Origin: Bacilli bacterium
GTDB lineage: Bacteria > Bacillota_I > Bacilli_A > RFN20 > CAG-826
Length of the DNA stretch: 64,000 bases
Assembly (NCBI GenBank): GCA_045615545.1
Contig: JAZLFA010000040.1
Coordinates: forward strand, 13,667-77,666
Direction: 5' to 3'
Shown: one piece after another, positions 1-64,000 of the stretch
Numbering within the stretch: position 1 is the first letter of the stretch
Layout of the letters: the number at the start of each line of letters is the position of its first letter
Notes under the pieces: generated by a model
What the model saw: the letters and a program-made list of their open reading frames with translations, nothing else
Databases searched by the model: none
Told to the model about the DNA's origin: nothing
Program-made: the position numbers and the translations under genes

Positions 1-273
1 TACTGTAACATTAATTGTTGGTCCCACAACTAAAGACATAATGAGTTGAGCAACCTCATTTTGAAGAACTTTCACCTTTAAAGGTGCATGTACTCTAACA
101 AGCGTATTCCAACTAGTTTGTTCGACTCCTTTATGAAAGACCATTGCTTCCGGAGCAATAAAATCAATATCATCAGAATCACATTCATATAATTCAGCAA
201 TTTTAGGAGTTAACTCCTTGGAAAGATTACCAACAACGAATTGATCCAAACCATAAATAGTAATCGTAATCAT
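1..273 (-). CDS. Hypothetical protein, N-terminal part only (gene runs off the window start); translation begins MITITIYGLDQFVVGNLSKELTPKIAELYECDSDD
   Basis: Open frame on the minus strand with ATG at 273 and no stop before position 1. Not in the ORF track because it is edge-truncated. No recognisable family. Confidence 0.3.
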   Translation of the reverse strand, partial: MITITIYGLDQFVVGNLSKELTPKIAELYECDSDDIDFIAPEAMVFHKGVEQTSWNTLVRVHAPLKVKVLQNEVAQLIMSLVVGPTINVTV

Positions 274-306
274 AAATATACCTCAAATAGAGTATACTAC
301 AAATTT

Positions 307-2502
307 CTAGAAATTGTAGGGGTCTATATTAACAAATATATTAATTGAACTTTTCTTTATAAATTTATCCACTACTTCTTTTAGAATTGGTTCCGCAATT
401 GAAATGTCTTTGTATTTAATCAAAAGTGTACGGTTAAATGCATTTTTTTCAAATGCTATATAAGGCGAAATTGGTCCAAGAATAATTCCATCATCTTTAA
501 ACTTTTCATTAAGTAGATCAACTACTTTATTAATTTCATCAATTGCCTTTTCTTCGTTTTTGCTCGTTATAGTAATACTTGCTAGATAGCAATATGGTGG
601 ATAATTTTGTTGATGACGCATTTGCATTTCTTTTTTGTAAAACATTTCATAGTCTTGTCTAGCTGCTAAAGTAATTGCGTAATGTTCAGGCATATAAGTT
701 TGTATATAAGCTTTTCCTGGACGATCTTTTCTTCCGCATCTACCTACCGCTTGAGTAATTAATTGAAATGCTCGCTCACTACTACGATAATTTGGCATAT
801 TTAAACCAATATCTGCCAAAACGACACCCACTAAAGTGACAAGAGGAAAATCGTGCCCTTTTGCGATCATTTGAGTACCAATCAAAATATCAGCTTCATG
901 ATTTCTAAAAGCTTCTACAGTTTTAGCGATACGAGTTCTAATCTTAGCAGAATCACTATCAAGCCTTAATGTTCTAGCTTCTGGAAATAAACGATGTATT
1001 TCTTCTTCAACCCTTTCAGAACCAAAACCAGTCTTCATTAGATATTTACTTCCGCATTCAGGGCAAGTGTCAGGCATAAGTTCAACATAATCGCAGTGAT
1101 GACATTTTAGTAAGCCATCAGCTTTATGATAAGTTAAGGCAATGCCACAATTTGGACACTTAAAAACGTGTCCGCAATTTCGACAAGAAACGTTAGTAGA
1201 AAATCCACGTCTATTGAGTAATAAAATAGCTTGTTCTTTTCTATCTAATACGCTTTGAATCTCTTTTCTTAATTGTTTTGAAAAAATATATGAGTCACGA
1301 TCAATATTTGCATAGTTTAACATGTTGATGATATGAGTTTCAGGAAGAGGTTGGTTATTTACTCTTTTTGTTAAAGAAAGAAGGTGGTAAATTCCTTTTT
1401 GTGCTCTTGCCCTAGAATCAAGAGATGGAGTAGCACTTCCAAGTAACACCTTAGCGTCGTGCATGCGTGAGCGCATTAGAGCCACATCTCGGGCATGATA
1501 GAATGGCGCCGTATCTTGCTTATAACTTTCAACATGTTCTTCATCCAAAATAATTAATCCAATATTATCTAATGGCGCAAAAATAGCACTTCTAGCGCCC
1601 ACCACTACAGAACATTCTCCACGAGCAATTTTACGATATTCATCATACTTTTCCGCTGGCGTTAATTCGCTATGTAAAATAGCAACATTTCCCTTAAATC
1701 TTCTAATAAAATATTCCATCATCATCGGAGTTAAAGAAATCTCAGGAACAAGCATTAAAACTTGCTTGCCTTTAGAAAGGACATTTTCACTAATTGATAA
1801 GTACACTTCTGTCTTACCACTTCCAGTCACACCTTCAAGCAAAAATACCTTATCACTTGAAGAAGAAAATTCATCAACGACATTTTGTTGATCAATGGTT
1901 AATTCTTTTGCTTGTTCAGGTTCATAATTAGGAATTTCAAAACGTCGTTTTTCTTCTTTTATGATTTTTACTTTTTTAAGTTCAACCAATTTAGAAAGAA
2001 TACTAACAGACTTTATTTCGCGTTTTAAAATCTTGTCTTCACTCGATAATAATCTTAATAATTCTATTTGTTTGTGGGTTAAGTTTTCTTCGCTTTTATC
2101 AATAACAACAACATATTGATCATAAGCTATCTTAGGAGCTTTTAAACTTGAGTGTCTTATTGATAAAGAAGGAGGAAGCATTGTCTGTAAAACAGAAATC
2201 TTGCTGGCTAAATAATATTCACTCATCTCATCCGCTAGTTCTAATAGATCGGGTTTAAGTAATGGTGTTTCATCAATTACATCAATAATTTCGTTTATAG
2301 AAAAACCAAATTCATCTTCTAATTCTGAAATTGACTTATCACTTTCTTTCACAGATAAAACATAGCCGACCAATTCTTGATTATTGAAATTAATCAGTAC
2401 ACGAAAACCAGAATCAACTTTTTTATTACCATGATAACAATATGTAAATGGTCTATTTAAAGAAAGAGTAGCGTGTTCAATTAACAGTTCAATTAACTTC
2501 AC
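307..2502 (-). CDS. priA: Primosomal protein N' (PriA replication restart helicase)
   Basis: 731 aa. Walker A GVTGSGKTEVY, DEEH box, two CxxC zinc-finger pairs (CRNCGHVFKCPNCG, CHHCDY, CPECG), and helicase C-terminal motifs TQMIAKGHDFP and QAVGRCGR. Confidence 0.9.
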   Translation of the reverse strand: MKLIELLIEHATLSLNRPFTYCYHGNKKVDSGFRVLINFNNQELVGYVLSVKESDKSISELEDEFGFSINEIIDVIDETPLLKPDLLELADEMSEYYLASKISVLQTMLPPSLSIRHSSLKAPKIAYDQYVVVIDKSEENLTHKQIELLRLLSSEDKILKREIKSVSILSKLVELKKVKIIKEEKRRFEIPNYEPEQAKELTIDQQNVVDEFSSSSDKVFLLEGVTGSGKTEVYLSISENVLSKGKQVLMLVPEISLTPMMMEYFIRRFKGNVAILHSELTPAEKYDEYRKIARGECSVVVGARSAIFAPLDNIGLIILDEEHVESYKQDTAPFYHARDVALMRSRMHDAKVLLGSATPSLDSRARAQKGIYHLLSLTKRVNNQPLPETHIINMLNYANIDRDSYIFSKQLRKEIQSVLDRKEQAILLLNRRGFSTNVSCRNCGHVFKCPNCGIALTYHKADGLLKCHHCDYVELMPDTCPECGSKYLMKTGFGSERVEEEIHRLFPEARTLRLDSDSAKIRTRIAKTVEAFRNHEADILIGTQMIAKGHDFPLVTLVGVVLADIGLNMPNYRSSERAFQLITQAVGRCGRKDRPGKAYIQTYMPEHYAITLAARQDYEMFYKKEMQMRHQQNYPPYCYLASITITSKNEEKAIDEINKVVDLLNEKFKDDGIILGPISPYIAFEKNAFNRTLLIKYKDISIAEPILKEVVDKFIKKSSINIFVNIDPYNF

Positions 2503-2512
2503 TTTGCTACTC

Positions 2513-3085
2513 CTATTTATTTAATTTCTTAAGTAAGATATCAATTATCTCATTGCCCGCTCTATCAATTGTGTCATTGATAATTACGTGTTGATATCGA
2601 TCCGCCATTTTCATCTCGCTGATACCTTTATTGAGTCGCGCTTGTATGGTTGCTTCATCTTCACTTTGACGGCTTCTAATGCGCGCGCTTAAGTCTTCAA
2701 CACTTGGAGGCATCAAGAAGAAGGAAACAACTCCATCATCTTTAACCTTGCTAAGTACTTCTGTTGCGCCATTAATCTCTATCTCCAGGAAGACATTCTT
2801 GCCAGCATTTCTAAGCTCATCAACCTTATCTTTTGGAGTGCCGTAACAGTTACCAACAAATTCACAATGTTCGAGCAAGTTACCATTTTTAAGGTTTGTA
2901 TCAAACTCTTCTTTTGAAACAAAATAATAATCAACTCCATCTTGTTCCATAGCGCGTGGTTTACGCGTTGTCATGGAAATCGAGTAAGTCAAATCAATCA
3001 CATTTTTTTCGAAAATGTATTTTCTAACTGTGCCTTTTCCAACTCCAGATGGACCCGATAAAATTACTAGTAAACCTTTTTTCAT
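2513..3085 (-). CDS. gmk: Guanylate kinase
   Basis: 190 aa. P-loop LSGPSGVGKGTV and the typical Gmk length and layout. Immediately downstream of priA. Confidence 0.9.
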   Translation of the reverse strand: MKKGLLVILSGPSGVGKGTVRKYIFEKNVIDLTYSISMTTRKPRAMEQDGVDYYFVSKEEFDTNLKNGNLLEHCEFVGNCYGTPKDKVDELRNAGKNVFLEIEINGATEVLSKVKDDGVVSFFLMPPSVEDLSARIRSRQSEDEATIQARLNKGISEMKMADRYQHVIINDTIDRAGNEIIDILLKKLNK

Positions 3086-3143
3086 ACTTTAATATTCTAA
3101 ATAATGTGCTAACCATTATCAATAATGATAATATGAAATTGTT

Positions 3144-4520
3144 ATGAAACCACTTAATGTAAGAGAAATTAGCTTATTAGTGAATCAAATTAACGAAAAA
3201 ATAAAAGAGAATCATATCTCTAATATCACTGTCGTTAACTCAACTGATTTTATTTTTACCTTCTCTTATTATAGAAAGGAAAAGCTTTATCTATCATTGA
3301 ATCATAATGCGCCTATTATTGGATTTATAACTGTTAAAGATAATGTTCCAACAATATTGGGTAAATATAATGAAATATTTAGAAATGAAATTAAAGATAC
3401 ATTACTTAAAGTAATAGAGACTCCATATAACGATAGAATCATTCGTTTTAAATTATCTAAAACGGATGAATTTTATGCTAAGCATGACAAATACCTTGTC
3501 TTTGAGATGATTCCACATCATCCAAACTTAATTATATTAAATGAAAACGAAGAAATTATATTTGCAACCCACTATACAGATTTAACAAGTGACCGATTAA
3601 TTGTTAAAGGAAGCAAATATGTTGCTCCAACTGCGTCATTAACAAAAAATGCGGAAGTTAGAGATAATCTTGCTATACAAATCCAAGAAACATACGACAA
3701 TTCTTTATTAATAAGAAACAAAGAAAAATTTGACGAATTAGGTGAATACATCAAACATAAAATTAAAGTAGCAGAAAAGAAAAAGTTAGTTTTACTAAAA
3801 GAAATTAAAGAAGCAGAAGAAAAGCTAGTCTATCAAGAGCACGCTAACATGCTTTTAACTTATCAATATAATCCACAAGAATTTAACAACTATCTTTTGG
3901 CCAATCACTTTCCATATGATTCATCAAAATCTAAACAAGACAACATCAATAATCTTTTTAAATTATATAAGAAAGCTAAACTAACAGTTCAAAATGATAA
4001 AGATCAAATAGCGTTAACAGAAAAAGATCTTAACGATTTATATATTGATCTAGATATTTATCAAAGTGGTGATGAAGAAAAAATCGTTCTATTAAAGAAT
4101 AAATATCCAAAATTAATTAAGACAAATAAAGCACAAGTAACCGGAAGATCAATGCCATACTATTTTGATATTGATGGAACAAGGTACGCTTATGGAAGAA
4201 ACGCAGAACAAAATGACTTCCTTACCCATAAACTCGCTAAAAAAGATTATTACTTCTTTCATATTAAGGACTTCGCGGGCGCGCATGTTATCATCATGAA
4301 ATCTAATCCATCTGATTACGAAAAAGAATTAGCGGCTGAACTAGCAATTTATGCTTCAAACAAAGATATTGGAGAAGTAACAATGTCTCAAGTTAAAGAC
4401 ATTAAAAAAGGCCATAAACCAGGCCAAGTAATTTTAGATAAATTTGAAAGCGCAATAATTAAGAAAATTGATGATCGTATAAAACAAGGATATAAAGCTT
4501 CTAATCGTTATTCTTTTTAA
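3144..4520 (+). CDS. NFACT-family protein (RqcH/FbpA-like ribosome quality control factor), short form
   Basis: 458 aa with the NFACT-R signature DFAGAHVII near the C-terminus and a coiled-coil middle region. Shorter than canonical RqcH (about 570 aa). Confidence 0.65.
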   Translation: MKPLNVREISLLVNQINEKIKENHISNITVVNSTDFIFTFSYYRKEKLYLSLNHNAPIIGFITVKDNVPTILGKYNEIFRNEIKDTLLKVIETPYNDRIIRFKLSKTDEFYAKHDKYLVFEMIPHHPNLIILNENEEIIFATHYTDLTSDRLIVKGSKYVAPTASLTKNAEVRDNLAIQIQETYDNSLLIRNKEKFDELGEYIKHKIKVAEKKKLVLLKEIKEAEEKLVYQEHANMLLTYQYNPQEFNNYLLANHFPYDSSKSKQDNINNLFKLYKKAKLTVQNDKDQIALTEKDLNDLYIDLDIYQSGDEEKIVLLKNKYPKLIKTNKAQVTGRSMPYYFDIDGTRYAYGRNAEQNDFLTHKLAKKDYYFFHIKDFAGAHVIIMKSNPSDYEKELAAELAIYASNKDIGEVTMSQVKDIKKGHKPGQVILDKFESAIIKKIDDRIKQGYKASNRYSF

Positions 4521-5031
4521 CCTCTTCAAATAACCAATCTTCTCCCTTAATTGCTTCATGAGTGGCAAGATTAGGGAATTTTTGTTGTCTTAAAACTTCA
4601 TACGCAACTAAAGCAACGCAATTAGATAAATTTAGCGACCTAGCTTCAGGAACCATTGGAATTCTAAATACATGTTCAATATTTTCTCTTAATATATCAT
4701 GAGGAATACCAGTAGATTCTTTTCCAAACATTAAATATATATCTTCACTTGCATTTGGATAAACAAATTCACTATATACATTTTTTCCATATCTTGAGAT
4801 GTAATAGATATTGATATTCGGATGAGACTGTTTAAATTCACTATAATTATTGTAGTAGGTTAATTTAAGTGAATCGATATAATCCATTCCAACGCGTTTT
4901 AAATCTTTGCTATCAATGGAAAAAGTTAACGGACCAATAATGTGTAAATGTCCGCCAATAGCAACACATGTACGCATAATGTTACCAGTATTTTGTGGTT
5001 TTTCAGGTTGATATAACACAATGTGAATCAT
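4501..5031 (-). CDS. trmL: tRNA (cytidine/uridine-2'-O)-methyltransferase, SpoU/TrmL family
   Basis: 176 aa. N-terminus YQPEKPQNTGNIMRTCVAIG is typical of TrmL-type SPOUT methyltransferases. Confidence 0.7.
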   Translation of the reverse strand: MIHIVLYQPEKPQNTGNIMRTCVAIGGHLHIIGPLTFSIDSKDLKRVGMDYIDSLKLTYYNNYSEFKQSHPNINIYYISRYGKNVYSEFVYPNASEDIYLMFGKESTGIPHDILRENIEHVFRIPMVPEARSLNLSNCVALVAYEVLRQQKFPNLATHEAIKGEDWLFEEVKKNND

Positions 5032-5437
5032 TTTTTTCGTACACTTTCATAGACACTTATTCGTGTAAGCGCACGTTCAAGCGCTGCTTCGGCACGAACT
5101 TTATCAATTTCTTTATCTTGTGATGCCATTCTTTCGTCCGCTCTTTTTTTAGCGCTTAATACGCGTTCAATATCAATCTCACTAGCATCTTCAATAGAAT
5201 TTAAAATAAGCGTTGCTTCATCATTGCCAACTTTAATCACTCCGCCACTTGTAGCAAAAGTTTTAACAGAGCCATTTTGTTTAAGTGTTAAAACACAAAT
5301 ACCAACTTCACTAATCAATGGAGTGTGTCCAGGAGTAATGCCTAAAGTAAAGTCATCATTTCTAAAAGAAATGGTACTAACATGAGAATCATAATATTTA
5401 CCATATGGAGTAAGGATCAAAAGATGAATTGTTTTCA

Positions 5438-5438
<1 letters not shown>
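5028..5438 (-). CDS. atpC: ATP synthase F1 epsilon subunit
   Basis: 136 aa. Last gene of the atp operon, with an epsilon-like beta-sandwich N-terminus and helical C-terminus. Confidence 0.8.
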
Positions 5439-6847
<1,409 letters not shown>

Positions 6848-6854
6848 TTACCTC

Positions 6855-7703
6855 CTATAGTGCTTCACTAGCACCAACAATTTCTATAATTTCTTGCGTA
6901 ATAGCGGCTTGTCTAGCCTTATTAAATTCTATTTGTAATTTATCCAATAATTCTTCGGCATTATCTGTAGCGTTTTCCATTGCATTACTACGTGCAGCGT
7001 GCTCACATACTTCGCTTTCAAGTAAGCGTGAATATATTGCAGTATTTAAATACATAGGCGCAACAGAATCAAATAGTTTTTGAGGAGAAGGTTCTAGCAA
7101 TGGTCCATAACCTACCTCATTATCTTCTCCAAACGATATATTTAAAGGTAAAAAACGATACATTTTTGGAATAAAAACAATCGGATTGTTAAAGCTTGAA
7201 TATATTAAATAGATATTCTTGTAATTACCTTTAACGTATTGATCAATTAAAAATGATGTAATCTCTTTTACAATCTTTTCATCTTTAATGGATGAATAGG
7301 AGGAGAAGGTATCAATCTTATTAAAGTCTTTATTTGCATAATGGATAATACCTTTATTTCCTAAAATAATAGCGTCATCGTTTTCTTTTATATTCGCATC
7401 CACTGCTTTAAAGATATTTGTGTTATATGCTCCACATAGTCCTAATGAGGAAGATACGATTACATATAAATCTTTTGCAGCTTTTTCATTTATATTTAAT
7501 AGCGGTGATTTCACCTTACCCGCAAATCTAAATATCTCATTACAAGTACTTTCAAGTGCGTTTAAATATTCCCTATAGGAAAGCATCTTGTTTTTATTAG
7601 CCTGAAGTTTGACTGTAGAAACAAGTTTCATCGCACTAGTTACTTTATAAGCACCAGTAACAGATTTAATTCTAGATTTAATCTTGGTAATGTTTTGTCC
7701 CAT
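6855..7703 (-). CDS. atpG: ATP synthase F1 gamma subunit
   Basis: 282 aa. Sits between atpA and atpD and has a conserved C-terminal helix (ITQEIIEIVGASEAL). Confidence 0.85.
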   Translation of the reverse strand: MGQNITKIKSRIKSVTGAYKVTSAMKLVSTVKLQANKNKMLSYREYLNALESTCNEIFRFAGKVKSPLLNINEKAAKDLYVIVSSSLGLCGAYNTNIFKAVDANIKENDDAIILGNKGIIHYANKDFNKIDTFSSYSSIKDEKIVKEITSFLIDQYVKGNYKNIYLIYSSFNNPIVFIPKMYRFLPLNISFGEDNEVGYGPLLEPSPQKLFDSVAPMYLNTAIYSRLLESEVCEHAARSNAMENATDNAEELLDKLQIEFNKARQAAITQEIIEIVGASEAL

Positions 7704-9223
7704 TATTTAATATAATCTTTCTTAAATACTTTGAAGAATTCATCAATATTCTTATCAAGTCTATTTTCAATTTCTTTAGTTAAGTTCTTTTCGTTATTAA
7801 TTAAATCGATTAGAGCTTTATCTTTGTTAACTAAATATTTATAACCATCATTTAGTATGGTTCTAACTAACTTAGGTTCAAATTCATCAAGATAACCTTT
7901 TTTGGCAACATATAAATCATAGATTTCATGATCCATAGTTTTAGGTTCATATTGACCTTGTCTTAACACTTGAAGTAGAACTTCACCATGTTTAAGAATT
8001 TTTTGTGTTGAACTATCTAAGTCACTACCAAATTGTGAAAATGATTTCATTTCATTAAAGTTAGCTAAATCTATTTTTAAGGAACTAGCAACTTTTTTCA
8101 TAATCTTAGTTTGTGCCGCTCCACCAACACGAGAAACGCTAAGACCTGCGTCAATAGCAGGGCGTTGTCCAGCGTTAAATAAATCAGTAACTAAGAAAAT
8201 CTGTCCATCAGTAATACTAATTACATTTGTTGGAATATAACTAGAGATATCACCTGATTGAGTTTCAACGATTGGTAAAGCTGTAATAGAGCCACCACCA
8301 TTTTCTTCGTTTAATTTACACGCTCTTTCAAGTAGACGAGAATGTAAATAGAAGACGTCGCCAGGGTAAGCTTCTCTTCCTGGGGAACGTTTAAGTAATA
8401 AAGATAAAGCACGATAACTAACAGCGTGTTTGCTTAAGTCATCATATACGATAAGTACATCTTTACCTTGATGCATAAAATACTCTGCTAACGCGCAGCC
8501 CGCGTAAGGAGCAACGTAAAGTAGAGGTGCTGGTTCACTAGCAGTAGCAGCAAAAACAGCAGTATATTTATCACATCCAAAGGATTTTAATTTATCAACG
8601 ATTTGAGCAACAGTAGAGTTCTTTTGTCCGATTGCGACATAAATACAGATGACATTTTTATCTTTTTGATTGATGATTGTATCAATCGCTAAAGCGGTTT
8701 TACCAGTTTGACGATCACCAATAATTAATTCTCTTTGTCCGCGTCCAATAGGAGTGATCGCATCAATCATAGTAATACCAGTTTCAAGTGGTGTATCAAC
8801 ACTTTTACGTGTCATAACTCCAGGGGCAATGACTTCAATTGGTCTAGTCTCTTTAGTTTTAATATCACCTAGCCCATCAATTGGTTGTCCTAAAGCATTA
8901 ACTACTCTTCCAAGCATTGCTTCTCCAACTGGAACTTCCATAACTTTACCAGTACGTTTGACTTGGTCTCCTTCTTTAAATAAAGAATCATCACCCAACA
9001 AAACAACTCCGACATGTTCACTTTCTAAATTCATAACCATGCCATAAATGTCATTAGGGAAAATTAATAATTCCCCAAGCATTGCTTTAGTTAATCCATA
9101 TACTAAAGCGATACCATCACCAACAGAGATTACGCTTCCAACATCAGAAGCATCAACCTTATGTTGATAGGCTTTAATTTCTTCTTTAATTAAGGAACTA
9201 ATTTCATTTGCATTTATTTTCAT
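7703..9223 (-). CDS. atpA: ATP synthase F1 alpha subunit
   Basis: 506 aa. P-loop GDRQTGKTA. Confidence 0.95.
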
Positions 9224-9232
9224 AATGTAGCC

Positions 9233-9763
9233 CTACTTTCTTAATAATTCAGATTTCATCTTTTCAAGATGATACTTAATGGAATCGTCATAGATATGGT
9301 CGTTGATTACCACCTTGACTCCACCAATAAGATTAGGATCGATTACTGGTATTAGTTCCACTTCACTATGTTCGATTTCACCAATACTTTTTGTAATCTT
9401 TGTTAACGTAGTTTCATCAAGTTTAATTACAGAGTATATTAATCCTTCTTTCACTCCACGATATTCATTCGCTAAAGAATTATAACTAGTTAAAATATTC
9501 ATTAACTCATTAACACGATGATTTTTAACTATTACTTTAAGTAAACCAACAATGTTAGGATTAAAATCTTTTAATGTTCTATCAATAATAGAGAATCTTT
9601 CATTTAAAAGTAAAAATTCACTAGAAAGAACAAATAAAAATTCTTCATTACTAGTTAATATCTTCTTTAATTCTTTTACCTCAAGTTGCCAAGCTTCCAC
9701 TTGGTTAGTTTCAAGAGCAATAGAATATAACGATTCAGCATATCTTAGAGCGATTTCGTTCAT
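9233..9763 (-). CDS. atpH: ATP synthase F1 delta subunit (OSCP)
   Basis: 176 aa, positioned between atpF and atpA. Confidence 0.7.
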   Translation of the reverse strand: MNEIALRYAESLYSIALETNQVEAWQLEVKELKKILTSNEEFLFVLSSEFLLLNERFSIIDRTLKDFNPNIVGLLKVIVKNHRVNELMNILTSYNSLANEYRGVKEGLIYSVIKLDETTLTKITKSIGEIEHSEVELIPVIDPNLIGGVKVVINDHIYDDSIKYHLEKMKSELLRK

Positions 9764-9764
9764 A

Positions 9765-10298
9765 TTATCTCTTTAACTCCTTGATAAAGTTTTCCGCTAA
9801 ACGAGCATTATCTTTTTCGTTAACTTCTCGTTTAAGGATTTCACTTGAGGCACTTAGCGCAAGAGAAACCATTTCTTTTCTAATTTCTTCTTGGGCTTCT
9901 AATTTAGATTGCTCAATATCTCTTTGAGCTTCATTTTTCATTGCAGAAATTTCAAGTTTAGTTTCGGTAATGACATTTTCTTTGATTTTAAGAGCGTCCT
10001 TTTCAGCAGCAAGTAGAATTTCTTGCGCTTTCTTTTTGCTCGCTAATATAGCTTCTTCGCTAGCTTTTAAATTAGCATTTGCTTTTGCGTTATTAAGCTC
10101 ACTATTTTTGATATTGTTATCAATAAAATCTTTACGAGCATTAATAATCTTCTTTACCGGTTTATAGGCAAAGATAATTACAGCAATAATTAACACTACT
10201 AGTGCTAAAAGTTGCGTAAGAAAAGAAACTGGATTAGTTGTAATCTTTGAAATATAGTCATCTTTACTTGGTAGTTCTGCCAATAAATATGAAAACAT
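9765..10298 (-). CDS. atpF: ATP synthase Fo subunit b
   Basis: 177 aa. One N-terminal TM helix followed by a long charged helix. Confidence 0.7.
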   Translation of the reverse strand: MFSYLLAELPSKDDYISKITTNPVSFLTQLLALVVLIIAVIIFAYKPVKKIINARKDFIDNNIKNSELNNAKANANLKASEEAILASKKKAQEILLAAEKDALKIKENVITETKLEISAMKNEAQRDIEQSKLEAQEEIRKEMVSLALSASSEILKREVNEKDNARLAENFIKELKR

Positions 10299-10311
10299 GT
10301 TTTAGCCTCCT

Positions 10312-10530
10312 TTACTTCGCAACAAATAAACACAAAATAGCAATTAATAATGCATAAATAGCGGTTGTTTCAACTAACGCACAAGCTAAGATCATAACTG
10401 TACGAAGTTTGCTATACATCTCAGGATTACGAGACATACCATTGATACATCTAGTACAAACCCAAGCTTCACCGATAGCACTACATCCAACTGTTACCAT
10501 TGCAATTGCAGCAGCCATAGCATTTGTCAT
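10312..10530 (-). CDS. atpE: ATP synthase Fo subunit c (proteolipid)
   Basis: 72 aa. Two-TM hairpin with a conserved acidic residue in helix 2 (LVETTAIYAL). Confidence 0.8.
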   Translation of the reverse strand: MTNAMAAAIAMVTVGCSAIGEAWVCTRCINGMSRNPEMYSKLRTVMILACALVETTAIYALLIAILCLFVAK

Positions 10531-10531
10531 A

Positions 10532-11278
10532 CTAATTTCCTCCTTTCATCATCAAATCTTCTATATCTTCTTCTGGAGCTTCTTGAGCAATATTAATCAT
10601 TGTCAAAAAGATAAATATTGTCGTTTGAATTAATCCAGAGAACAAATCAAAATAACAGTGCAATACTGGGGTAATAAATGGCGCTAAAAATACTTCACCC
10701 CACTGACCTAAACCAGAAAATATCGCTCCACTTGCACTTTGAAGAGCGTAATATACAATCGACATTAATGTCGAACCTGCTAATGCATTCCCTAAAATAC
10801 GAAGGGTCATTGATAATAATGGAGCCCACATCGAAATTAAATTAATTGGTAAAAACACAGGGAAAGGTTCAACATAACGTTTAAAATATCGAAATTTTGT
10901 ATACTTTACACTTGTCGCGTGAATTAACGCGAATGTTACAAGTGCTAAAGATAATGGGACTGCCAAATTAGTAATAGGAGAAGGTAGTCCAGTTAAACCA
11001 AAAATAAAACTTAGGAACAAATATACGGCGATAGCCATAATAAAGCCACCAAATCCCTCAAAACGCTTGCCCATCATTGATTCAACTAAATTATCAAAAA
11101 ATTCGACACCAACTTCCGCTAAGAAAAGTAGTCCATGATGTCTTTTAAGTGGATCGGCAAAATGCGCTTGAATACATATAATAATAGATAAAATCAAAAT
11201 AATTCCCATCACTATCAGTGAAGAGATTACTTCATCTTGTAAATTAGTTGATGTAAACCTCGCAATTAACTCATCCAT
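10532..11278 (-). CDS. atpB: ATP synthase Fo subunit a
   Basis: 248 aa polytopic membrane protein with the conserved Arg-containing helix (LRILGNALAGS). Confidence 0.8.
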   Translation of the reverse strand: MDELIARFTSTNLQDEVISSLIVMGIILILSIIICIQAHFADPLKRHHGLLFLAEVGVEFFDNLVESMMGKRFEGFGGFIMAIAVYLFLSFIFGLTGLPSPITNLAVPLSLALVTFALIHATSVKYTKFRYFKRYVEPFPVFLPINLISMWAPLLSMTLRILGNALAGSTLMSIVYYALQSASGAIFSGLGQWGEVFLAPFITPVLHCYFDLFSGLIQTTIFIFLTMINIAQEAPEEDIEDLMMKGGN

Positions 11279-11280
11279 AA

Positions 11281-11676
11281 TTAACTGTTCTTTATTTCTT
11301 TTTTATCGAGTAAAAACAAAATTACAAAAATGATAATTACTGCTGTATAACCACCTACAACCGCAAATATGTTTATTACATGTACATTCGCGTAGTAATA
11401 TAAAAAACCAAGACCAATAAGTGAACCACCTAAAACAAATAATCTAATAATGTTAGCGGCCATTAACCATATTGAATCTTTGTTCTTAAATTCAATTATG
11501 CCAGTCATCAAATATAATAAAGCCCCTAGGCCTAATCCTACGACTATACCTAAAGGGACTTCAAAGTTATTATTGATAAAAAAGTAAAGAGAAACCAATG
11601 TTGTTAGGATCATTAATACAACAGACCAAACAACTATTTTGAAGTAGATGTTTAGAGAGCAATATTTCCTAATCAT
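11281..11676 (-). CDS. Small hydrophobic protein at the AtpI position of the atp operon
   Basis: 131 aa, four predicted TM helices, immediately upstream of atpB. Its start overlaps the stop of the preceding pfk gene. Confidence 0.45.
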   Translation of the reverse strand: MIRKYCSLNIYFKIVVWSVVLMILTTLVSLYFFINNNFEVPLGIVVGLGLGALLYLMTGIIEFKNKDSIWLMAANIIRLFVLGGSLIGLGFLYYYANVHVINIFAVVGGYTAVIIIFVILFLLDKKEIKNS

Positions 11677-12881
11677 TATTTAGTAACTAAAACTTTCTTC
11701 CAGCAAGCGACTTTAGCGACACCTTGTTCACAATCAAGTGTAACTCCACCATTGATTAATGGACGGAGATAATCTCTAAATTTATCGCTCATTCTTGTTT
11801 TATCAAACATGAAGTCTGGTGTAATTTTGCTTTCAGCATTAGCGACCAAACTTAAATCAGCAAGTTTGTAATCAATATGATATGGTGCGTTTGATGTACG
11901 GGTAAAGATAATCATTTTGCCTGTATATCCTTTTAAAGCAGCTTGAACTGCAATGCTTCCAGTATTAATAGCTTCGTTTCTATCAACAGCAGAAACAAAT
12001 ACTGGACACGCCCTTTGCATTAATGAAAGTTCAATTGCTCTAGTTGGTAAACCAAGTTTTTCTTCCACGACTGAACATAAATAAGCAGCAGTACCACCAA
12101 GTTGAGCATGGCCAAAGCCATCAACACGAACATTGCTCATATCTCTTTCAACCTTGATACCTTCAGAGATAGCAACCATCGCATAACCATGTTGATCAAA
12201 TGCTTCTTTAACATCATTTAAGAATTCTTCAGTATTAAATGGATTTTCAGGTAAATAGAATAAATGTGGTCTTGTATCTTCAGGAAGCAAATCAGGAGCG
12301 GCAGTTAACCAACCAGCATTACGTCCCATAATTTCAACTATGAACACTTTACCAACTTTGAAACATTGAGCATCTTTAGCGAAAGCATTAATTGTGTTAA
12401 TAACAAATTTAGCGGCGCTTGGGAAACCTAATGAGTGATCAGTACATGCTAAGTCATTATCAATAGTTTTTGGAACACCAATAACTTTGATATCAAGATT
12501 GAGTTCTTTGCATAAAGATGAAATCTTATAGCAAGTATCCATTGAATCATTACCACCATTGATGAAGACGAATCCAATGTTATATTTCTTTAAGTTAGAA
12601 ATAATTTGCATATAAATTGGATCATGAATATCTTTAGGTAATTTTCTTCTAGTTGTACCTAAAATTGATCCAGGTGTTTGAAGTAATAATTCAATTTGCT
12701 CATCACTTTCAGCGTTGATATCAATAATTTTATCTTCTATAAGACCTTCAATACCGTTCAATGAGCCATAAATATTACCAATTTTATCGAGGTGTTTTCT
12801 TGCTTCTTTAATCGCACCATATAAAGAGGTGTTAATGACAGAAGTAGGTCCACCTGACTGAATATAAATCATATTTTTCAT
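11676..12881 (-). CDS. 6-phosphofructokinase, likely pyrophosphate-dependent type
   Basis: 401 aa. PFK fold with N-terminal IYIQSGGPTSVIN. It has GGNDS where ATP-dependent PFKs have GGDGS, and its length exceeds ATP-PFK (about 320 aa); both point to a PPi-PFK. Confidence 0.7.
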   Translation of the reverse strand: MKNMIYIQSGGPTSVINTSLYGAIKEARKHLDKIGNIYGSLNGIEGLIEDKIIDINAESDEQIELLLQTPGSILGTTRRKLPKDIHDPIYMQIISNLKKYNIGFVFINGGNDSMDTCYKISSLCKELNLDIKVIGVPKTIDNDLACTDHSLGFPSAAKFVINTINAFAKDAQCFKVGKVFIVEIMGRNAGWLTAAPDLLPEDTRPHLFYLPENPFNTEEFLNDVKEAFDQHGYAMVAISEGIKVERDMSNVRVDGFGHAQLGGTAAYLCSVVEEKLGLPTRAIELSLMQRACPVFVSAVDRNEAINTGSIAVQAALKGYTGKMIIFTRTSNAPYHIDYKLADLSLVANAESKITPDFMFDKTRMSDKFRDYLRPLINGGVTLDCEQGVAKVACWKKVLVTK

Positions 12882-12970
12882 AAAAAATATTTCCTCTTTT
12901 CTTTCTTATGATACCTAATATTCTAAGAATATTCAATGTAATTACATTAATAAATATAAAAGTAGAATAT

Positions 12971-12999
12971 TTGATTAATTTCTTATTTTGGTAGATAAT
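12971..12999 (+). promoter_or_regulatory. Putative sigma-A promoter, TTGATT-17-GATAAT, for the uridine-kinase-like gene
   Basis: A -35/-10 pair with 17-nt spacing lies 40 nt upstream of the ATG at 13038. An AAGAGG RBS is at 13025-13030. Confidence 0.3.
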
Positions 13000-13037
13000 G
13001 AAGGCGTAAGATATTCATAATCTTAAGAGGTGTGGCT

Positions 13038-14678
13038 ATGTCATTCACAATTACTTTAAATAACAAAAAAAATACTTATGAAAAACCAACGAGCATCCTT
13101 GATATTGTTGGAAATGATCGAAGCATTATATGCGTGAGAGTAAACAATCGTGTACGTGAACTCACATATGTAATAGATCAAGATGCAGAGATTGTTCCTT
13201 TGACGTTCAAAGATAGAGATGCAAAACCATGTTATGAAGCAAGTTTAAGATATCTTGTTGCGATGGCAATGTATCGTATCAATCCTGAAATAAAGATTAG
13301 ATTTTCCTATAACGTTTCTCGTTCCATCTTTATGCAAATCTTAAACCCAAAAGTGGTCGCTACTACTCACTTAGTAGAACAAATCAAAGAAACAATGAGG
13401 CAAATCATTGAACAAGATATTCCATTAACAAGAAGAATTGTTTCAAAAGAAAAAGCAGAGAAAGTATTTGCAAAATGGGGTTATCAAGATAAAATCGATA
13501 TTTTAAAATATCGTCCAGAAAAAACCTGCCATATTTATTCATGTGCAGAATATGAGAACTATATGTATAACAGAATGGTTCCTTCTACAGGATACATAAG
13601 AGAATGGAATATATTCTTCTATCCACCGGGAATCATTATTCAATATCCACGTCCAGATAGTAATGGCACCATTCCACCTTTCGAAGATGCCCCAACATTT
13701 GGTAAAACATTAAAACGCGCTCATGAACAAGCAAAAATCACAGGCGCAGATAGTGTCGTTGGTATCAATAGAAGATTAGAAGAAGATGGGGAGATTGATT
13801 TAATTTCTCTTTCAGAAGCTAACCACGCTAGACAATTAACAGAATTAGGTGAAATGATTAGTAGCGATATTGAAAATATCAAACTTATCTGTGTTGCTGG
13901 TCCTTCTTCAAGTGGCAAAACCACATTTGCGAATAAACTTAGAATCGAACTATTATCAAGAGGCATCCGCCCAATTCGTATTTCATTAGATGATTATTAT
14001 TTACCAACAGAACAAATTCCTTTTGATGAAAAAGGTGAAAGAGACTTCGAATGTATTGAAGCTCTTGATATCGCTAAATTTAATGAAGATATGCGTGATT
14101 TAATTTCTGGTATCAGTGTCGATTTACCAAGATTTGACTTTGTAACCGGTAAGCGCGTATACGATAGGCATGTACAATTAGGTGAAAATGAACCAATCAT
14201 TATCGAAGGTATCCATGCATTAAACGATAGAATGACAAGAGAAATTCCAAGTCACCAAAAATTTAAAATATTTATCGCACCACAAGCACAAGTAAGTATT
14301 GATAATCACAATCCATTAAGTATTACCGATTTAAGGTTATTAAGAAGAATCGTTAGAGATTATCAATTCCGTAATAGCAGCGCGATTGAAACTCTCTCCA
14401 TGTGGAACAATGTCCGCTTAGGAGAATTTAAGTGGATTTATAAAACACAAGAAGGCGCGGACTTTGTCTTTAATTCCTTCTTAAATTATGAATTATGTGT
14501 TATGAAAAAACACGCAATGCCACTACTTGAAGAAATAGATCGAGAAAACATCTATTTCCCAGTCGCAGAAAGATTAATAAGAATGCTCAAATTCTTCGAA
14601 GACGTTGATGATAAATGGGTGCCATGTAACTCACTTATTAGAGAGTTTATCGGAGGCAGCTGTTTCGCTGATGTTTGA
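13038..14678 (+). CDS. Uridine kinase / phosphoribulokinase-family nucleoside kinase with a long N-terminal extension
   Basis: P-loop CVAGPSSSGKTTFANKL starts about residue 290. The N-terminal 280 aa look like a ThrRS-type TGS/second-additional domain. ATG 13038 is preferred over the GTG at 13032 because of the RBS spacing. Confidence 0.6.
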   Translation: MSFTITLNNKKNTYEKPTSILDIVGNDRSIICVRVNNRVRELTYVIDQDAEIVPLTFKDRDAKPCYEASLRYLVAMAMYRINPEIKIRFSYNVSRSIFMQILNPKVVATTHLVEQIKETMRQIIEQDIPLTRRIVSKEKAEKVFAKWGYQDKIDILKYRPEKTCHIYSCAEYENYMYNRMVPSTGYIREWNIFFYPPGIIIQYPRPDSNGTIPPFEDAPTFGKTLKRAHEQAKITGADSVVGINRRLEEDGEIDLISLSEANHARQLTELGEMISSDIENIKLICVAGPSSSGKTTFANKLRIELLSRGIRPIRISLDDYYLPTEQIPFDEKGERDFECIEALDIAKFNEDMRDLISGISVDLPRFDFVTGKRVYDRHVQLGENEPIIIEGIHALNDRMTREIPSHQKFKIFIAPQAQVSIDNHNPLSITDLRLLRRIVRDYQFRNSSAIETLSMWNNVRLGEFKWIYKTQEGADFVFNSFLNYELCVMKKHAMPLLEEIDRENIYFPVAERLIRMLKFFEDVDDKWVPCNSLIREFIGGSCFADV

Positions 14679-14697
14679 TAAAAGAAAAGCCTAACAA

Positions 14698-15816
14698 TCA
14701 ATTGTTAGGTTTTTTCCTTTCTTCTTGCCAATGTACAAATGCGCTCAATTCGCGTTTATGTATACTCATTAATTGCGATAGATATACATCACGCATATGC
14801 TTATATCTCACTGTCTGTTCTTCGTTAACTTTATTCGCTAAATGACGAGTAAAGATTTTTTCTAATCTAAAGAAGGATTCGTATAAAACAAGCAAAGAAA
14901 CATAATGGAAATATTGAGAATTAGAATAAATTAATATTGGAGTGCTATGAATCAATTCACTGCTAGAAGAATATTGTTTGTTATATTGTTCAAGTCCTGC
15001 TAGTTTTTCCACTCCATCTCTAAAGTTAAGGAAGTTATATTGTTTAAAGTCATCTATCGCATATAGCCATCCATATTCGATATATTTTTTCATATCTTTG
15101 CTCTTTAAATCATGTTCTTTCATTCCGGCTTTAATTTCTTTAAAGATTTCATCTGTTTTAGGATTAGGTTCTTCATTCATATTAAAGACAATTCCATATT
15201 TCATATGTTTTAAATATGACTTAATTGCCACTTCGCCATATTTATCTAAAATAATTAAAGTGCATTCACATTCGTGAAGTGTTCTCCATAAGGAGAAAGC
15301 TTGACTTTGGAAACCATCAACAAGTAAAGATAACACACTTCTTGCAATACTAATTGATTTGACCAATAAATCACGAATAAGAGTTGTATTTGGATCGTTT
15401 CGAGAATATTGATTCAAAATATTGAGCATGAAATTTAAATATAAATTCAAAGACGAAATGGTTGGTAAATATTTATTTGTAAATTTATTCTCTGAATAAT
15501 TAAAGAATGAAAGAGTTAAGTATTTATCCGCGGCAACACTAGATATTTGCGATGCGACATCTTCTTTTTGTTTCATTTCGTTACGCTTAGCTTCACTTAA
15601 TGGTCCAAATATATAAATATATTCGCCAATTAAATAATTGATTAAATCATAGTGATTAACATTAGAAATTGATTTAAATACGCCGGTTTCAGAAAGTTGA
15701 TAAATTCCATCTAACGCATCTAGGTAACAGTTATATAAATATGTCGCGTCAACAAAAGATGGAACTTTAAGTTCTTCTAAACCTTTTTTGAATAGTTCAA
15801 GCGCAATTTTTTCCAT
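14698..15816 (-). CDS. Hypothetical protein (no recognisable family), translationally coupled to glpK
   Basis: 372 aa intact ORF. Its start overlaps the glpK stop (ATGA overlap at 15816). No motifs recognised. Confidence 0.5.
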   Translation of the reverse strand: MEKIALELFKKGLEELKVPSFVDATYLYNCYLDALDGIYQLSETGVFKSISNVNHYDLINYLIGEYIYIFGPLSEAKRNEMKQKEDVASQISSVAADKYLTLSFFNYSENKFTNKYLPTISSLNLYLNFMLNILNQYSRNDPNTTLIRDLLVKSISIARSVLSLLVDGFQSQAFSLWRTLHECECTLIILDKYGEVAIKSYLKHMKYGIVFNMNEEPNPKTDEIFKEIKAGMKEHDLKSKDMKKYIEYGWLYAIDDFKQYNFLNFRDGVEKLAGLEQYNKQYSSSSELIHSTPILIYSNSQYFHYVSLLVLYESFFRLEKIFTRHLANKVNEEQTVRYKHMRDVYLSQLMSIHKRELSAFVHWQEERKKPNN

Positions 15817-17291
15817 TATTTAAACATCCTTGTCGCATTGACGGCTTTTTTCCATCCTTCATAAAGTTTATCAATTTCATCTTTATCCATTTTTGGTTCA
15901 TAAATTGCTTGGTAACAATGAATCTTTTTAATTTCATCTAAGGAGTTATAAAATCCACTGCATAGACCAGATAAATAACAAACACCTAACGCTGTTGTTT
16001 CTAAACATGTAGGAAGTTTGATTGAAGTATTTAAGATATCACTTTGGAATTGCATCAAGTATTTATTCGCTGTTGCGCCACCATCAACTTTAAGAGAATT
16101 TAAGCACATACAGGCATCTTTCCCCATTGCTTCAAATACATCTTTACATTGATACGCAATTGAATCTAATGATGCTCTAACAAAATGATTTCTGTTACTA
16201 CCGCGAGTTAAACCAAAAACAGCACCGCGAGCATCATCGTCCCAATAAGGAGTTCCAAGACCAACAAAAGCTGGTACCACATATACTCCGTGCGCGCTCT
16301 TACACGCGTTAGCACGCTCTTCGCTTTGGCCACTGTCATCAATCATTTTCATTTCATCGCGAAGCCACTGCACTACTGCACCACCAATAAACACCGATCC
16401 TTCTAAGGCATAAGTAACTTTATCTTTTATCTTCCAAGCTACAGTTGTTAATAATCCTGTTTCGCTTCCAATAGGTTTATCACCGGCATTCATTAACAAG
16501 AAGCAACCAGTGCCGTAAGTACATTTACAATCGCCAATATCAAAACATGTTTGGCCAAATAAAGCAGCTTGTTGATCTCCAGCCACACCACAAATAGGTA
16601 TCTTTCCTTCATCAATTTTAAAATCACCAAAGTGATAGCTTGATGGTTTTACTTCAGGAAGCATACACATTGGAATGTTAAATAAATCACACAATTGTTT
16701 ATCCCAACTCATCGTATGAATATTAAATAATAAAGTACGGCTGGCATTAGATACATCGGTTGCAAAAACTTTACGTCTTGTTAATTTATAAATTAACCAG
16801 CAGTCGATTGTGCCAAACATTAATTCGCCATTTTCTGCTCGAGCTTGTCCATTTGGAATATGGTCAAGAATAAATCTAATCTTACTAGCAGAAAAATATG
16901 GATTAATTAATAAACCAGTCTTTTCTTTGATAAAATCTTTTTTATCGCTTAATTGTTCGCATATTGAAGCAGACTGACGAGATTGCCAAATCACTGCATT
17001 ATAAACAGGCATACCAGTATCTTTTTCCCATACCACCGCCGTTTCTCTTTGATTAGTAATGCCAATAGAATCAATATCTTCACTTGTAATATTAGCAACA
17101 ATACTAATTTCCGCAATAACATCTAAAACTGATGAAATAATTGTGTTAGCGTCAGATTCGACCCATCCTGGATGTGGAAATAAACACTTAACTTCACGTT
17201 GAGCTTTGTAACAAAGTTTGCCATTATGGTCAAATAGAATGGCTCTAGAAGAAGTTGTACCTTGGTCAATGGCTAAAATGTATTTTTTCAT
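15816..17291 (-). CDS. glpK: Glycerol kinase
   Basis: 491 aa. N-terminus ILAIDQGTTSSRAILFD and FGGY-family motifs. Confidence 0.9.
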   Translation of the reverse strand: MKKYILAIDQGTTSSRAILFDHNGKLCYKAQREVKCLFPHPGWVESDANTIISSVLDVIAEISIVANITSEDIDSIGITNQRETAVVWEKDTGMPVYNAVIWQSRQSASICEQLSDKKDFIKEKTGLLINPYFSASKIRFILDHIPNGQARAENGELMFGTIDCWLIYKLTRRKVFATDVSNASRTLLFNIHTMSWDKQLCDLFNIPMCMLPEVKPSSYHFGDFKIDEGKIPICGVAGDQQAALFGQTCFDIGDCKCTYGTGCFLLMNAGDKPIGSETGLLTTVAWKIKDKVTYALEGSVFIGGAVVQWLRDEMKMIDDSGQSEERANACKSAHGVYVVPAFVGLGTPYWDDDARGAVFGLTRGSNRNHFVRASLDSIAYQCKDVFEAMGKDACMCLNSLKVDGGATANKYLMQFQSDILNTSIKLPTCLETTALGVCYLSGLCSGFYNSLDEIKKIHCYQAIYEPKMDKDEIDKLYEGWKKAVNATRMFK

Positions 17292-18556
17292 TTAACACCT
17301 CTAGTTTTAAATAATCTTTCAACATCACTAATTTCTTTTGCGATATCTTTGCTTAGCACTTCCGCTCCCGCTTCCGTAACTAAAACATCATCTTCGATAC
17401 GAACACCAATGCCTAATTCTTTAAAATATAGGCCTGGCTCAACTGTAATTACATTTCCAACTTCAAGTGGACGAGAACGATCACCACAATCATGAGTATC
17501 TAAACCAAGGAAATGTGAAACATTATGATAATAAACGGTTCTAATATCATCTTCTTCTTTTAATAAGCCTACCTTAACACATTCATTTTTTAATAATTCT
17601 GAGGCATACTCTTGTAAATCTTTAATAGTAAGACCAGGGCGAATATATTCGATAACACCTTTATTGCAATTTAAAACAGCTTGATAAACCTTTGTTTGTA
17701 AATCGTTAAATTTACCATTTGCAGGATATGTACGAGTAATATCAGCACTATAACCTTTATGAGCAAACCCTAAATCAAATAAAACTAGATCATCATTACT
17801 TACTACATCATTTTGAATTTGAACTGGGTAATGTAATACCACAGCATTTTTACCACTTGCACAAATAGTAGAAAATGATAATTCACTACGATCATGGCAG
17901 CGGCCAAAAAATTCAAAGCGATCAGATAGTTCATACTCTTTAATACCTGGTTTAAGATTAGCGATTAGATTTAATAAACCAAGATTAGTTAAATCGATTG
18001 CTTTTTTTATGCAATCTACTTCATAATCACTCTTTTTTAATCTAAGCATTGTGATGAATGAATAAATATCGCCAACAGTAATGTGCGGATATTTATCTTC
18101 AATTTCCTTTTTAAATTCAATGGTAGATTTTTGTTTTCCGACTTTTATTTCAGGAGTTAAATCTAAATATAAAGAGCGAATTGATCCATATTGGTTATTA
18201 TCTTTAGCTAAAGCTAATTCAAGCATAGCGTCAAAATCTCTTGTGGAGTAAATACTTGATATATTACTTAATTCTCCTGCTTCTAATATTGAAAGGGTTT
18301 TGCCATACCATTTTTCATAAACAGGATTATATTCATCGATAAATAAATATGTTTTCTTTACACCAACACCCTTAACAAGCATAAGTATTGAGTGTTCTTG
18401 TTCAATGTTTGTGAGATAAAAGAAATGACGGTTTGCTAAAAACGGTAAAGATTCATCTTCGCTAGCAACCTTTGCGTGTCCGGCAAAAAGAATAGCGACG
18501 CTATTTTCATCCATCAAATCGAATAACTCATTACGACGTTTAATATTTTCTTCCAT
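17288..18556 (-). CDS. M24-family Xaa-Pro aminopeptidase
   Basis: 422 aa. Pita-bread fold metal-binding residues (DLGFAHKGYSADITR, HNVSHFLGLDTHD, EPG, IEDDVLV). Confidence 0.8.
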   Translation of the reverse strand: MEENIKRRNELFDLMDENSVAILFAGHAKVASEDESLPFLANRHFFYLTNIEQEHSILMLVKGVGVKKTYLFIDEYNPVYEKWYGKTLSILEAGELSNISSIYSTRDFDAMLELALAKDNNQYGSIRSLYLDLTPEIKVGKQKSTIEFKKEIEDKYPHITVGDIYSFITMLRLKKSDYEVDCIKKAIDLTNLGLLNLIANLKPGIKEYELSDRFEFFGRCHDRSELSFSTICASGKNAVVLHYPVQIQNDVVSNDDLVLFDLGFAHKGYSADITRTYPANGKFNDLQTKVYQAVLNCNKGVIEYIRPGLTIKDLQEYASELLKNECVKVGLLKEEDDIRTVYYHNVSHFLGLDTHDCGDRSRPLEVGNVITVEPGLYFKELGIGVRIEDDVLVTEAGAEVLSKDIAKEISDVERLFKTRGVK

Positions 18557-18558
18557 AA

Positions 18559-18936
18559 TTAATCCTCTACAAATTCCGCAATATTAATTACTTCCACCCC
18601 TGCTTGAACATAGGTTCTAAGTAGGCGAGATGCACCTAAAAGCACTCCACCAAAATATCTTACTACAAAAATAACAGTATTATTGATATCTTTTTTTAAA
18701 AGTAATTCCAATAATGGTCTTCCAGCTGTTCCTTTTGGTTCCCCATCATCACAAGATTTTGATAATTGCCCAATACGATAGGCATAAACAATATGTTTGG
18801 CTTTACGATGCTCTTTTTCAAGTTCTTTCAAAATAGTCTTGAAATTATCTAAATTTTCTAAAGGCATTAATATTGCAACAAACTTTGATTTGCTAACTTC
18901 AATTGTGTGAGAATATGTTGAAAGACACTTTTTCAT
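18559..18936 (-). CDS. IMPACT/YigZ-family protein (UPF0029 N-terminal domain only)
   Basis: 125 aa. Signature GEPKGTAGRPLLELL. Confidence 0.6.
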   Translation of the reverse strand: MKKCLSTYSHTIEVSKSKFVAILMPLENLDNFKTILKELEKEHRKAKHIVYAYRIGQLSKSCDDGEPKGTAGRPLLELLLKKDINNTVIFVVRYFGGVLLGASRLLRTYVQAGVEVINIAEFVED

Positions 18937-18995
18937 ATTAATTAGTTACTTTTGTAACATAATTATAGTATATTAGAACCAAGGATTGTTCGCAA

Positions 18996-19796
18996 ATGTT
19001 CTTTAAAGAAAAGAAATGTGAAAGCTGTGGTGAGCATTATGATGAAATGCTCGACTTTTGTCCTAAATGCAAAACCAACAATATTGATAAGCAAACCAAT
19101 GATAATATGACTTGGCTTCCAGTCAAAATACAACTATTCAATTTTTTAATTGGTTTTATCGGCTTAAACATTATTGTTGTTATCTTTACTGTGATTTTAT
19201 CTAGCCTATATAGTAAGGATGAAGTTTTAGCGATGGCGTTAATTAATTCTTTATCGTATTTAGCTACTTTTTTAGCTTTGCTATTCTTAAATTTTAGAAG
19301 CGGAATAAAAGAATTCTTTATTAGCCATTTTAAAGATAAATCTTCCTACTTTTATGGCGTTATTGGAGGGATAATTATTATCTTAGTCGGATATATATTA
19401 TCCTTAATTGCCTCAATACCATTCCCAAATGATACAAGCGGTAATCAAGTTGCCGCTGTAAACATGGTAAATAGGCTCCCACTAATTTCTATTATTGTTT
19501 TAGGAATTATGGGTCCAATTGTCGAAGAACTTGCTTATCGAGTAGGATTATTTAATTTACTTTGTCGTACAAAGATATGGATTGCTTATCTGCTTGAAGC
19601 AGTATTTTTCGCTTTATTACACTTTGATTTCACCGGTAATATATTATTAGAATTAATTAATTTACCATCTTATTTATTTGCAGGATTAGCATTATCTTAT
19701 ATTTATAAGAAATATGGGCTAGGCGCCAGTATTACTGCCCACGTTATTAATAATGTATTTTCGATTTTAAGTATCATAATCGCAATTAATGTATGA
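18996..19796 (+). CDS. CPBP-family intramembrane metalloprotease (CAAX protease / Abi-like) with an N-terminal zinc ribbon
   Basis: 266 aa. N-terminal CESCGEHYDEMLDFCPKCK, then multiple TM helices carrying EELAYR, FALLHF and HVINN motifs. Confidence 0.65.
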   Translation: MFFKEKKCESCGEHYDEMLDFCPKCKTNNIDKQTNDNMTWLPVKIQLFNFLIGFIGLNIIVVIFTVILSSLYSKDEVLAMALINSLSYLATFLALLFLNFRSGIKEFFISHFKDKSSYFYGVIGGIIIILVGYILSLIASIPFPNDTSGNQVAAVNMVNRLPLISIIVLGIMGPIVEELAYRVGLFNLLCRTKIWIAYLLEAVFFALLHFDFTGNILLELINLPSYLFAGLALSYIYKKYGLGASITAHVINNVFSILSIIIAINV

Positions 19797-20698
19797 GGAA
19801 ATATCAGTTTTGTAATTCATTTATATTAAAATTAATCGCCTTTGGTTTTATGACCTTAGATCACCTAGGTGTCATTTTAGATATTTTCTTTAATATTGGA
19901 GCGCCAGGTAACTCATTAAATTGGATATATGTAATGCTACGTATATTGGGACGTATAGCAATGCCTCTATTTGCCTTTATGGTTGTGGAAGGTGTTAGAT
20001 ATACCAAAAACTATAAAAAATACGCATTAAGATTGGGAATAATGGCGATTCTTATAAGTGTTGTTTTATGTGTTTGCCAATTTGTACCAAGTCTAGGTAT
20101 GACAGATCTAGCTAATCAAGGTAATATATTTTTAGATTTATTATTAGGTAGTTTAGCAATTTATCTTTTAGATAATAAAAAAGTATCAATCAAACTATTA
20201 GCCCTTCTTCCACTAGCAATTTCAATATTAAGTTATGCCGCTAAAGGGATGGAAATGGCAAGAATGGGCGAGCAATTATGGTTCCCTAAATTCTTAAGAT
20301 TACAATTTGATTGGATGTCTGTTGGATTAATTATTGGCTTTTATTTTGCTAGATTCTTCACCACTCAATACTTTATTAGCCAAGAAAATAAAACCGGCTT
20401 AAAGTGTGAGTATGTTGAGGGAACACCAATCTATCAAACCGCGAATAACCTCTTCTCAATATTGTTCTTATTTATTGTTAGTATTTTATACTATCTTGGA
20501 AAATATATCGCACCTAATATCCAATTCTATGATCTCGATATTCAGTTAGCAATGTTAATGGCGGGATTATTTATCTTAGTTTATAACGGTAAAAGAGGAT
20601 ATAACGCAAAATGGTTCCAATATGGAAGTTATCTATTTTACCCAGTACATATTTTAGTGTTATATGCTATTGTATATTTGTGTTCACTAATTCACTAA
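19793..20698 (+). CDS. TraX-family membrane protein
   Basis: 301 aa polytopic membrane protein. N-terminus LKLIAFGFMTLDHLGVIL matches the TraX-family signature. Overlaps the CPBP stop by 4 nt. Confidence 0.5.
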   Translation: MRKYQFCNSFILKLIAFGFMTLDHLGVILDIFFNIGAPGNSLNWIYVMLRILGRIAMPLFAFMVVEGVRYTKNYKKYALRLGIMAILISVVLCVCQFVPSLGMTDLANQGNIFLDLLLGSLAIYLLDNKKVSIKLLALLPLAISILSYAAKGMEMARMGEQLWFPKFLRLQFDWMSVGLIIGFYFARFFTTQYFISQENKTGLKCEYVEGTPIYQTANNLFSILFLFIVSILYYLGKYIAPNIQFYDLDIQLAMLMAGLFILVYNGKRGYNAKWFQYGSYLFYPVHILVLYAIVYLCSLIH

Positions 20699-20708
20699 GG
20701 AGAATTTT

Positions 20709-21020
20709 ATGATTATCGAAGTAAAAACATTTGAAGAATTTTCTAAATATAGTCAATACGGTAGAGTTTTAGTTGATTTCTTTGCTACTTGGTGTGGTCC
20801 ATGCAAAATGCTAATGCCTGTCATTGAAGAAATGGAAGAAGAAGGATTATTTGATGAAGTCAAAGTCCTTGAGGTTGATGTAGATAGACTAGGCGAAGTA
20901 GCGGCCAGATTTGATATTCAAGCAGTTCCAACTCTTATTTATATGGAAGAAGGAGACGAAAAGAAACGCTCACTTGGTTATCAGAATAAAAATCAATTAA
21001 TTAACTTTATTAGTAAATAA
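20709..21020 (+). CDS. trxA: Thioredoxin
   Basis: 103 aa with the WCGPC active site. Confidence 0.85.
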   Translation: MIIEVKTFEEFSKYSQYGRVLVDFFATWCGPCKMLMPVIEEMEEEGLFDEVKVLEVDVDRLGEVAARFDIQAVPTLIYMEEGDEKKRSLGYQNKNQLINFISK

Positions 21021-21021
21021 T

Positions 21022-21051
21022 TTGATATTTTTACTCATCTTGTTATATAAT
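21022..21051 (+). promoter_or_regulatory. Putative promoter TTGATA-18-TATAAT upstream of tRNA-Gly
   Basis: Consensus-like hexamers lie 14 nt upstream of the tRNA 5' end. Confidence 0.3.
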
Positions 21052-21064
21052 CGTTAAGCACAAT

Positions 21065-21138
21065 GCAGGTGTAGTTTAATGGTAGAGCATCAGCCTTCCA
21101 AGCAGATTACGCGGGTCCGATTCCCGTCACCTGCTCCA
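21065..21138 (+). tRNA. tRNA-Gly (anticodon TCC)
   Basis: Cloverleaf: acceptor GCAGGTG/CACCTGC, anticodon loop CTTCCAA, T-loop GGTCCGATTCC, encoded CCA. Confidence 0.85.
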
Positions 21139-21192
21139 ATTGCTTAATTAGAATGATTGAAAAACATCATTCTTTTTTTTACAATTTTAGAT

Positions 21193-21795
21193 ATGAATTA
21201 CGAAATAGTAGTTGCTAGTTCAAATAGGCATAAAGTTCAAGAAATAAGGAAGATTTTATCTCCTCATAAAATGACTGTTTATGGACTATGTGATTTAAAT
21301 ATTGATGAAAAAGAAATCATTGAAGATGGAAGTAACTACCAGGAGAACGCATTTATCAAGGCTAACGCGTACGCGCATGAATTCAATAAACCAATTATCG
21401 CTGATGATTCAGGAATTGAAATTGATGCACTAAATGGTAAGCCTGGTCTAGAATCAGCGCGTTTTGCCGCCTCAATGGGTGGTCATGATAAGGCAATTGA
21501 ATACATAATCGAACGAGTTAAAGCAACAGGGATAAATACTGCTAGATTTATTTGTTCTATTGTTTTAATTAACGAAGAAAATAAACCATTAACTTTTGAA
21601 GCAGTTGTTAATGGTCACATATCATTAGCACCAAAAGGAAAAGAAGGATTTGGTTATGATCCAATATTTATTCCTGATGGATTAGATAAAACATACGCTG
21701 AATTAACAGAAGAAGAAAAAAATAAACTTTCCCACCGCGGAAAAGCTTTATTAAAATTAATTACCTATTTAAAAATAAATCAAAAAATTATCTAA
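21193..21795 (+). CDS. rdgB: Non-canonical purine NTP pyrophosphatase (RdgB/HAM1 family)
   Basis: Start taken at MNYEIVVASSNRHKVQE, which is internal to the ORF-track ORF. Ham1 motifs DDSGIEIDALNGKPG and FGYDPIF are present. Confidence 0.8.
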   Translation: MNYEIVVASSNRHKVQEIRKILSPHKMTVYGLCDLNIDEKEIIEDGSNYQENAFIKANAYAHEFNKPIIADDSGIEIDALNGKPGLESARFAASMGGHDKAIEYIIERVKATGINTARFICSIVLINEENKPLTFEAVVNGHISLAPKGKEGFGYDPIFIPDGLDKTYAELTEEEKNKLSHRGKALLKLITYLKINQKII

Positions 21796-22460
21796 GCCAA
21801 AATTGTTACAGCTAACAAACCAAATACAATTAAGAATTCGCCGAGTAAATAGGAGAGCATGATATAAAAGTCTCTCCTTTTTACATCCTTTGCAAATGTA
21901 GTAATTGAAAGGATAGTATCACTAATAAAGAAACTAGCGTAGCCAATTGCCATTAATATACCAGGGAGTGGTTTTGCGGTATTATCAACTGCGAGCATAA
22001 TGCCAAAGGCTAGACCTGTTAATAAAATCATCATGTAGAAATTACCAGGTAAAGCTAATATACCACACATTTTCTTTGTTAATGGATAAATTAAGAAAGC
22101 AAGGGCCACTAGCGCAATTGGAACAACAATATAAGCAATATAATTTATTTGATATGAAAGAGATAATATTGCCTGCGCTATGTATAAGAAATGGCCACCC
22201 AAAAATACGAAAGTACCAAAAGCAAAACAAATCTTGTTATGTTTAAATAGCATAAATATATCGCCAATTAATCCAAGTATTGCGCCAACATAAATAAGAG
22301 GTTTACTAGGAACAAGGATAATGGCAGCTATAATAAGCATCAATAAACAAAATGGTTTAGTAATTGCTCTTAGTTTTTCGTTTTCTTTATAACAAAAGAA
22401 TAGATGCACCAAAGAAACTACACCAAAAAGGATAAGAAATATTAATCCAGGAACATTCAT
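21792..22460 (-). CDS. YhhN-like (lysoplasmalogenase family) polytopic membrane protein
   Basis: 222 aa with about 7 TM helices. LGLIGDIFML and GGHFLY resemble YhhN motifs. Confidence 0.4.
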   Translation of the reverse strand: MNVPGLIFLILFGVVSLVHLFFCYKENEKLRAITKPFCLLMLIIAAIILVPSKPLIYVGAILGLIGDIFMLFKHNKICFAFGTFVFLGGHFLYIAQAILSLSYQINYIAYIVVPIALVALAFLIYPLTKKMCGILALPGNFYMMILLTGLAFGIMLAVDNTAKPLPGILMAIGYASFFISDTILSITTFAKDVKRRDFYIMLSYLLGEFLIVFGLLAVTILA

Positions 22461-22610
22461 TACTTTAATTTTAAATTAAGTTTTAAATAAAATAAATTAA
22501 TTTAGCTAAATTATTTCTTTATACAAAAATAAGAGGCAGGAAATCTATACTAAATCTATAACCTACAATATTTTATTTATATTTATGGGTAATAATAGTA
22601 AAATAATTTT

Positions 22611-23687
22611 ATGAACATAAATTTAAGCAATGCTGATCAAAAACAAGTTAATAAACTTTTAGAAGTAAAAGAAAATAACATCACTATCGCAAATTTACTT
22701 ATTGATATTTGTTTAATTAGGGATGATGAATTTTATAAACAAATTAAGTTTAATTTTGTAAAAAATAATAGTTTGGCTCTTGCGGTATTAGATACATTAC
22801 AAATTGATATAAACGAACCAACAAATAAAAAACTTGTTGATGAATATTTAGCAAATGCATTTTTGTTTTTAGATATTTCAAAATACGAGCAAAATCCATA
22901 TAATTTAAGCGTAAAACCCCAACAATTTAAAAATAAATCTTATGAATTGTGTTATGAAAAATATCCAGCGTATTCATTTTTTCCATTAGATGATATTAAG
23001 TTATTTGGAAATAAATTTCTGGAATGCTCAAGCATTGGAACGGTTAATAAAGAATATAAATATTTATGTTTAAAAAAGAATAATGAAATTTGGATGTGTA
23101 TTACACCAAATGAAATTAATACGATGGATAATTTTATCTCTGAAGCAAATGGTAATGTATTAACGTACGGGCTTGGTTTAGGTTACTTTTCATTTATGTG
23201 CGCTATAAAAGAAAATGTCAAAACCGTAACAGTAATCGAATCAGATAAAACAATCATTAATTTATTCTTAACCTATATTTATCCATTTATTCCAAACAAA
23301 GAAAAAATAAATATTATTAACAACGATGCTTTTGCTCACTATCAAAATATTAAACAAGGGGAATATGATTATTGTTTTATTGATATATGGCATGACGCTA
23401 ATGACGGGGTTATTTCATTCATTAAATTTAAAAGCATGGAACATAATTATTTATTAACTAGATATTGGATTAACGAATCATTATATGCAATGGTAAGAAG
23501 ATGTTTATTAACAATTATTGAAGAGCAACTTAATGGTGTTAATCCATCAATATATTCAAAAACAAAAAATGACAATGATAGAGTAATAAATTACTTATAT
23601 GAAAAAACAAAAACGATGTCACTTAATTCATATAAAGACATCGTTAATCTATTAACTAATAAAACAATTGATAAAATACTTAAATAA
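22611..23687 (+). CDS. Hypothetical protein with a C-terminal spermidine-synthase-like / class I SAM-methyltransferase-like fold
   Basis: 358 aa. GLGLGY (glycine-rich loop), TVIESD, NNDAF and YDYCFIDIWHD resemble PABS/MTase motifs. The N-terminal 170 aa are unassigned. Confidence 0.4.
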   Translation: MNINLSNADQKQVNKLLEVKENNITIANLLIDICLIRDDEFYKQIKFNFVKNNSLALAVLDTLQIDINEPTNKKLVDEYLANAFLFLDISKYEQNPYNLSVKPQQFKNKSYELCYEKYPAYSFFPLDDIKLFGNKFLECSSIGTVNKEYKYLCLKKNNEIWMCITPNEINTMDNFISEANGNVLTYGLGLGYFSFMCAIKENVKTVTVIESDKTIINLFLTYIYPFIPNKEKINIINNDAFAHYQNIKQGEYDYCFIDIWHDANDGVISFIKFKSMEHNYLLTRYWINESLYAMVRRCLLTIIEEQLNGVNPSIYSKTKNDNDRVINYLYEKTKTMSLNSYKDIVNLLTNKTIDKILK

Positions 23688-24456
23688 CTTTGAAATGTTT
23701 TAAAGCTTTCTTTATTCCTTTACGATCAATTGGAGTGGTAACATAGAAAGCTTTTTCTTTTGCTTCTTCTCTACCATTGCCCATTGCAATACTATATTTA
23801 ACCTCGTTAAACATATCAATATCAGGAATATCGTCACCAATACCCATAGCGTCTTCTTTAGAAAAACCATAGTAATCAAGTACAGCCTTAACACCTAATC
23901 CTTTATGATATTTACTTGGATAAATATCGCACCCCTCATCAAAGAAACGATAAAAATAAACAGGGAATTTATTAAAAGATTTATCGCTGTCTTGATGCGA
24001 GAAAAGAAGCATACTAGTAACTTCTTGGCCTTTATATTCTTCTATACGTGGTTTCTTTTCAACCCAATGTTCAAAGAAACGAATAGTAATATCACTTTCG
24101 GAAATTAAAAAAGCATCATCTGGTGTCATAATCTCTAATACGAGATTCTGCTTTTTTGCTATATCAATGATATCATTTACTATTGGATTAGGAATTACTT
24201 GTTTTAATACATATTTACCATCTGTATAGGCTAAACCACCATTTGTGCACACAAATCCATCATTATCAAGCTTATCTAAAACGCCAATACCTTTTAACGA
24301 ACAATATGGTCTTCCTGTACACAAAACAATCTTCACTCCATTAGAGTGAGCTTCATTTAGTGCTTTAAGACCACTTTTACGGAAGCGCTTGGCTTTGTGA
24401 TCATATAAAGTCCAATCTACATCTACAAATATTATTTTGATATTTGACTTATTCAT
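23680..24456 (-). CDS. Cof-type HAD-IIB family hydrolase
   Basis: 258 aa. Motif I FVDVDWTLYD, TGR, GDDIPDIDMF. Confidence 0.7.
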   Translation of the reverse strand: MNKSNIKIIFVDVDWTLYDHKAKRFRKSGLKALNEAHSNGVKIVLCTGRPYCSLKGIGVLDKLDNDGFVCTNGGLAYTDGKYVLKQVIPNPIVNDIIDIAKKQNLVLEIMTPDDAFLISESDITIRFFEHWVEKKPRIEEYKGQEVTSMLLFSHQDSDKSFNKFPVYFYRFFDEGCDIYPSKYHKGLGVKAVLDYYGFSKEDAMGIGDDIPDIDMFNEVKYSIAMGNGREEAKEKAFYVTTPIDRKGIKKALKHFKVI

Positions 24457-24461
24457 TAATA

Positions 24462-25481
24462 TTAAAGTGGTAAATCCTTCTTAATAAAATATTTGCTTCC
24501 AGCAAAAGCAAAGATAATTCCAACTAAAACCAAAATGCCAAATTCCCAAATCCAGTTATATGAAATAACATCGCTACCAAAGTTTGTTACAGCTTTTGAG
24601 AAAGATGCAATACTATCAGTATCAATCAAAGTATATAAAGTGAAGTAATTAAATACATTCATTGCTTGAACGCCAACACCAACACTAACGAATACTTTGT
24701 TGCCAAATAAACCTAAGATACAACATAAGAAACACAATACACAAACGCCACCACCAACAGCGATTGATTGGTTAGATTTGTTAAAGAATGCACTAGCACC
24801 AAAGCAAACACCAGTTAAAGCAAACATCGATAGGAAACTACCTAAACAATAAAGAGCTGATTTAAGGAAGAAATAATTAAACGGCGTTTCAACTTTTGCA
24901 GTTAAATTAACTATATAGTTAGCAATTGCACCAGTTCCTAAAGCTGCAATTGTAATAATTAAATACATTGCTGCTAAGCTAGCAACAATAAATAAATATT
25001 GAGTTCTAACAACTTTTTTTCTAGCAGTAGGAGTTGATAAAACATAGGCCATTGAACCATCACTAACTTGCGCTGCTAAAAGTTTATTAGCAACGATCAT
25101 GACATAAATCATTGGTAAAAGGACACCAGCAATCTTATATATAAGATCGTTCATAATCGCATTTAAGTCTAATTGTGACATGACCTCAATACGCGAAAGA
25201 GAAAATCCCATTGTTTGTAATAAACCAAGAATTTGTAGCCAGTTCATATTTTCATCTTTTACATATTGTTGAACACTAGCAATATCAATATTTGTAAAGA
25301 TTGCTTTTGTTCCAACCACTAAGTTAACGATGATAAATATAGCAGCGCTTCCAAGAGTGAGCACTAACCATAAAACCCAGTTAGCTTTAAACGACTGTTT
25401 AAATAAAGGCCAAGAGAAATATGATTTATGTTCTGGTTTAGAACTAATTGGTTCCATTACTGCTTCATTGTTCTGACTCAT
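24462..25481 (-). CDS. ABC-2 type transporter permease
   Basis: 339 aa with six predicted TM helices, downstream of two ABC ATPase genes. Confidence 0.6.
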   Translation of the reverse strand: MSQNNEAVMEPISSKPEHKSYFSWPLFKQSFKANWVLWLVLTLGSAAIFIIVNLVVGTKAIFTNIDIASVQQYVKDENMNWLQILGLLQTMGFSLSRIEVMSQLDLNAIMNDLIYKIAGVLLPMIYVMIVANKLLAAQVSDGSMAYVLSTPTARKKVVRTQYLFIVASLAAMYLIITIAALGTGAIANYIVNLTAKVETPFNYFFLKSALYCLGSFLSMFALTGVCFGASAFFNKSNQSIAVGGGVCVLCFLCCILGLFGNKVFVSVGVGVQAMNVFNYFTLYTLIDTDSIASFSKAVTNFGSDVISYNWIWEFGILVLVGIIFAFAGSKYFIKKDLPL

Positions 25482-26433
25482 ATTCGATTCCTCCTACAAC
25501 ATTTTCAATAAAGTATTTTTCAAGTGAATACTGCACCTCTTTAATTAATTTGATGTTATGTTTAGTTAATTCTCTAAACATGCCATCAGTTTTTTCTATC
25601 GGTACCCTAATTAAGTAACCGTAAAATTCAGGATATTTTTCTAAGACAATAATTTGACTTGTGTCGGCAGTGTCATAACTCTTTTTATCATTAAATGTAA
25701 TGACATATTCTTTGAATGGTCGATTATGAATTTCATCCATATCGACAATGTCGATAATTTTTCCTTCTTTAATGAAAGCAACATAATCACATGTTTCTTC
25801 AAGTTCATCAAACATATGATTAGACATAATTATTGTTGTACCTTTTTCCTTTTCTTCTTTAATAATGTTAATAAATGATTCACGCATTAAAGGATCTAGT
25901 CCGGTAGTTGGCTCATCAAGCAAAACAATCTTTGGATGATGCATAAATGCCGCCACTAGAGCGGTTTTTTGTTTCATACCCTTACTCATACGTTTTAAGT
26001 TAGCGGTTGGATCTAATTGCAAAGCATTAATTATTTCTTCCGCTCTACTCATATCTGTAACATTAAGAAGTTCAGCTTGGCTTTTTAAAAACGCACTTCC
26101 ACTTTCAACAGCAGGGAAAGCAATTTCTCCAGGGAGATAGCCAATAAATGGTTTAATTTTTTCACTATCTTTCCAAGCATCCATACCTTCAACAGTAACA
26201 CTGCCTTCTTGAGGTTTTAAAAATCCCATGATATGACGAAGGGTAGTTGTTTTACCAGCACCATTAGTGCCACAATAACCTAAGGTTTTTCCACGAGGAA
26301 CAATGAAGCTAACATCAAATATACCTCTACCTTTACCATAGTCTTTTGTTAAATGAGAGACTTTGATTGCGATATCTTCATCTTTAAAATCTAATAAGCT
26401 TTTCGCGTGCTCATATTTTTTAAGCTCTTCCAT
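25465..26433 (-). CDS. ABC transporter ATP-binding protein
   Basis: 322 aa. Walker A GTNGAGKTT, signature MSKGMKQK, Walker B VLLDEPTTGLD. Confidence 0.85.
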   Translation of the reverse strand: MEELKKYEHAKSLLDFKDEDIAIKVSHLTKDYGKGRGIFDVSFIVPRGKTLGYCGTNGAGKTTTLRHIMGFLKPQEGSVTVEGMDAWKDSEKIKPFIGYLPGEIAFPAVESGSAFLKSQAELLNVTDMSRAEEIINALQLDPTANLKRMSKGMKQKTALVAAFMHHPKIVLLDEPTTGLDPLMRESFINIIKEEKEKGTTIIMSNHMFDELEETCDYVAFIKEGKIIDIVDMDEIHNRPFKEYVITFNDKKSYDTADTSQIIVLEKYPEFYGYLIRVPIEKTDGMFRELTKHNIKLIKEVQYSLEKYFIENVVGGIEYESEQ

Positions 26434-26444
26434 CTTAGCCCCTC

Positions 26445-27404
26445 CTATTTTTTATTACCAACAACACCAGAAAGACCGCCAAATTCTTTCTCTTCTTTAT
26501 AGAAAGACATGAAATAGTCTTGTAATGTATATGGTTTTTCACCAAATGATCTCACCTTAAATCTGAGAACGGAATCGATGAAATCACTATATTGATTTAC
26601 TTTAAATCTTACAAAAACAATATTACGTTTTGGATTTGTATTAACTACTTCAAATGGACATTTTGATAAATATCTTTCCATATTGTCATAATCTTTAAAT
26701 TCCAAAACATATGTTTTGGTAGAAATATCTTTTACATCTTCAGCTCTAAAAGTTGAAACGTGTTTACCATCTTTAATAATAGAAATATTGTCACAAGTCG
26801 CATCAACTTCAGAGAAGATGTGGCTGGAAAGGAGAATGGTTTTTCCTCTTTTCTTTTCATCCACAATGAATTTGATGAATATTTGTTGCATAACAGGATC
26901 TAGTCCACTGGTAGGTTCATCTAATATTAAAACGTCAGGATCATTCATAAATGCTGCAACAACAGCGAGCTTACGTTTTTCACCTAACGACATACTTTTT
27001 ACCATTGGAGATGGATCAAATTTAAATAAGCGAAGAAGATAATCTAATCTTTCTTGATTAACTTCGCCACGCATATCCTGCATCATCTTAATAAATCCCC
27101 AGCCATTTAATCCCATTGGAATATTTGGTTCACCAGGGAGGTAACCAACTTTTGCAAGAATCTTGTCAGTATTTCCAAAAGTATCAATTCCAAAGATTTT
27201 TGTGAAACCAGTTGTTGGTTTAGAAAAACCCATAATATGCCTTATGGTCGTAGATTTACCCGCTCCATTAGGACCTAAATAGCCATAACATTCACCTTTA
27301 TGGACTTGAATTGAAACATCGAAAACACCACGGCCATAACCATAGTCTTTAGTCAAGTGACTAACTTCAATAACAACAGGTTCTTTTGAAAAATCCTTGC
27401 TCAT
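26445..27404 (-). CDS. ABC transporter ATP-binding protein (second ATPase gene)
   Basis: 319 aa. Walker A GPNGAGKST, signature LSLGEKRK, Walker B LILDEPTSGLD. Confidence 0.85.
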   Translation of the reverse strand: MSKDFSKEPVVIEVSHLTKDYGYGRGVFDVSIQVHKGECYGYLGPNGAGKSTTIRHIMGFSKPTTGFTKIFGIDTFGNTDKILAKVGYLPGEPNIPMGLNGWGFIKMMQDMRGEVNQERLDYLLRLFKFDPSPMVKSMSLGEKRKLAVVAAFMNDPDVLILDEPTSGLDPVMQQIFIKFIVDEKKRGKTILLSSHIFSEVDATCDNISIIKDGKHVSTFRAEDVKDISTKTYVLEFKDYDNMERYLSKCPFEVVNTNPKRNIVFVRFKVNQYSDFIDSVLRFKVRSFGEKPYTLQDYFMSFYKEEKEFGGLSGVVGNKK

Positions 27405-27405
27405 A

Positions 27406-28302
27406 TTATTCCTTTGTTAATTCAATAGGCACTAAGTGTGCAGCTCTAAATGTATAACTATATTGAGAGAAAAGTGGAGCAAAATTTTCATTCATTTCTT
27501 TTACTTCGTTAATATTATGTTTTTCATCTACAAGCGGGGCAGTACCAACTCTACTTTGAAAATCTTGATTTCCATCCGCACCAGGAAGATCACCACAGCC
27601 AGCAGGAAGTTCATCTTTCTTTTGCAAGTTATGAATAATTAAGTTATCGAATCTACCAGTTGAGTCATATGTTGGAATGATAAATAAACCATACCAACAT
27701 AGTTGGAATAAGAAATCATTAAAACTAACAGGCATTGTGATTGAAATTTTATTACCGCTTAAAAATGCCACCAATATCGATTCAATAATAATTTCACTTA
27801 ATTCAGAGCTTATCTCTGGAGGAAGAATCATCGAAAAAGCAGCAGTACCAATTCTCATTCGGTTACCTTTTCCGTTAGTTACTTTTTCATCAAGACTATA
27901 GTAAAGATGTAAATCTTCTTCACTAAAGAAGACGGAAAGAAGCTCTTTAATTTCATCAAAAGTTACTACATCAGAATTTAAAAGAGCTAAAATAGCGTTC
28001 GCAAGTAAATCAATCTTAGACATGGATGTTCCGCCAGTAAGAAGCGCAAAATCAAGCACTCTTTTTGTATTATATAAAGAAGGCACGCTTGAAGAGCTTG
28101 AAGGTGACTGACTACCGCTAGTAAGAGCAGGTTCAGCAGGAATCTCGTAGATTTCTTGTGTTAAATTTAAAGAAACACCAATTGTAGATTCAGGAGTGCT
28201 ACCAAGCTTAAAGGAATATTTTCCATAAATGCTAGATGAACTACATGAAGTCAAAGCCATAAACGGAATGGCTAATAGAAGTAACATTTTTTTCAATTTC
28301 AT
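27406..28302 (-). CDS. Putative lipoprotein, unknown function
   Basis: 298 aa. Signal peptide with lipobox (MALTSC) followed by a Ser-rich linker. No family recognised. Confidence 0.5.
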   Translation of the reverse strand: MKLKKMLLLLAIPFMALTSCSSSSIYGKYSFKLGSTPESTIGVSLNLTQEIYEIPAEPALTSGSQSPSSSSSVPSLYNTKRVLDFALLTGGTSMSKIDLLANAILALLNSDVVTFDEIKELLSVFFSEEDLHLYYSLDEKVTNGKGNRMRIGTAAFSMILPPEISSELSEIIIESILVAFLSGNKISITMPVSFNDFLFQLCWYGLFIIPTYDSTGRFDNLIIHNLQKKDELPAGCGDLPGADGNQDFQSRVGTAPLVDEKHNINEVKEMNENFAPLFSQYSYTFRAAHLVPIELTKE

Positions 28303-28334
28303 AAATAAATACCTCCGGTAACTTTATAAATTAA

Positions 28335-28736
28335 CTAGATTTTTTTAACAAATGTAACAACATTTTGATTATTAATACGTTCATACTTTATCTCATCAGT
28401 AAGTTTCTTACACATCAAAATGCCAAGACCACCAATATCGCGATCTTCAGCATGAAGAGTGATATCAGGATCTTCTTTTGCGAGTGGATCAAAAGCAAAA
28501 CCAGAATCAATAATTTGATAGGTAAGCGAATTATCAACTAACTCAATAGAAATGTCACATTTGCCTTCTTTGTTTGGATAAGCAAATTTTGCAACATTAG
28601 TAAAAAGTTCTTCCACTACTATATTCATAGACATTAACACCTTCATCTCAACACCAAAAGATTCCAAAGTTTCTTCATTAAAAGATAAAACGTTTGGAAA
28701 TTCATCTAATGATGCAATAAAAGATTGTTTTGCCAT
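28335..28736 (-). CDS. Anti-sigma regulatory factor-type Ser/Thr protein kinase (RsbW/SpoIIAB-like HATPase_c)
   Basis: 133 aa. N-box EELFTNVAKFAY, G1 DSGFAFDP, G2 GGLGI. Confidence 0.7.
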   Translation of the reverse strand: MAKQSFIASLDEFPNVLSFNEETLESFGVEMKVLMSMNIVVEELFTNVAKFAYPNKEGKCDISIELVDNSLTYQIIDSGFAFDPLAKEDPDITLHAEDRDIGGLGILMCKKLTDEIKYERINNQNVVTFVKKI

Positions 28737-28814
28737 AAAACCACCATTATGAATAATCCTAGTAAAAATTGATATTCTTACTAGGCAAAATTCAAAATAT
28801 AATTATCAACAATA

Positions 28815-29111
28815 TTATTCAATATTGAGGATATAAGAGAAGCCAGTCATTTCAAAGATTTCTTTGATAGAATCACTGACATGAATAAGGTTCATTGTAC
28901 CTTGTTTGCTCATTACTTTTTGAGCGCCTAAAATAACACGTAAACCAGCACTTGAAATATATTCAAGATTTGCGAAATCAAATGTTAAATGATTAATTCC
29001 AGGAAGTGATTGATTTAAAACAGTTTCAAGTTCTGGAGAAGTGACTGTATCAAGTCTACCAGTAATAGCAATTGTTAAACTTGTGTCATTTAATTTCTTT
29101 TCAATAGTCAT
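28815..29111 (-). CDS. STAS-domain anti-sigma-factor antagonist (RsbV/SpoIIAA-like)
   Basis: 98 aa from MTIEKK, which has GAGGAAA 7 nt upstream. ITGRLDTVTSPELE carries the conserved phosphorylatable Ser/Thr region. The ORF-track ORF extends to 29138. Confidence 0.7.
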   Translation of the reverse strand: MTIEKKLNDTSLTIAITGRLDTVTSPELETVLNQSLPGINHLTFDFANLEYISSAGLRVILGAQKVMSKQGTMNLIHVSDSIKEIFEMTGFSYILNIE

Positions 29112-29231
29112 AATTATTTCCTCTTTTTTTCTTTTCAATATTATAAATTGAAATTTATTATTTTTCTATTACTTTTTATCATATCAACATATTGAATCAT
29201 TATTTATTGATCAATCGTAAAAATTACAAAT

Positions 29232-29258
29232 AAAAAGCGTAACAAAGTTACGCATTTT
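29232..29258. terminator. Hairpin AAAAAGCGTAAC-aaa-GTTACGCATTTT (bidirectional terminator)
   Basis: Perfect 7-bp GC-containing stem flanked by A and T runs, immediately 3' of the minus-strand tRNA-Ser(GCT). Confidence 0.5.
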
Positions 29259-29265
29259 AATTAAA

Positions 29266-29356
29266 TGGCGGAGCAAGAGAGACTCGAACCCTCGCACCGG
29301 AAACCCGATCTACGTCCTTAGCAGGGACGCCCCTTCACCAACTTGGGTATTGCTCC
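29266..29356 (-). tRNA. tRNA-Ser (anticodon GCT)
   Basis: The reverse complement folds into a class II tRNA with a long variable arm, anticodon loop CTGCTAA, T-loop GGTTCGAGTCTC and encoded CCA. Confidence 0.85.
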
Positions 29357-29406
29357 AATAGTGCCCAATTATATTAACATAATTAGGCGAATTTAATAAA
29401 TGTTTT

Positions 29407-30846
29407 TTAATAAGCTTTTGCAAATAATACAACTTTTGTTGCTTTTTTACCACAAACAGGGCATTTATCATCAAAGCCAATTTGATTAAATGGTATTGCT
29501 CTAGCAGTAGCTTGGAATTTATCTTTAATTGCTTTTTCACAAGCTTCATCTTCACACCACATGACTTTAGCGTATCCACCTTTGACATTTAGGATATAAT
29601 CAAGTTCTTCCATGTTATGTGCTTCTGTAATGTGTTCGAGTAAATATTTATTTGCTTTGTCATACATTTCCTTATGAATAACGCTAAACAATTCTTTAAC
29701 TTTATTTACCAACTCATCATAGCCACAGAATACCTTTTCTCCAGTGTTACGTTTAGCAAGAACGACTTGCTGTTTTTCGATATCTCTAGGACCAATCTCA
29801 AGTCTTAGTGGTACACCCTTCATTTCATATTCAGAGAACTTCCATCCTGGAGTCTTATCACTATCATCAATTTTGACCCTAATACCCGCGCTTGCGAGAA
29901 CTGATGCAATTCTTTTTGCTTCAGGGATGACTCCTGGTTTATTTGCAGCAACAGGAATAACAACAACTTGAATTGGGGCAACAAATGGAGGTAACACCAA
30001 TCCATTATCATCGCCGTGAACCATAATAATGCTGCCTAATAAACGTGTTGAAACGCCCCAACTTGTTTGATGAGGATTTTGAATTTTACCATCACGGTCT
30101 TGAAATGAAATACCAAATGCTTTTGCAAACCCATTACCAAAGTAGTGAGTCGTGCCGCTTTGTAATGCTTTTCCATCTGGCATTAAAGCTTCAATTGTAT
30201 AAGTTTCTTTAGCGCCAGCAAATTTTTCTTTTTCAGTTTTTCTTCCTTTTACAAAAGGAACAGCTAAAATATCTCTGCCTAAATCATCATAAATTTCAAG
30301 CATCTTTAATGTTTCGGTTCTTGCTTCTTCTTCGGTTTCGTGCATTGTGTGACCTTCTTGCCACAAGAATTCTGCTCCACGAAGGAAAGGACGGGTTGTT
30401 TTCTCCCATCTAACAACAGAGCACCATTGGTTGTATAGCTTTGGTAAATCACGATATGAATTAATTATTTTTGCATAATGTTCACAGAACAATGTTTCAC
30501 TAGTAGGACGAATAATTAATTTATCATCAATTTCTTCTCCTCCGCCCATAGTAGCCACTAATGTTTCAGGAGCAAATCCTGCAATATGATCTTTTTCTTT
30601 TTGAAATAAAGATTCAGGGATTACACTAGGCATATAAACATTTTCATGTCCTGTTTCTTTAAATCTAGCATCTAGATATTCTTTAATTCTTTCCCAAATA
30701 GCATAGCCATAAGGTCGATAAATAATAAATCCTTTTACACTGGAATAATCCATTAATTCTGCTTTTTTGCACACATCAGTGTACCACTGAGCAAAATCGA
30801 CACTTTGGCTAGTAATAGCGTCATTCTTTTTCATTTCACTACCCAT
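29407..30846 (-). CDS. proS: Prolyl-tRNA synthetase, archaeal/eukaryotic-like type (no editing insertion)
   Basis: 479 aa class II aaRS with the typical N-terminus FAQWYTDVCKKAELMDY and a C-terminal zinc-binding domain (CPVCGKK). Confidence 0.9.
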   Translation of the reverse strand: MGSEMKKNDAITSQSVDFAQWYTDVCKKAELMDYSSVKGFIIYRPYGYAIWERIKEYLDARFKETGHENVYMPSVIPESLFQKEKDHIAGFAPETLVATMGGGEEIDDKLIIRPTSETLFCEHYAKIINSYRDLPKLYNQWCSVVRWEKTTRPFLRGAEFLWQEGHTMHETEEEARTETLKMLEIYDDLGRDILAVPFVKGRKTEKEKFAGAKETYTIEALMPDGKALQSGTTHYFGNGFAKAFGISFQDRDGKIQNPHQTSWGVSTRLLGSIIMVHGDDNGLVLPPFVAPIQVVVIPVAANKPGVIPEAKRIASVLASAGIRVKIDDSDKTPGWKFSEYEMKGVPLRLEIGPRDIEKQQVVLAKRNTGEKVFCGYDELVNKVKELFSVIHKEMYDKANKYLLEHITEAHNMEELDYILNVKGGYAKVMWCEDEACEKAIKDKFQATARAIPFNQIGFDDKCPVCGKKATKVVLFAKAY

Positions 30847-30857
30847 AATAGTTCCCC

Positions 30858-32630
30858 CTATTTATATTTCTCCGCTAAAGCGGATAAACGATCCATTTTC
30901 TTTTTATCAACAGGTAATATCATATCATTACTTGCTGTAATATTTTCACTAGAAATTACAGAAATTCCACTTTGTATTAATAATTCAATTGCTTGCCAAC
31001 CATCTAAATCGGTAGCGATAATCGGTTTATTGTATTTAAGTAATTGCTCAATTAAAACGTGAACGGATAGTCTAGTTCTACCACTTTGTTTGATTTCACC
31101 AATCATTGAGCTACCAACAACAAAGAAATCGAAATTTAAATAAAATGATGAATCTAAAAGCAAATCACGATTTTTAAGTGATAAGGCCAAAGAATATCCT
31201 TCGTCTCTTAAATCTTTATATATATTTGTTAACACGTCATATCCATCGACATTATCATTAATCTCTTCTTCATCAAAAATTAATACGAGATCACATTCTT
31301 TAATTCTTACTATAGTAGATAATAATTCTTTAATGTGTTTGATATCGAGTAATGACACAGCAAAGAATAATTTATATTTCTTGTTTTTAACAGAATTAAC
31401 AAATTCAGTAATTGCCATTTTAGAGACAACAGAAAATAGTTCTCTATTCTTATCTACTTTCGCGGCATAATTGGCCATTTCTAAGAAGTCTCCCAAAGGA
31501 GATTCGTAAGCTTTGATGTATTCAAAATAGCCCAAAATTGAAGCAGTGTTTATATCCACAATAGGACGATATAAATATCTTAATGAATTTGGTTTTAATA
31601 GATATTCAACATGTTCGTTAATTCTATTAAGGTCGATGAGTGGTCTTGAACTACTTCTTTTAAACAAATAAATTGTTTGATTGTTTTGTTGGGCATAAAA
31701 ACAAGCTTGCTCACTTGCTTCAATGATACCCTCAAAATCTTGGAAATATTGATTGTTTCCAACAATACCAATCGTAAAGTTAATGGAATCTTGGAAACCG
31801 TTAATAACGATTGCTTTACGCATTGACTTTTCAATAGAATTTGCAAGCAATATTGCGCGTTCCTTAGAGTCAATATTTAAATCAAATAATAAAATTTGAT
31901 TGTCTTTGTTATCAATAATTTGACGGCAATGTTTTTGATCTAATGCGAAAGGATAAACATTATTTTTAAGAGAAAGCACCATAAAACGTTCAATCTTTTC
32001 ATTTGTTGTAACAAGTGGCTTTAAGTAATAAAAACGTATTGCATATGTAAATCCTTTAATGGATTTTCTTTTGTTAATCATATCGCTATAAGCAACAGGA
32101 TCAACTAAACCATAACTTTTACTAATATGTTTTGGCTTTTTGCTAACAAAATTGTTAGGGGTTATATATCTGAAAAGATGACTTTCAACATGAATTAAAC
32201 CGGCATTGGAATCGAATTTTAATAAACGGAGAATTGAAAAATAATTATTTTTACCATGATTTGTTATCATATCCGCTTCGATATATTCATCAACATCTTT
32301 ATGATCAATATACATTGAATAAATCCAGTTTTTTACTTTTTCAACATCGCCTTCATGGAAAGAATTGAAAAATTTTGTAAGTGACATCACTCTTTTAACT
32401 TTCAAATTAGTGCGGTCAAAATAGACAACACGGTTTTCTTTTGGATTGATATTTAAAACGCGAACAACATTGGTTTCACGAATAATTTGTTCCGCGATTC
32501 TTGTATCCGTAACAAGGGAATAAATGAAAGAAGCAATTAATCCGATAATAAAAACAATGACCACCAAACAAATGATGAATAAAGTTAAGAAGGGAATATT
32601 ACTAAAGTTCCACAATTCCATAATACACAA
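30858..32630 (-). CDS. Membrane-anchored protein with a catalytically degenerate EAL domain (and possibly a degenerate GGDEF-like middle domain)
   Basis: 590 aa. N-terminal TM (IPFLTLFIICLVVIVFIIGLIASFIY). The C-terminal 250 aa follow the EAL layout: YRPIVDINTASILGYFEYIKAYESPLG against (Y)QPIVDL..G.I.GYEALLRW, LIFDEEEI against LEITE, LRDEGYSLALSLKN against L..LG..IALDDFG, LNFDFFVV against LKIDRSFV, and KPIIATDLDGWQAIELLIQSG against L.VVAEGVET.EQ...L...G. Catalytic residues are replaced. Confidence 0.5.
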   Translation of the reverse strand: MCIMELWNFSNIPFLTLFIICLVVIVFIIGLIASFIYSLVTDTRIAEQIIRETNVVRVLNINPKENRVVYFDRTNLKVKRVMSLTKFFNSFHEGDVEKVKNWIYSMYIDHKDVDEYIEADMITNHGKNNYFSILRLLKFDSNAGLIHVESHLFRYITPNNFVSKKPKHISKSYGLVDPVAYSDMINKRKSIKGFTYAIRFYYLKPLVTTNEKIERFMVLSLKNNVYPFALDQKHCRQIIDNKDNQILLFDLNIDSKERAILLANSIEKSMRKAIVINGFQDSINFTIGIVGNNQYFQDFEGIIEASEQACFYAQQNNQTIYLFKRSSSRPLIDLNRINEHVEYLLKPNSLRYLYRPIVDINTASILGYFEYIKAYESPLGDFLEMANYAAKVDKNRELFSVVSKMAITEFVNSVKNKKYKLFFAVSLLDIKHIKELLSTIVRIKECDLVLIFDEEEINDNVDGYDVLTNIYKDLRDEGYSLALSLKNRDLLLDSSFYLNFDFFVVGSSMIGEIKQSGRTRLSVHVLIEQLLKYNKPIIATDLDGWQAIELLIQSGISVISSENITASNDMILPVDKKKMDRLSALAEKYK

Positions 32631-32735
32631 TTATAAAAGAAAGTTATCGATATTTCTATACGATAATTTGCCTATATATCAATACCTATGATGATTTTCA
32701 CTTATTCTCAGAAAATTGTGATATAATTTATGGCT

Positions 32736-32826
32736 GGAAAGGTACTCAAGTGGCCGAAGAGGGCAGTTTCGAAAACTGCTAGGAGATGCAAGTCTCGCGT
32801 GGGTTCAACTCCCACCCTTTCCGCCA
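32736..32826 (+). tRNA. tRNA-Ser (anticodon CGA)
   Basis: Class II tRNA with anticodon loop TTCGAAA, long variable arm, T-loop GGTTCAACTCC and encoded CCA. An extended -10 (TGTGATATAAT) lies just upstream. Confidence 0.85.
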
Positions 32827-32831
32827 GTATC

Positions 32832-32863
32832 AAAAAAGTCGCTCAAGAGGCGACATTTTTTTA
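32832..32863. terminator. Hairpin AAAAAAGTCGC-tcaagag-GCGACATTTTTTT
   Basis: A and T runs flank a GC stem between tRNA-Ser(CGA) on the plus strand and yitT on the minus strand. Confidence 0.6.
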
Positions 32864-32877
32864 TTAGATATTATAAC

Positions 32878-33867
32878 CTACTCAACAGGTCTACTAAAGA
32901 AATTTCCAACTAATTTATTTACTGGGGTAACAACAATGAATGCGTTTGAATCAACTTGTTTAGCAACTCGAATAACCCTATGAACTTCAGTGGAAGAAAC
33001 CACCATGTAAACTGTTTGTTTTTCTTTTTCTGAATAAGCGCCTTTAACATTAGAAACGGTTGCACCATGTGGAAACAAAGAAACCAATGTGCTAGCCATA
33101 TTTTCTTGGTCAGTTGTAATAGATAGTTCAGCTTTTTTATTACGGATGTTAATTAAATCTATAACAAGAGAAACAATAAACAAATAAACAATCGAATACA
33201 ATACAATTACAAGGTTTTCACCCCATTTGTGCGGATTTCCTATTACTAATAATATAAAGTAGAAAACGACAACAATGGAGTTAATAATGACGCCATATTT
33301 ACCTATTTGTGATGATTTTTTCATACCCATATAGTAAGTAGCAACATCCACTCCACCAGAACTCGAATCAATCTTAAAAGCAATGGAAGAAGAAACCCCA
33401 GAACATAAACCGGCAAATAAAGCCCTAGTAAGAGGCGAATTTTGAATAAATGTTACATCTTGTATAGTGCGCGCAACACCAGTATCAGTAAATACAGATA
33501 TAAAGATAGACGAACAACCTACAACAACCACTGATAACAAAGCAAATTTCTTGCCTATTTTTAAGAAAGCAAATATTAAAATTGGAATATTAATCGCAAA
33601 ATATAAAATTGATTGAAGGTTGTCACTTGAGATGGACGCACCACACATTTTAGCAATAATAACAATATTTTGGCATAAGCCACTTGCTCCACCTGTAACT
33701 AATGTTGCTGAATCATTAGAAATAAAACACGAAAAGCCAAAAGCAAATAAAACACCAGCTGCAACAGAAATGATTAATTCAACTGCGAGCTTCAAAAAAG
33801 CTCCAAGTGCAATATGATCATATAAGAAGTTGGTAATTTTTTTATGTAATCTGTCGATTTTTCGCAT
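32878..33867 (-). CDS. YitT-family membrane protein (DUF161 + DUF2179)
   Basis: 329 aa with 5-6 TM helices and a soluble C-terminal domain. N-terminus FLKLAVELIISVAAGVLFAFGF is typical of YitT. Confidence 0.6.
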   Translation of the reverse strand: MRKIDRLHKKITNFLYDHIALGAFLKLAVELIISVAAGVLFAFGFSCFISNDSATLVTGGASGLCQNIVIIAKMCGASISSDNLQSILYFAINIPILIFAFLKIGKKFALLSVVVVGCSSIFISVFTDTGVARTIQDVTFIQNSPLTRALFAGLCSGVSSSIAFKIDSSSGGVDVATYYMGMKKSSQIGKYGVIINSIVVVFYFILLVIGNPHKWGENLVIVLYSIVYLFIVSLVIDLINIRNKKAELSITTDQENMASTLVSLFPHGATVSNVKGAYSEKEKQTVYMVVSSTEVHRVIRVAKQVDSNAFIVVTPVNKLVGNFFSRPVE

Positions 33868-34013
33868 ATAATTATCCTATCTATAGTTTTTATAAAAAAC
33901 AATAGAAAATGACTAAACTTATAATATTCTCACTATAACAATAATTTTATTGTAAATAAATTGTTGTTTGTGGTAAGATATGAAGGCTATATGTGAGCTA
34001 GGAGGCTACAATT

Positions 34014-34841
34014 ATGGTCGTATTACGTGCAATTGGAAGATTCTTCGCCCGTATCGGACGTTGGATTAGAGACACAGCTTGGGTTCAACCACTATTAATC
34101 GTTGGTGGTATCTTTGCAATCATCTTCTCTATCCCTTATATTACAAAATGGGTTCAAAGTTGGTTTGCTGGATCAAACGAAGCTGATGCTTATTATGAAA
34201 GATTCAAACTTTCTCTTGATGGAGCAAAAGAACAAAAGAGCGAAGCTGATAAATTATTTAAATACATGCTTGGCGATGTTACCGATCAAGAACAAAAAGA
34301 ATACAAAAATAGATTTGGTGAAAAATTCTTTATCGCTTTTGTAGAAAAAGGCTGTGCTGGTTGCGAAACTGCATATACAGGTTTTGAAACATTACAACAA
34401 CAATGGAACAGCGATGACTTTAAAGTTGAAGATGGTGAAACATTTAAATTATTCACAATCTTTGTTGATACAGTTGATGAAAATGATAAGGATGCCAACT
34501 TATTCAAGAAATATTTCTTCGGCACTCATTACGATCAATACTTCGAAGAAGTTTCATACGCTATGACACAATCAGACTATTACACAAACAAAGGCGGGGA
34601 TAGTTCTTCTTATGCAAGTGAACTTGAAACAATCATTGATGAAGATAAATGGGCTGCTCCAGTCTTCATGCTTGTTGATTTCAACAAAGTTTGTCCACAA
34701 GTTAACTCTTTAGGTGTTACAGAAGTCTTATTCTCAGTTGATGGAAAAGGTGGCAAAACCGATTCTGTTGCTAAAGCAAGAACATTATATGACTGCTGGA
34801 CATATAACGATATCTTCTCACCTGATTACAAGAAAGACTAA
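34014..34841 (+). CDS. Hypothetical membrane-anchored protein with a CxxC motif
   Basis: 275 aa. N-terminal signal-anchor helix, then an acidic extracytoplasmic domain containing GCAGCE. Confidence 0.4.
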   Translation: MVVLRAIGRFFARIGRWIRDTAWVQPLLIVGGIFAIIFSIPYITKWVQSWFAGSNEADAYYERFKLSLDGAKEQKSEADKLFKYMLGDVTDQEQKEYKNRFGEKFFIAFVEKGCAGCETAYTGFETLQQQWNSDDFKVEDGETFKLFTIFVDTVDENDKDANLFKKYFFGTHYDQYFEEVSYAMTQSDYYTNKGGDSSSYASELETIIDEDKWAAPVFMLVDFNKVCPQVNSLGVTEVLFSVDGKGGKTDSVAKARTLYDCWTYNDIFSPDYKKD

Positions 34842-34853
34842 TCGTTAACAAAA

Positions 34854-34886
34854 CAAAAAAATAGCCATCACTACGATGGCTTTTTT
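34854..34886. terminator. Hairpin AAAAAAATAGCCATC-acta-CGATGGCTTTTTT
   Basis: Bidirectional A-run/stem/T-run structure between convergent genes. Confidence 0.6.
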
Positions 34887-34896
34887 AATACATTAA

Positions 34897-35376
34897 TTAA
34901 TATTTTTCTTTTAGTTTTTTAAGAACTGAATTTGGAACTAAATTAGAAACATCAACACCGTTAGTAAATAATTCCATAATCATAGAGGAAGTAATATCTG
35001 ATGTAATACCTCTAGACATAAAGAAGACAGAATCAATATTACTGTCTGCAAATTGATTAGCTGCCGCTAATTGGAATTCATATTCAAAATCAGTAACGGC
35101 ACGTAATCCTCTAATTAAATAATTGGCATTATGCTTTTTAGCATATTCGACAGTGAGACCATTAAAATAATCAACTTCAACATTTCCCATATCTTTAGTG
35201 GCTTCTTTAATCATTTCAACTCTTTCTTGATATGTAAAGCGAGAAGACTTGTTTGGATTAACAGCAACTAAAACGATAACTTTATCAAAAGCTTTTAATG
35301 CACGAGATAAAATATCCATATGCCCATTGGTAATTGGATCAAAACTTCCAGGATAAATTGCTACTTTATTACTCAT
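34897..35376 (-). CDS. coaD: Phosphopantetheine adenylyltransferase
   Basis: 159 aa. N-terminus AIYPGSFDPITNGHMDI (HxGH nucleotidyltransferase motif). Confidence 0.9.
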   Translation of the reverse strand: MSNKVAIYPGSFDPITNGHMDILSRALKAFDKVIVLVAVNPNKSSRFTYQERVEMIKEATKDMGNVEVDYFNGLTVEYAKKHNANYLIRGLRAVTDFEYEFQLAAANQFADSNIDSVFFMSRGITSDITSSMIMELFTNGVDVSNLVPNSVLKKLKEKY

Positions 35377-35912
35377 AATCTAATAATATCAACAATGATA
35401 TCGCCATAATGATAGTCTTTTATTGATTTAAAAGCAAAAGAATCGTAGTTTATTGTTCTATTTCTTTCTACTACAATTACAGCATTTTCATTTAATAATG
35501 GGTTTGTTAATAAAAATGAAATTATTTTTTCATATTCTCCTTTTTCATAAGGAGGATCTAAAAACACTAAATCAAATTTAACGTTTTCATTTTTAAACTT
35601 ATTTAATGCATCAAAAGCGTCCATAAATAAAATCTTTATATTATTAATTTTTAAGTTTTCAACATTTGCAGTTATGGTATTTAAAGCAATTTTATTGTTA
35701 TCAACAATATATGCCAAGTTAGCAGCGCGGGAAACAGATTCAATGCCCATCGCTCCACTACCACCAAACAAATCTAAAACTGTAAGATTGCTTATATCTC
35801 CTAGAGCAGAAAAAATCGCCTCTCTAATTCGATCTTTTGTTGGCCTAATATTGATATTATCTTCTGGCCAAATGATGTTACGATGTCTATATTTTCCGCC
35901 AACTATTCGCAT
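35373..35912 (-). CDS. rsmD: 16S rRNA (guanine966-N2)-methyltransferase RsmD
   Basis: 179 aa. DLFGGSGAMGIE and DPPY motifs. Conserved rsmD-coaD gene order. Confidence 0.8.
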   Translation of the reverse strand: MRIVGGKYRHRNIIWPEDNINIRPTKDRIREAIFSALGDISNLTVLDLFGGSGAMGIESVSRAANLAYIVDNNKIALNTITANVENLKINNIKILFMDAFDALNKFKNENVKFDLVFLDPPYEKGEYEKIISFLLTNPLLNENAVIVVERNRTINYDSFAFKSIKDYHYGDIIVDIIRL

Positions 35913-36262
35913 TTATTACATTCCTTAATATATAAATCACTAAACAATGTATCATTTATTGTTTCAATAAGTAATCTTACTTCTTGATATGAACTTAAAT
36001 ATTCTCTTACAAGAGGATGAGATTCGAGTGCTTTTTTTGCTAAATAAAGTTCATGCTGAGCATCTTTAACTTCTTTGCTATCTTTATCAAAATGACGTAA
36101 AGCATCATTATATCTATCTTCTAAGAGATCTTTTTTATATGATAGCTTGATTACTTCACTATCATTTTCCATTTTCTTTTCTATATCATTTAACTTAATA
36201 AAACGAGGATCAATATCCATTGCATTTTTAAGCTTATACGCCTTCTCAATAACCTTATCCAT
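35903..36262 (-). CDS. YlbF/YmcA-family regulatory protein
   Basis: 119 aa helical protein. Family-typical N-terminus and the conserved genomic position upstream of rsmD-coaD as in Bacilli. Confidence 0.5.
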   Translation of the reverse strand: MDKVIEKAYKLKNAMDIDPRFIKLNDIEKKMENDSEVIKLSYKKDLLEDRYNDALRHFDKDSKEVKDAQHELYLAKKALESHPLVREYLSSYQEVRLLIETINDTLFSDLYIKECNKCE

Positions 36263-36309
36263 GCCTACATTATATTACAATTCATAGTAAACTATGCTAT
36301 ATTATTAAC

Positions 36310-36855
36310 ATGGCGTTAAAAATAATCAAAGATACAAACCCAATAATGAGACAAAAAAGTCTTCCTGTTGATATACCTTTAACTATTGAAGATAAAAAAC
36401 TTCTTGATGAAATGAGCGATTATTTAATCAAATCACAAGATGAAGAATATGCGAAAAAAAATCATATCAAAGCAGGTGTTGGTTTAGCAGCAATTCAAGT
36501 TGGCGTTTTAAAACGTATGTTTGTTATTTATTACATTGATGAGAACAACAAAGTTGTTCAATATCAAATAGTTAATCCAAAAATCATTGAAACAAGCATT
36601 AAAAAATGCGCAATTCAAGCAGGTGAAGGTTGTTTATCAGTTGATAAAGAACACGAAGGACTTGTTCATCGTTATTTTAAAATTAAGATGGAAGCATTTG
36701 ATGCTTTAACTAATAAAAATATCTTAATTGTTGCTAGAGGATTTGATGCCATAGTTTTACAACATGAATATGATCATTTAGATGGTAGATTCTATTATGA
36801 TAGAATTGATAAAAACAATCCTAACTCACCACTTGAAGGTGAAACAATTATCTAA
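36310..36855 (+). CDS. def: Peptide deformylase
   Basis: 181 aa. Motifs GVGLAAIQVG, EGCLS and HEYDHLDG. Confidence 0.9.
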   Translation: MALKIIKDTNPIMRQKSLPVDIPLTIEDKKLLDEMSDYLIKSQDEEYAKKNHIKAGVGLAAIQVGVLKRMFVIYYIDENNKVVQYQIVNPKIIETSIKKCAIQAGEGCLSVDKEHEGLVHRYFKIKMEAFDALTNKNILIVARGFDAIVLQHEYDHLDGRFYYDRIDKNNPNSPLEGETII

Positions 36856-36926
36856 TTTACAAAATTAGCTTTTTTGCTCTATAATATAAGCAACTCAAAT
36901 AACATAGTAATGTTTCGGAGGAAAAT

Positions 36927-38594
36927 ATGGGTACTCTATCTAGTCCTATTTCTATATACGCTTTAGGCGGTTTAGGTGAAGTCGGCAAAAACATGTATTG
37001 TATCGAAAATGATAATTCTATTATTATCATCGACTGCGGCGTGCGTTTTCCAGGCATCGAATTACCCGGGATTGATTATTTAGTTCCTGATTTTACTCAT
37101 TTAAAAAATAACCGCAACAAAATTAGAGCATTAATCATCACTCATGGTCACGAAGATCATATTGGTGGCATTCCTTTTTTGGTGCAAAACGTTAATGTTC
37201 CAACAATCTATGCTCCACGTCTCGCGTCCGCATTAATAAGAAATAGGATGGAGGAGAATCGTTTATCTGATCGATTAAATCTAATTGAATATAACGAAGA
37301 TACAAAAATTCATCTTCCTGATTTTGATATTTCTTTCTTTAGAGTTACGCATTCAATTCCTGATTCTTTTGGTGTGGTTGTTGACACAAGTGAAGGAAGA
37401 ATAATTTCAACAGGCGACTTTAAAGTCGACCTTACTCCAATTGGTCCAGATTTCGCTCTTACTAAGTTAGCCAAATTAGGTGATGAAGGGGTTGATTTAT
37501 TATTAAGTGACTCCACTAATGCTGAAAGCGAAGGATATACACCAAGCGAAAAAAATGTTTACGATTCGATAGTAGATATATTTGAAAATGCTCCAGGAAG
37601 AGTAATCGTTTCCACCTTCTCAAGCAATATATCTCGTATTCAACAAATATGTGAAGTTGCTGTTAATCATAAAAGAAAAATTTGTATTGTAGGTCGATCA
37701 ATGGAAAAGGTTGTTCAAATTTCAAGAGAATTTGGATATATCAAAATTCCTGACAACATGATTGTTCAATCACAAGATATTAAATTATTTAAAAACTCAG
37801 AGATATTAATTCTATGTACAGGTAGTCAAGGTGAAGCTATGGCGGCTTTAAGTAGAATTATTGGTGGCGAAAACAAAGATATTAAAATTTGTCCTGGTGA
37901 TACAGTTGTATTTTCAAGTTCCGCCATCCCTGGAAACGGCATATTAATTGATCGTATGGTTAACCAATTAACACGCGCGGGCGCGGAAGTTATCACAAAT
38001 TCTATCGTTAACGATATCCATTCATCTGGTCATCCAAGCAAACAAGAATTACGCCTTGTTTTAAAATTGGTTAAACCAAAATACTTTATGCCAATGCACG
38101 GCGAACATCGTATGCTTAGAATTCATGCTGAATTAGCTACTACTCTTGGTATCCCAAGTAGCAATACTTTTGTATTAGATAATGGAAATACGATTGTGTT
38201 AGCAAGACACAAAATTTCAAGAGGGTATAATGTTGAAAGTGGCATTACATACATTGATGGAAACTCAATTAATGGATTAGCGGATACTGTTTTAGATGAT
38301 CGTATCTCTTTATCTAATGATGGAATGGTTGCCATTGCTATAGCGATCGACGGAAAAACAAACCAATTATTAATGGATCCAATTTTATACAATAGAGGCG
38401 TTATTAATCAAGGCAACAACACTATCGCAATCGAATGCAAAGAAATAGTTACTCGTGCAATCAAAGAAAACCTCTCTTCAAAAACAAATTATGCCGAACT
38501 TAAAAATGTTATTAAGACAGTTGCAGGCAATTATTTATTTAGCAAAATTAATCGCCGCCCAATGATCGTGCCAGTTATTATGGCTAAAAATTAA
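36927..38594 (+). CDS. rnj: Ribonuclease J
   Basis: 555 aa. Metallo-beta-lactamase motif HGHEDHIGG, beta-CASP domain and RNase J C-terminal domain. Confidence 0.9.
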   Translation: MGTLSSPISIYALGGLGEVGKNMYCIENDNSIIIIDCGVRFPGIELPGIDYLVPDFTHLKNNRNKIRALIITHGHEDHIGGIPFLVQNVNVPTIYAPRLASALIRNRMEENRLSDRLNLIEYNEDTKIHLPDFDISFFRVTHSIPDSFGVVVDTSEGRIISTGDFKVDLTPIGPDFALTKLAKLGDEGVDLLLSDSTNAESEGYTPSEKNVYDSIVDIFENAPGRVIVSTFSSNISRIQQICEVAVNHKRKICIVGRSMEKVVQISREFGYIKIPDNMIVQSQDIKLFKNSEILILCTGSQGEAMAALSRIIGGENKDIKICPGDTVVFSSSAIPGNGILIDRMVNQLTRAGAEVITNSIVNDIHSSGHPSKQELRLVLKLVKPKYFMPMHGEHRMLRIHAELATTLGIPSSNTFVLDNGNTIVLARHKISRGYNVESGITYIDGNSINGLADTVLDDRISLSNDGMVAIAIAIDGKTNQLLMDPILYNRGVINQGNNTIAIECKEIVTRAIKENLSSKTNYAELKNVIKTVAGNYLFSKINRRPMIVPVIMAKN

Positions 38595-38595
38595 A

Positions 38596-39162
38596 ATGAT
38601 TATATTAGGTAGTAATTCGCCAAGAAGAAAAGAGTTGATGGAAAAATATATTTCCACTTCTTTTCTTATTGACCCAAGTAATAATGAAGAGATAGTTAAT
38701 ATAAATCTATCTCCATTAGAAAATGTGAAAAATATCGCTCAAGCAAAATGTGAAAATGTTTTTCTTCGTCACCCTAATGATGTTGTTATTTCAGCAGATA
38801 CAATTGTAGTGTTTAATAATAAAATATATTGCAAACCAAAAGATGAAAATGACGCAAAAAAAATATTAGAAACTTTATCAAATAATGAGCACCAAGTTAT
38901 TACTGCTTACGTCATTAAATATCAAAATAAAACGATTACAAAAGCTGTTATAAGTAATGTTTATTTTAATGATTTAACTGATGAGTTTATCGATTTTTAT
39001 ATCAAAACAAAAATCCCAATGGATAAAGCAGGAGCATACGCTATCCAAGGAGAATATGGAACAAAAATTGTTAAGTCCTACAAAGGGAGCTTATCCAATA
39101 TTATCGGTTTCCCTTACGAAGAAATTTTAAAAGATTTAAAGAGTAATAATATTCCTTATTAA
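38596..39162 (+). CDS. maf: Maf-family nucleoside triphosphate pyrophosphatase
   Basis: 188 aa. N-terminus IILGSNSPRRKELM (the Maf S-P-R-R motif). Confidence 0.8.
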   Translation: MIILGSNSPRRKELMEKYISTSFLIDPSNNEEIVNINLSPLENVKNIAQAKCENVFLRHPNDVVISADTIVVFNNKIYCKPKDENDAKKILETLSNNEHQVITAYVIKYQNKTITKAVISNVYFNDLTDEFIDFYIKTKIPMDKAGAYAIQGEYGTKIVKSYKGSLSNIIGFPYEEILKDLKSNNIPY

Positions 39163-39164
39163 TT

Positions 39165-39194
39165 GAAAAAAGCCTACAATTTGAGGCTTTTTTT
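39165..39194. terminator. Hairpin AAAAAAGCCT-acaatttg-AGGCTTTTTTT
   Basis: Bidirectional terminator between maf on the plus strand and the EIIB-like gene on the minus strand. Confidence 0.6.
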
Positions 39195-39199
39195 CTTGA

Positions 39200-39451
39200 T
39201 TATGCTAATTTTTCAGCAATATCTTCGGCGTTTGAATTAAGAACAAGGATCATCTTATTTGACATCGAGATCGTTGACTTAACACCAAGTTCTTTAAGTT
39301 TATTTTGATCAATTAATTCATTGTTTTTTAAAGTAACAGTAAGTCGACTTCCTTTACCGCTTAAGGAAACAATATTATCTTTGTCGCCTAAAGCAATAAG
39401 GAAACTTGAAGTTTCAATTACTTTGACTTTTTTCTTTTTAAGGAAACACAT
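39200..39451 (-). CDS. PTS EIIB(Glc-type)-like domain protein lacking the phosphorylatable cysteine
   Basis: 83 aa. NIVSLSGKGSRLTVTLKN fits the EIIB signature N-[LIV]-x5-C-x-T-R-L-x-[LIV]-x-[LIV]-x-[DQN], but the Cys position is Lys. A GGTGGTG RBS lies 8 nt upstream. Confidence 0.4.
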   Translation of the reverse strand: MCFLKKKKVKVIETSSFLIALGDKDNIVSLSGKGSRLTVTLKNNELIDQNKLKELGVKSTISMSNKMILVLNSNAEDIAEKLA

Positions 39452-39560
39452 AAATAAATCACCACCGTTAGCACCAAAAGAATGGCCACACTAAGAGCAA
39501 TCCAGAAGGAATAGGATTGCAAGAAATTATTCAAATCATCTTTAAATTCAATAGGCATAA

Positions 39561-40331
39561 TTATTTAATGAAAGTTTTGTTTAATTTGGCGAAATAAGAA
39601 TAACTATTTGCGTGAATTACACGTGCCTTTCTATTTGCGATGCGAATTTCAATATAGTCTTCTTTATTTACATCAGTGAAATTATCATATCCAATAACAA
39701 CACCTTCCATATTCGCTTTAATTGTTACTGTTTCATTTTTATCTAAAATAATTGATGAGCCAAGAGAGTGATACATATTATTTTCAATAGCGGCGACTTC
39801 AGTTAATTGCATTATTTTTAAACTAGGATGCACTAAAGCACCTCCAAGAGATTTGTTATAAGCACTGCTTCCGATTGCAGACGCAATAACTAAACCATTA
39901 CCTCTAAAGTTTTCTAAGTAAGTTCCACTAATATATACTTCACCAATTAATGTTCTAAATGGATTTTCAACACGTATCTCATTAATCGCATAAACAGTTG
40001 AGGAACCATATTTAGCTTTTAAAAGAGGATATTCACTAATTTTGTAATTATTGCTATCAAGCAGATCAAAAATTGTCTCAATGTCTTCCTCACGATATTC
40101 GAAGAAGAACCCTACTTTACCATTATTGATTCCAATAAATTTTATTTCATTTAGTTGATTGATGTATTTATGGACACATTTTAAAAATGTTCCATCACCG
40201 CCAATAAAGATAACAACATTAGGATTTTCATCATCCAAAGTATATCCGCGTGATGTGGCGCATTTGATAACCTCATCCTTAATTCTTAAGCCTGTTTGAG
40301 ATTCTTTTATAAAAATTCCTAATTTCTTCAT
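39561..40331 (-). CDS. nadK: NAD kinase
   Basis: 256 aa. GGDGTFL motif. Confidence 0.85.
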   Translation of the reverse strand: MKKLGIFIKESQTGLRIKDEVIKCATSRGYTLDDENPNVVIFIGGDGTFLKCVHKYINQLNEIKFIGINNGKVGFFFEYREEDIETIFDLLDSNNYKISEYPLLKAKYGSSTVYAINEIRVENPFRTLIGEVYISGTYLENFRGNGLVIASAIGSSAYNKSLGGALVHPSLKIMQLTEVAAIENNMYHSLGSSIILDKNETVTIKANMEGVVIGYDNFTDVNKEDYIEIRIANRKARVIHANSYSYFAKLNKTFIK

Positions 40332-40363
40332 AGTTTATGCATTTAATATAGCATAAAATATAT

Positions 40364-40939
40364 TTGATGGATAGAAATATAGAAAAAGAAGAACGTGCGA
40401 TGATAAGTGAATCAACTTATCAAACCATGGTTAATGAATTATGTAATCATATTGCACCTTTTAAACAAACCAATTTTTATTTTGATACGAAAGACTTAAG
40501 TCTATTAAGCAAGCACATTGTAATTAGGATAAGAATAATAGATAGCAAAAAATATGAACTCACCTGCAAAATCAAAGGAATAGATGGTGACCAAGAATAT
40601 AATTATTTGCTAAGTAAAGATCAGTACAATTTTTATCTAAAACAGAAAAAGATTGAATCTTTTCAACTTCCAGGTGGAGAAGAGCTCATTGATTTATACT
40701 ATATTGTTGATTTATCAACAATTAGATACGAAATTAAGTATGATGATTACTTATTAGTTATTGATAAAAACCAGTACGATGGAGTAGTTGATTATAATAT
40801 TGAAATTGAGTCAGATATTTCAAAAGAACATGCGAAAAAAGTCTTATTTGAATATAAAGAAAAATATGGCTTTACTTATGACATAAATTACATAAGCAAA
40901 AGCCGTCGCGCTATTAATAAATATTTAAACAAAAACTAA
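40364..40939 (+). CDS. CYTH-domain protein (YjbK-like)
   Basis: 191 aa. Divergent from nadK as in Bacillus (yjbK-ppnK neighbourhood), with alternating beta-strand-like pattern and acidic residues typical of CYTH. Confidence 0.45.
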   Translation: MMDRNIEKEERAMISESTYQTMVNELCNHIAPFKQTNFYFDTKDLSLLSKHIVIRIRIIDSKKYELTCKIKGIDGDQEYNYLLSKDQYNFYLKQKKIESFQLPGGEELIDLYYIVDLSTIRYEIKYDDYLLVIDKNQYDGVVDYNIEIESDISKEHAKKVLFEYKEKYGFTYDINYISKSRRAINKYLNKN

Positions 40940-41367
40940 ATTTTGTCCTGTGCAACATCACAGTTATCAAATTTAGGACATGTTGTTGAAGTACACGCCC
41001 ATTCAGCCAATCTTTGAGCATGTGGAATAAATACACGAATATCTTCTGGATTATAACCAACCTGAATCTTATGGTCATCAACCACAATAGGTCTTTTTAA
41101 TACAGTTGGGTTATTTTTAATAAAAGATATCAATTCATTGGTTGTTAAAGAATCAATATCAATACCGCTATCCTTAATTATTTTACTGCGCTTTGAAATG
41201 ATATCATCGGTGCCATTTTCGCTTTTAGAAAGCATATCTTTAAGATCGTTTTCACTTAAAGTTTTGACAGTAATATTAGTCTCAATAAAAGGAATGTTCT
41301 GTTCACGGAACCAATCTTTTACTTTTCTACAACTTGAGCAACTAGGTGTGGTATATATTTTTATCAT
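40936..41367 (-). CDS. spx: Spx/ArsC-family global transcriptional regulator with a Cys-rich C-terminal tail
   Basis: 143 aa. N-terminus IKIYTTPSCSSCRKVKDWFREQNIPFIETNI and ISKRSKI / KRPIVVDDHKIQVGYN closely match Spx. An extra tail WACTSTTCPKFDNC is present. Confidence 0.75.
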   Translation of the reverse strand: MIKIYTTPSCSSCRKVKDWFREQNIPFIETNITVKTLSENDLKDMLSKSENGTDDIISKRSKIIKDSGIDIDSLTTNELISFIKNNPTVLKRPIVVDDHKIQVGYNPEDIRVFIPHAQRLAEWACTSTTCPKFDNCDVAQDKI

Positions 41368-41459
41368 CGCAAAAATAGTTTAGTGTATTACTATGAGATA
41401 ATCAACAATAGTTGAAATCACCTAGTTATTTTTCTAATATATTTATTGAGGTAATTTTT

Positions 41460-42467
41460 ATGAGTGAAAAGATTCTTACAGGTATTAAACCGACTGGCCA
41501 ACTTACTCTTGGTAACTATTTAGGTGTGCTTAAACATCTTCCAGAAATGATGGATAGAGGTGAATGCTATATCTTTATCGCTGATCTTCACGCTCTTACA
41601 TTACCAATCGAACCTGAAGTATTAAGACAAAACAGCATCGACATTGCTTGCTTTTATTTAGCAGCAGGACTTGATCCAAAAAGAGTAACGCTATTCTTAC
41701 AAAGCAGCGTTTCAGCACACGCTGAACTCAACGCCATTATGCAAAACTATATGTATATGGGTGAACTTAGCAGAATGACTCAGTTCAAAGATGTTTGTGC
41801 TAAATTAAACTTATCAAAAGATGCAAAAGATTCCCATGTTGGCTTAGGTATATTCGCTTATCCTGTTCTTATGGCGTGCGATATTGTTTTATATGACGCT
41901 AATATCGTTCCTGTTGGTGCGGATCAATCTCAACATGTTGAGTTATGTCATGATTTAGTTAATAGATTCAATCATAAATATGGCGACATTCTAACGATGC
42001 CAAAAGCTGAAAATCAAAAAGTTGGCGCTAGAATTATGTCACTTAGTGACCCAACTAAAAAAATGAGTAAATCTGATCCAAAAGGAGATATCTTCCTTAA
42101 AGATGATTTAGCGATTGTTCGTAAAAAGATTATGTCTGCTGTTACTGATATGGGAAACGAAATTAAATTTGATCCAGAAAATAAACCTGGCATATCAAAC
42201 TTATTAACAATTTATGCAGCAACCAAAGGAATCTCAATCGAAGAAGCAGAAAAACAATTTGTTGGTTTCCGTTATGGAGACTTTAAGAAAGCTGTTGCGG
42301 ATGCGGTAGTTGAAGACTTAGGTGCCTTCCAAGAAAGATATAAAAAGATCCTTGAATCAAAGGCTTATGTTGAAGTCTTAAAACAAGGAGCAACCAAAGC
42401 AAACATAGTTGCAAATAAAACACTTAAACGTGTTAAAGAAGCTGTCGGTTTACTTAGTATCGATTAG
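41460..42467 (+). CDS. trpS: Tryptophanyl-tRNA synthetase
   Basis: Start taken at MSEKILTGIKPTG, which has a GAGGT RBS. HIGH-like TGQLTLGNY, KMSKS, and GADQ motifs. Confidence 0.9.
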   Translation: MSEKILTGIKPTGQLTLGNYLGVLKHLPEMMDRGECYIFIADLHALTLPIEPEVLRQNSIDIACFYLAAGLDPKRVTLFLQSSVSAHAELNAIMQNYMYMGELSRMTQFKDVCAKLNLSKDAKDSHVGLGIFAYPVLMACDIVLYDANIVPVGADQSQHVELCHDLVNRFNHKYGDILTMPKAENQKVGARIMSLSDPTKKMSKSDPKGDIFLKDDLAIVRKKIMSAVTDMGNEIKFDPENKPGISNLLTIYAATKGISIEEAEKQFVGFRYGDFKKAVADAVVEDLGAFQERYKKILESKAYVEVLKQGATKANIVANKTLKRVKEAVGLLSID

Positions 42468-43427
42468 TTTATCGAGCAAAGTTTTACATTCTAAAGGCAT
42501 ATCTACTTCGATATGCTTTTTATTTAAATTATTTAATGGAGCGGATAATTCACCAAAATCAATACGATTAGCAACTAGAAATTGATTCTTGAATCCATAT
42601 TCTTTTTCAATCATATGATTAAGTTCAAAATCACCATATTTATTATCGCCCACTACTGGGTGATGAATATAAGACATATGTACTCTAATTTGATGCGTCC
42701 TTCCAGACTCTAAAACCACATCTAATAAAGTGTATCCATTCATTTTTGTAATCACATGGTAATTTGTTCTAGATGGCTTTCCGCCTTCTTCAATTGGAGT
42801 AACAAACACCAAGGAAGATTTTTCATTTTTCTTTAAAGGAGCATCAATAAAACCATCTTTATCAATTTCACCTTTAACAAGTGTAATATAATGTTTGCTA
42901 ATTAATGTTTTTTCTTTAATTAATGTAAATAAATATTGTAAAACCTTAGTATTTTTACCGAAAATTACAAGTCCTGCTGTATTTCTATCTAGTCGATGAG
43001 CTGGTCCAGGAGTATAACTGTCTCCCACTTTATATTCACCTTTATAAACTAAATAAGATAAGACCATATCATCTAAAGCTTTTACTCCAGCCTTATCTTT
43101 TTGAACCAATAAGCCACGTGGTTTATTAATTATTAAAATATTGTCATCTTCATAAACAAATAATGTTTTAATTTCATCGCTAGGTTCAATCTTTTTATTT
43201 GAAGCAAATTCATCAAACTGTGCATCGGTTACATATATTGAAACAATATCACCTTGATGAATTTTTGTTTTATCTTTTTCCCAATGGTTATTTATGCGAA
43301 CATCTTTTTTTCTAAACAACTTATAAATAAAAGAACTAGGGGCGTTAGGCAAAACTTTCCTAACATATTTTTCTAAGGAAAGGCCCTCTTCTTCTTTTTT
43401 GATTGTATAGCTAACCATAAATAACAT
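42450..43427 (-). CDS. RluA-family 23S rRNA pseudouridine synthase (RluD-like) with N-terminal S4 domain
   Basis: 325 aa. HRLDRNTAGLV catalytic motif and an S4-like N-terminus. Its 3' end overlaps trpS by 18 nt (convergent). Confidence 0.8.
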   Translation of the reverse strand: MLFMVSYTIKKEEEGLSLEKYVRKVLPNAPSSFIYKLFRKKDVRINNHWEKDKTKIHQGDIVSIYVTDAQFDEFASNKKIEPSDEIKTLFVYEDDNILIINKPRGLLVQKDKAGVKALDDMVLSYLVYKGEYKVGDSYTPGPAHRLDRNTAGLVIFGKNTKVLQYLFTLIKEKTLISKHYITLVKGEIDKDGFIDAPLKKNEKSSLVFVTPIEEGGKPSRTNYHVITKMNGYTLLDVVLESGRTHQIRVHMSYIHHPVVGDNKYGDFELNHMIEKEYGFKNQFLVANRIDFGELSAPLNNLNKKHIEVDMPLECKTLLDKLIDTK

Positions 43428-43519
43428 TTTATATTATGGAAGTTTAAAAAAATAGGGTGCATATTATTTTTATTTTGATATAATAAAACACGCTAAATAA
43501 TTATGGTTCAGCACACACT

Positions 43520-43610
43520 GGAGGAATACCCAAGAGGCTGAAGGGGCGGGCTTGGAAAGCTCGTAGGCATGTAAAAGTGTGCGAGGGTTCAAATCCCTCT
43601 TCCTCCGCCA
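43520..43610 (+). tRNA. tRNA-Ser (anticodon GGA)
   Basis: Class II tRNA with acceptor GGAGGAA/TTCCTCC, anticodon loop TTGGAAA, long variable arm, T-loop GGTTCAAATCC and encoded CCA. Confidence 0.85.
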
Positions 43611-43642
43611 TTTACAAAAAAGTTCGATGAATACGAACTTTT

Positions 43643-44917
43643 TTAATTTTTAAGACTTGTTATTGGCACTACATATACGCCATCGTTTCTTCTATAAGCA
43701 GCGTTAGTTAAACCACAAATGACGCATAGCTGCCTAGCTGGTTTGCCACCTTTTTTTTCAATATTTTTATTTAAAGCAATAAGTTTTAAAGCGGCATCAT
43801 CAATTTGATTGGCGCCTAACTTAATTTCAAATGCACACCAAGAACCATCTTCAAGTTCAATCACAGAATCAATTTCGTTATTTTCGTAATCTTGGTAATG
43901 AAATAACTTTCCTCCAAAAGACTCAGCATAAGTTAATAAATCTCTCTGAACAAGTGATTCAAACATAAATCCTAATAAGTCTAAATTATTCAACAACTTT
44001 TCATGCGATAAATTTAATAAAGCACATGGTAAAGAAGGATCAACAAAATGCCTTTTTTCGCTTTGCTTAACTCGAATAGAAGACCTAATGTTTGAAGAAA
44101 AAGGAGGTATATTTTCTAGTATATATAAATTATTAAACAAATTTAGATAATCAGTAATTGTATCAACATCAATATCATGTGAATCTTTTTCTATAATGTC
44201 TCTTTTCAAAGTTGTATTTGTCACAGTTGTACATTCGTTTCTTGCTAGAGATTTTAGAAGTAACTCAATTTTGTGTTTATCTCTTTTTATATCATCAACT
44301 TTAAAAATATCTTCATTAATTACAGATTTAATGTATTCTTTACTAACTAACATACCTCGTTTAACATCTAATTCTAGTGTTGCGGGCCACCCACCGACGA
44401 CAATACAATCGATAATATCATTTATATCTACTTCATTAAGATAAACATCTTTTGCTTTTCCATAACATATATCAAGCAAAGAAATTTCACCTTTTGATTT
44501 ACCGCTCTCATATAAAGACATTGGCCTCATTTTTAAACGAGCTATTCTGCCGGTTCCAGTATGAATGTATTTATTCTTATTTATTGTCGCAGAACCAGTT
44601 AATATAAATTGCCCTTTTCTTGGATCTGAATCAACCTTCCCTCTAACGGCATCCCAAATTAAAGGTGCTTCTTGCCATTCATCTATTAATCTAGGAAAAT
44701 TACCATCCAGTATAAGGTATGGATTCATTAAAGCTAATTTTTTATTGTTAAAATTTCCTTTTGGATCAGATAACATAACTTCGCTATTAGAATTATTTTT
44801 GCTTGTCCATGTTTTTCCACACCATTTAGGACCTTCAATTAAAATAGAAGAAAATGTTGTAAGATAGAAACTTATCTTTTCATCTATTATTCTTTGCTTG
44901 TAATTTACTAATTTCAT
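43643..44917 (-). CDS. AAA-family ATPase (AAA_14) with C-terminal DUF4143 domain (putative PD-(D/E)xK nuclease fold); paralog 1
   Basis: 424 aa. Walker A GPKWCGKT, Walker B-like LILDGNF.LIDEWQ, and C-terminal EIDSVIELEDGSWCAFEIKLG (D...ExK pattern). Confidence 0.7.
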   Translation of the reverse strand: MKLVNYKQRIIDEKISFYLTTFSSILIEGPKWCGKTWTSKNNSNSEVMLSDPKGNFNNKKLALMNPYLILDGNFPRLIDEWQEAPLIWDAVRGKVDSDPRKGQFILTGSATINKNKYIHTGTGRIARLKMRPMSLYESGKSKGEISLLDICYGKAKDVYLNEVDINDIIDCIVVGGWPATLELDVKRGMLVSKEYIKSVINEDIFKVDDIKRDKHKIELLLKSLARNECTTVTNTTLKRDIIEKDSHDIDVDTITDYLNLFNNLYILENIPPFSSNIRSSIRVKQSEKRHFVDPSLPCALLNLSHEKLLNNLDLLGFMFESLVQRDLLTYAESFGGKLFHYQDYENNEIDSVIELEDGSWCAFEIKLGANQIDDAALKLIALNKNIEKKGGKPARQLCVICGLTNAAYRRNDGVYVVPITSLKN

Positions 44918-44948
44918 TTTGCAAAACCTCTGAAATTATATTATTACA

Positions 44949-45017
44949 TTCCGATAATTTAGTCAAACTTATTCCGAGAGTTTTGATAGTTTTGTTCCGA
45001 GAGATTTAGAATATCTG
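44949..45017. repeat. Three direct copies of a TTCCGA(T/G)AG-containing 23-bp unit
   Basis: TTCCGATAA at 44949, TTCCGAGAG at 44972 and 44995. The exact 23-bp spacing lies 32-100 nt upstream of the paralog-1 start (44917). Confidence 0.4.
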
Positions 45018-45110
45018 TGTAATGGCAATGTACTGGTAACCTAAAAGTAGACACACAAAATTTATTCAGTAGACACACGAATGTTAAAATGGAAACAAGG
45101 AGGATTAAAT

Positions 45111-45449
45111 ATGTGGAGAACATATCAAGAAGAAGTAGACATTGGAAACAAAGTTTTTAATCACGTAATGACAAAAACGGAAGCAATGGAACAATTTGAT
45201 TTAACAAATAACGAGCTTACAACTTGTATTAAAAAATACATGAAAGAAAACAATATTCCAATCATACCTGAAGTGCTTAATGCTATAAGCATTGAGTTTC
45301 CAAATTACTATGATTTAAGTAAAGAGGAATTGATCAAAGAAATCATGAAAAAAGACATTGAGGTTGAACGTGCAAAAAAAGGATACACAGTGAGAGGGGG
45401 TGGAAAGACAAAGGAGTTCATTTCTATAAAAGATGCGAATATCAAATAG
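45111..45449 (+). CDS. IS3-family transposase OrfA (HTH)
   Basis: Start at MWRTYQ with AAGGAGG 7 nt upstream. Small helical DNA-binding protein immediately 5' of orfB. Confidence 0.5.
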   Translation: MWRTYQEEVDIGNKVFNHVMTKTEAMEQFDLTNNELTTCIKKYMKENNIPIIPEVLNAISIEFPNYYDLSKEELIKEIMKKDIEVERAKKGYTVRGGGKTKEFISIKDANIK

Positions 45450-45451
45450 TA

Positions 45452-46051
45452 ATGCAGCTTTCAAATAAATGGCACGTAAGAGATTTATGCGATGCGATGT
45501 CTATATCAAGATCAGGCTTCTATAAATGGAGAAAAAGAATCAACAATCCATGCAAGACTGTTAAAAAACGAATGGATGATATAATTCTCTTTGAGAAATA
45601 TCACAAGAAATATCCAAGCCACGGTTATAGATGGCTTAACGCAAAAATAAGATTAGACCTAGGTTTAGTTATGTCTGATCAATATGCACATAGATGTTGT
45701 AAATTCGCTGGAATAAAATCTCAATCAAAACATTACCAATATAAAGCGCCAGGAGAAAATAGAAGAGTCTTTGAAAACATGGTTATGTCATCCATAAAAA
45801 TGGATGGCCCATTACAAGTTGTGGTCTCAGATATGACAGCCTTCTGGGCAAATAAAACATATTGGGAATTAACTTTATATATGGATTTGTGGAATGATGA
45901 AATCATAGGCTATGGTTTATCAAGCCGAAGAGGTGATAGAAACACTTATTTCGAAGGATTAAAACAAGTTTGTGAAAAAATAAAAGGAATAGAAGGTCTT
46001 GAGTTGATTTTGCACACAGATTGGATAAGTATTGCAACAGGAATTTTTTAA
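45452..46051 (+). pseudogene. IS3-family transposase OrfB, 3'-truncated (no DDE glutamate region)
   Basis: SRSGFYKWRKR, YPSHGYRWLNAKI, VVSDMTAF (first D) and LYMDLWNDEIIGY (second D) match IS150-like OrfB. The ORF stops at 199 aa against about 280 expected. Confidence 0.65.
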
Positions 46052-46340
46052 ATATAAGTATTGCATAGCAAAAAGAGGCTAGATTTAGCCATTTTTTATT
46101 TTTTTGTCATATAATTACTATTGTTGGATTGTAAAAACTTCTCGCTTAGAACATACCGCATATATGATTCTAGCAAGCTTAAAGACCCAATCACCGACTG
46201 GTCTAGAACATAAGGAAGAAACATAGTACATCAGAAAGAAGAAATTCGTTCTCCACTACGGCATTTACATAAATTAAAAAGACTCCAAAATGAGTCTGTT
46301 GATGGCTTCGGCCATCTTTTCTTTTGCTTTTTGAGACCTT

Positions 46341-46398
46341 ACGTGTCCTAACATTTAGTCTTAAAAGTGCTTACGTGCCCTAACATTTAAGGACATTC
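46341..46398. repeat. Two adjacent copies of the 20-26 bp motif ACGTG(T/C)CCTAACATTTA(A/G) (third copy at 48023-48048)
   Basis: 46341-46360 ACGTGTCCTAACATTTAGTC. 46373-46398 ACGTGCCCTAACATTTAAGGACATTC. 48023-48048 ACGTGTCCTAACATTTAAGGACATTC. The motif contains the hairpin GTCCT-aacattta-AGGAC. Confidence 0.55.
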
Positions 46399-46426
46399 AC
46401 AAAAAAGTTCGATAAATCGGACTTTT

Positions 46427-47713
46427 TTAATTTTTTAAACAAGCAAGAGGGACTTCATAAACTCCATCTTCTCTCTTTAAAGCAGCTACTCCTTTAGTTA
46501 TAACCATTAAAAAAGCAGGTTTTCCAGTTTTTTCTTTATCAATATCGTTGGAAATTTTAATTAATTTTTTTGCTGCCTCATCAATATCTTCTTGATCAGT
46601 AAGTTTGACTTCGATTAATGCCCAACTGCCATCTCTAAATTGAATAACAGCATCTGCTTCGCGATCCATTTGATCTTTATAATGATAAACATTTGCTCCA
46701 AAAGTATCACAGTATATTCTTAAATCACGAATTGCTAATGATTCAAACAAAAATCCAAAAGTATTCATATCACTAAATAACCCTTTTGGACCAATCCCAA
46801 GTGAAGCGGCCGCAATAGAAGGATCAACAAAATGTCTAGTATTTTTTGATCTAATTGAAACTTTGCTTCTTAGATTAGGATTCCAAGCCTCCAATTCCTC
46901 TACAACATATAGTCTTTTAAGAGCAAGTAAATACTTCTCAAATGTTTTTACATCAAAAGAATTATCATTAGATGCAACATCATTTACAATGACACTATCT
47001 GCGCACTGAGATCCAATATTTCTTGAATATGAACGCATTATTTTTTTTGCTTTATTTACATCTTTTCTTATTTTAATATCTTTTAGTGAAAATAAATCCT
47101 CATTTACAACAGCATCATAAAAATCTATAACTTGTTGTAATGCAACATCTTTTTCTTGATTAATTGATAATGGCCATCCGCCACGACAAATATAATATGT
47201 GTAGTCTTCAATTGTTTTATTAGATAAACATGGTTCAAATATGCCTTCTTTTAAATTAAGTAACGAAACTTTTCCGTTACTATCTCCGCTTTCAAACAAA
47301 GACATAGGTCTCATCATTTTTCTCACAATTCTTCCTGCACCAGTATGCCTTTCGCCATTATTCTTTGAAATGGTTTTATCGGTAATACTTCCTGTTAATA
47401 TAAATTGTCCAAAAGATCCGCTCTTATCAACTTGGTCTTTTATAGAATTCCAAATAAAAGATATTTCCTGCCATTCGTCTATCATAAGTGGTTTTTCACC
47501 TTGTTGCAAAAAAATAGTTGGCGAAGCTTTTGCCAAATCAATATATTGTTGTTTTGTTTCTTCTATTGTTAAATCGATAATAGTTTTTGCTTGTCTAGCT
47601 GAAGTTGTTGATTTGCCACACCATTTAGGGCCAACCACCAATACAGCTCCTTTTGATTTAAGCGAAAATCTTAACGTTTCATCAAACAATCTTGGTATAT
47701 AATTTTTTTCCAT
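46427..47713 (-). CDS. AAA-family ATPase (AAA_14) with C-terminal DUF4143 domain; paralog 2
   Basis: 428 aa. Walker A GPKWCGKS, MIDEWQ, and C-terminal EADAVIQFRDGSWALIEVKLT. About 40-45% identical to paralog 1 by eye. Confidence 0.7.
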   Translation of the reverse strand: MEKNYIPRLFDETLRFSLKSKGAVLVVGPKWCGKSTTSARQAKTIIDLTIEETKQQYIDLAKASPTIFLQQGEKPLMIDEWQEISFIWNSIKDQVDKSGSFGQFILTGSITDKTISKNNGERHTGAGRIVRKMMRPMSLFESGDSNGKVSLLNLKEGIFEPCLSNKTIEDYTYYICRGGWPLSINQEKDVALQQVIDFYDAVVNEDLFSLKDIKIRKDVNKAKKIMRSYSRNIGSQCADSVIVNDVASNDNSFDVKTFEKYLLALKRLYVVEELEAWNPNLRSKVSIRSKNTRHFVDPSIAAASLGIGPKGLFSDMNTFGFLFESLAIRDLRIYCDTFGANVYHYKDQMDREADAVIQFRDGSWALIEVKLTDQEDIDEAAKKLIKISNDIDKEKTGKPAFLMVITKGVAALKREDGVYEVPLACLKN

Positions 47714-47766
47714 ATTAAATTATCCTCAAAGGTATGATACATCATTAATAAATTAATGTAAATACT

Positions 47767-47832
47767 AAATCCCAAAAATGTAAGTAAATAAATCCCAGAA
47801 ATGTAAGTAAATAAATCCCAAAAATATAAAAT
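47767..47832. repeat. 23-bp tandem direct repeat, 2.8 copies (AAATCCCARAAATGTAAGTAAAT)
   Basis: Units at 47767, 47790 and 47813, the last degenerate. They sit between the HTH mini-gene stop and the paralog-2 start. Confidence 0.65.
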
Positions 47833-47945
47833 TACTTAATATGTTTTATAGCACCATTGATTTTTTTAGATGAACAATAATTACGTGCAGTTCTTTCTGA
47901 GATATTCCATTTTTCTGAATATTTTTTAACTGATATAAATTTCAT
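47832..47945 (-). CDS. 37-aa helix-turn-helix protein (AlpA/excisionase-like HTH_17), absent from the ORF track
   Basis: The minus-strand frame translates to MKFISVKKYSEKWNISERTARNYCSSKKINGAIKHIK. ISERTARNY is a typical phage Xis/AlpA recognition-helix motif. Confidence 0.4.
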   Translation of the reverse strand: MKFISVKKYSEKWNISERTARNYCSSKKINGAIKHIK

Positions 47946-48214
47946 GCTTTGGTAATACCATCAGACGGCAAGAAGTTCAATACTTTAATAAAGTTTTATT
48001 TTTTATGCCGTTTACAATTCATACGTGTCCTAACATTTAAGGACATTCTTGATTGCAAATACACATGAAATGTCGTGTGTATTTTTATTTTGTAATATTA
48101 ATGAAATTTGCTTGCAAATAAATGACTTATTAATATTATTTGTTGCTTTTTATCGCAAAGACTATCAAAAAGAGGCATAATTATATTATGCTAATCAAAA
48201 AGGAAGTTAAATGA

Positions 48215-49117
48215 ATGACTAATTATAAAATCATTACCGATAGTTCCAGTGATATTCCAACTGACATAAGAGAAAAACACGGAATTGACTATTTTCAAAT
48301 GGGTATTGTCGTAGATGGCGAACAAATGCCAGCGGATTTAGATTGGAAAACATATACTCCAGATGAACTATATGGTTGGTTATCTGCAGGAAGAAAATTA
48401 AAAACAAACCTTATTACAGTAGAAACATTTATTAATAAAATTAAGCAATACTTTGAAAAGGGTATCGATGTTTTATATCTTGGTTGCTCAACCGCATTAA
48501 CCGGATCATTAAACAGTTTTAATTTAGCAAAAGAAATATTAATGGAAGAATATCCTTCTAGAAGAATGGAAGCAGTACAAACTTATGCTGCAGCAGCAAC
48601 ATTAGGTATGTTAGTTGTGGATGCAGCAAGAGAGCAAGAAAAGGGCGCTGATATCGACACCGTTATGAAATGGGTTGAAGATCATCGTTTCTTCTATAAC
48701 CAATTCTGCACAGTTGATACATTAACTTTCTTAAAAGATGCTGGAAGAATTAAAGGCACAGCTGCTTTCTTCGGAAATATTGTTGGTGTTAAACCTGTCT
48801 TTATTTCGGATCGAAAAGGAAATAATCTTGTTATCGAAAAACTTAGAGGTACAAAAGCGAGTTTGAATGCTATATATCAACATATTATGGATGTAATTGA
48901 TCTCAATCACGCATCTAGAGTTGTTATTGCTCATTCCGGAGTAAGTGATCGCGCTGAATTGTTAAAAGCGCGTTTCTTGGAAGCTGGAATAAAAGAAGTA
49001 ATTATTGTTCCACTTGGACCAATTATTGGAATTACTTGTGGGCCAGGCACAATATCAACCTTCTGTTATGGTAAAGAAGTTACCAGATACGAAGGCGACG
49101 GAATTAGTGTTAAATAG
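48215..49117 (+). CDS. DegV-family fatty-acid-binding protein
   Basis: 300 aa. N-terminus YKIITDSSSDIP and the DegV fold pattern. Confidence 0.85.
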   Translation: MTNYKIITDSSSDIPTDIREKHGIDYFQMGIVVDGEQMPADLDWKTYTPDELYGWLSAGRKLKTNLITVETFINKIKQYFEKGIDVLYLGCSTALTGSLNSFNLAKEILMEEYPSRRMEAVQTYAAAATLGMLVVDAAREQEKGADIDTVMKWVEDHRFFYNQFCTVDTLTFLKDAGRIKGTAAFFGNIVGVKPVFISDRKGNNLVIEKLRGTKASLNAIYQHIMDVIDLNHASRVVIAHSGVSDRAELLKARFLEAGIKEVIIVPLGPIIGITCGPGTISTFCYGKEVTRYEGDGISVK

Positions 49118-49273
49118 ATAAGCGGGCAACCGCTTTTTCTTTAACAAAAAAAGCAAGAAGACAGTCCCCACTTCAAATCACTTGTGATTAAGTGGTGGGA
49201 GCTAGTATGTCACTAATTTAAATCAAAAAGAAAAAGTCCACCATGGACTTTTCTATTATAGATATTATTAATA

Positions 49274-49630
49274 CTATTCAGATACTTTGGCATCAACCAC
49301 TTCTTCGGTCTTATTTCTAGCAAGACGAGCAGCACGTCTTTGTGTTTTCTCATAATCACGATCAACATTTTTCGCATAGATAATTAAGACAACAACAGCG
49401 CATGTAACAGCGATTGCCATGAGAATTAAGCCCCAGCCAAAGAAAGAAAGACCAAAAAGGTTTTTTATCACATTACTCGCTTGGAGTAATTGATTGTCTT
49501 TAAGAGGAAGCGCTAAATTGTCAGCTACTAAGCCAAGAATGGTATAGGTAAATCCCCATAAAAATAATGCGCCATTAATTAGGTACCAGACAATTTCAAA
49601 TTTTGATAATTTTCCTTTAGTTTTATTCAT
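49274..49630 (-). CDS. Small two-TM membrane protein, unknown function
   Basis: 118 aa with two hydrophobic helices and a basic C-terminal tail. Confidence 0.4.
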   Translation of the reverse strand: MNKTKGKLSKFEIVWYLINGALFLWGFTYTILGLVADNLALPLKDNQLLQASNVIKNLFGLSFFGWGLILMAIAVTCAVVVLIIYAKNVDRDYEKTQRRAARLARNKTEEVVDAKVSE

Positions 49631-49654
49631 AATGTCTCTCCTTTAGTTAAGCTA

Positions 49655-50515
49655 TTAAGCTTCAGGAACTTCTTCCTTCTTATTTTCGTTATTTTTCTTG
49701 ATGGTTTCAAGCATTTCTTTTAATGCTGCATCATAAGATGCTTGGTATTCAGGTGCAATTTTGTTAATTGCATTTGAGAAATTTTCCATTGAGGCCTTAA
49801 AGAAATCAGCGAATGGTTTGCCATCTCTTCTTTCTCTTCTACCTTCAGTCATTTCGATAAGCTCGATGTTATCATCCATGATATCAAGTGTCTCATTATC
49901 AGTGCAGTGAGCGTGGGCTCTTACAAATCTGATCATTGTGGCCATCTTGCTTAACTCATTTTGAACGATGTAATTACTTTGTGGAGTAGCTTGTCCTTTA
50001 CTCTCACCCATTACTTTTTGGAATTCTGAGAAACTCTTTTGGTATTCTTGCATTACTAAGTAAGACTTAAGTAAGCGGTCAAACCTTTCATCTAAGTTAA
50101 CAAGTTTAGCAGTAATTTCTTCAACTTGTCCTTTACTTCTTGCAAAGTTAACGTGGGAATAAAGAATATCTCTTAATGTTTCACTTAAATAAATAACATA
50201 GTCATAAATTTTTTGATGTTGTGTATGATCTACACGAATTTTGTCATCAGCAGTTTTGACTAAAACAGTAGAATCTTCCCCATAGATTTCTTTTAAAAAT
50301 TCTTGATACTTCTCTTTAAATTGAGTAAGTTTTTCAGCATTATCTTCAATAAACTTTCCTAAGAAAGATTTATTATCAGTAATACTTGTTAAAATAGTTT
50401 TTCTTTGATCATATGACTTCACTTCGTGTTCTTTAGGAAGCACAAATTCCATTGTGTCTCTCAAAGTTTTTAACACGTGACATATGTCAAAGATGCATTG
50501 ACTAGCGTTGTTCAT
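49655..50515 (-). CDS. Hypothetical helical/coiled-coil protein
   Basis: 286 aa with no recognisable motifs. Stop-start overlap with the upstream HAD gene. Confidence 0.45.
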   Translation of the reverse strand: MNNASQCIFDICHVLKTLRDTMEFVLPKEHEVKSYDQRKTILTSITDNKSFLGKFIEDNAEKLTQFKEKYQEFLKEIYGEDSTVLVKTADDKIRVDHTQHQKIYDYVIYLSETLRDILYSHVNFARSKGQVEEITAKLVNLDERFDRLLKSYLVMQEYQKSFSEFQKVMGESKGQATPQSNYIVQNELSKMATMIRFVRAHAHCTDNETLDIMDDNIELIEMTEGRRERRDGKPFADFFKASMENFSNAINKIAPEYQASYDAALKEMLETIKKNNENKKEEVPEA

Positions 50516-50517
50516 AA

Positions 50518-51390
50518 TTATTTTTCTCCTTTATGCAACACAAGTTTACGTAACTGGTAAACTCCGTAAATAACATGCGACGCATATTTCTTCACAGATG
50601 GATAGGCTTTATACATCACATAACTATTTTCATGATAAGCATTGAACATGGAAATATCATTACCACTATCGCCAACAACATAAACATCTTTTGGATCGGC
50701 TTTTAAATAGTCGCAATAATATTTTACACCATAACCTTTATTACAGTTAACAGGAGTTAATTCATTAACTATACTGCTCCAAGAAGATTCAACATCGGGA
50801 TAATTTTCACGGATGCGTTTATTAATTTCTTTAGCGATATCAGAATTTTTCTTACGAATACCAAAAAATAACATTATTTTATATACTCTGCCATCAGTAA
50901 ATTGGGACATGAATCTTTCATTATCAATAACCCAATCTTCTTTACGTTTGAACATAAAGAAACCATACAAAGCGTAAAAAGCAAGCATGATTGCAGAACT
51001 ACGATTTCGATAAATTAAGAAAGGTTGTTCTTTTGCATTCATTAAAAAGGCTTTTGGCTTATATTTTATTCTTAATTCTTCAATATCACTTTTTAGCTTT
51101 GGATTCATCGCAACATCACGAATTGGTTTTCCATCGCAAGTAATATAAGCAGAAGAATAGGAAATACAATCAAAAGGTCTTTGTATTTCTTTTTCAAGCT
51201 TTTTACAGTATTCTGGCGGACGAGATGTAACAAGTACTAAACGATTACCGGCATCAATCCATTCACGAAGGAATTTACAATTTCTTCTACTGATGTATCG
51301 AAATAAAGCAAACGATTTTAATAATGTTCCATCAAGGTCAGTACAAAGTATCTTTTGGCTCATAATGTATACATTATACACGATAAACAA
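50518..51390 (-). CDS. HAD-superfamily (Cof-like) hydrolase
   Basis: Motif I LCTDLDGTLL, VTSR, VVGDSGNDISMF. The start may instead be the internal MSQK at 51363. Confidence 0.6.
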   Translation of the reverse strand: MFIVYNVYIMSQKILCTDLDGTLLKSFALFRYISRRNCKFLREWIDAGNRLVLVTSRPPEYCKKLEKEIQRPFDCISYSSAYITCDGKPIRDVAMNPKLKSDIEELRIKYKPKAFLMNAKEQPFLIYRNRSSAIMLAFYALYGFFMFKRKEDWVIDNERFMSQFTDGRVYKIMLFFGIRKKNSDIAKEINKRIRENYPDVESSWSSIVNELTPVNCNKGYGVKYYCDYLKADPKDVYVVGDSGNDISMFNAYHENSYVMYKAYPSVKKYASHVIYGVYQLRKLVLHKGEK

Positions 51391-51399
51391 AAATTGAAA

Positions 51400-51430
51400 A
51401 GAAAAAAAGGAGGAACAATGTCCTCCTTAA
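51400..51430 (-). terminator. Rho-independent terminator of hpf: AAGGAGGA-cattgt-TCCTCCTT followed by a T-run on the minus strand
   Basis: 8-bp stem followed by TTTTTTTCTTTTC on the minus strand, directly 3' of hpf. Confidence 0.5.
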
Positions 51431-51446
51431 ACTATTTTGAGACTAA

Positions 51447-51998
51447 TTATTGTTTAATTGGATTTTCAGCTTGAATAACACCATATCCACCATCATTACG
51501 AATATAAACAACAGAGATACGATCATCTTCTTCATCTAAATAAACAAAGAAGTTATGTCCTAAAGCTTCCATTCTTGTAATAGCATCTTCGATGCTCATT
51601 GGATCGAGGTAATAAGATTTTGTTCTAACAATAACATCTTCCTCACTTCCCTCTTCTCCTTCAACTTGATCGAAGTTAATGTCATGAGACAATCCCAAAC
51701 GAGCATTGCTACGATCCATTCTAGTCTTTAGCTTACGCATTTGACCTTCGAGCTTATCAACCGCTAAATCAATAGCAGCGTATAAGTCTGCATTTTCGAC
51801 TTCAGCACGAAGTTTGATTTGAGGTAGGAAAATAGTAATTTCAACTTTTTGAACGCCAACATGTGCACTACAAACAGCGCGGCATTCAACATCTTCGTTG
51901 ATCAGGAAATACTTTTCCATTCTCGCTGTCTTTTTTTCAATGGCAGCAGAAATCCCTTCGGTGATTTCGATGTTTTTTCCGATAATTTGGTACTTCAT
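51447..51998 (-). CDS. hpf: Ribosome hibernation promoting factor (long HPF)
   Basis: Start at MKYQIIGKNIEITEGI, which has an AAGGAGA RBS. S30AE N-domain plus a C-terminal dimerisation domain. Confidence 0.85.
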   Translation of the reverse strand: MKYQIIGKNIEITEGISAAIEKKTARMEKYFLINEDVECRAVCSAHVGVQKVEITIFLPQIKLRAEVENADLYAAIDLAVDKLEGQMRKLKTRMDRSNARLGLSHDINFDQVEGEEGSEEDVIVRTKSYYLDPMSIEDAITRMEALGHNFFVYLDEEDDRISVVYIRNDGGYGVIQAENPIKQ

Positions 51999-52075
51999 AA
52001 TATATTTTCTCCTTTCCAAAATTTATTACGGAGAGGTCTACATTTTTATTATAAAAGATAGAATAGATAATTTCA

Positions 52076-53245
52076 TTAATTATCTTTAGTTAATAGTTCT
52101 TTTATGATATCAACCTTATCTAATTTCTCCCAAGGAAGAGATAAATCTGGTCTTCCAAAATGACCATAGGTTGCCAAATCTTCATACTTAAAAGATGGAT
52201 TTGTTAATTTGAATGCCTTACAAATCATTCCTGGTCTAGCATCAAATACATGGCGAATTATTTTTAATATTTTTTCATCATCATATTTACCAGTACCAAA
52301 TGTTTTAATACCAATTGAGATAGGTTCATTAACTCCGATAGCATATGCTAATTGAACTTCCATCCTATCAGAAACTCCAGCAGCAACTAAGTTCTTGGCA
52401 ATGTATCTAGCGTAGTAAGCGGCTGTTCTATCAACTTTGGTTGGATCTTTCCCAGAAAAAGCACCACCACCATGGCTAGCTGTACCGCCATATGTATCAA
52501 CAATTAATTTTCTTCCAGTTAAACCAGTATCACCTTTTGGCCCACCAATTACAAATGAACCAGTTGGATTAATTAAATATTTAAAATCAGCATTTAAGTT
52601 AAATGATTTTGCTACCTTAACCATAATCTCATCATGAATATATTTTTTAAATAGATCCATATCAATATCAGGGTCATGAGAAACAGACATTAAAATTGTG
52701 TCGATTTTTATATTATTAGTATTTGAATAATCAATAGTAACTTGTGACTTCATATCAGGCCTTGAATGAAGAAATTTTCCTTCATGTCTAAGTCTACTTG
52801 CTTCACGAACTAACTTATGGGCAATCGAAATAGGAAGAGGCATATAACCACTTGTTTCATTCGTCGCGTAACCAAACATCATTCCTTGGTCTCCCGCTCC
52901 TACTTTTTCTGCCTCATTTTGACTTACACCTAATGAGATATCTGGGCTTTGCCCTTTGATTAAATTAATAATCTTAACGTTATGATAATCAGTGCCTAAT
53001 TCCAAAGAATCATACCCAATCTTTTTTAATACATTTTTTGCAATTTCCTCACAATTTGGTAGAGATTTGCAGGTAATTTCGCCTCCAATAATGATTGTGT
53101 TATCACTGGCAAAAGTCTCACAAGCCACTCTTGCTTTTGGATCAATTGCTAAGCATGCATCAAGTATCGCATCACTAATTTGATCGCATACTTTATCTGG
53201 ATGTCCTTCACTAACAGATTCACTAGTAAATAAAATCTTTTCCAT
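52076..53245 (-). CDS. metK: S-adenosylmethionine synthetase
   Basis: Start at MEKILFTSESVSEGHPDK with a GGAG RBS. GHPDK, GAGDQG and DTYGG motifs. Confidence 0.9.
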   Translation of the reverse strand: MEKILFTSESVSEGHPDKVCDQISDAILDACLAIDPKARVACETFASDNTIIIGGEITCKSLPNCEEIAKNVLKKIGYDSLELGTDYHNVKIINLIKGQSPDISLGVSQNEAEKVGAGDQGMMFGYATNETSGYMPLPISIAHKLVREASRLRHEGKFLHSRPDMKSQVTIDYSNTNNIKIDTILMSVSHDPDIDMDLFKKYIHDEIMVKVAKSFNLNADFKYLINPTGSFVIGGPKGDTGLTGRKLIVDTYGGTASHGGGAFSGKDPTKVDRTAAYYARYIAKNLVAAGVSDRMEVQLAYAIGVNEPISIGIKTFGTGKYDDEKILKIIRHVFDARPGMICKAFKLTNPSFKYEDLATYGHFGRPDLSLPWEKLDKVDIIKELLTKDN

Positions 53246-53261
53246 AACGTATCTCCATGAA

Positions 53262-53412
53262 AATAAAAGCTTCCCCATAGACGGGGAAACTTTTGAAATT
53301 TGTTTCCTTACTCATCGTTCGAAGCTATGGGACTTCGCTAGAGAGGGCACTTACTCTTTTCGAGAGTTGCCACTGCATTTTTTCATCTCAATTATGCAGT
53401 TCTTGATAAGCA
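53262..53412 (-). promoter_or_regulatory. S-box (SAM-I-like) riboswitch leader with intrinsic terminator, upstream of metK
   Basis: On the minus strand the leader reads CTTATCAAGA...ACTGCA-(GATGAAA)-TGCAGT GGCAAC ... CGAAG-n-CTTCG AACGATGAG, then terminator TTCCCCGTCTATGGGGAA + TTTTATTTT. The P1 halves CTTATC/GATGAG, a four-helix layout and the GCAAC junction resemble SAM-I, but the canonical GGAGGGA/GGCCC P2 is not present. Confidence 0.45.
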
Positions 53413-53433
53413 ATTTAATTATAAGATTATTAT

Positions 53434-53688
53434 CTATTTTTTCAATAGATGTTTTTTAATTCCTTGCGCCATTTGATCTGGGCAAGATGTTGGACGTGGA
53501 CCACAATGAATTCCTTCAAGTTTTTCCACAACTGTTTCAAGTTTAAGCCCAACTATTAGTGAACATATACCCTGAAGATTACCATTACAACCGCCAATAA
53601 CATAAGCAGAAGTAACGATTCCTTCATCGTTATATTCAATATGCATTTCCTTAGAACAAACGTTCTGAGGTTGAAACACTAATTCCAT
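53434..53688 (-). CDS. TSCPD-domain protein (TIGR03905-like)
   Basis: 84 aa with the conserved CGPRPTSCPDQ motif plus GGCNGN. Confidence 0.6.
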   Translation of the reverse strand: MELVFQPQNVCSKEMHIEYNDEGIVTSAYVIGGCNGNLQGICSLIVGLKLETVVEKLEGIHCGPRPTSCPDQMAQGIKKHLLKK

Positions 53689-54290
53689 TATTTAATTAGC
53701 TTTCCGTAAACAACGCCACCAGCGTTTGCAGCGTTACATTCATCAGTATCAATGTGACAAGCAAGAGCGAAGTCATCTCTAACTCTAACAACTACATCAC
53801 CAAAGATTAAGCTTCTGCCTGGTGTATTAACTTCAAGCTTAACGATATCACCATTTTTAACACCAAATTCTGCTGCATCAGCATTTGTCATATGAATATG
53901 ACGTTTAGCAATAATAACTCCTTCAGTAAGTTCAACGCTTCCAGCAGGACCCACTAATTTACATGGAGCACTACCAGCGATATCACCACTTTCTCTAACT
54001 GGAGCTTTAACACCTAAAGTTCTAGCATCAGTAGCGGCTAATTCAACTTGGTTTACTTTTCTTACTGGTCCTAAGATAGAAACACCTTTTAGAACAGTTT
54101 CTTCTTTAGCACCTGTAACTTTGTTAATTTTATAACCAACTACATCAATTCTAGTGGTAGAAACAAATTGTCCAGGTTGTGATAAATTAGCTCTAACTTC
54201 TAATGTAGCGCCTTTACCACATAATTGTTCTAATGTTTCTTGTGTGACATGAATATGTCTTGCACTTGTTTCAACTAATATTTCTTTCAT
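53688..54290 (-). CDS. PduL-type phosphate acyltransferase (phosphotransacetylase analogue)
   Basis: 200 aa. Two PduL-like half-domains with ARHIH at residues 10-14 and HIHM / ACHID metal-site-like motifs. Length matches PduL. Confidence 0.6.
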   Translation of the reverse strand: MKEILVETSARHIHVTQETLEQLCGKGATLEVRANLSQPGQFVSTTRIDVVGYKINKVTGAKEETVLKGVSILGPVRKVNQVELAATDARTLGVKAPVRESGDIAGSAPCKLVGPAGSVELTEGVIIAKRHIHMTNADAAEFGVKNGDIVKLEVNTPGRSLIFGDVVVRVRDDFALACHIDTDECNAANAGGVVYGKLIK

Positions 54291-54402
54291 AAAAATACCC
54301 TCTATTTAACTTGTATTGTAGCACAGTAAAAAACGATATTCATTATATACGCAAAAATATTTATTGTTGCCATTTTATTAAAATGAGTTTATAAAGTTAG
54401 GG

Positions 54403-55836
54403 ATGGAAAAAGAAGAACTCACATTATTAATTAATGAACTCACCGAAAATAGAAATGCGAAGAAAATAAGAGAATTGTTCGAAATCACTCCTACTATTGA
54501 TATCGCAGATGCATTAGATGAGGAAGAAGACGTTGCTAAACTCTTATTTATAATTAGAAGCATTGGCAGCGAATTTTCTGCTGATTTCTTTAGTGAGTTA
54601 ACTCAAGATCAACAAGAATTAATTATTAATGCTTTTACTGATAAAGAATTACTAACAATGTTAGAGAACTCTTTTACTGATGATATTGTTGATGCAATGG
54701 AAGAAATGCCAGCCAATATGGTTAGCCGTATTTTAAAGATTGCACCAAAAGAGTTAAGAAAAGATATTAACACCCTCCTTAAATATGAAGATGACACTGC
54801 CGGAAGCGTCATGACGACAGAATATTTTGATATCAAAGAAACATTAACTGTTAAACAAGCAATTAAAACAATTAGAGAAAAAGGCAAAGATGCCGCTAGT
54901 GTTTACACTATATTTATTAGAGATGATACAAGAACGATGGTTGGTACTGTTAACCTTGATGATTTAATCTTTGCCAATGAAGATGAACAAATCTCTGAAA
55001 TTATGGACCGCAACTTTGTTGTCTGTGATGTGCACACAGACCAAGAAGAAGTTGCTAATATGTTCAAACGTTACGATCTTAACGCTATGGCAGTTGTAAA
55101 TAAAGAAAATAAAATCATTGGTATTATCACCATCGATGACGTTGTTGATATTATCGTTGAAGAAGCTAGTGAAGATATCGCTAAATTAAATAATGTTACA
55201 CCTGTTGAAGATGAATATTTAAAAACACCTATTTATAAATTAGTAATTAAGTGTGCTCCATGGATTTTAGTATTGATGATATTACAAATCTTCTCTACAT
55301 TAATTCTTTCAAACTTTGATAACGTCTTATCCCAATTCATCATTCTTACCGTATTCACTCCATTAATTATGGATGCAGGCGGAAACTCCGGTGGGCAAAC
55401 AACAACACTTATAGTGCGCGCGCTCGCCTTAGATGAGTTTGATAAGGGTGATTTTAAACGTGTGATTTGGAAAGAATTGCGTACAGCTTTTGTGATTGCA
55501 TTAATTGTTGCAACATTCTCGTTCTGTTGGTTGTTATTCGAAATAAATACTGGCATAGTTTCAACAGAAGAAGTTCTTAAACTATATCCAGGATTATCCA
55601 CTGTTCAAATCTCACTTGTTGTTGGTGGTTTAGTATCTTCAACATTATTCGTCACAATGATCATTTCCAGATTAGTTGGTGTGTGCTTACCATTCTTAGC
55701 TAAACTATTAAAAAGAGATCCTGCTGTTATGTGCGGACCTCTTACCACTACTATAGTAGATATTGTTTCTTTATTAACTTATTTCGTCTTGTGGGTATTT
55801 GTGTTCGCTCCAATATTAGGCGTACACATTGTTTAA
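54403..55836 (+). CDS. mgtE: Magnesium transporter MgtE
   Basis: 477 aa. N-domain, tandem CBS domains and a five-TM MgtE integral membrane domain (GGNSGGQ motif). Confidence 0.85.
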   Translation: MEKEELTLLINELTENRNAKKIRELFEITPTIDIADALDEEEDVAKLLFIIRSIGSEFSADFFSELTQDQQELIINAFTDKELLTMLENSFTDDIVDAMEEMPANMVSRILKIAPKELRKDINTLLKYEDDTAGSVMTTEYFDIKETLTVKQAIKTIREKGKDAASVYTIFIRDDTRTMVGTVNLDDLIFANEDEQISEIMDRNFVVCDVHTDQEEVANMFKRYDLNAMAVVNKENKIIGIITIDDVVDIIVEEASEDIAKLNNVTPVEDEYLKTPIYKLVIKCAPWILVLMILQIFSTLILSNFDNVLSQFIILTVFTPLIMDAGGNSGGQTTTLIVRALALDEFDKGDFKRVIWKELRTAFVIALIVATFSFCWLLFEINTGIVSTEEVLKLYPGLSTVQISLVVGGLVSSTLFVTMIISRLVGVCLPFLAKLLKRDPAVMCGPLTTTIVDIVSLLTYFVLWVFVFAPILGVHIV

Positions 55837-55844
55837 TTGTAATT

Positions 55845-57872
55845 CTAATTATTAGTTAATTCTTCCTCGTGGGAGAATTTTTTTCTATATATATAGCCAC
55901 CAATGCCAAAAACAACAACACTTCCCATACCAACATAAAAGAATGGTTCTAATATTCTAAATGTTTTTGTGCGTTCAAACTTAACATTAAGTGTGTATTC
56001 ACCTTTTGGAAGTTCAAAGCTCACTAATCCATCTACATTTGTACCGCTAACCACCTCGTCATTAAAATAAGCAAAATAGCCATCTTGATAAAATTGTGGT
56101 AACTGCACAAGTGCAGTATCGCTTGTAACATTCGCGCTAAAAGTAACATTAGGTGTATTTAATTCAGTAATAGTAAGTTCTCCATTACCACTAATAAAGG
56201 CAGGGTTTATATATTCTTCCATTGTGTATATAAAACGCGAATATGAACGTACGCGATTAAAAATATTGTTATATAAAGAGTTTTCGGCTGGAACATATCC
56301 ATCTTGATAGAAAACTTGTGGAACCATTTCATTTTGAGCCCCGCTATAATAAATAGTCTTAAGCCAATCTTCGTCAGCTACTTGATATAGACCAATATCA
56401 TTTTCATAAGCTTCTCTTTTTTCAAATATAGGCATTGATAAAAGAATAAAGAATGAAGCAATAACACCACTAATTGCATAAGTGTATTTATATTGTTTGA
56501 GTTCATTTATAACAATTAACGCCAAGTAGAATAAGAAGAAATATAAAAACCCAAATAATCTCCACGCAAATTGCGCACTATAGAAAACTGATGGAACAAA
56601 TTTCCACGCATCTCCAATAAAGATAAAAATTAAATTAATGATTATGCCAAAACAACAAAAATATATATCAGGATTTTTATATAACTTATCTTTAGTTATC
56701 GATACATCTTTATCTTTCTTTTTACTTCTAAATAAACAAATAAGTACAAAACATATATAACCAATTAATAAGGCGAAATAAAATTCACCTCTTTGCCAAA
56801 AGATTGCAGGAATTAAAAATAACACCACAAAATCAACAATATAACGATAATATTTATTATTTGGACACTTCTTAATAAAGCAATCGACGACATACATTAA
56901 AGCAAAGCAAATAAAATAAAGGAATAATCCAAATAACAATAAAGAGACTTTACTTGCTGTATATGGCGTTCCGAAAATCCAATACCAATTTAAAAAGCCA
57001 GAGAATGTCGCACTAGTTAAAGTTGATTGAGATACGTGATCAAAATTCGTCCACATTGCAACACTATCGCTTAAACGGAAGATGTTCATTCCTTGTGTAT
57101 GTAATGCAAGTGAAACATAAAACATTACTGAGATGCCAATAATTAATGCAGATATTGCTAAGTTAAGCGAAACATGTTTCCAACGTTTATAAATAATGAT
57201 TTTATATAAATTAATAATAATATAAATTCCACCAAAAATAGCGCTCATTAAAGCGGTAAATGGATGAGACAAAATTATCAAAACAGCTCCAACAATTAAA
57301 CATACATAAGGTGCAACATAATAACGATCATCATTAATGATTCGATACGCAGCATAAAACACCATTGGAATAAAGCTTAATGCTATTGTCTCGCTATACG
57401 CCTGACGGCATATTCCACAGAAGACTCTATATGGTAAGAAAATATAAAATACTGTGCAAATTACTGACAAAACAACATTCTTTTTACTAATTTGCATACT
57501 AAATAGATATGCGAATATCCCACTAACAATCGTGGTTAGCATAATCATTGTTTTATAAGCGCCAATGCTATTTGCCCCAGCACCAGAAAAGATAAATTGA
57601 ATCACCGCTGCAGCGTAGTGTGGGAAAGGCCCATAATAGCCATAATTATCAAGAGCAAAAATACCAAAAAATGTATGGTTAGTTGATAGTCTCCAATAAC
57701 CTTTTTTAAAAGATAAATAAAGATCTTCAATTTGCGCCAAATGAAAAACACGGTCATCGCCACTAGTGATACCATTAAATAGCAAAGTATATGCAGAAAA
57801 AATGCTTGCAAAAATAATAATTATCCATGGTAAGGAACGCAAAAATATATTCTTAAAATTAATATTTTTCAT
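55845..57872 (-). CDS. Large polytopic membrane protein, YfhO/PMT-like GT-C fold glycosyltransferase candidate
   Basis: Start moved to MKNINFKN so the ORF no longer overlaps tRNA-Leu. About 14 TM helices, a DD motif in the first extracytoplasmic loop (SGDDRVFH), a roughly 200-aa C-terminal extracytoplasmic domain and a final TM. Confidence 0.4.
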   Translation of the reverse strand: MKNINFKNIFLRSLPWIIIIFASIFSAYTLLFNGITSGDDRVFHLAQIEDLYLSFKKGYWRLSTNHTFFGIFALDNYGYYGPFPHYAAAVIQFIFSGAGANSIGAYKTMIMLTTIVSGIFAYLFSMQISKKNVVLSVICTVFYIFLPYRVFCGICRQAYSETIALSFIPMVFYAAYRIINDDRYYVAPYVCLIVGAVLIILSHPFTALMSAIFGGIYIIINLYKIIIYKRWKHVSLNLAISALIIGISVMFYVSLALHTQGMNIFRLSDSVAMWTNFDHVSQSTLTSATFSGFLNWYWIFGTPYTASKVSLLLFGLFLYFICFALMYVVDCFIKKCPNNKYYRYIVDFVVLFLIPAIFWQRGEFYFALLIGYICFVLICLFRSKKKDKDVSITKDKLYKNPDIYFCCFGIIINLIFIFIGDAWKFVPSVFYSAQFAWRLFGFLYFFLFYLALIVINELKQYKYTYAISGVIASFFILLSMPIFEKREAYENDIGLYQVADEDWLKTIYYSGAQNEMVPQVFYQDGYVPAENSLYNNIFNRVRSYSRFIYTMEEYINPAFISGNGELTITELNTPNVTFSANVTSDTALVQLPQFYQDGYFAYFNDEVVSGTNVDGLVSFELPKGEYTLNVKFERTKTFRILEPFFYVGMGSVVVFGIGGYIYRKKFSHEEELTNN

Positions 57873-57946
57873 AGAAAAATTATAAGTGTTTACAATTGTG
57901 CTTGTCAAAGAATAGTATTTTATTTTAGAATAAAGGGCACAAAGTT

Positions 57947-58031
57947 GCGCGAGTGGCGGAACTGGTAGACGCGTACGTTTGAGGGGCGTATAAGGAAACT
58001 TGTGTGAGTTCAATTCTCATCTCGCGCACCA
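57947..58031 (+). tRNA. tRNA-Leu (anticodon GAG)
   Basis: Class II tRNA with acceptor GCGCGAG/CTCGCGC, anticodon loop TTGAGGG, long variable arm, T-loop GAGTTCAATTCTC and encoded CCA. Confidence 0.8.
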
Positions 58032-58034
58032 TTA

Positions 58035-58061
58035 AAAATACTGAGTTATCTCAGTTTTTTT
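58035..58061 (+). terminator. Hairpin AAAAATACTGAG-ttat-CTCAGTTTTTTT
   Basis: Directly 3' of tRNA-Leu. Confidence 0.55.
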
Positions 58062-58098
58062 ATTTGTAAAATATTAGCAACTAAATTATATTTATATT

Positions 58099-58608
58099 AT
58101 GAAATTCTTTAGAAAAGAAAATATCTTATTCATTAGATTATTTGCATCTATTCTTGCCTTACTATCAATTATTACAATATTTTTTACCCAATTAACTTGG
58201 GAATTAGGTGATCCATCAATTCATAGCGAACTATATCGCTTTTCATTTGTTGATGTCGCGTTTGGTAAGATTACATATGATGGCATCATTACGCACATTT
58301 ATTATTATGGAAATAAAACAGTTCTTTGGGGTTATATATTATTAGGATTAGGGGCACTTCTAGGTTTATTTCAATCATTTAAAGAGGAGAAAGGAAATAA
58401 AACTGTTAAAATGATGTGCGATATTCTCACTAATCTATTACTTATTGGTGGAGGTATTTTATTGCTTCTACAAAGAGACGCTTTTATTAATAGTAATATT
58501 GGCTACGTTGATAATACAGTTCAATTAGCGGCTTCTCCAATCGTTGGCGCAGTTGCTAGTTTTACTGCAAGTGTCGGAATTACTATGGGAATAATCATTG
58601 ATAAATAA
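58099..58608 (+). CDS. Small four-TM membrane protein, unknown function
   Basis: 169 aa with four hydrophobic helices. Confidence 0.4.
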   Translation: MKFFRKENILFIRLFASILALLSIITIFFTQLTWELGDPSIHSELYRFSFVDVAFGKITYDGIITHIYYYGNKTVLWGYILLGLGALLGLFQSFKEEKGNKTVKMMCDILTNLLLIGGGILLLLQRDAFINSNIGYVDNTVQLAASPIVGAVASFTASVGITMGIIIDK

Positions 58609-58647
58609 TTATTATTCATTAAAATATTTAACTAAGGGGGATTAAGA

Positions 58648-59109
58648 ATGAAAAGATTAAGTAGCGTTTGGTTTATGGCATTTAGCGTTGTTTTGGGATT
58701 ATTATCACTCTTAATGATGTTTGTTCCTTTATTCAAAGCCGGTGGAACAGTTTATAACGCCACTACCGGATTCTTTGGTTCGGGTTCAGGTATCGCTGGT
58801 ACTAAAGGTGCATGGCCAGCATTTGTTGGATTTATGCTTATCTTAGTTAGCACGCTTGCAGTGTTGATTATCTCTTTACCAATCAATATTTCATTCGGTG
58901 TTGAAAAACTCGTTCTTATTGGTGGTTCTATTCTAGATTTAATTGGTTTAGTTCTCATCATGCTCATCACCGTTGAATGGTGTGACATAAACAACTGGAT
59001 TATGTCTCCAAGTAATGGTGCTTGGTTATATCCAGGAAGTTACCTCGCTAGTTTCTTTGCTTTATTAGCCGTTTGTTGCAATGTTCAAGCATATAGACTA
59101 GATAAGTAA
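58648..59109 (+). CDS. Small four-TM membrane protein, unknown function (similar architecture to the preceding gene)
   Basis: 153 aa with a strong RBS (AAGGGGG). Four TM helices and a Gly-rich loop. Confidence 0.4.
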   Translation: MKRLSSVWFMAFSVVLGLLSLLMMFVPLFKAGGTVYNATTGFFGSGSGIAGTKGAWPAFVGFMLILVSTLAVLIISLPINISFGVEKLVLIGGSILDLIGLVLIMLITVEWCDINNWIMSPSNGAWLYPGSYLASFFALLAVCCNVQAYRLDK

Positions 59110-59124
59110 TTCATTAATCAAAAC

Positions 59125-59160
59125 CAAAAAAAGCAGCGATAATAATAACCGCTGCTTTTA
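59125..59160. terminator. Hairpin AAAAAAAGCAGCG-ataataataac-CGCTGCTTTTA (bidirectional)
   Basis: 7-bp GC-rich stem with A and T runs, between convergent genes. Confidence 0.6.
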
Positions 59161-59175
59161 CTTTGTAAAATCTTA

Positions 59176-60885
59176 TTAGAATTTATCGATATCAAATTCG
59201 TTAAGAACTTTTGTACATCCTTTAATAACCTTAGCAACATTGACATCAATAAATGGATTACGTAAATGGTTCTTTTCAAGGTTAGAGACAAATGGTAATT
59301 TACCACCACATTTACAAAGCTTAACATATTTCTTCCAAGCCTTTTCGTGATTTTTGCGATCTTCTAAGAAGAATTGGAATGCCACTACTTGAGCAAGAGT
59401 GTAATCAATGTAATAGAATGGAGAACTAAAGATATGTGTTTGTCTCATCCAAATTGTACCTTTGTTTAAGGTTGGAGTATCATCAAATTTCTTATGTGGA
59501 GTATATCTGCTTTCAATATCTTTCCAAACAGCACATCTTTCTTCGTGTGTAGCAGTTGGATGTTCATAAACCCAGTGTTGGAATTCATCAACAGTGATTC
59601 CATATGGTAAGAATTCAATAGAATCAGATAAATGATGATAACAATATTTTTCTTCATCTTTGCCAAAGAAACCTTTTAAGTATGGCCAAGCGAAGAATTC
59701 CATTGACATACTATGAATTTCACAAGTTTCTAATGTTGGATTTCTATATGCTGGAATTTTAATATTTGAACATACATAAGCTTGGAAAGCATGACCGCCT
59801 TCGTGGGTTAAAACATTAACATCACCTTGAGTGCCATTAAAGTTAGAGAAAATAAATGGCGCTTTATATAGTGGGAAGTATGTGCAATATCCACCAGGTT
59901 GTTTACCCGCTCTAGCAGAAAGATCAAGCAATTCGTTTCTAATCATGAAATCAAAATATTCACCACTTTCTTCACTTAAAGCGTGATACATCTTTTTAGC
60001 TTGAGCGACTAGATATTTTTCGTCACCAGCTGGAAGAGGATTTCCGCTTCTAAATGAAACATTATAATCGTAATATTGTGGGTTTTTGATGCCCAAATTC
60101 TTCATTTGTTTCTTATATAACTTGTTACAGACAGGGACAACTGACTCAGCAATTTGAGCGCGATATCCTTTAACATCTTTAGCATTATAATCTGTACGTC
60201 CAAGTCTTAAATAACCAAGTTCTACGAAGTTCTTAAAACCAAGCTTTTTAGCCATAGAATCACGAACAGTAACAAGTTTAGAATATGTGTCAGCAATTTC
60301 CTTCTCGTTTTCTGCTAACCATTTATCCATTGCTTGAGCAGCTTCTTTACGGGTATTTCTATCATTATCTTGAAGATATTTTCCTAATTGAGATAGGTTA
60401 ATAACTTCGCCTCTAAATTCAATTTTAGCGCCGCCCATAATTTCGTTATAATGACTTGATAATTTGTTTTCTTCAATTAACTCTGGAATGATTTTGTCAT
60501 CAAATGCTTTTAATGAGCTATCAATCATTTCAAAGTAATATTTACCCAAGATTTTTTCGAGATCTTTTCTATATCTAGCTTTAGCAAGAACCTTATTAAA
60601 TTCATTTGAGTATTTGCTTAATAATGGTGTTAGTTCATCAACACGATCTTGAGCGTTCTTATAAACTTTGTTTGTAGTATCTAATGAATACAAAACATAG
60701 ATAACACTGATTTGTGTTTCTAATTCATCATTAAATTTGTTCCAATGTTTAATTGCGGTCATGGCTGTTTTAGCACTACCACATTCTTTTAATTCTTCAA
60801 CTAACTTTTCAAGTTTGTTGATGGTTCTTTTTTCGGTTGGAACAATCAATGGATACTTAGAAAATTTTAATTCTTCAGTTTGCAT
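59176..60885 (-). CDS. pepF: Oligoendopeptidase F (M3B family)
   Basis: 569 aa. HEGGH zinc-binding motif (LTHEGGHAF). Confidence 0.85.
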   Translation of the reverse strand: MQTEELKFSKYPLIVPTEKRTINKLEKLVEELKECGSAKTAMTAIKHWNKFNDELETQISVIYVLYSLDTTNKVYKNAQDRVDELTPLLSKYSNEFNKVLAKARYRKDLEKILGKYYFEMIDSSLKAFDDKIIPELIEENKLSSHYNEIMGGAKIEFRGEVINLSQLGKYLQDNDRNTRKEAAQAMDKWLAENEKEIADTYSKLVTVRDSMAKKLGFKNFVELGYLRLGRTDYNAKDVKGYRAQIAESVVPVCNKLYKKQMKNLGIKNPQYYDYNVSFRSGNPLPAGDEKYLVAQAKKMYHALSEESGEYFDFMIRNELLDLSARAGKQPGGYCTYFPLYKAPFIFSNFNGTQGDVNVLTHEGGHAFQAYVCSNIKIPAYRNPTLETCEIHSMSMEFFAWPYLKGFFGKDEEKYCYHHLSDSIEFLPYGITVDEFQHWVYEHPTATHEERCAVWKDIESRYTPHKKFDDTPTLNKGTIWMRQTHIFSSPFYYIDYTLAQVVAFQFFLEDRKNHEKAWKKYVKLCKCGGKLPFVSNLEKNHLRNPFIDVNVAKVIKGCTKVLNEFDIDKF

Positions 60886-60896
60886 AGTTTTTCTCC

Positions 60897-62501
60897 TTAT
60901 TTATGAATGATGAGAGACTCTTCATTCATTTCAACTGGTTTAGTTTCTCCCAATAACTCAATGATTGTAGGAGCAATATTGGCAAGTTTGCCACCTTCTT
61001 TAACTAATTCAATATCAGTTCTATTAATACAGAATGGTACGAGATTAGTTGTATGAGCAGTAAATGGCTTACCATTTGCGTCTAATATTTCTTCTGCATT
61101 ACCATGATCGGCTGTTACTAATAATGTAGCGTCATTGGCTTCACACCAATCAATAATCTTACCGACGCATTCATCAACGGTTTCTACAGCTTTAACAACT
61201 GCGTTATGAACAGCAGTATGCCCAACCATATCACAGTTAGCAAAATTCAATATGACAACATCTAGATAGTGTTTATTTAATTCAACCATTAATGCATCAA
61301 GAACTTTATAAGCACTCATTTCTGGTTGTAAATCGTATGTCGCGACTTTAGGCGAGTTAATAAGGACTCTAGTGCAATTATTAAGTTCAGGTCTTTCTAC
61401 ACCATCAAAATTCATTGTGGCATCAAAGAAGAAAGTAACGTGAGCGTATTTTTCTGTTTCAGCAATACGAAGCTGCTTATAGCCATGTTCAGCAAGCCAA
61501 ACACCAAGAATGTTAGTCATTTTTGGAAGTTCGAAAGCAATCTTTCCTTTAACGCTGTCAGCGTATTTCATCGTACAGACATAAAATATACCTTTAAGTG
61601 GGTGAGTAGGAACATAAGGTTTATATGCCAATGTTCCATCTTCTTTAACAGGAGGATGTTCATAGAACATTGGATTAGTAAATAATGTTGAAATTTGAAT
61701 TGCTCTATCTGGACGATAATTCATAAAGATGATTGCATCGTTATCAGAAATTCTTCCATCGCAATTTGCGTTATAGTGAGGAATAAGGAATTCATCACTT
61801 GCTTCTTTACCCATTTTTGGCAATTCTTCATATTGTTCTTTGAAGAATTTTTTATAATCAGTAAAGCTTGGACCATCATGATCGACCATACAACGATATG
61901 CGACATCAACACGGTCCATGTTTTTATCTCTATCCATGCCCCAATATCTTCCGCCGATATCAGCAATATGACCAAAATGTAATTCGTCCATTTTTGTTTG
62001 AATCATATCAACATATGTAACACCAGCTTGAGGATTAACATCTCTTCCATCCATAAAGCAGTGAACAAATACATCATCAAGGCCTTCTTTTTTAGCCATT
62101 TCAATCATTGCTAATATGTGCGTAATGTGTGAGTGTACGCCCCCATCACTCGTGAGACCAAAAATATGGAGTTTTGAATGATTCTTTTTAGCGTGTTCAA
62201 TTGCTTCTAAATAGGTTGGGTTAGCAAAGAATGTTTTATCTTTAATCGCTTTATTAATCAATGTTAATGATTGGTACACAATACGGCCTGCTCCTATGTT
62301 CATGTGGCCAACTTCTGAGTTGCCCATTTGCCCATCAGGAAGTCCAACGTATTCACCAGAAGCATTAATCATCGTATAAGCATACTTATTAAAGAAAGCA
62401 TCTAAATGTGGTTTTTTAGCTTCTAAGATTGCATTACCATTAGGATTAGATCTAATACCATATCCATCCATAATGCATAAAATAATAGGTTTCTTTTTCA
62501 T
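60897..62501 (-). CDS. gpmI: 2,3-bisphosphoglycerate-independent phosphoglycerate mutase
   Basis: 534 aa. N-terminus ILCIMDGYG and metalloenzyme motifs (VTADHGN). Confidence 0.9.
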   Translation of the reverse strand: MKKKPIILCIMDGYGIRSNPNGNAILEAKKPHLDAFFNKYAYTMINASGEYVGLPDGQMGNSEVGHMNIGAGRIVYQSLTLINKAIKDKTFFANPTYLEAIEHAKKNHSKLHIFGLTSDGGVHSHITHILAMIEMAKKEGLDDVFVHCFMDGRDVNPQAGVTYVDMIQTKMDELHFGHIADIGGRYWGMDRDKNMDRVDVAYRCMVDHDGPSFTDYKKFFKEQYEELPKMGKEASDEFLIPHYNANCDGRISDNDAIIFMNYRPDRAIQISTLFTNPMFYEHPPVKEDGTLAYKPYVPTHPLKGIFYVCTMKYADSVKGKIAFELPKMTNILGVWLAEHGYKQLRIAETEKYAHVTFFFDATMNFDGVERPELNNCTRVLINSPKVATYDLQPEMSAYKVLDALMVELNKHYLDVVILNFANCDMVGHTAVHNAVVKAVETVDECVGKIIDWCEANDATLLVTADHGNAEEILDANGKPFTAHTTNLVPFCINRTDIELVKEGGKLANIAPTIIELLGETKPVEMNEESLIIHK

Positions 62502-62510
62502 AATATCTCC

Positions 62511-63089
62511 TTAAGCAATAATTTGCTTATCATTTACTTTTGCAAGTTTATATATGTATCTAGTTGGAAGAAAATGGATCCAATAGTTATAACCAATAAC
62601 ATCAGCATTATATGTTGCAACTAACATACGATAATTTGTATCCATTTCTTCAATAGAAGATAGTGCTTGTTTAATTTCATTATGTTTATTTAAAATTTCA
62701 TCTCCACGAACAATAACAACAATTTCATTTTTAAGCTGATTTAATGTTGCTCTTGCTGCGATACAAGAAGGCGTATCAGGAGAAGAAAAACATTTAGTAT
62801 CAATTTGAGTGTATTTATTAACATATTCCGTATTTACTGGAATTGCGTATTTATTAACAAGCTCAAGTAATTTATGAATATTGTCATATTTTGATTGTAA
62901 AAATACAGCGATAGCGTGAGTATGTTTCTTTAAATTAACTTTAAAAGAAACGAAGAAAATAAAATCGATGAGTACAAAGATTAAATAAACACTCACAATG
63001 ATTCCAATAACTAATAATGCGATTTGGTAACCTTCCATAGTATAAAAATAATACCACAAGTGAATAAATATATTCAAATAAATCGCCAA
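62511..63089 (-). CDS. LemA-like single-pass membrane protein
   Basis: N-terminal TM. The C-terminus YRMLVATYNADVIGYNYWIHFLPTRYI resembles the LemA YN..V..YN.....FP tail. The start is possibly the internal MEGYQ at 63038. Confidence 0.35.
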   Translation of the reverse strand: MAIYLNIFIHLWYYFYTMEGYQIALLVIGIIVSVYLIFVLIDFIFFVSFKVNLKKHTHAIAVFLQSKYDNIHKLLELVNKYAIPVNTEYVNKYTQIDTKCFSSPDTPSCIAARATLNQLKNEIVVIVRGDEILNKHNEIKQALSSIEEMDTNYRMLVATYNADVIGYNYWIHFLPTRYIYKLAKVNDKQIIA

Positions 63090-63137
63090 TTTGACATATA
63101 TTATCTATTTTGATAATATAAAAAAGAGGTTAAAAAG

Positions 63138-63974
63138 ATGAGTAAACCAATATTAGCTATTTTATACGATTTCGATAAAACATTATCGACAACCGATATG
63201 CAAAACTATTCATTCATTCCAAATCTAGGATTAGAACCAAGTGAGTTCTGGGGTAAAACTTGTCAGTTCACAGAATCACAAGGAGTAGAAAGAATCCTTT
63301 CTTATATGTATGTAATGCTTAGCGAAGCTAAAAAGAAAAACATTAAAGTCACAAAAGAATACCTAAATGAATGTGGTAAAAACATTAAATTCAATCCTGG
63401 GGTATTAACTTGGTTCAAAAGAATTAATGAATACGCAGCAAGCAAAGGAATGGTCGCAGAACATTATCTTGTAAGTTCGGGTACAAAAGAGATTGTTGAA
63501 GGCTCAGCAATTTGTAAAGAATTTAAAGAAATATATGGATGTGAATTTTTCTTTGATGATAACGGTGAAGCTGTATGGCCAAAACGCGCTATCAACTTTA
63601 CACAAAAGACACAATTTATCTTCCGTGTTGCTAAGGGCGCAACTGATGCAAACGATGATGACGGTGTAAACCAAAAAACTAACGTACTTAGAGTCCCATT
63701 CTCAAACATGATTTATATGGGTGATGGGATGACTGATATTGCCTCTATGACTTTAGTCAAGAAAAACGGAGGAACATCTATTGCGGTATATCCAGAAAAA
63801 GATATTCAAAAGGTTAAACAAATCTATGATGATAAGCGTTGTAGCTTTGTGGTTCCAAGCAATTTCTCAGCTGGTTCTAGACTTGAAAAAATTCTACAAT
63901 TAATTATCGATAAATTATCACTTCAAGAAACAATCGATGAACGTGAAAAAACACTTGCAAATCTATATTCATAA
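63138..63974 (+). CDS. HAD-superfamily hydrolase
   Basis: 278 aa. Motif I LYDFDKTL and motif IV YMGDGMTDIASM. Confidence 0.6.
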   Translation: MSKPILAILYDFDKTLSTTDMQNYSFIPNLGLEPSEFWGKTCQFTESQGVERILSYMYVMLSEAKKKNIKVTKEYLNECGKNIKFNPGVLTWFKRINEYAASKGMVAEHYLVSSGTKEIVEGSAICKEFKEIYGCEFFFDDNGEAVWPKRAINFTQKTQFIFRVAKGATDANDDDGVNQKTNVLRVPFSNMIYMGDGMTDIASMTLVKKNGGTSIAVYPEKDIQKVKQIYDDKRCSFVVPSNFSAGSRLEKILQLIIDKLSLQETIDEREKTLANLYS

Positions 63975-64000
63975 AATAGACAAATTTATCGAAAGTGCAT

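Follow-up and report, generated by a model that had tools for sequence, protein, structure and literature searches.

The window analysed here is a 64,000-nt (64-kb) stretch of DNA from an uncultured, low-GC gut Bacilli bacterium (GCA_045615545.1, JAZLFA010000040.1:13667-77666). On its minus strand, over 23680-29111, an ORF check confirmed all seven genes at the positions where the sequence-only reading had placed a head-to-tail gene row. From the STAS gene to the HAD gene, the intergene gaps are 78, 32, 1, 11, -17 and 5 nt. The features of the row and its surroundings are as follows.

30858-32630: membrane protein, 590 aa, degenerate EAL domain, a neighbour beyond proS
29266-29356: tRNA-Ser, upstream of the STAS gene
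29237-29253, minus strand: terminator-like hairpin after tRNA-Ser(GCU), a 7-bp stem with 4 GC pairs, then TTTTTATTTG
29140-29168, minus strand: promoter-like site for the STAS gene, TAGAAA-17-TATAAT
28815-29111, minus strand: STAS gene, 98 aa (PF01740, TIGR00377)
28758-28785, minus strand: 12-bp hairpin in the STAS-kinase spacer (folding, sequence reading)
28335-28736, minus strand: kinase gene, 133 aa, HATPase_c_2 (PF13581)
28303-28334, minus strand: kinase-lipoprotein spacer, 32 nt, read directly from the sequence
27406-28302, minus strand: lipoprotein gene, 298 aa, lipobox ALTSC
26445-27404, minus strand: ABC ATPase 1, 319 aa, ABC_tran (PF00005)
25465-26433, minus strand: ABC ATPase 2, 322 aa, ABC_tran (PF00005)
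24462-25481, minus strand: ABC-2-like permease, 339 aa, PF12679 below the gathering score, six hydrophobic segments
23680-24456, minus strand: Cof-type HAD-IIB phosphatase (TIGR00099)

The seven-gene row begins after the tRNA-Ser gene, the terminator hairpin at 29237-29253, which closes the upstream proS/tRNA unit, and the promoter-like site at 29168-29140, and at least partial co-transcription of its genes is almost certain. The row had been taken to start at 29138, but the TTG there is probably not the start codon of the STAS gene. The ATG at 29111, served by an AGAGGA Shine-Dalgarno sequence, is the most likely true start; it gives the 98-aa form of the STAS protein, which is on record in the protein collection and agrees with all homologues.

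The STAS product (PF01740, 46 bits; TIGR00377, 66.9 bits against a cutoff of 53.45) is a single-domain protein of the anti-sigma-antagonist type, whose Ser54, in the motif LEYISSAGLR, is aligned with the phosphorylated Ser58 of SpoIIAA. SpoIIAA is also its best match among solved structures (1auz, E 7.5e-10), while its score against the SpoIIAA equivalog TIGR02886 falls below the cutoff (58.2 against 114.75 bits). The protein is 82% identical in two sister loci, L001 and L009, where the -10 element TTTATAATAT upstream of the gene is found as well, and shares 47-62% identity with the STAS proteins that accompany kinase homologues elsewhere, in Firmicutes-type metagenome and MAG loci. The hairpin in the 78-nt spacer between the STAS and kinase genes (dG -19.4 kcal/mol, z -3.97) is specific to the window and has no T-run behind it; it may serve, as a partial terminator or as an element of RNA stability, to set the STAS:kinase ratio.

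The kinase (PF13581 HATPase_c_2, 75.8 bits) has all its boxes, namely the N box (E43/N47), the G1 box (D77-S-G79) and the G2 box (G102-G-L-G105), which are conserved across its family, so that the earlier identification of a genuine STAS/Ser-kinase pair holds, with the motifs intact and both families confirmed. An orthologue of RsbW or SpoIIAB was rejected as its identity, the scores being far under both equivalog cutoffs (RsbW NF003144, 37.9 against 145 bits; TIGR01924, 31.3 against 155 bits; SpoIIAB TIGR01925, 26.1 against 135 bits), and it is 10-25 residues shorter than RsbW and SpoIIAB. The search for homologues found 631, and the family is a large Firmicutes group of HATPase_c_2 proteins of about 135 aa, always paired with a well-conserved STAS protein of about 98 aa; the two form a well-conserved Firmicutes subfamily of their own, on which no experimental work was found in the full-text literature searched. 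Eight distinct contexts of kinase homologues were read. In half of them the cluster includes a SpoIIE/PP2C gene, a sensor PP2C of the dCache/HAMP or cNMP kind often accompanies such pairs, and every module with a phosphatase among the contexts sampled uses PP2C (SpoIIE domain); neither an adjacent sigma gene nor an adjacent ABC-2 transporter was found in any of the eight.

The absence of a sigma factor and of a PP2C phosphatase nearby, noticed at the first reading, was borne out within the window by HMM search, ORF reading and Pfam; these searches extended over 64 kb of the genome. Four PP2C domains were combined into an HMM, which had no match even at E = 10 when run against the window translated in six frames, and the STAS and kinase HMMs matched only the two genes themselves. 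No sigma-70 domain was found when all ORFs of the window were read and the unrecognised ones Pfam-scanned, and PP2C is absent from the flanks of L001 and L009 also. Since the eight contexts of the closest relatives have no adjacent sigma gene, the non-sigma target suggested earlier for the switch is plausible.

The next four genes, encoding the lipoprotein, ATPase 1, ATPase 2 and the permease, form a strictly conserved unit in every related locus with enough sequence. The survey covered more than 20 loci, every one of them from a MAG or metagenome of uncultured Bacilli, and the unit was found in all four GTDB loci (L012-L015), in each JGI metagenome locus long enough to show it and even around a lipoprotein homologue of only about 27% identity (L048). 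The lipoprotein, its first gene product, has no real Pfam or NCBIfam match and no close solved fold, and belongs to a family without a Pfam model that is marked by the motifs C..YG.Y.F.LG, GYY, PVS..D...QL.WYG, R.GT.P, MN and FR..H. ATPase 1 is DrrA/ABCA-like, with Walker A, Walker B and H-loop intact, and is 70-85% identical across related loci; ATPase 2 is its paralogue, at about 40% identity, and the two would form a heterodimeric pair. Both pass PF00005, and their best NCBIfam model is drrA, at 161 bits under the subfamily cutoff of 312; the nearest solved relatives of ATPase 2 are Rv1218c, ABCA1/3/4/7 and NosF, together with a 6xjh chain labelled only "ABC transporter ATP-binding protein". 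The permease, with six hydrophobic segments and a loop of 55 residues between TM1 and TM2, matches PF12679 (ABC2_membrane_2) weakly, at 23 bits against a gathering score of 27.2, and has no sequence match in the PDB. No MCE protein is encoded at the locus.

The last gene of the row does not share this conservation. Its product passes the Cof subfamily cutoff (TIGR00099, 144.5 against 137 bits) and resembles sugar-, riboflavin- and pyridoxal-phosphate phosphatases. A HAD gene lies directly behind the permease gene, at 5 nt, in the window only; it is absent from that place in L009, where the gene next to the permease is on the opposite strand, and in all other loci surveyed. It is an unrelated neighbour of the sugar-phosphatase type, outside the conserved unit.

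The window, L001 and L009 are the only loci in which STAS and kinase genes were detected before the four-gene unit; both genes are missing in 12 distinct loci whose sequence reaches 0.9-7.3 kb beyond the lipoprotein gene on the upstream side. Among the three loci that bear them, ProRS is 79-91% identical, and the order STAS-kinase-lipoprotein-ABC is kept though the flanks have changed, with a Fic gene inserted upstream in L009 and differing downstream genes; the order EAL-proS-tRNA-STAS is found also in L001. Both sisters have an intrinsic terminator behind the kinase gene, with a 9-bp stem and a T-run directly after the stop codon (L001, 10479-10503, z -3.4; L009, 3457-3480, z -3.1), and a promoter-like site before the lipoprotein gene. 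Only the window lost this terminator, as folding found no hairpin in its 32-nt spacer at the terminator position of the sister loci. The spacer has a -10-like TATAAA 6 nt upstream of a GGAGG Shine-Dalgarno sequence, preceded at 17 nt by TTGTTA, and a -10 hexamer occupies the equivalent position in L009 (TGCTATAAT) and L012 (TATAAT).

These contexts argue against the sequence-only view of the seven genes as one functional cassette, as the four-gene unit stands without the STAS and kinase genes in 12 distinct loci and no kinase-homologue context has an adjacent ABC-2 transporter; what co-occurs is the four transporter genes, joined by the STAS/kinase pair in three loci and by the HAD gene in one. 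As to a single transcript, the terminators and promoter-like sites predicted in L001 and L009 point to separate transcription in these relatives. What remains of the earlier interpretation is thus the sigma-less STAS/kinase module, and not the single cassette or the phosphatase role given to the HAD protein.

Based on these findings, we propose, with a probability of roughly 0.55, that two separable modules lie side by side, a sigma-less partner-switching pair and a conserved exporter. The pair would be an ordinary member of the known sigma-less partner-switching class, from a family widespread in Firmicutes, in which the kinase would phosphorylate Ser54 and the STAS protein would thereby switch between partners. 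By analogy with SypA, HmpV, RbaV and All4160, the unphosphorylated STAS protein may be the output that binds a non-sigma target, and the resetting PP2C and the target would either lie at other places in the genome or have been lost. The exporter would be of type V (ABCA/ABC-2-like), with a heterodimeric ATPase and a surface lipoprotein containing a small beta-barrel that would work with it, a probably hydrophobic substrate, and the standing of an ancient, strictly conserved unit of uncultured low-GC gut and rumen Bacilli. The pair presumably came to sit between proS/tRNA-Ser and the exporter in the lineage of the window and its two sisters; in both sisters the modules are separate predicted transcription units, and in the window a loss of about 70 nt would have removed the terminator behind the kinase gene, so that read-through from the STAS promoter now probably supplements the exporter's own promoter. 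Some points stand against this proposal. The gene order was kept while the flanks changed, and some selection for adjacency is conceivable; the genes of the window itself are almost certainly in part one transcript; and conservation in the sister loci is alike for the STAS protein (82%) and the ATPases (83-88%) but lower for the kinase (52-58%), a pattern that would fit constraint on the STAS sequence from a conserved partner, for instance the ATPases. A functional link between switch and exporter is possible, but it finds no support here.

It is doubtful that the pair is instead a classical anti-sigma system, with a SigB/SigF-like sigma factor, encoded elsewhere, that is held by the kinase and set free by the STAS protein. 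In its domains the pair is canonical RsbV/RsbW, and RsbW is the best match of the kinase among solved structures (6m36); however, this match reaches only E 7e-5, no SpoIIAB chain was matched in that search, and the kinase is far from RsbW (38 against 145 bits) and SpoIIAB (26 against 135 bits). Genes of canonical anti-sigma kinases normally share an operon with the sigma factor gene, but the closest family members have no such gene adjacent in the eight contexts read. A distant sigma gene would agree with the 64-kb span of the inspection and with the variable sporulation-gene remnants, including spoIIAB, that related uncultured Bacilli orders retain (PMC10868615).

Another reading, which we consider unlikely, takes the STAS protein as a phospho-regulated accessory subunit that, by docking in its unphosphorylated form on one ABC ATPase or on both, would stabilise or activate them, with the kinase switching it off via Ser54; the genes would then be neighbours for a functional reason. 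Its precedent is MlaB, a STAS protein that binds MlaF and whose Thr52 corresponds to the phospho-site of SpoIIAA; T52E weakens the binding, and phosphoregulation of MlaB was proposed, without a known kinase (PMC7367683). The placing of the pair directly before the transporter genes in each of its three loci, the loss of the intervening terminator in the window, the ATPase-like conservation of the STAS protein and its weak NCBIfam match to MlaB (E 0.0033) are consistent with such docking. However, that match lies below the cutoff (NF033618, 17.8 against 90 bits), and the alignment of the protein spans almost the whole of SpoIIAA, which sets it apart from the truncated MlaB type. The transporter unit lacks a STAS/kinase neighbour in at least 12 related lineages, terminators part the modules in L001 and L009, no kinase homologue read adjoins an ABC-2 transporter, and the ATPases of STAS-bearing loci are unchanged in length relative to other loci; moreover, the three loci are closely related, and their adjacency may be merely inherited. 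A kinase-controlled, MlaB-like role for the STAS protein as regulatory subunit of the adjoining exporter seems quite improbable.

A role in cyclic-di-GMP signalling, with the 590-aa degenerate-EAL membrane protein as the target (cf. HsbA/HsbD), is very unlikely. The EAL-proS-tRNA-STAS order is kept in L001, and GGDEF, EAL or HD-GYP genes lie beside homologous kinase/STAS pairs in L002-4, L005, L043 and L046, with a GGDEF gene directly after the STAS gene in L043; but GGDEF/EAL genes are very common in Clostridia and such nearness may be chance, proS, the tRNA gene and a terminator intervene between the EAL and STAS genes, and the EAL domain is weak (35 bits), with catalytic motifs missing by eye. 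The earlier suggestion that the HAD protein supplies the missing dephosphorylation of the STAS protein is hardly credible, since its gene, though only 5 nt from the permease gene in a window where the PP2C search gave no match, lies there in no other locus including L009, its product is a Cof member with likeness to sugar-, riboflavin- and pyridoxal-phosphate phosphatases, and all relatives of the module with a phosphatase carry PP2C.

The proposed two-module arrangement can be set beside known systems. Sigma-less systems with the STAS protein as output have precedents in SypA, HmpV, RbaV, BtrV and All4160 (PMC8256260; bioRxiv 10.64898/2026.04.08.717354), that is, in SypE/SypA of Vibrio fischeri, HmpU/V/W of Nostoc, RbaV/W of Rhodobacter, BtrU/V/W of Bordetella and HenR/All4160/Alr3423 of Anabaena. 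They have in common with this locus a single-domain STAS protein with a conserved phospho-serine, an RsbW-like GHKL Ser-kinase and no sigma gene, whereas the present pair has no PP2C nearby and an uncultured low-GC Bacilli host. The RsbV/RsbW/SigB and SpoIIAA/SpoIIAB/SigF systems of Bacillus share with it the two domain families and the phospho-acceptor position; however, the window has neither a sigma gene nor a SpoIIE/RsbU/RsbP gene, and the kinase is below the equivalog cutoffs. The likeness to MlaB-MlaF is a small STAS gene adjoining ABC transporter genes, with the phospho-site-equivalent residue of MlaB sitting in the ATPase interface; unlike MlaFEDB, the locus has a STAS protein of the full SpoIIAA type and an ABC-2-like transporter without MlaE or MCE (MlaD), most relatives of which are without STAS. 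By sequence, the ATPases are closest to type V/ABC-2 exporters (Rv1217c-Rv1218c, ABCA lipid exporters, NosFY, PmtABCD), with which the permease would share six putative TM segments and an extracytoplasmic loop after TM1, and Pmt also has two distinct ATPase genes. The unit differs from these exporters in its one permease gene per two ATPase genes, its obligatory upstream lipoprotein without a Pfam model and a permease for which no solved relative is detectable by sequence.

In conclusion, if the two-module reading is true, the locus is mostly ordinary, one further orphan partner-switching pair. This work also brings out a large conserved Firmicutes STAS/kinase subfamily, often with a sensor PP2C and with no nearby sigma factor in the sampled contexts, and a four-gene exporter defined by its lipoprotein family, which appears core to uncultured gut and rumen Bacilli related to Mollicutes. 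Were the STAS protein a subunit of the exporter, this would be the first natural case of a dedicated Ser-kinase gating an ABC transporter through a STAS domain, and the locus would be a simple genetic system for STAS-mediated phosphoregulation of ABC transporters.

Seven head-to-tail minus-strand ORFs are present in 23680-29138, as the sequence-only reading had noted, with intergenic gaps, from the STAS gene to the HAD gene, of 78, 32, 1, 11, -17 and 5 nt. The first product, the STAS protein, matches PF01740 and exceeds the TIGR00377 cutoff (66.9 versus 53.45 bits; Pfam, NCBIfam). The most likely start of its gene is the ATG at 29111; the resulting protein of 98 aa is the one on record and agrees with all homologues. 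It is followed by a 133-aa HATPase_c_2 kinase (PF13581, 75.8 bits), a 298-aa lipoprotein (lipobox ALTSC) for which a family match was sought in Pfam and NCBIfam and none was found, two ABC_tran ATPases of about 40% mutual identity, a permease with six hydrophobic segments, TM1 being followed by a long loop (PF12679 at 23 bits, under the 27.2 threshold), and a Cof-type HAD-IIB phosphatase (TIGR00099, 144.5 versus 137 bits). Upstream of the STAS gene lie proS, tRNA-Ser(GCU), a terminator hairpin and a promoter-like TAGAAA-17-TATAAT; therefore, the STAS gene would head a unit with its own start. At the other end, no terminator was found between the HAD gene and the convergent gene at 22611-23687. 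The surrounding window features are as follows.

22611-23687, plus strand: 358-aa methyltransferase-like gene with a weak spermidine-synthase match, its 3′-end overlapping that of the HAD gene by 8 nt (23680-23687)
30858-32630, minus strand: membrane protein of 590 aa with an EAL domain that scores weakly (35 bits)
43643-44917 and 46427-47713, both minus strand: two paralogous AAA/DUF4143 ATPase genes
45081-46051, plus strand: IS3-type transposase fragments between these paralogs
50518-54290, minus strand: PduL-MetK-HPF-second Cof-type HAD block, about 25 kb from the seven genes

By eye, the DDFG and Lys motifs are missing from the 590-aa protein and its EAL reads EYI; as an EAL protein it is probably catalytically dead. 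Its gene adjoins proS also in L001, one of two sister loci (L001 and L009) that carry the STAS-kinase pair ahead of transporter genes.

Both proteins of the pair look intact. The STAS protein aligns with SpoIIAA across nearly its full length (1auz, E 7.5e-10), and in this alignment its Ser54, in the motif LEYISSAGLR, occupies the position of the phosphorylated Ser58 of SpoIIAA. The kinase keeps E43 and N47 of the N box, D77-S-G79 of the G1 box and G102-G-L-G105 of the G2 box; it lacks the 18-residue N-terminal extension called in the sister loci. Among solved structures, RsbW (6m36, E 7e-5) is the only significant relative, with no SpoIIAB chain among the PDB matches, and the kinase scores 38 bits against an RsbW cutoff of 145 and 26 bits against a SpoIIAB cutoff of 135. 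It thus looks like a functional STAS kinase, yet is orthologous to no known anti-sigma factor. A relic spoIIAA-spoIIAB operon without sigF was worth weighing, because related uncultured Bacilli orders keep patchy sporulation genes (PMC10868615), and was rejected, as both proteins lie far under the equivalog cutoffs and the PDB offers no SpoIIAB match. Recent horizontal acquisition of the pair finds no support either, its GC being 0.31 versus 0.32-0.34 in the neighbouring genes.

A database search returned 631 kinase homologues, most of them 133-141 aa long and 42-52% identical; the few that carry names come from Lachnospiraceae, Ruminococcus, Wujia and similar MAGs. Eight distinct genomic contexts of this family were read, and in all eight a STAS gene of about 98 aa adjoins the kinase gene or lies one gene away, its product 47-62% identical to the window STAS protein. 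A PP2C gene belongs to the cluster in half of them (4/8), two encoding dCache(+HAMP)-SpoIIE, one cNMP-binding-SpoIIE and one plain SpoIIE proteins. Neither an adjacent sigma factor gene nor an adjacent ABC-2 transporter occurs in any of the eight. Second-messenger genes are frequent neighbours of such pairs, several contexts adjoining GGDEF, EAL or HD-GYP genes, a proximity that may be chance; one (L043, 4013-9839) runs cNMP-PP2C, CHASE2-cyclase, AP_endonuc_2 (PF01261), kinase, STAS and GGDEF. Beside other pairs stand a PAS-GGDEF-EAL gene (L002, 5499-10943), an RR-GGDEF-HD-GYP gene (L005, 7700-13083), and HD_4 hydrolase, STAS+APH fusion and MscS genes (L044, 1975-5358).

As these eight contexts hold a paired STAS gene and no adjacent sigma gene, the window pair is a member of a coherent sigma-less partner-switching subfamily. 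The sequence-only reading had proposed a non-sigma output, and this is supported by the sigma-less contexts and agrees with known systems that use the STAS protein itself as output, namely SypA, HmpV, RbaV and BtrV (PMC8256260) and All4160 (bioRxiv 10.64898/2026.04.08.717354). The reported lack of a sigma factor or PP2C gene near the pair was likewise borne out across 64 kb: six-frame translation of the window revealed no detectable PP2C, second STAS or second kinase, and no sigma factor was found when all ORFs were read and the unrecognised ones Pfam-scanned.

Co-occurrence of the seven genes was followed across loci recovered through the lipoprotein and the permease. The comparison covered four GTDB loci (found with an 11-sequence lipoprotein subset; record titles 'bacterium' or 'Bacilli bacterium' MAGs), 27 JGI metagenome loci, one locus holding a very distant homologue of the lipoprotein, and L001 and L009; a contig scan with three close lipoproteins found no loci, and a 30-sequence lipoprotein alignment showed too much diversity to derive patterns from. 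The order lipoprotein-ABC1-ABC2-permease holds in every locus with enough sequence, at identities across these loci of 64-88% for the ATPases, 59-70% for the permease and only 23-47% for the lipoprotein. STAS and kinase genes occur, among the loci compared, in the window, L001 and L009 only, and are absent from 12 distinct loci in which the sequence ahead of the lipoprotein gene extends for 0.9-7.3 kb. Because the transporter genes alone co-occur generally, the conserved cassette comprises four genes, not seven. A HAD gene follows the permease in the window only, the next gene in L009 being on the opposite strand; the suggestion that this HAD is the missing STAS phosphatase was therefore rejected, its gene not being conserved with the four-gene unit. 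The PduL-MetK-HPF-HAD block, or part of it, lies a few kb past the permease gene in two GTDB loci (L014, 7744-14112; L015, 8216-12396), and this different placement shows rearrangement between lineages. In L009 alone, an inserted Fic-domain gene (1387-2427) separates proS from the STAS gene.

The sister loci also bear on how the pair and the transporter are transcribed. In both, a spacer of about 100 nt behind the kinase gene holds a stem of 9 bp and then a T-run, a predicted canonical intrinsic terminator. The window spacer has only 32 nt and no hairpin, and a new 12-bp hairpin (z -3.97) lies between the STAS and kinase genes. In L009, TGCTATAAT provides an extended -10 element 6 nt upstream of the lipoprotein Shine-Dalgarno; the window has TATAAA at the same distance as the -10 of L009 and of the GTDB locus L012, with TTGTTA 17 nt ahead. 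Such a -10-like hexamer 6-7 nt from the Shine-Dalgarno in three loci (window 28303-28334; L009 3490-3534; L012 about 3340-3367) implies a very short leader of the transporter operon. Since the terminator is present in both sister loci and, of the two, L009 is closer to the window than L001 (ProRS identity 91% versus 79%), the simplest history would be that pair and transporter were two adjacent transcription units in the common ancestor, that the terminator was later deleted in the window lineage, and that read-through from the STAS promoter now probably adds to the transporter's own promoter.

Regulation of the adjoining exporter by the pair is, in our view, improbable. The adjacency is kept in three loci although the flanks changed, the STAS protein is as conserved as the ATPases (82%; kinase 52-58%), the window has lost the terminator, and a precedent exists in the STAS protein MlaB, which binds the ABC ATPase MlaF with a surface that has the phospho-site equivalent at its centre; the authors of that study explicitly left open whether MlaB is phosphoregulated (PMC7367683). 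However, the transporter is autonomous in most lineages, terminators part the modules in both sister loci, no other kinase family member adjoins an ABC-2 system in the eight contexts, and neither the score nor the length of the window STAS protein is MlaB-like; moreover, the three positive loci are close relatives whose common gene order may be plain inheritance. Protein lengths reveal no docking adaptation in the ATPases of STAS-bearing loci. Two separable modules are a likelier reading than one functional cassette that couples the pair to exporter and lipoprotein.

The lipoprotein (27406-28302, minus strand) represents a family of its own. A word-index search returned one close homologue with the single sequence and two matches with a profile; an exhaustive HMM search found 175 cluster representatives, 58 at E <= 1e-10, which gives at least 175 clusters at 50% identity, from metagenomes and MAGs only (family alignments A3/A6). 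No Pfam or NCBIfam model describes the family, no solved fold is close to it, and 0/81 members match a Pfam family; all sampled members share the lipobox and a common motif set, and the gene heads the ABC-ABC-permease unit in every locus checked. The AF2 model reaches pLDDT 85.6 with an 81-sequence alignment and 37 with a 2-sequence alignment. Nearest solved relatives of the ATPases are Rv1218c, ABCA lipid exporters and NosF, along with a chain of 6xjh labelled only ABC transporter ATP-binding protein. We infer that the unit may be a type V exporter that pairs a heterodimeric ATPase with a lipoprotein at the surface, its substrate probably hydrophobic.

In conclusion, the orphan module with a probable non-sigma output stands, and the seven-gene functional cassette with its HAD phosphatase does not. 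The pair is most likely an ordinary member of a sigma-less partner-switching class beside a conserved, uncharacterised exporter operon of uncultured gut Bacilli, and the phosphatase and target of the STAS-kinase module are most likely encoded elsewhere. More useful leads than the finding as originally posed are the lipoprotein/ABC unit and the apparently unstudied STAS-kinase subfamily.

Follow-up and report, generated by a model that had tools for sequence, protein, structure and literature searches.

The usual annotation for proteins with degenerate GGDEF and EAL domains is phosphodiesterase or c-di-GMP receptor. LapD of Pseudomonas fluorescens and FimX of Pseudomonas and Xanthomonas carry such a dual degenerate module, keep the xxLxR core and bind c-di-GMP (PMC10333796, PMC3032553), with R450 at the centre of the LapD binding site (PMC3032553). 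For dead EAL domains, the ExLxR motif has been described as determinative for c-di-GMP binding, and in CsrD of E. coli the replacement of the motif Leu by Met, giving ExMxR, is on its own reported to abolish binding (PMC10333796). CsrD is a membrane-anchored gammaproteobacterial protein with dead GGDEF and EAL domains that acts independently of c-di-GMP and targets the sRNAs CsrB/C by way of RNase E. YdiV/STM1344 and STM1697 are stand-alone soluble enterobacterial EAL domains with diverged signature motifs; they neither hydrolyse nor bind c-di-GMP and act by protein-protein contacts (PMC10333796).

Here we describe a protein family that is a clade-wide counter-example to the usual annotation. 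Its member in the window, the 64-kb stretch of DNA analysed here, is encoded at 30858..32630 on the minus strand, and we refer to both gene and protein as X. With 317 clusters at 50% identity the family is large, and it has kept its fold well while losing the known catalytic and binding motifs. On balance, we favour the reading that X is a non-enzymatic descendant of the PAS-GGDEF-EAL proteins, acting without c-di-GMP as a sensor or scaffold, and that its gene lies in one operon with proS, the prolyl-tRNA synthetase (ProRS) gene. The features of the locus are as follows.

29237..29253, minus strand: terminator-like hairpin followed by a T-run, 3' of the tRNA-Ser(GCU) gene
29266..29356, minus strand: tRNA-Ser(GCU), directly 3' of proS (ARAGORN, Rfam)
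29407..30846, minus strand: proS, second cistron, encoding a 479-aa archaeal/eukaryote-like class II prolyl-tRNA synthetase (Pfam tRNA-synt_2b, HGTP_anticodon, ProRS-C_1)
30847..30858, minus strand: X-proS junction with an 11-nt spacer; the GGGGGA Shine-Dalgarno sequence of proS begins on the last base of the X stop codon
30858..32630, minus strand: listed ORF X, with a TTG start (590 aa) and the stop codon TAG at 30860-30858
30861..31625, minus strand: EAL-derived TIM-barrel domain, aa 336-590 (Pfam EAL; alignments to Lmo0131 and PA3825)
31656..32099, minus strand: GGDEF-derived domain, aa 178-325, with KDNQI in place of GGDEF (family profile against PDB; Foldseek)
32166..32468, minus strand: PAS-fold domain, aa 55-155, with conserved F71, F87, W102, E118 and I-H-L-E-S at 146-150
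32517..32597, minus strand: single N-terminal transmembrane helix, aa ~12-38 (helix H12-52 in the model; the stalk continues to aa 52)
32630..32658, minus strand: promoter-like site in which 17 nt separate TAGAAA from TATAAT, with 8 nt between the -10 box and the ATG at 32621
32736..32826, plus strand: tRNA-Ser(CGA), divergent from X, with a ~105-nt promoter region common to both (ARAGORN)

Domain architecture and fold of X

The 590-aa ORF and its 11-nt distance from proS, both given in the earlier note, were confirmed (stop TAG at 30860-30858, proS ATG at 30846). Since the TATAAT box ends at 32630, translation probably begins at the in-frame ATG at 32621-32619, which would yield 587 aa. Homologues of 585-592 aa that begin with MEWW or MKWF support this start. 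Some family members are annotated 'putative c-di-GMP-specific phosphodiesterase class I'.

X is built of one transmembrane helix followed by a PAS, a GGDEF-like and an EAL-like domain. The AlphaFold model (pLDDT 93) is closest in fold to PAS-GGDEF-EAL proteins. The single N-terminal helix named in the earlier note is present in the model, and a hydrophobic N-terminal stretch occurs in 130 of 131 members. Across these 131 members, lysine plus arginine residues average 1.1 before the helix and 4.1 within 15 aa after it; the topology is therefore N-out, C-in. This leaves an external tail of ~15 aa. The PAS domain, which the earlier note missed, comes directly after the stalk helix, and aa 55-155 form a five-stranded antiparallel sheet with flanking helices.

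The earlier note had also proposed that the C-terminal region follows the EAL layout and that the middle loosely resembles a degenerate GGDEF domain, to be checked by Pfam searches and structure prediction. Both proposals were supported. Pfam EAL (PF00563) matches aa 345-558 at profile positions 8-227 of 236 (E = 1.3e-8), scoring 35 bits against a gathering cut-off of 31.3, and is found in 39 of 69 family members. Foldseek comparison of the model with EAL domains gave TM(target) values of 0.65-0.77. Pfam GGDEF (PF00990), by contrast, does not match X even at E <= 10 and matches only 1 of 69 members. It was the family profile and the fold that placed the middle domain: a profile search against PDB retrieved the GGDEF-EAL structures PA0575 (3.5e-8) and FimX (1e-7) as well as DosP, with alignments covering their GGDEF part, and Foldseek superposed the model on structures of this kind. 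A single-sequence phmmer search against PDB gave nothing useful; the relationship showed only with the family profile. The middle domain of X appears to be homologous to GGDEF, beyond the reach of Pfam. By information content, constraint is highest in the EAL-like domain, together with PAS, and lowest in the GGDEF-like domain. The motif LxEKLLKYxKPII forms a conserved helix (aa 517-533) preceding the seventh strand of the EAL-like barrel. E528 and E549 are also among the conserved residues of this domain.

Among described proteins, RbdA/PA0861 and DosP share the domain order of X and match it best in structure when PAS, GGDEF and EAL are taken together, but they are active phosphodiesterases with intact EAL motifs, whereas X has no catalytic residues. 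CsrD resembles X in its membrane anchor, its dead GGDEF and EAL domains and an EAL motif unfit for c-di-GMP. However, CsrD-family proteins are built as GAPES4-HAMP-dGGDEF-dEAL, with a periplasmic GAPES4 domain and a HAMP-like module where X has one transmembrane helix and PAS, and no sequence relationship extends past the common domains. GdpP/YybT of Firmicutes has a membrane anchor, a PAS domain and a degenerate GGDEF domain, followed by an active DHH/DHHA1 c-di-AMP phosphodiesterase. This N-terminal order, in Gram-positive bacteria, is similar to that of X, whose C-terminal part is instead a dead EAL barrel. LapD is likewise a membrane protein and, with FimX, appears among the fold and profile matches of X. 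LapD-family proteins, however, have two transmembrane helices flanking a periplasmic LapG-binding output domain, plus HAMP, and FimX is a soluble protein that begins with REC-PAS. YdiV/STM1344 and STM1697 share the EAL fold and the loss of signature motifs with X, but are single soluble domains rather than a four-module Bacilli membrane protein.

Catalytic and c-di-GMP-binding residues

The substitutions quoted in the earlier note are all present: FEY at 369-371 for EAL, SLKN at 484-487 for DDFG and TDLDG at 540-544 for E(G)VE. When X is aligned by profile with Lmo0131 and PA3825, two active EAL enzymes, these substitutions fall at the canonical positions, and the metal and catalytic residues are replaced by F369, F423/V425, I451, S484-L485, V504 and T540. 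Across the family (n=131), the E of EAL is F, L or I, the N is hydrophobic, the metal-binding Glu is V, L or I, DD is S, L or I, K is I, V, F or L, the first E of EGVE is T, S, I or N, and Q is S. The one exception to this wholesale loss is E454, the second Glu of ExxE in the PA3825 register, which is kept in 96/131 members. None of the 131 diverse homologues has the catalytic EAL residues. Similarly, GG[DE]EF is absent from all 131 aligned members and all 311 family proteins, and the GGDEF-derived domain of X has no metal-binding Asp. With neither GG[DE]EF nor the EAL metal and catalytic residues, X has the hallmarks of neither an active diguanylate cyclase nor an active EAL phosphodiesterase. 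These data indicate that X is a pseudoenzyme, predicted from its residues to be unable to make or hydrolyse c-di-GMP.

The residues used for c-di-GMP binding are missing as well. Neither ExLxR nor the relaxed [EKQ]x[LM]xR is found in the aligned region of any of the 131 members; X itself reads FEYIK, the Arg position is occupied by K, E, T, V or R in the family, and the Q of the QP motif has become R in 74/131. X thus lacks the ExLxR/xxLxR of LapD/FimX-type EAL receptors, and the xxLxR core that LapD and FimX keep is absent throughout the family. The RxxD I-site of PelD/PopA-type GGDEF receptors is present in 4/131 members and absent from X.

The surroundings are equally poor in c-di-GMP genes, as the earlier note had said of the window. 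No GGDEF, EAL, HD-GYP or PilZ domain was detected in the other window ORFs of at least 150 aa, no GG[DE]EF or DDFG in a six-frame translation of the window, no c-di-GMP riboswitch in the window and no GG[DE]EF in 742 kb of related loci. Loss of the binding motifs is not by itself proof against c-di-GMP binding. Taken with the surroundings, it nevertheless suggests that X is probably not a c-di-GMP receptor.

The predicted X-proS operon across the clade

The earlier note also placed X in an operon with proS. The 11-nt junction, the overlapping Shine-Dalgarno sequence and adjacency in relatives, whose junctions are likewise short with GGAG-type sites, all support this placement. On the upstream side, no Shine-Dalgarno sequence precedes the X ATG at 32621. 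With the -10 box ending only 8 nt before that ATG, the X mRNA is probably leaderless, with transcription predicted to start on the A of this codon or 1-2 nt ahead of it. Relatives show the same arrangement: of 104 loci, 65 have a perfect TATAAT 6-10 nt ahead of the ATG, 15 more have a 5/6 match, and only 5 have an SD-like motif. The unit is bracketed by two tRNA-Ser genes. A divergent tRNA-Ser(CGA) lies <=350 nt upstream of X in 86 of 96 loci, and tRNA-Ser(GCU) follows proS in 65 of 85 loci with X but in none of 37 without it. The transcription unit probably ends with this tRNA-Ser(GCU) gene. Together, these features strongly indicate that X is the first cistron of a predicted leaderless operon, X-proS-tRNA-Ser(GCU).

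While the earlier note called the link to proS unusual, the link is in fact invariant and clade-wide. proS lies directly downstream of X in 83/83 genome loci, and the adjacency holds in four families that are only 20-24% identical and differ in their outer flanks. Approached from ProRS, X is present in 20/20 loci with a ProRS identity of at least 68%. In the ProRS tree, a single split parts all 99 X-bearing from all 35 X-less sequences, with no loss of X seen within the carrier clade. These data strongly indicate a single origin of the operon, within an uncultured clade of Bacilli from gut and rumen, and no broken copy was seen. We found no EAL-proS link in the literature.

Among the best 150 of the 317 clusters, nearly all are full length (560-630 aa) down to 20% identity, and almost all have an intact reading frame with all four modules. 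This uniformity indicates that X is a functional gene and is not decaying. X evolves much faster than ProRS (20-74% versus 60-85% identity). ProRS has equal length in X-bearing and X-less genomes, without clade-specific indels. Only four positions discriminate the two groups, all conservative hydrophobic changes, and a clade-specific docking surface on ProRS is therefore not supported.

Possible functions of X

In the reading that we favour, an ancestral PAS-GGDEF-EAL signalling protein would have lost its catalytic and binding residues while keeping its fold. The N-terminal helix would anchor X in the membrane with the three domains in the cytoplasm, and X, probably a dimer, would act independently of c-di-GMP, as CsrD and YdiV do. 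PAS may serve as the input, the EAL-like barrel with the LxEKLLKYxKPII helix as the output or interaction surface, and the GGDEF-like domain mainly as a spacer. An operon that was never seen broken suggests that proS expression would depend on the X promoter, and our working view is that the link to proS is operonic, through a shared promoter and presumed translational coupling. The apparent leaderless start illustrates how an essential synthetase gene can become dependent on an upstream accessory gene.

The earlier note likened X to c-di-GMP receptors of the LapD, FimX or YkuI type, with a protein-interaction scaffold as the alternative. A receptor whose dead EAL domain binds c-di-GMP and relays a signal from the membrane would fit the dual degenerate module, the membrane anchor, the LapD and FimX matches and the polar residues kept on the old active-site face. 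Given that one L-to-M change is reported to abolish binding in CsrD (PMC10333796), however, a family without ExLxR, with a variable Arg position, no I-site in X, no periplasmic or HAMP module like that of LapD and no other c-di-GMP genes or riboswitch in the window makes such a role quite improbable; the scaffold alternative is compatible with the evidence. The same polar residues, E454, D/E456, D501, S560 and S561 at the C-terminal strand ends, lie in the most constrained domain, and a small-molecule site could persist there. Hydrophobic residues occupy all the former metal-site positions (F369, F423, I451, L485, V504), which suggests a remodelled pocket. That X is a repurposed enzyme or binder of a new, non-c-di-GMP ligand is still highly doubtful, as no catalytic constellation is recognisable and searches of Pfam, NCBIfam and PDB matched it to no other family of enzymes. 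At the other extreme, X could be a functionless relic retained only since its 5' end carries the promoter needed by proS. Loss of all signature motifs and fast evolution would suit a relic, but stops, truncations and deletions would then be expected; the intact clusters, the very confident model and the many strongly conserved positions make this very improbable indeed.

The unbroken pairing amid changing flanks is stronger than in most operons and could reflect a direct functional link. If X were a dedicated partner that tethers, regulates or senses ProRS at the membrane, or serves tRNA supply, the obligate gene pair would be explained. Tight junctions suited to translational coupling, the position between two tRNA-Ser genes and dead EAL proteins with protein or RNA partners (YdiV-FlhDC, CsrD-CsrB/C; PMC10333796) are in line with this. 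We consider it unlikely, because dependence of proS on the X promoter is enough to explain the linkage, ProRS shows only the minor differences described above, no X-ProRS fusion occurs among the best 150 of the 317 clusters, and the probable lack of a leader on X, next to a strong proS Shine-Dalgarno sequence, argues against equal stoichiometry. The more specific proposal that X is a membrane-bound regulator or adaptor for ProRS or for Pro/Ser-tRNA supply, in the role of a T-box leader, is rather unlikely. If the direct link were true, two so far separate fields would be joined, and X would be the first c-di-GMP-module pseudoenzyme wired to an aminoacyl-tRNA synthetase. The unbroken pairing with an essential translation gene offers a hypothesis that can be tested in these uncultured Bacilli of gut and rumen.

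Several regulatory arrangements were considered for the operon. Proline-codon attenuation through X was rejected, as X contains only 2.5% proline and no proline cluster. A T-box leader precedes proS in some related Bacilli; it was detected in 2/12 X-less relatives tested and 0/7 X loci, counts that lend little weight to X as its replacement. Palindromes lie over the -35 region. They were considered as a repressor operator, but may instead simply reflect the divergent promoters of X and tRNA-Ser, whose elements would lie back to back.

A degenerate GGDEF-EAL protein

The open reading frame at 30858..32630 (-), here called X, is real, and an in-frame ATG at 32621 (587 aa) is a more likely start than the listed one. 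Pfam EAL matches X at aa 345-558 with 35 bits (curated cut-off, 31.3 bits); the match spans profile positions 8-227 of 236, nearly its full length. A profile of 131 X family members matches solved GGDEF-EAL tandems across the middle and C-terminal parts, including PA0575 (E = 3.5e-8), FimX (E = 1e-7), DosP and LapD. An AlphaFold2 model from the 131-member alignment was very confident (pLDDT 93.1, pTM 0.82) and resolved four modules:

aa 12-52, long TM/stalk helix
aa 55-155, alpha/beta domain
aa 178-325, GGDEF-like domain
aa 336-590, EAL-like barrel

The earlier note had missed a PAS domain in X. K+R is 1.1 before the TM helix and 4.1 after it, indicating that the three domains are cytoplasmic.

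Exhaustive searching of 1.84 billion representatives gave 317 X clusters. Nearly all have 560-630 aa and align with the query over its full length, at identities as low as ~20%. The family is old and its architecture fixed. Its members are confined to gut, rumen and digester Bacilli of one uncultured clade, and its TM-PAS-dGGDEF-dEAL architecture is a distinctive trait. Selection acts on the gene: in nearly all listed clusters the reading frame is uninterrupted and encodes the four modules. By information content, the EAL-like domain ranks first (1.69 bits/position, 45 strongly conserved positions), followed by PAS (1.66), the GGDEF-like domain (1.24) and, last, the linkers. The barrel retains conserved polar residues (E454, D/E456, D501, E528, E549, S560 and S561), and the most conserved stretch is LxEKLLKYxKPII (aa ~526-538). 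This pattern suggests that PAS may serve as the input and the EAL-like barrel as the output, with the GGDEF-like domain a putative spacer.

The substitutions reported in the earlier note are present: FEY (369-371), SLKN (484-487) and TDLDG (540-544) fall on the EAL, DDFG and EGVE positions when the family profile is aligned to the active Lmo0131 and PA3825-EAL. Its claim that every signature is substituted needs correcting, because E454, one Glu of the ExxE motif, is retained.

Residues at canonical EAL positions in 131 aligned X family members
E of EAL: F/L/I/Y, never E
R of EALxR: K32, E18, T12, V12, R11
N of the EAL domain: hydrophobic
Metal-binding Glu: V/L/I
DD: L/S/I/R and L/I/V
Catalytic K: I/V/F/L
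First E of EGVE: T/S/I/N
Q of the EAL domain: S in 107
Q of the QP motif: R in 74

Among the same 131 members, none has GG[DE]EF in the GGDEF-like domain, only 4 have RxxD in the I-site region, and none has ExLxR, even relaxed, in the EAL region. In the wider X set, only one cluster had hits to the ExLxR pattern, and these fell in its PAS domain. A recent review regards this motif as determinative for c-di-GMP binding by the inactive EAL domains of FimX, LapD and Erwinia CsrD; E. coli CsrD has ExMxR and does not bind c-di-GMP (PMC10333796). In LapD, the Arg of ExLxR lies at the centre of the binding site (PMC3032553). Judged by its motifs, X is dead and probably blind to c-di-GMP. Whereas LapD and FimX bind c-di-GMP and carry ExLxR, the X family lacks the motif and thus appears nearer to CsrD and YdiV, whose action does not involve c-di-GMP. 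The family probably belongs among the c-di-GMP-independent GGDEF-EAL pseudoenzymes. The dead GGDEF-EAL protein proposed earlier therefore stands, but its suggested role as a c-di-GMP receptor is not supported, given the lack of ExLxR. The alternative role named there, a scaffold for protein interactions, may still apply.

Pairing of X with proS

The most notable feature of X is its link to proS. The unit and its flanks are arranged as follows:

32736-32826 (+), tRNA-Ser(CGA), divergent; the terminator of a yitT-like gene also lies upstream of X
30858..32630 (-), X, with stop TAG at 30860-30858
29407..30846 (-), proS, encoding an archaeal/eukaryote-type prolyl-tRNA synthetase (ProRS; Pfam tRNA-synt_2b, HGTP_anticodon, ProRS-C_1)
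29266-29356 (-), tRNA-Ser(GCU), followed by a terminator

The X stop lies 11 nt from the proS ATG at 30846, and a ribosome-binding site, GGGGGA, begins on the last base of the TAG. proS was directly 3' of X on the same strand in 83/83 X loci, mostly from representative genomes of different species, with X 27%-74% identical to the query. Four X families with just 20-24% identity to the query again have proS next (gap 3-14 nt), with both outer neighbours unlike the window's and unlike one another's. Conversely, 80 metagenome loci were selected by ProRS without regard to X. X was upstream in all 20 with ProRS identity of at least 68% and sufficient upstream sequence; at 60%-67% the outcome was mixed (6 with X, 41 without). 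In relatives without X, the genes upstream of proS are unrelated, often encoding a ~1000-aa ATPase, apparently SbcC-like by its N-terminal P-loop sequence, and 2/12 tested (L153, L158) have a T-box leader before proS. In a neighbour-joining ProRS tree, all 99 distinct sequences with X fall on one side of a single split and the other 35 on the opposite side, indicating that the pairing arose once; no loss or separation was seen among these sequences. We found no report of such an EAL-protein/proS pairing in the literature searched.

Does X act on ProRS? The unusually strict conservation of the pair, and its place among translation genes, would fit a direct link. However, no positive evidence for one emerged. 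ProRS is of equal length in genomes with and without X and shows no clade-specific indels. Only four positions tell the two groups apart, all conservative hydrophobic changes, and no X-ProRS fusion occurs among the best 150 of 317 clusters. We consider a direct link unlikely. Dependence of the essential proS on the only upstream promoter is sufficient to explain a pair that is never broken.

Two contigs of one MAG (SI.B22.metabat-bins.159; L061 and L068) each carry an X-proS pair, which points to a genuine duplication or to a bin of mixed origin. The window's ProRS (P0312) is present at 100% identity in a collection of 5.8 billion proteins and its X is absent; the closest X there is 74% identical (~50% for the best genome representative), so the source species is poorly represented.

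Probable promoter and flanking tRNA genes

In the window, no Shine-Dalgarno sequence precedes the ATG at 32621. A promoter-like TAGAAA-17-TATAAT lies 8 nt ahead of this ATG, with its last base at 32630. The listed TTG start overlaps the -10 box. Among 104 loci of relatives, 65 have a perfect TATAAT 6-10 nt (mostly 7-8 nt) before the X ATG, 15 more have a 5/6 match, and only 5 have an SD-like motif. The position of TATAAT and the missing SD suggest that X mRNA is probably leaderless; for proS, in contrast, the junction provides a strong SD. The invariant, apparently leaderless operon with proS is a distinctive trait of the family. Attenuation through X was rejected, since X contains no proline cluster.

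tRNA-Ser(CGA) is divergent upstream of X in 86/96 loci, and tRNA-Ser(GCU) follows proS in 65/85 X loci versus 0/37 loci without X. Bracketed in this way, X and proS form a conserved module of four genes. The window's tRNA-Ser(CGA) was found by ARAGORN and is missing from the Rfam gathering-threshold scan, which lists its counterparts in related loci.

AT-rich inverted repeats lie over the -35 region of the X promoter (~32649-32672, -) and vary by sub-clade (examples from relatives: L004, L021, L037, L003):

ATTATCG-N8-10-CGATAAT, window and L003
AAATTTGAC-N9-GTCAAATTT, upstream of X in relatives
TTATGAAT-N7-ATTCATAA, upstream of X in relatives

Such repeats may act as an operator or may reflect the divergent promoters of X and tRNA-Ser, whose elements would lie back to back.

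Other genes in the window

The remaining ORFs of at least 150 aa are housekeeping genes, among them priA, gmk, pfk, def and those for ATP synthase, RNase J and a class I W/Y synthetase. GGDEF, EAL, HD-GYP and PilZ domains are absent from all of them, and no frame of the window contains GG[DE]EF or DDFG, bearing out the earlier statement that no further c-di-GMP genes are evident. The window has two aminoacyl-tRNA synthetase genes, proS and the class I W/Y type, and no T-box leader. Other features were:

28335-29138 (-), STAS (anti-sigma antagonist-like) and HATPase_c_2 (anti-sigma kinase-like) proteins after the proS unit
41412-42467, class I W/Y-type synthetase
43643-44917 (-) and 46427-47713 (-), paralogous AAA_14/DUF4143 ATPases, ~1.5 kb apart
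55845-58013 (-), 722-aa ORF without Pfam match
34014-34841 (+), 275-aa protein without Pfam match

No sigma factor gene adjoins the STAS/HATPase_c_2 pair in the window; in the closest relative, L003, the pair is likewise found after proS. The TTG of the 722-aa ORF overlaps the opposite-strand tRNA-Leu(GAG) (57947-58031), so its true start is probably further in. The 275-aa protein has a hydrophobic stretch at the N-terminus and contains the CxxC-type motif CAGC; its gene adjoins coaD and the yitT-like gene, a position kept in relatives (L001, 3797-4615).

Follow-up and report, generated by a model that had tools for sequence, protein, structure and literature searches.

What occupies the 4.6 kb between tRNA-Ser(GGA) and degV, and what might the two related genes lodged there do? 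In the window, by which we mean the whole 64,000-nt stretch of DNA analysed, the tRNA gene lies on the plus strand at 43520–43610 (ARAGORN; Rfam tRNA, 51.6 bits), and the site is bordered by housekeeping genes: a minus-strand RluD-like pseudouridine synthase gene on the left (42450–43427; Pfam PseudoU_synth_2, E = 2.5e-31) and plus-strand degV on the right (48215–49117; Pfam DegV, E = 3.3e-52). Whether the locus is variable or core-conserved was asked of related genomes, and the answer is that it is a lineage-specific, accessory variable site, where relatives carry one cassette each, of either paralogue type. In L016/L017, for example, a PseudoU_synth_2 gene (327 aa) is followed by the tRNA and then by a gene of the AAA_14-DUF4143 family. 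The distal edge of the site is marked by a conserved 18-mer, ATTGCCATTACACAGATA (45012–45029, minus strand). In a comparison of 171 loci and the window, this 18-mer is confined to the three sequences that have the tRNA-Ser context (the window, L001 and L016), and beyond it all three differ. The site in the window has gathered two self-contained single-gene AAA_14-DUF4143 cassettes and a dead IS3 copy, and each cassette comprises a 23-bp-phased direct-repeat array, a predicted promoter overlapping or directly adjoining that array, the gene itself and a predicted terminator. Adjacency to a tRNA was considered as a trait of the family and rejected, as it occurs at 4 loci against 167 family genes scanned.

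The two minus-strand genes of the initial annotation are confirmed, gene 1 at 43643–44917 (424 aa) and gene 2 at 46427–47713 (428 aa), and their mutual identity is 38% rather than the 40–45% first estimated. Each scores above the Pfam gathering thresholds of AAA_14 and DUF4143, which bears out the proposed domain content, and they share one architecture: an AAA_14 ATPase (residues ~1–160 in gene 1), a helical lid (165–226), a winged helix (234–291) and a PD-(D/E)xK nuclease (295–424). The high-confidence structure model shows a P-loop ATPase of STAND/Orc-like type, then a winged helix and, as had been suspected of the C-terminal part, a PD-(D/E)xK fold; in model comparisons this domain matches PD-(D/E)xK nucleases, many of which are defence effectors. 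Across 91 homologues, down to 25% identity, Walker A residues G29, G34 and K35, Walker B residues D79 and E80, and R124 are invariant, as are E320, D350 and K366 of the nuclease, with E364 kept in at least 90%. The D...(E)xK pattern noticed in both proteins corresponds to a conserved E320...D350...E364-x-K366, and conservation and model together indicate that the nuclease of both is catalytically intact. Read from the sequence at the model's helix positions, the winged helix's predicted recognition helix is not basic.

The family was initially taken to have no assigned function, a view that is outdated: genes 1 and 2 are full-length matches to PDLC04790, the PADLOC model for the candidate defence system PDC-S01 (E = 1.5e-59 and 4.3e-55). 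According to the literature, PDC-S01 is a fusion of an ATPase with a PD-(D/E)xK domain and ranks fourth in frequency as a 'defence' among prokaryotes; its models derive from genes lying inside BREX, DISARM or type I RM systems. One survey counted 10,358 loci in 6,530 rumen genomes, with very high copy numbers per genome. A Thermus AAA_14/DUF4143 gene appears as 6.6-fold up in a table of expression changes with plasmid DNA present, and the one PDC-S01 representative challenged in E. coli B (phages T7, T5 and T4) does not belong to the four candidates that gave protection. The suggestion of a defence context is borne out by homologues, as a 73% homologue of gene 1 adjoins Wadjet JetABCD and an 87% homologue of gene 2 sits in an island with PDC-S05 and AbiEi/AbiEii. 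Additionally, one family member is an antisense moron within a phage replication module, and members occur on 207 plasmid records. No other defence genes stand beside gene 1 or gene 2 in the window. A defence role for the family is likely.

The rest of the site consists of debris and duplicated sequence. An IS3-family remnant (45029–46051, plus strand) does separate the paralogues, with a left inverted repeat (45029–45056), orfA (45081–45449) and a truncated orfB (45452–46051) that matches positions 97–282 of the 369-position NCBIfam IS3 transposase model (E = 2.5e-22) and has ~29% identity to annotated IS3 transposases (tblastn). It has no right inverted repeat, and the left one occurs once in the window. 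A non-coding spacer follows (46052–46372); it contains three small hairpins by terminator scan, and has neither an Rfam match nor similarity to any locus or plasmid compared. The 3' hairpin said to be shared by the two genes is real, as a 45-nt stretch including it is 82% identical downstream of both (43609–43653 and 46394–46438), but it is best read as belonging to the tRNA rather than to the cassettes. The first copy, T1, is a hairpin with a T-run and an 11-pair stem (43616–43644; plus-strand terminator scan), predicted to be a bidirectional terminator between the tRNA and gene 1, which faces it on the opposite strand; T2 (46401–46428; terminator scan) is a diverged copy of it that lacks a tRNA. 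T1 follows the tRNA in L001 and L016/L017, with either paralogue type, and is absent from cassettes elsewhere (L002, L006 and L009). From these comparisons, the hairpin appears to be the tRNA-Ser gene's own terminator, duplicated with the second cassette.

The 26-nt direct repeats reported around gene 2 are also real: ACGTGYCCTAACATTTAAGGACATTC, a small palindrome, lies at 46373–46398 and 48023–48048 (2 matches against 0.00 expected), with a partial third copy inside the spacer (46340–46357). Homology of the gene-2 cassette to L016/L017 ends at 46401, adjoining the first copy. As for the tiny HTH gene, a 37-aa ORF exists (47832–47945, minus strand), but its HTH_17 match is below threshold (E = 0.007; 17 bits against a cutoff of 27) and the ORF is not conserved with the cassette, its region being absent from L016/L017 and L009; it is probably a remnant outside the cassette.

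The upstream triple repeats differ in strength between the two genes. The gene-2 array (47766–47834, minus strand) has three 23-nt units, TTTTTGGGATTTATTTACTTACA, with a period-23 score of 32 that no shuffle reached, and it is kept as three units in L016/L017 and in L009. Its predicted promoter (47734–47762, minus strand; -35 TTTACA, 17-nt spacer, -10 TATCAT) starts 3 nt after the array and, at 10/12, is one of the three top-scoring sites in the region. The gene-1 array (44949–45017, minus strand) is present, with three 23-nt units of core CTCGGAAY whose plus-strand TTCCGA cores at 44949, 44972 and 44995 are spaced by exactly 23 nt, but it is degenerate and marginal alone (score 10; P = 0.0005 for period 23, P = 0.024 for any period). 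Its proximal repeat core falls between the hexamers of the predicted promoter (44938–44966, minus strand; -35 TTGACT, 17-nt spacer, -10 TAATAT; consensus scan 9/12). L001, at 97.7% nucleotide identity, has two units in its gene-1-type array, and L002 and L006 (72–73% amino acid identity) have four, CTCGGAAC / CTCGGATTG, at 23-nt spacing. It is the arrays of its homologues that make the gene-1 array convincing. The repeat motifs of the two arrays differ within this one genome.

The new point of this analysis is that these upstream repeats are a clade-wide cis element. Among 87 unique upstream regions of homologues, 72 have a best self-repeat period of exactly 23 nt; the figure for controls is 17 of 194, some of them contaminated by shared intergenic regions (Fisher P = 4e-35). 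Where the score is at least 14, the period is 23 in 59 of 61. Of the members on viral contigs, 19 of 21 in the clade of genes 1 and 2 have period 23 versus 1 of 28 in a 25%-identical sister clade, which has the same domains without arrays; thus, the arrays are unnecessary for basic activity. Arrays also occur in cultured Collinsella aerofaciens and on Bacteroides uniformis plasmids, and the period is fixed across Bacilli, Actinomycetota and Bacteroidota. They appear to hold ~2–8 units (repeat span 1.7–7.7 periods), and the median distance from array end to the downstream start codon is 48 nt. Units are homogeneous within an array (mean 83–98% per position), yet motifs differ between lineages and between the paralogues of this genome, which argues for a binder that is linked to the cassette and diverges with it. 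Unit similarity correlates with protein similarity (Spearman 0.25–0.34), and the gene and its own array are the only parts that move together between contexts. A domain-wise covariation test gave no winged-helix-specific signal. In the literature searched, papers mentioning the family describe no cis-acting repeat array.

We lean towards a reading, which we hold to be somewhat probable, in which the arrays are iteron-like self-operators and a trigger from invading DNA switches the ATPase-nuclease to anti-phage or anti-plasmid defence. First, the protein would bind its own array cooperatively, as an oligomer in phase with the repeats, in the manner of Rep on iterons, Orc1/Cdc6 on ORB boxes and the STAND regulator MalT on MalT boxes, and this binding would keep its own promoter repressed. 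We propose that the gene-1 and gene-2 proteins would not cross-talk because each paralogue has a private operator. Second, a trigger linked to invading DNA would shift the ATP-dependent assembly from the operator to DNA nuclease activity, with anti-phage or anti-plasmid defence, possibly abortive, as the outcome. Points against this reading are the negative phage test, the lack of defence neighbours in the window, the non-basic recognition helix and the array-less sister clade, as well as the missing winged-helix-specific covariation and the weakness of the gene-1 array on its own.

Among other explanations, it is unlikely that the cassettes are not host defence but selfish elements, with array and ATPase-nuclease forming a maintenance or spreading module. 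For example, loss of a nuclease-sequestering array could bring on post-segregational killing, or the nuclease could stimulate copying into new sites. Such a lifestyle would suit single genes with their own predicted promoter and terminator in contexts as unrelated as a tRNA neighbour, defence islands, plasmids, conjugative elements and the antisense strand of a phage replication module, and would also suit the surveyed copy numbers and the failure of the sole phage test. One chromosomal site holds different paralogue types among relatives, and in L016 the remains of a third array type are stacked upstream of the present one. However, no recombinase or transposase is linked to the cassettes, and terminal inverted repeats and regular target duplications are absent. 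Logan unitigs break at or near cassette edges in many samples, inside the upstream array and in flanking sequence ~60 nt past the stop codon, but breaks within tandem repeats are technically expected. Because the edges fall on functional elements, the operator and the terminator, homology may merely decay beyond constrained sequence. Short direct repeats flank both cassette-bearing segments in the window, but these are the tRNA terminator and a local palindrome, absent from 171 loci from elsewhere.

It is less probable still that another protein, either a neighbouring HTH regulator or a host factor, binds the 23-bp arrays, or that they are mere promoter architecture, in which case they would be uninformative on how the ATPase-nuclease works. 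HTH genes do lie upstream at several loci: the window has the 37-aa ORF, Collinsella has an XRE-type regulator immediately preceding the array, and L002 and L009 have HTH_3 genes; additionally, the absence of winged-helix-specific covariation and a sister clade that functions without arrays fit another binder. However, these HTH neighbours are of differing families and orientations, and are missing from L001, L006, L016 and Bacteroides pBUN1. The motifs also differ between two paralogues of one genome and drift with the protein, and the 23-nt period persists across Bacilli, Actinomycetota and Bacteroidota despite their unlike promoters and host factors.

We find it very unlikely that the protein is an initiator-like ATPase with the array as its iterons, which would make the cassette a module for replication or partition belonging to a mobile element. 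Plasmid rep genes with their iterons, and archaeal origins, classically pair an initiator gene with phased direct repeats of ~22 bp, and members of the family are present on plasmids. Most copies, however, are chromosomal, often several per genome and without plasmid backbones; the intact, invariant nuclease site is foreign to initiators of this kind; the arrays sit at the promoter, and no unwinding element is evident next to them; and the best structural matches are STAND-type archaeal ATPases rather than initiators. A classical genomic island, inserted by an integrase into the tRNA-Ser gene and later degraded, is hardly credible: although the region lies directly 3' of a tRNA gene and holds IS debris and accessory genes, the island hallmarks first read into it fail, as it contains no integrase or excisionase (the sole candidate being the 37-aa ORF), the window has no second copy of the tRNA 3' end and base composition does not differ from the surroundings, and because relatives hold a single cassette there, the spot resembles a cassette-swapping site, not an attB.

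Set against known systems, the two genes are closest to PDC-S01 (COG1373; Pfam AAA_14 + DUF4143), likewise a single-gene unit; it has candidate status, being defined through 'guilt by embedding', and its descriptions in the literature searched do not include such arrays. AAA-ATPase_like + PDDEXK_9 (DUF1703) proteins of Bacteroidota, of another Pfam family than AAA_14-DUF4143, are a parallel predicted fusion of ATPase and PD-(D/E)xK domain, likened here by description only from a table entry that gives them as multi-copy with unconserved context (PMC3424549). For the nuclease, the closest comparators are the PD-(D/E)xK effectors Can1, Card1/Can2, Cap4, McrC, Shedu SduA and NucC, together with NucS. 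They share the alpha-beta-beta-beta-alpha-beta core, with E on helix 1, D on strand 2 and ExK on strand 3, at only 8–17% sequence identity, and have other activating modules (CARF/SAVED, the McrB GTPase and others).

The ATPase is likened to STAND NTPases, including antiviral Avs and the archaeal Walker ATPases PAB2304 (2qen) and SSO1545 (2fna), on structure matches rather than on STAND sequence motifs. Some Avs proteins carry a STAND NTPase and a nuclease effector in one chain, as the window proteins do, but their nuclease is N-terminal rather than C-terminal. The window proteins, at only ~425 aa, lack the C-terminal repeat or sensor domain of STAND proteins and Avs, and 2qen and 2fna, unlike them, have no nuclease domain. 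Phased direct-repeat operators with oligomerising binders are known from Rep/iterons, Orc1/Cdc6/ORB boxes and MalT/MalT boxes. The family's arrays, roughly 2–8 direct repeats at a fixed spacing of about two helical turns, lie beside the gene for an ATPase/winged-helix protein and overlap its promoter. The likeness to those operators is one of layout only, and the family's 23-bp spacing and the nuclease in its protein set it apart. For the control of the family, the 23-base arrays offer a clue that can be put to the test.

The two paralogous AAA_14-DUF4143 genes of this stretch, gene 1 (43643-44917, minus strand, 424 aa) and gene 2 (46427-47713, minus strand, 428 aa), are each preceded by direct repeats with a period of 23 bp. 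We regard this conserved array as the part of the locus that deserves follow-up; apart from the arrays, the locus is an ordinary variable site. Nearly all features listed in an initial annotation are present in the window, and its observation is confirmed with minor corrections, while the interpretation placed on it is partly supported. The triple 23-bp repeat that it assigned to each gene is unambiguous upstream of gene 2, whereas upstream of gene 1 it is degenerate (core TTCCGA on the plus strand at 44949, 44972 and 44995) and marginal taken alone.

Comparison across homologous loci shows how general the spacing is. Scanning periods from 12 to 40 for the best self-repeat of each upstream region returned 23 nt for 72 of 87 unique regions, and for 59 of the 61 loci with a score of at least 14. 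Other ORFs from the same loci, used as controls, gave this period in 17 of 194 cases (Fisher P = 4e-35), and several of these share an intergenic region with a family gene. On viral contigs, period 23 was recovered for 19 of 21 members of the clade that includes genes 1 and 2, and for 1 of 28 members of a sister clade (about 25% identical, with the same domains), none of which scored. No extra domain distinguishes the clade of genes 1 and 2 from this array-less sister clade, the two differing by indels of 1-6 residues only. We found arrays in Bacilli, in Actinomycetota (Collinsella) and in Bacteroidota, and conclude that nearly every member of one large clade, which spans these three phyla and extends to plasmids of cultured Bacteroides and Collinsella, has a strictly 23-bp-phased promoter array. 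The literature that we found on the family, on DUF4143/COG1373 and on 23-bp repeats holds no description of such arrays.

The arrays apparently comprise about 2-8 units (repeat span 1.7-7.7 periods), and their median distance to the start codon is 48 nt. Both arrays in the window overlap or adjoin a predicted promoter; that of gene 1 has its proximal repeat core between the predicted -35 and -10 hexamers. Among the units of one array, conservation per position is 83-98%, and most units contain a G/C-bearing core with an A-rich spacer after it. The cores are lineage specific (CTCGGAAY, ATCGGATTG, ACCGAA, CATCGGAAGT, GGGTGGATG, TTGCACAA and TTTGGGATTT), and those of gene 1 and gene 2 differ within one genome. 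Similarity of units tracks similarity of the proteins, and unit number varies even among near-identical cassettes, with three units for gene 1 in the window and two in the related locus L001. We also considered the array as a mimic of a phage or plasmid target; this idea is unsupported, and the gene-2 array, the single motif searched, was unmatched in IMG/VR and a phage collection.

Both genes almost certainly encode intact ATPase-nucleases of the PDC-S01 type, a single-gene system in PADLOC. Its model (PDLC04790) matches both proteins over their full length (gene 1, residues 5-422 of 424, E 1.5e-59; gene 2, residues 1-426 of 428, E 4.3e-55). The AAA_14 and DUF4143 domains named initially lie in that order in both proteins, above the Pfam gathering scores (AAA_14, 45.4 and 44.8 bits for genes 1 and 2 against a cutoff of 27; DUF4143, 108.8 and 97.2 bits against 28.1). 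The proteins are 38% identical over their full length, slightly below the 40-45% first estimated. An AlphaFold2 model (pLDDT 89.5, pTM 0.90) assigns about residues 1-160 to a P-loop ATPase, 165-226 to a helical lid, 234-291 to a winged helix whose wing is basic, and 295-424 to an alpha-beta-beta-beta-alpha-beta domain with the PD-(D/E)xK core fold. Modelled alone, the C-terminal 142 residues (pLDDT 83) match almost exclusively PD-(D/E)xK nucleases, namely Can1, NucS, McrC, Card1/Can2, NgoMIV, Cap4 and Shedu SduA, besides many restriction enzymes, and the nuclease fold proposed from the sequence is thus correct. A PDB sequence search returned no relative with a solved structure. Across an alignment of 91 sequences from three subfamilies (22%-97% identity to gene 1), the ATPase residues G29, G34 and K35 (Walker A), D79 and E80 (Walker B) and R124 are invariant, as are E320, D350 and K366 in the C-terminal domain, where E364 is at least 90% conserved.

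The family had been described as lacking an assigned function; it is already catalogued as a candidate defence system, to which the window contributes two more members. An exact-sequence look-up found no record of either protein. The 145 PADLOC candidates were drawn from genes lying inside BREX, DISARM and type I restriction-modification systems and were released untested; the literature presents PDC-S01 as a fusion of an ATPase with a PD-(D/E)xK domain. DUF4143/COG1373 has been on the PD-(D/E)xK family list since 2012. PDC-S01 has been reported as the fourth most common 'defence' in prokaryotes (29,494 bacterial and 9,986 archaeal occurrences) and as the commonest single defence locus in a rumen survey of 6,530 genomes; clustering at 50% identity, we count 7,132 clusters that reach E <= 1e-3 and 702 that reach E <= 1e-30. 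In the sole published phage test that we found, E. coli B carrying a cloned representative was challenged with T7, T5 and T4, and PDC-S01 was not one of the four protective candidates. Additionally, the expression-change table of a Thermus thermophilus study lists an AAA_14/DUF4143 gene as 6.6-fold up with plasmid DNA.

The two genes sit in a window of about 30% G+C that resembles uncultured Bacilli, between tRNA-Ser(GGA) (43520-43610, plus strand) and degV (from 48215). To the left of the tRNA lie housekeeping genes (NAD kinase-like, CYTH, Spx/ArsC-like, TrpRS and a RluD-type pseudouridine synthase). The neighbours of the pair are rluD, the tRNA, an IS remnant and degV; unlike close homologues, the two genes are not embedded in or beside a known defence system in the window. 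The IS3 remnant between the paralogues, noted initially, is a truncated element with a left inverted repeat (45029-45056), orfA (45081-45449) and orfB (45452-46051), the last starting 2 nt past the orfA stop in the -1 frame. It matches the NCBIfam IS3 model (E 2.5e-22; DDE transposase), and orfB stops at model position 282 of 369; the right end is absent, and the left repeat has no partner anywhere in the window. A 22-nt repeat beside the gene-1 array is part of this left end. Between the remnant and the gene-2 terminator is a 320-nt non-coding spacer (46052-46372) with back-to-back hairpins at 46280-46297 (minus strand) and 46301-46316 (plus strand). The spacer had no match in Rfam, the compared loci or plasmids, and Rfam detected the tRNA alone over 43000-48600. 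The direct repeats said to flank gene 2 were found, at 26 nt and identical save for one Y position, where none is expected by chance; the repeat is itself a small palindrome, with a partial third copy at 46340-46357. Neither this repeat nor the IS remnant has copies among the compared loci or plasmids. Eight nucleotides past the second copy (48023-48048) comes a 12-pair hairpin with a T-run (48057-48084, plus strand), about 130 nt before degV, and the hairpin could be the terminator of a lost gene or a degV leader element. The tiny HTH gene on the upstream side of gene 2 was over-read, being a 37-aa ORF with a sub-threshold match to HTH_17. Three tRNA-Ser genes lie within 15 kb (GCT, 29266-29356; CGA, 32736-32826; GGA, 43520-43610).

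Relatives, the named homologues coming from 'Bacilli bacterium' MAGs, show that this is a lineage-specific site of cassette swapping. One NCBI contig (85,388 bp) apparently carries near-identical copies of both genes. In the loci L016/L017, a gene-2-type copy (86% nucleotide identity) abuts tRNA-Ser(GGA) and a RluD-like gene, occupying the position that gene 1 holds in the window. In L001, a gene-1-type copy (97.7% nucleotide identity) adjoins a Ser-tRNA-like 3' end (34 nt on the contig), and its upstream genes differ from those of the window (MatE, NUDIX). In the Logan unitig L019, the gene-2 type is flanked by sequence other than a tRNA. Core-genome conservation with invariant neighbours, which would have spoken against the initial reading, is not what relatives display. 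Cassettes are homologous to one another from the distal array end until shortly after the terminator (...TTTTTTGYRAATG), where the similarity breaks off. The 18-mer ATTGCCRTTACACAGATA, confined among 171 compared loci and the window to the window, L001 and L016, marks the far edge of the site, and the IS3 copy is inserted exactly there. Just upstream of the intact gene-2-type array of L016, positions 480-560 contain two 23-nt units with a third motif (AAAAAGTTGYTCAC...), which look like the remnant of an earlier resident cassette.

The hairpin described as common to both 3' ends is indeed shared (a 45-nt stretch, 82% identity). Its reading as a cassette terminator went too far: it follows the tRNA in three of three tRNA-context loci, whichever paralogue is present, and is missing from cassettes outside that context. 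We therefore read it as the tRNA-Ser terminator, and its copy beyond gene 2 as left over from a time when that cassette adjoined the tRNA. Logan unitigs from many sequencing runs (L018-L023, 1431-1433 nt) carry the gene-2-type cassette and break off inside the 23-nt array on one side and, on the other, about 60 nt beyond the stop codon, having entered the flank (tRNA or other) by about 30 nt; these breaks suggest variable array length, two or more flanking contexts within populations, or both. The opening 272 nt of L001 have their homologue (73% identity) in the gene next to tRNA-Ser(GCT), at 29407-29679 of the window, so relatives differ in gene order near these tRNA-Ser genes. An uninformative DegV-based contig search for synteny returned relatives of 47-58% identity only, none with a tRNA or a common gene order.

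Beyond this site, the distribution of the family fits that of a mobile accessory gene and is compatible with both defence and selfishness. An 87% homologue of gene 2 (L009) lies in an island with PDC-S05 and AbiEi/AbiEii, and a 73% homologue of gene 1 (L006) adjoins Wadjet. A second paralogue, of a 452-aa type, lies on the far side of that Wadjet operon; its upstream array (16270-16540) has a period of 33 nt (ATTGGAAAACGGGTCAAAAATAGTGAAAAACAT, at least 5 units, broken by an assembly gap), and other subfamilies may therefore use other spacings. Plasmid records with family members number 207, among them a conjugative element of Bacteroides and a small plasmid of Collinsella. On a 44.5-kb IMG/VR contig (L117), a gene-2-clade member (4980-6278) stands antisense within a phage replication module (SNF2 helicase, VapE-like primase, family A polymerase, Enc34-type SSB and DUF2800) and looks like a moron. 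Two further loci are recorded here as separate observations. On a plasmid of the cultured strain Collinsella aerofaciens ATCC 25986 (L170, 3632-3965), an XRE-type HTH gene stops about 35 nt short of the 23-nt array that precedes a DUF4143 gene, with an IS21 copy just upstream. At L011 (3513-5631), a 268-aa reverse transcriptase (YMDD; PADLOC RT, E 6e-32) lies 95 nt upstream, on the same strand, of a 405-aa AAA_14-DUF4143 gene without an array (25% identical to gene 1), and the two may form a reverse transcriptase plus ATPase-nuclease pair.

The same pattern fits a selfish module for maintenance or spreading, an explanation in keeping with moron-like insertions, diverged paralogues sharing one site, stacked array remnants and very high copy numbers. 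Such a module would, however, be one without recombinase, terminal repeats or target duplications. As for the defence or mobile island proposed initially, the architecture holds and a defence or mobile character is plausible; a classical tRNA-integrated island is not supported. We put at about even the chance that these genes serve to defend against phages or plasmids.

The nature of the array's binder bears on how the cassette works. If a host factor or the product of a nearby HTH gene were the binder, the repeats would be accounted for without involving the ATPase-nuclease, but this explanation is weakened because HTH neighbours are inconsistent between loci and array motifs diverge within one genome. 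A fixed period, drifting motifs, homogeneous units, motifs that differ between paralogues and a single co-travelling gene instead point to a binder encoded by the cassette, and the arrays are probably bound by the cassette's own protein. Covariation between array and protein was weak for all four domains (Spearman 0.25-0.34) and highest for the ATPase region; no covariation specific to the winged helix emerged in this test, which is confounded by shared descent. The candidate binder would be the ATPase/winged-helix protein acting as a phased oligomer on the array. Layouts of this kind have precedents in Rep proteins with iterons, Orc1/Cdc6 with ORB boxes and the STAND regulator MalT with direct-repeat boxes. 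That the cassette is itself an initiator-iteron module is unlikely.

The remaining alternative, a degraded integrase island, is also unlikely, and its classical tRNA-integrated form is rejected: the ORFs of 43611-48214 include no integrase, only the tRNA itself matches its 3' end (22 nt, up to 3 mismatches), G+C shows no shift (0.25-0.36 within the stretch against 0.27-0.38 in the flanks), and tRNA adjacency, claimed as an island hallmark, is uncommon among family members (4 loci, with 167 family genes scanned).

As the arrays overlap the promoter, the simplest function of binding by the cassette's own protein is tight, paralogue-specific autorepression, a fitting arrangement for a nuclease that may be toxic. 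ATP-driven assembly, proposed here from the example of STAND, Avs and McrBC-type systems, would activate the PD-(D/E)xK domain against invading or host DNA. More speculatively, and with rather long odds in our judgement, the array may be a specific assembly platform, on which the protein polymerises along its own motif while the array both autorepresses and holds the nuclease inactive. Each protein would occupy its own repeat motif with one protomer per 23 bp, and release or re-targeting of the oligomer, triggered by invading DNA or cassette loss, would be the effector step. The array offers a concrete first handle on this family, as a DNA-binding specificity, an autoregulatory circuit and a stoichiometry all follow from it as predictions. 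Tight self-repression and the need for a specific trigger may also account for the negative heterologous phage test.

If the assembly-platform reading is right, the abundant PDC-S01 clade would constitute a self-contained 'iteron-nuclease' module, serving defence or addiction. Among known systems, STAND proteins offer a partial comparison: the NTPase, helical and winged-helix parts of the family superpose on STAND structures, but the family has no sensor or repeat domain and its chain ends in a nuclease, which places it outside the STAND layout. On the assembly-platform reading, control of a nuclease by a promoter array of this kind would be a logic so far undescribed among characterised defence systems.

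What the first reader, a model, noticed from the sequence alone, without database searches (positions are those of the whole stretch)
44949..45017. Different 23-bp triple direct repeats upstream of each ATPase paralog (second set at 47767-47832)
Upstream of paralog 1 there are three TTCCGA(T/G)AG-containing units spaced exactly 23 bp apart (44949, 44972, 44995). Upstream of paralog 2 there are 2.8 tandem copies of the 23-bp unit AAATCCCARAAATGTAAGTAAAT (47767-47832). The sequences differ but the period (about two helical turns), the copy number and the position (about 30-120 nt upstream of the start codon) are the same. This is the pattern expected for paralog-specific arrays of protein-binding sites (iteron-like operators), so each paralog may have its own dedicated regulator or auto-regulatory site.
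Basis: seen in the sequence. Interest (0 to 1): 0.5.

Follow-up and report, generated by a model that had tools for sequence, protein, structure and literature searches.

The report
Self-operator repeat arrays of PDC-S01 ATPase-nuclease genes
Each of the two ATPase-nuclease genes is preceded by three 23-bp-spaced repeats built into its promoter; the same arrangement occurs in front of this very common, uncharacterised "candidate phage-defence" gene family across bacteria and an archaeon, and sequence covariation suggests each protein reads its own repeats.

Summary
Both repeat sets are real. They are the two strongest 23-bp periodicities in the 64-kb window. They are not part of the neighbouring IS: two near-identical loci without the IS keep the array, with 3 and 2 units.

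The genes are AAA_14 / winged-helix / DUF4143 (PD-(D/E)xK) proteins, which PADLOC calls PDC-S01. In 82 related loci from many phyla and one archaeon, 77 have 23 bp as the best upstream period. They carry 2-6 head-to-tail units with the frame AAATnTnnCnGAATG, found only upstream and only in one orientation. The two window sets fit this frame, so they are diverged homologues.

In the paralog-1 clade, the promoter-proximal unit fills the 17-nt spacer between the predicted -35 and -10.

The variable core bases covary best with residues 250-252 of the protein, at the start of the predicted recognition helix. Residue 252 never differs between close relatives with the same core. It differs in 75% of close pairs with a different core.

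Best reading: paralog-specific autoregulatory operator arrays bound by the gene's own product. This is inferred, since no binding was tested. I found no description of it in the searchable literature. IS21 transposon ends use the same 23-bp phasing, which I take as an analogy.

The parts
44939..45007 (-). Array 1: three head-to-tail 23-bp units (45007-44985, 44984-44962, 44961-44939). On the gene strand they read AAATCTCTCGGAAC.., AAAACTCTCGGAAT.. and TAAATTATCGGAAT..
   Evidence: Same array in L232 (3 units) and L001 (2 units) without the IS. 72%-identical orthologues keep 3-4 units.
44938..44966 (-). Predicted sigma-70 promoter of paralog 1: -35 TTGACT (44966-44961), 17-nt spacer, -10 TAATAT (44943-44938). 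The spacer is the proximal repeat unit.
   Evidence: Family-wide profile aligned on the proximal unit: TTGnnA directly 5' of the unit and TAnAAT at +18..+23. Prediction only; no TSS data.
43643..44917 (-). Paralog 1, 424 aa: AAA+ (AAA_14), winged helix, PD-(D/E)xK (DUF4143). PADLOC family PDC-S01.
44129..44170 (-). Codons 250-263 of paralog 1: predicted recognition helix of the winged helix. Residues D250-V251-D252 covary with the repeat core.
   Evidence: AF2 model, helix 251-263. Covariation.
47759..47827 (-). Array 2: three 23-bp units whose 16-nt cores lie at 47827-47812, 47804-47789 and 47781-47766 (ATATTTTTGGGATTTA, ACATTTCTGGGATTTA, ACATTTTTGGGATTTA).
   Evidence: Orthologues L006, L007, L009 and L224 keep 2.5-4 units.
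47734..47762 (-). Predicted promoter of paralog 2: -35 TTTACA (47762-47757), 17-nt spacer, -10 TATCAT (47739-47734). The three full units lie directly upstream of the -35. Only a degenerate partial unit lies in the spacer.
   Evidence: (best promoter-like match in the region, 10 of 12).
46427..47713 (-). Paralog 2, 428 aa, same architecture, 38% identical to paralog 1. The recognition-helix start is D-V-K where paralog 1 has D-V-D.
45029..46051 (+). Truncated IS3-family element. Its left end TGTACTGGTAACC.. starts at 45029, 22 bp beyond array 1, and it is not part of the feature.
   Evidence: Breakpoint defined by alignment with L001 and L232.
47832..47945 (-). 37-aa ORF with a weak partial HTH_17 match. 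It ends at the distal edge of array 2, is probably a gene fragment, and is not conserved with the module.
   Evidence: (E = 0.0067, profile positions 3-31 of 51).
43616..43644 (+). Terminator-like hairpin between tRNA-Ser(GGA) (43520-43610) and the paralog 1 stop codon. A near-copy follows paralog 2 at 46401-46428.
   Evidence: (D6)

Best explanation
Each array is a set of head-to-tail operator sites for the winged-helix domain of the protein encoded immediately downstream. Array, promoter and gene together form a self-contained, self-regulating module.

Proposed mechanism: monomers, or protomers of an AAA+ oligomer, occupy successive units 23 bp apart. In the paralog-1 type, the promoter-proximal unit is the 17-nt spacer between -35 and -10, so occupancy should exclude RNA polymerase. 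That would be negative autoregulation, sharpened by cooperative binding to the upstream units.

The core bases differ between clades and between the two paralogs here (TCGGAA versus TGGGAT), together with the first residues of the recognition helix. Co-resident paralogs would therefore not cross-regulate.

Shown: the repeats, their phasing, their conservation, their placement relative to promoter-like hexamers, the predicted three-domain fold, and the covariation.

Inferred: binding by the gene product, the direction of regulation, and cooperativity.
For: (1) In 82 relatives (47-99% identical) from Bacilli, Clostridia, Bacteroidota, Fibrobacterota, Spirochaetota, Actinomycetota, Gammaproteobacteria and a Methanomethylophilus archaeon, the best upstream period among 10-40 nt is exactly 23 in 77. 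In control regions downstream of the same genes it is 23 in 6 of 79.

(2) Loci carry 2-6 units. Spacings are 23 bp in 171 cases, 22 bp in 2 and 46 bp in 2. The frame is AAATnTnnCnGAATG.

(3) Units occur only upstream and in one orientation. None were found downstream or inverted within about 1.5 kb.

(4) DNA similarity between orthologous modules in different contexts stops at the distal edge of the array and at the stop codon. The upstream neighbours are unrelated genes.

(5) Aligned on the proximal unit, TTGnnA lies directly 5' of it and TAnAAT lies at +18..+23. For paralog 1 this gives TTGACT, then the 17-nt unit, then TAATAT.

(7) Of 424 protein columns, the two with the highest corrected mutual information with motif positions are residues 252 and 251. 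Residue 250 is also in the top ten.

(8) Among close protein pairs, residue 252 differs in 0 of 46 pairs with the same core and in 75% of 981 pairs with a different core. That difference is 0.75; the next column reaches 0.42. Residues 256 and 259, on the same helix face, are also in the top seven.

(9) Examples of the code: N252 pairs with T at motif position 9 in 12 of 14 loci, and E252 pairs with T at position 12 in 13 of 15.

(10) Distant relatives (23-39% identical) on Collinsella, Sulfitobacter, Agrobacterium, Novosphingobium and Brucella plasmids also have 3-4 upstream repeats with a 22-23 bp period.

(11) Near-identical strains differ by exactly one unit: 3 units in the window and in L232, 2 in L001.
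Against: No binding or expression data exist.

The covariation is correlative and partly confounded by phylogeny. The code is not one-to-one: L013 and paralog 1 share D-V-D but have CACCGAAT and CTCGGAAC respectively.

In the paralog-2 clade all full units lie upstream of the -35 and none lies in the spacer. Repression by occlusion is therefore less obvious there, and activation is possible.

The promoters are consensus matches only; 27 such matches were found in the region against 26 expected by chance.

Five of the 82 loci, and the Thermus and Runella relatives, show no clear array.

I could not check the AF2 coordinates for solvent exposure of residues 250-259.

Arrays with 23-bp phasing and the same CTCGGAAT core also occur as IS21 transposon ends. 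The architecture alone therefore does not identify the function.
Confidence: 0.65

Rival explanations
1. The arrays are operators for a separate regulator, either the small HTH encoded upstream or a host factor, and not for the ATPase itself.
For: A 37-aa HTH-like ORF abuts array 2. Small HTH genes lie just upstream in the Collinsella and Sinorhizobium plasmid loci and about 1 kb away in L002 and L006.
Against: The 37-aa ORF matches only part of HTH_17. It is absent from other paralog-2-type loci. Upstream neighbours across 73 loci are unrelated genes. The module moves across phyla with its array. A host factor would not explain why the motif core tracks residues 250-252 of the ATPase.
Confidence: 0.1
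2. The array is a transposon-end-like or recombination site, and the AAA+/winged-helix/nuclease protein mobilises its own module. The logic would resemble IS21 or Tn7 ends: phased binding sites, an AAA+ ATPase and a TnsA-like nuclease.
For: IS21 terminal repeats are 23 bp apart (PMC10122671). Metagenomic IS21 left ends share the CTCGGAAT core and the phase. The conserved module ends exactly at the distal edge of the array. The genes sit in variable hotspots, and the two cassette types swap in one tRNA-Ser slot. 11 of 87 loci have flanking direct repeats of 17-35 bp. The family is transferred across phyla.
Against: Only one 'end' exists: no inverted or direct copy lies after the gene. The flanking direct repeats lie 130-580 bp beyond the array, not at it. 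No DDE, tyrosine or serine recombinase is present. IstA and these proteins share no sequence similarity. The units are locked to the promoter hexamers. Cassette exchange can be explained by recombination in shared flanks.
Confidence: 0.07
3. The arrays are sites for positive control: the protein, or RNA polymerase alpha subunits, use the upstream units to activate transcription.
For: In the paralog-2 clade the three or four full units end just upstream of the -35, with none in the spacer. The units are A/T-rich.
Against: In most loci a unit occupies the -35/-10 spacer, which is a repressor position. The G/C-containing core is the conserved and covarying part, which UP elements would not require.
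Confidence: 0.1
4. The arrays are plasmid-type iterons of a replication origin, and the ATPase is an initiator.
Against: The loci are chromosomal and sit between housekeeping genes. There is no Rep family hit. The protein has a C-terminal nuclease domain. The units overlap the promoter. I saw no AT-rich unwinding element or DnaA boxes, though I did not search for them systematically.
Confidence: 0.02
5. The repeats are neutral slippage products or chance, with no binding function.
For: Unit number changes by slippage between strains.
Against: The core and phase are conserved across phyla while the spacers diverge, and the 23-bp period is found in 77 of 82 loci against 6 of 79 controls.
Confidence: 0.02

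Closest known systems
Iteron arrays of theta-replicating plasmids (pSC101, F, R6K, RK2, pPS10; from my own knowledge)
   Same: Three to seven head-to-tail repeats at about 22 bp phasing, directly upstream of the gene whose winged-helix product binds them. Replicon-specific sequences avoid cross-talk.
   Different: No Rep-family domain. The loci are chromosomal. The units sit inside the promoter, whereas iteron plasmids usually autorepress through a separate inverted repeat. The protein also carries an AAA+ ATPase and a PD-(D/E)xK nuclease.
IS21-family terminal inverted repeats bound by IstA (PMC10122671)
   Same: Multiple direct repeats spaced exactly 23 bp apart. Some metagenomic IS21 left ends share the core (T)CTCGGAATG with the paralog-1 clade. 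An AAA+ ATPase belongs to the system.
   Different: IS21 has two inverted ends with TG..CA termini, a DDE transposase and a separate IstB. Here there is one array, in the opposite orientation relative to the gene, with no transposase and no IstA similarity.
Promoter-embedded autorepressor operators, such as C-protein boxes of restriction-modification systems and Fur- or LexA-type boxes between -35 and -10 (from my own knowledge)
   Same: A site in the -35/-10 spacer. The regulator is encoded downstream, and expression of a potentially toxic nuclease is kept low.
   Different: Those operators are usually palindromes bound by dimers. These are 2-6 direct repeats at a fixed 23-bp phase, and the regulator domain is fused to the ATPase-nuclease.
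PDC-S01, a PADLOC phage-defence candidate (AAA_14 + DUF4143; PMC12988326, PMC13356809)
   Same: Both paralogs match the PDC-S01 models over their full length.
   Different: The papers I read (PMC12988326, PMC13356809 and PMC12881386, read by searching for the term PDC-S01) treat it as a bare single gene of unknown mechanism. None of the passages mentions upstream repeats, a winged helix or autoregulation.

Membership tests
PDC-S01 (AAA_14 / DUF4143 ATPase-nuclease) | Full-length match to the PADLOC PDC-S01 models and to Pfam AAA_14 + DUF4143 | tested here: met
   PDLC04790: E = 1.5e-59 (paralog 1) and 4.3e-55 (paralog 2). PF13173 and PF13635 score above their cut-offs in both.
PDC-S01 (AAA_14 / DUF4143 ATPase-nuclease) | PD-(D/E)xK catalytic motif and fold in the C-terminal domain | tested here: met
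PDC-S01 (AAA_14 / DUF4143 ATPase-nuclease) | Confers phage resistance | not testable with these tools
   Candidate only. One representative gave no protection against T4, T5 or T7 in E. coli B (PMC12881386).
Autoregulatory operator array | Repeated sites conserved with the gene and overlapping its promoter | tested here: met
   (promoter by consensus only)
Autoregulatory operator array | The sites are bound by the product of the downstream gene | tested here: inconclusive
   Supported by covariation of the core with recognition-helix residues 250-252, 256 and 259.
Plasmid iteron origin | Direct repeats of about 17-22 bp at about 22 bp phasing | tested here: met
Plasmid iteron origin | Adjacent Rep-family initiator gene, on an autonomous replicon | tested here: not met
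   No Rep family in Pfam or NCBIfam. The loci are chromosomal, between tRNA-Ser/RluD-like and DegV genes and in many other contexts.
IS21-family transposon end | Multiple terminal direct repeats 23 bp apart | tested here: met
   The IS21 spacing is from PMC10122671.
IS21-family transposon end | A second, inverted end and the istA/istB genes | tested here: not met
   No inverted or downstream units. No IS21 transposase in the window region. IstA versus PDC-S01 gives E > 0.3.
Subterminal repeats of the adjacent IS3-family element | The repeats belong to the IS and are absent where the IS is absent | tested here: not met
   L001 and L232 lack the IS yet keep the array. The IS left end starts at 45029.

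The most novel reading that the evidence does not exclude
PDC-S01 proteins are programmable nucleases that recognise arrays: an oligomer of AAA+/winged-helix/nuclease protomers measures 22-23-bp-phased repeats. The copy in their own promoter would be the 'self', autoregulatory instance of a target architecture typical of mobile DNA, such as IS21, Mu and Tn7 ends or plasmid iterons. The family would then police, or itself behave as, mobile elements rather than sensing phage in the usual way.
Probability: 0.07. Interest if true: 0.9.

Novelty: new variant of a known kind. Interest (0 to 1): 0.64.

Why it matters
PDC-S01 is reported as the fourth most common candidate defence system in prokaryotes, with about 40,000 loci in one survey (PMC12988326). 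[quoted passage not shown] Its function and mechanism are unknown, and its one reported phage test was negative (PMC12881386).

Three things here turn an anonymous "ATP-binding protein" into a testable system:
- a conserved promoter-embedded 23-bp operator array;
- a predicted sequence-specific winged helix between the ATPase and the nuclease;
- a simple residue-to-base code at the start of the recognition helix.

This gives cheap experiments: EMSA, reporter assays and helix swaps. It offers an explanation for how several paralogs could coexist without cross-talk. It also provides a DNA signature for finding and classifying family members. Heterologous tests that omit the native upstream region, or that overexpress the gene, may misreport its activity.

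Tried and rejected
- **IS-end hypothesis.** Rejected: IS-free near-identical loci keep the array.
- **Second element end.** A per-locus matrix scan for units downstream of the gene or inverted found none.
- **Inverted near-copy of the unit inside the paralog 1 coding region** (43937-43953). Other loci have no counterpart, so it is probably chance within the conserved LVxRDL codons.
- **Conserved neighbouring regulator.** None found; upstream genes are heterogeneous.
- **Structured RNA.** Rfam finds only tRNAs in the window.
- **Exclusivity of the array.** The pattern CTCGGAA-N16-CTCGGAA-N16-CTCGGAA in metagenomes gave a PDC-S01 gene 20-100 nt downstream in 30 of 102 testable hits. The rest are IS21 left ends, REP-like repeats and satellites. 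The short pattern is therefore not specific to this family.
- **The same kind of pattern for set 2** in viral contigs: no hits.
- **IstA versus PDC-S01 protein similarity.** None.
- **Solved homologue by sequence.** None in the PDB.
- **Literature.** 'DUF4143', 'COG1373' and 'PDC-S01' returned no description of the repeats. A search for 'AAA_14' matched only unrelated strings.
- **Sliding-window correlation of motif distance with protein distance.** It peaks at residues 201-240, not at the recognition helix. The per-column tests are sharper.

Full report
**1. What is in the window**

Both ATPase genes are on the minus strand: paralog 1 at 43643-44917 and paralog 2 at 46427-47713. They are 38% identical. 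Each has AAA_14 plus DUF4143, and each matches the PADLOC candidate defence family PDC-S01 over its full length.

The repeats lie upstream of the start codons.
- Set 1: TTCCGA occurs at 44949, 44972 and 44995. The hexamer occurs only 10 times in the whole window.
- Set 2: TRF reports a period of 23 and 3.3 copies at 47755-47829.
- In a window-wide scan for 23-bp periodicity, these two places rank first and second.
- One detail in the finding is wrong: the first unit of set 1 is TTCCGATAA, not TTCCGATAG.

**2. Set 1 is not the IS end**

An IS3-family remnant lies next to set 1. Its left end, TGTACTGGTAACC, begins at 45029.
- L232 is 98% identical in DNA and has the same three units with no IS.
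- L001 is 97.7% identical, also has no IS, and lacks exactly one 23-bp unit.

The repeats therefore belong to the ATPase gene, and unit number varies between strains.

**3. Orthologues elsewhere**

- A 72%-identical orthologue in a different context (L002) has four CTCGGAA cores at 23-bp spacing with different spacers.
- Paralog-2 orthologues at 83-87% identity (L006, L007, L009) have 3-4 units of TACATTTTTGGGATTTA.

A scan of one genome per species returned 80 relatives, 47-72% identical to paralog 1. They come from Bacilli, Clostridia, Bacteroidota, Fibrobacterota, Spirochaetota, Actinomycetota, Kiritimatiellia, a gammaproteobacterium and a Methanomethylophilus archaeon.
- In the 260 nt upstream, the best period among 10-40 nt is exactly 23 in 77 of 82 loci.
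- In the 263 nt downstream of the same genes, best periods are scattered: 23 is best in 6 of 79.
- Loci carry 2-6 strong units. Spacings are 23 bp in 171 cases, 22 bp in 2 and 46 bp in 2.

More distant relatives on plasmids (23-39% identical) also have repeats. Collinsella and Sulfitobacter have 23-bp arrays. Agrobacterium, Novosphingobium and Brucella have 22-bp arrays. Thermus and Runella show none.

**4. One frame, variable core**

When the units are phased against each other, the family consensus is AAATnTnnCnGAATGAAAtt. AAAT, C8, G10, A11 and T13 are conserved, while positions 4-9, 12 and 14 differ between clades.

The two window sets fit this frame and share 10 of 16 positions. They are diverged versions of one element, not unrelated sequences.

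Units are found only upstream and in one orientation. None occur after the gene or inverted within about 1.5 kb. DNA similarity between orthologous modules in different contexts stops at the distal edge of the array and at the stop codon. The upstream neighbours are unrelated genes. The conserved unit is therefore array plus promoter plus gene.

**5. Relation to the promoter**

For paralog 1, the consensus scan gives TTGACT (44966-44961), a 17-nt spacer and TAATAT (44943-44938). The spacer is the proximal unit, AAATTATCGGAATGTAA.

Aligning 72 loci on their promoter-proximal strong unit gives the profile AATT..AAAAT.T..C.GAATG...TA.AAT. A TTGnnA hexamer lies directly 5' of the unit, and TAnAAT lies at +18 to +23. 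Many loci read, for example, TTGTAA-AATCTCTCGGATTGGCG-TATAAT. The 23-bp period equals one hexamer plus a 17-nt spacer.

This is a position from which a bound protein would be expected to exclude RNA polymerase. These are consensus matches only, and promoter-like matches are no more frequent in the region than chance (27 against 26).

In the paralog-2 clade the full units end a few bases upstream of the -35 (TTTACA, 17 nt, TATCAT at 47762-47734). The spacer holds at most a degenerate unit. The sign of regulation there is open.

**6. Which protein reads the units**

The AlphaFold2 model of paralog 1 (pLDDT 85, pTM 0.84) shows three parts:
- an AAA+ domain;
- a winged helix, with helices 214-226, 234-244 and 251-263 and a two-strand wing;
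- a PD-(D/E)xK domain.

Covariation was measured across 70 loci.
- The two protein columns with the highest corrected mutual information with motif positions are residue 252 (with motif position 9) and residue 251 (with position 7). Residue 250 is in the top ten. All three lie at the start of the predicted recognition helix.
- Among protein pairs at least 55% identical, residue 252 differs in 0 of 46 pairs with the same core and in 75% of 981 pairs whose core differs at two or more positions. No other column comes close: 0.75 against 0.42.
- Residues 256 and 259, one and two helical turns further on, are also in the top seven.

The residue-to-base code:

| Residues 250-252 | Repeat core |
|---|---|
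| D-x-N | ACTGAAT |
| D-[NSTDE]-D | ACCGAAT |
| x-[VIL]-E | TCGG[AG]TT |
| [NSD]-[IV]-D (paralog 1 is D-V-D) | TCGGAA |
| D-[VLT]-K (paralog 2 is D-V-K) | TTGGGATT |
| S-K-N | GGGTCA |

The code has exceptions. L013 has D-V-D with CACCGAAT.

A host factor or a neighbouring regulator would not explain it. It is absent from other paralog-2-type loci.

**7. Best explanation**

The arrays are paralog-specific autoregulatory operators bound by the winged helix of the downstream AAA+/nuclease protein. This is probably repression in the paralog-1 type.

Shown: the repeats, phase, conservation, promoter placement, fold and covariation. Inferred: binding, the sign of regulation and cooperativity. My confidence is about 0.65.

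**8. What it resembles**

- Plasmid iterons share the phasing, the copy number and the position next to a gene for a winged-helix protein. There is no Rep domain here, and the loci are chromosomal.
- IS21 ends are a closer formal match than I expected. Searching metagenomes for three CTCGGAA cores 23 bp apart gave 102 testable hits. A PDC-S01 gene starts 20-100 nt downstream in 30 of them.
- Many of the other hits are arrays ending in CCGGAATCCGCA next to a gene reading the other way. In L173 that gene is an IS21-family transposase (NF033546, 261 bits).
- IS21 terminal repeats are known to be 23 bp apart (PMC10122671).
- IstA and these proteins share no sequence similarity. The array here has no second, inverted partner and has the opposite orientation relative to its gene. 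I treat the resemblance as analogy or coincidence, and I keep a mobile-element reading as a low-probability rival.

**9. Literature**

- DUF4143 is listed as a PD-(D/E)XK family of unknown function (PMC3424549).
- PDC-S01 is described as the fourth most common defence candidate in prokaryotes, abundant in archaea and not validated (PMC12988326). [quoted passage not shown]
- One representative gave no protection against T4, T5 or T7 in E. coli (PMC12881386).
- None of the passages I read mentions upstream repeats or autoregulation. The searchable library is incomplete, so earlier work may exist.

**10. Local genome context**

The slot next to tRNA-Ser(GGA) and the pseudouridine synthase gene is polymorphic.
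- In L224 and L225 a paralog-2-type module sits there, with a left flank (CAATTGCCATTACACAGATA) that is shared with paralog-1 loci.
- In the window both modules are present in tandem. Each is followed by a near-identical terminator segment (43609-43646 and 46394-46430, 89% identical).
- The paralog-2 module is bracketed by a 26-bp direct repeat (46373-46398 and 48023-48048).
- Ten other loci also have flanking exact repeats of 17-35 bp.

How the cassettes move is unexplained.

**11. Verdict**

The feature is general to a very large, uncharacterised family and appears undescribed. I rate it a new variant of a known kind (direct-repeat autoregulatory operators), with interest 0.64.

Noticed in passing
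window 46373-46398 and 48023-48048 (partial third copy at 46329-46366): A 26-bp direct repeat, ACGTGYCCTAACATTTAAGGACATTC, which contains a hairpin, brackets the whole paralog-2 module together with the 37-aa ORF. An X-like sequence also follows paralog 1 in L232. It looks like a slot boundary or an attachment-type duplication.
   Followed up: partly
L009, L023, L025, L026, L040, L044, L047, L062, L072, L090 (positions): Exact direct repeats of 17-35 bp flank the PDC-S01 module. One copy lies 250-580 bp upstream of the start codon and one lies 20-350 bp after the stop. In several loci similarity continues 3' of both copies, as if the 3' end of a neighbouring gene had been duplicated. The module contains no recombinase.
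   Followed up: partly
window 43520-43646 and 46394-46430; L224 1940-2100: The slot beside tRNA-Ser(GGA) and the RluD-like gene holds a paralog-1-type or a paralog-2-type cassette in different strains. In the window, the terminator flank is duplicated after both genes (89% identical, although the genes are only 38% identical).
   Followed up: partly
L173 1978-2030 with ORF 352-1899(-); also L099, L105, L111, L127, L151, L159, L160, L162, L178, L189, L198, L208: High-GC metagenome contigs carry IS21-family left ends made of 4-6 units, ..ATCAYCTCGGAATG.., exactly 23 bp apart and ending in CCGGAATCCGCA. These have the same core and phase as the paralog-1-type arrays.
   Followed up: yes
window 43937-43953: A 17-nt inverted near-copy (1 mismatch) of the array-1 unit lies inside the paralog 1 coding region, at codons 322-327 (LVQRDL). 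It is not seen in other loci and is probably chance.
   Followed up: yes
window 45029-46051: A truncated IS3-family element: orfA of 122 aa and orfB cut to 199 aa. It is followed by about 350 bp of unassigned sequence, including a tRNA-3'-end-like stretch near 46256-46273 (CTACGGCATTTACATAAA, compared with CTCCGCCATTTACAAAAA after tRNA-Ser).
   Followed up: no
L121, L142, L203 (arrays CCAAACTCGGAAGTRAAA, three units): Low-GC contigs carry a 23-bp-phased CTCGGAAG array upstream of an ORF that is not a PDC-S01 homologue and has no Pfam hit for its first 70 residues. Another gene family may use similar arrays.
   Followed up: no
L013 and L041, upstream ORFs: Some loci have what looks, from the first residues only, like a second AAA_14-like gene directly upstream. 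Tandem paralogs as in this window may therefore be common. Whether co-resident paralogs always differ in repeat core was not tested.
   Followed up: no
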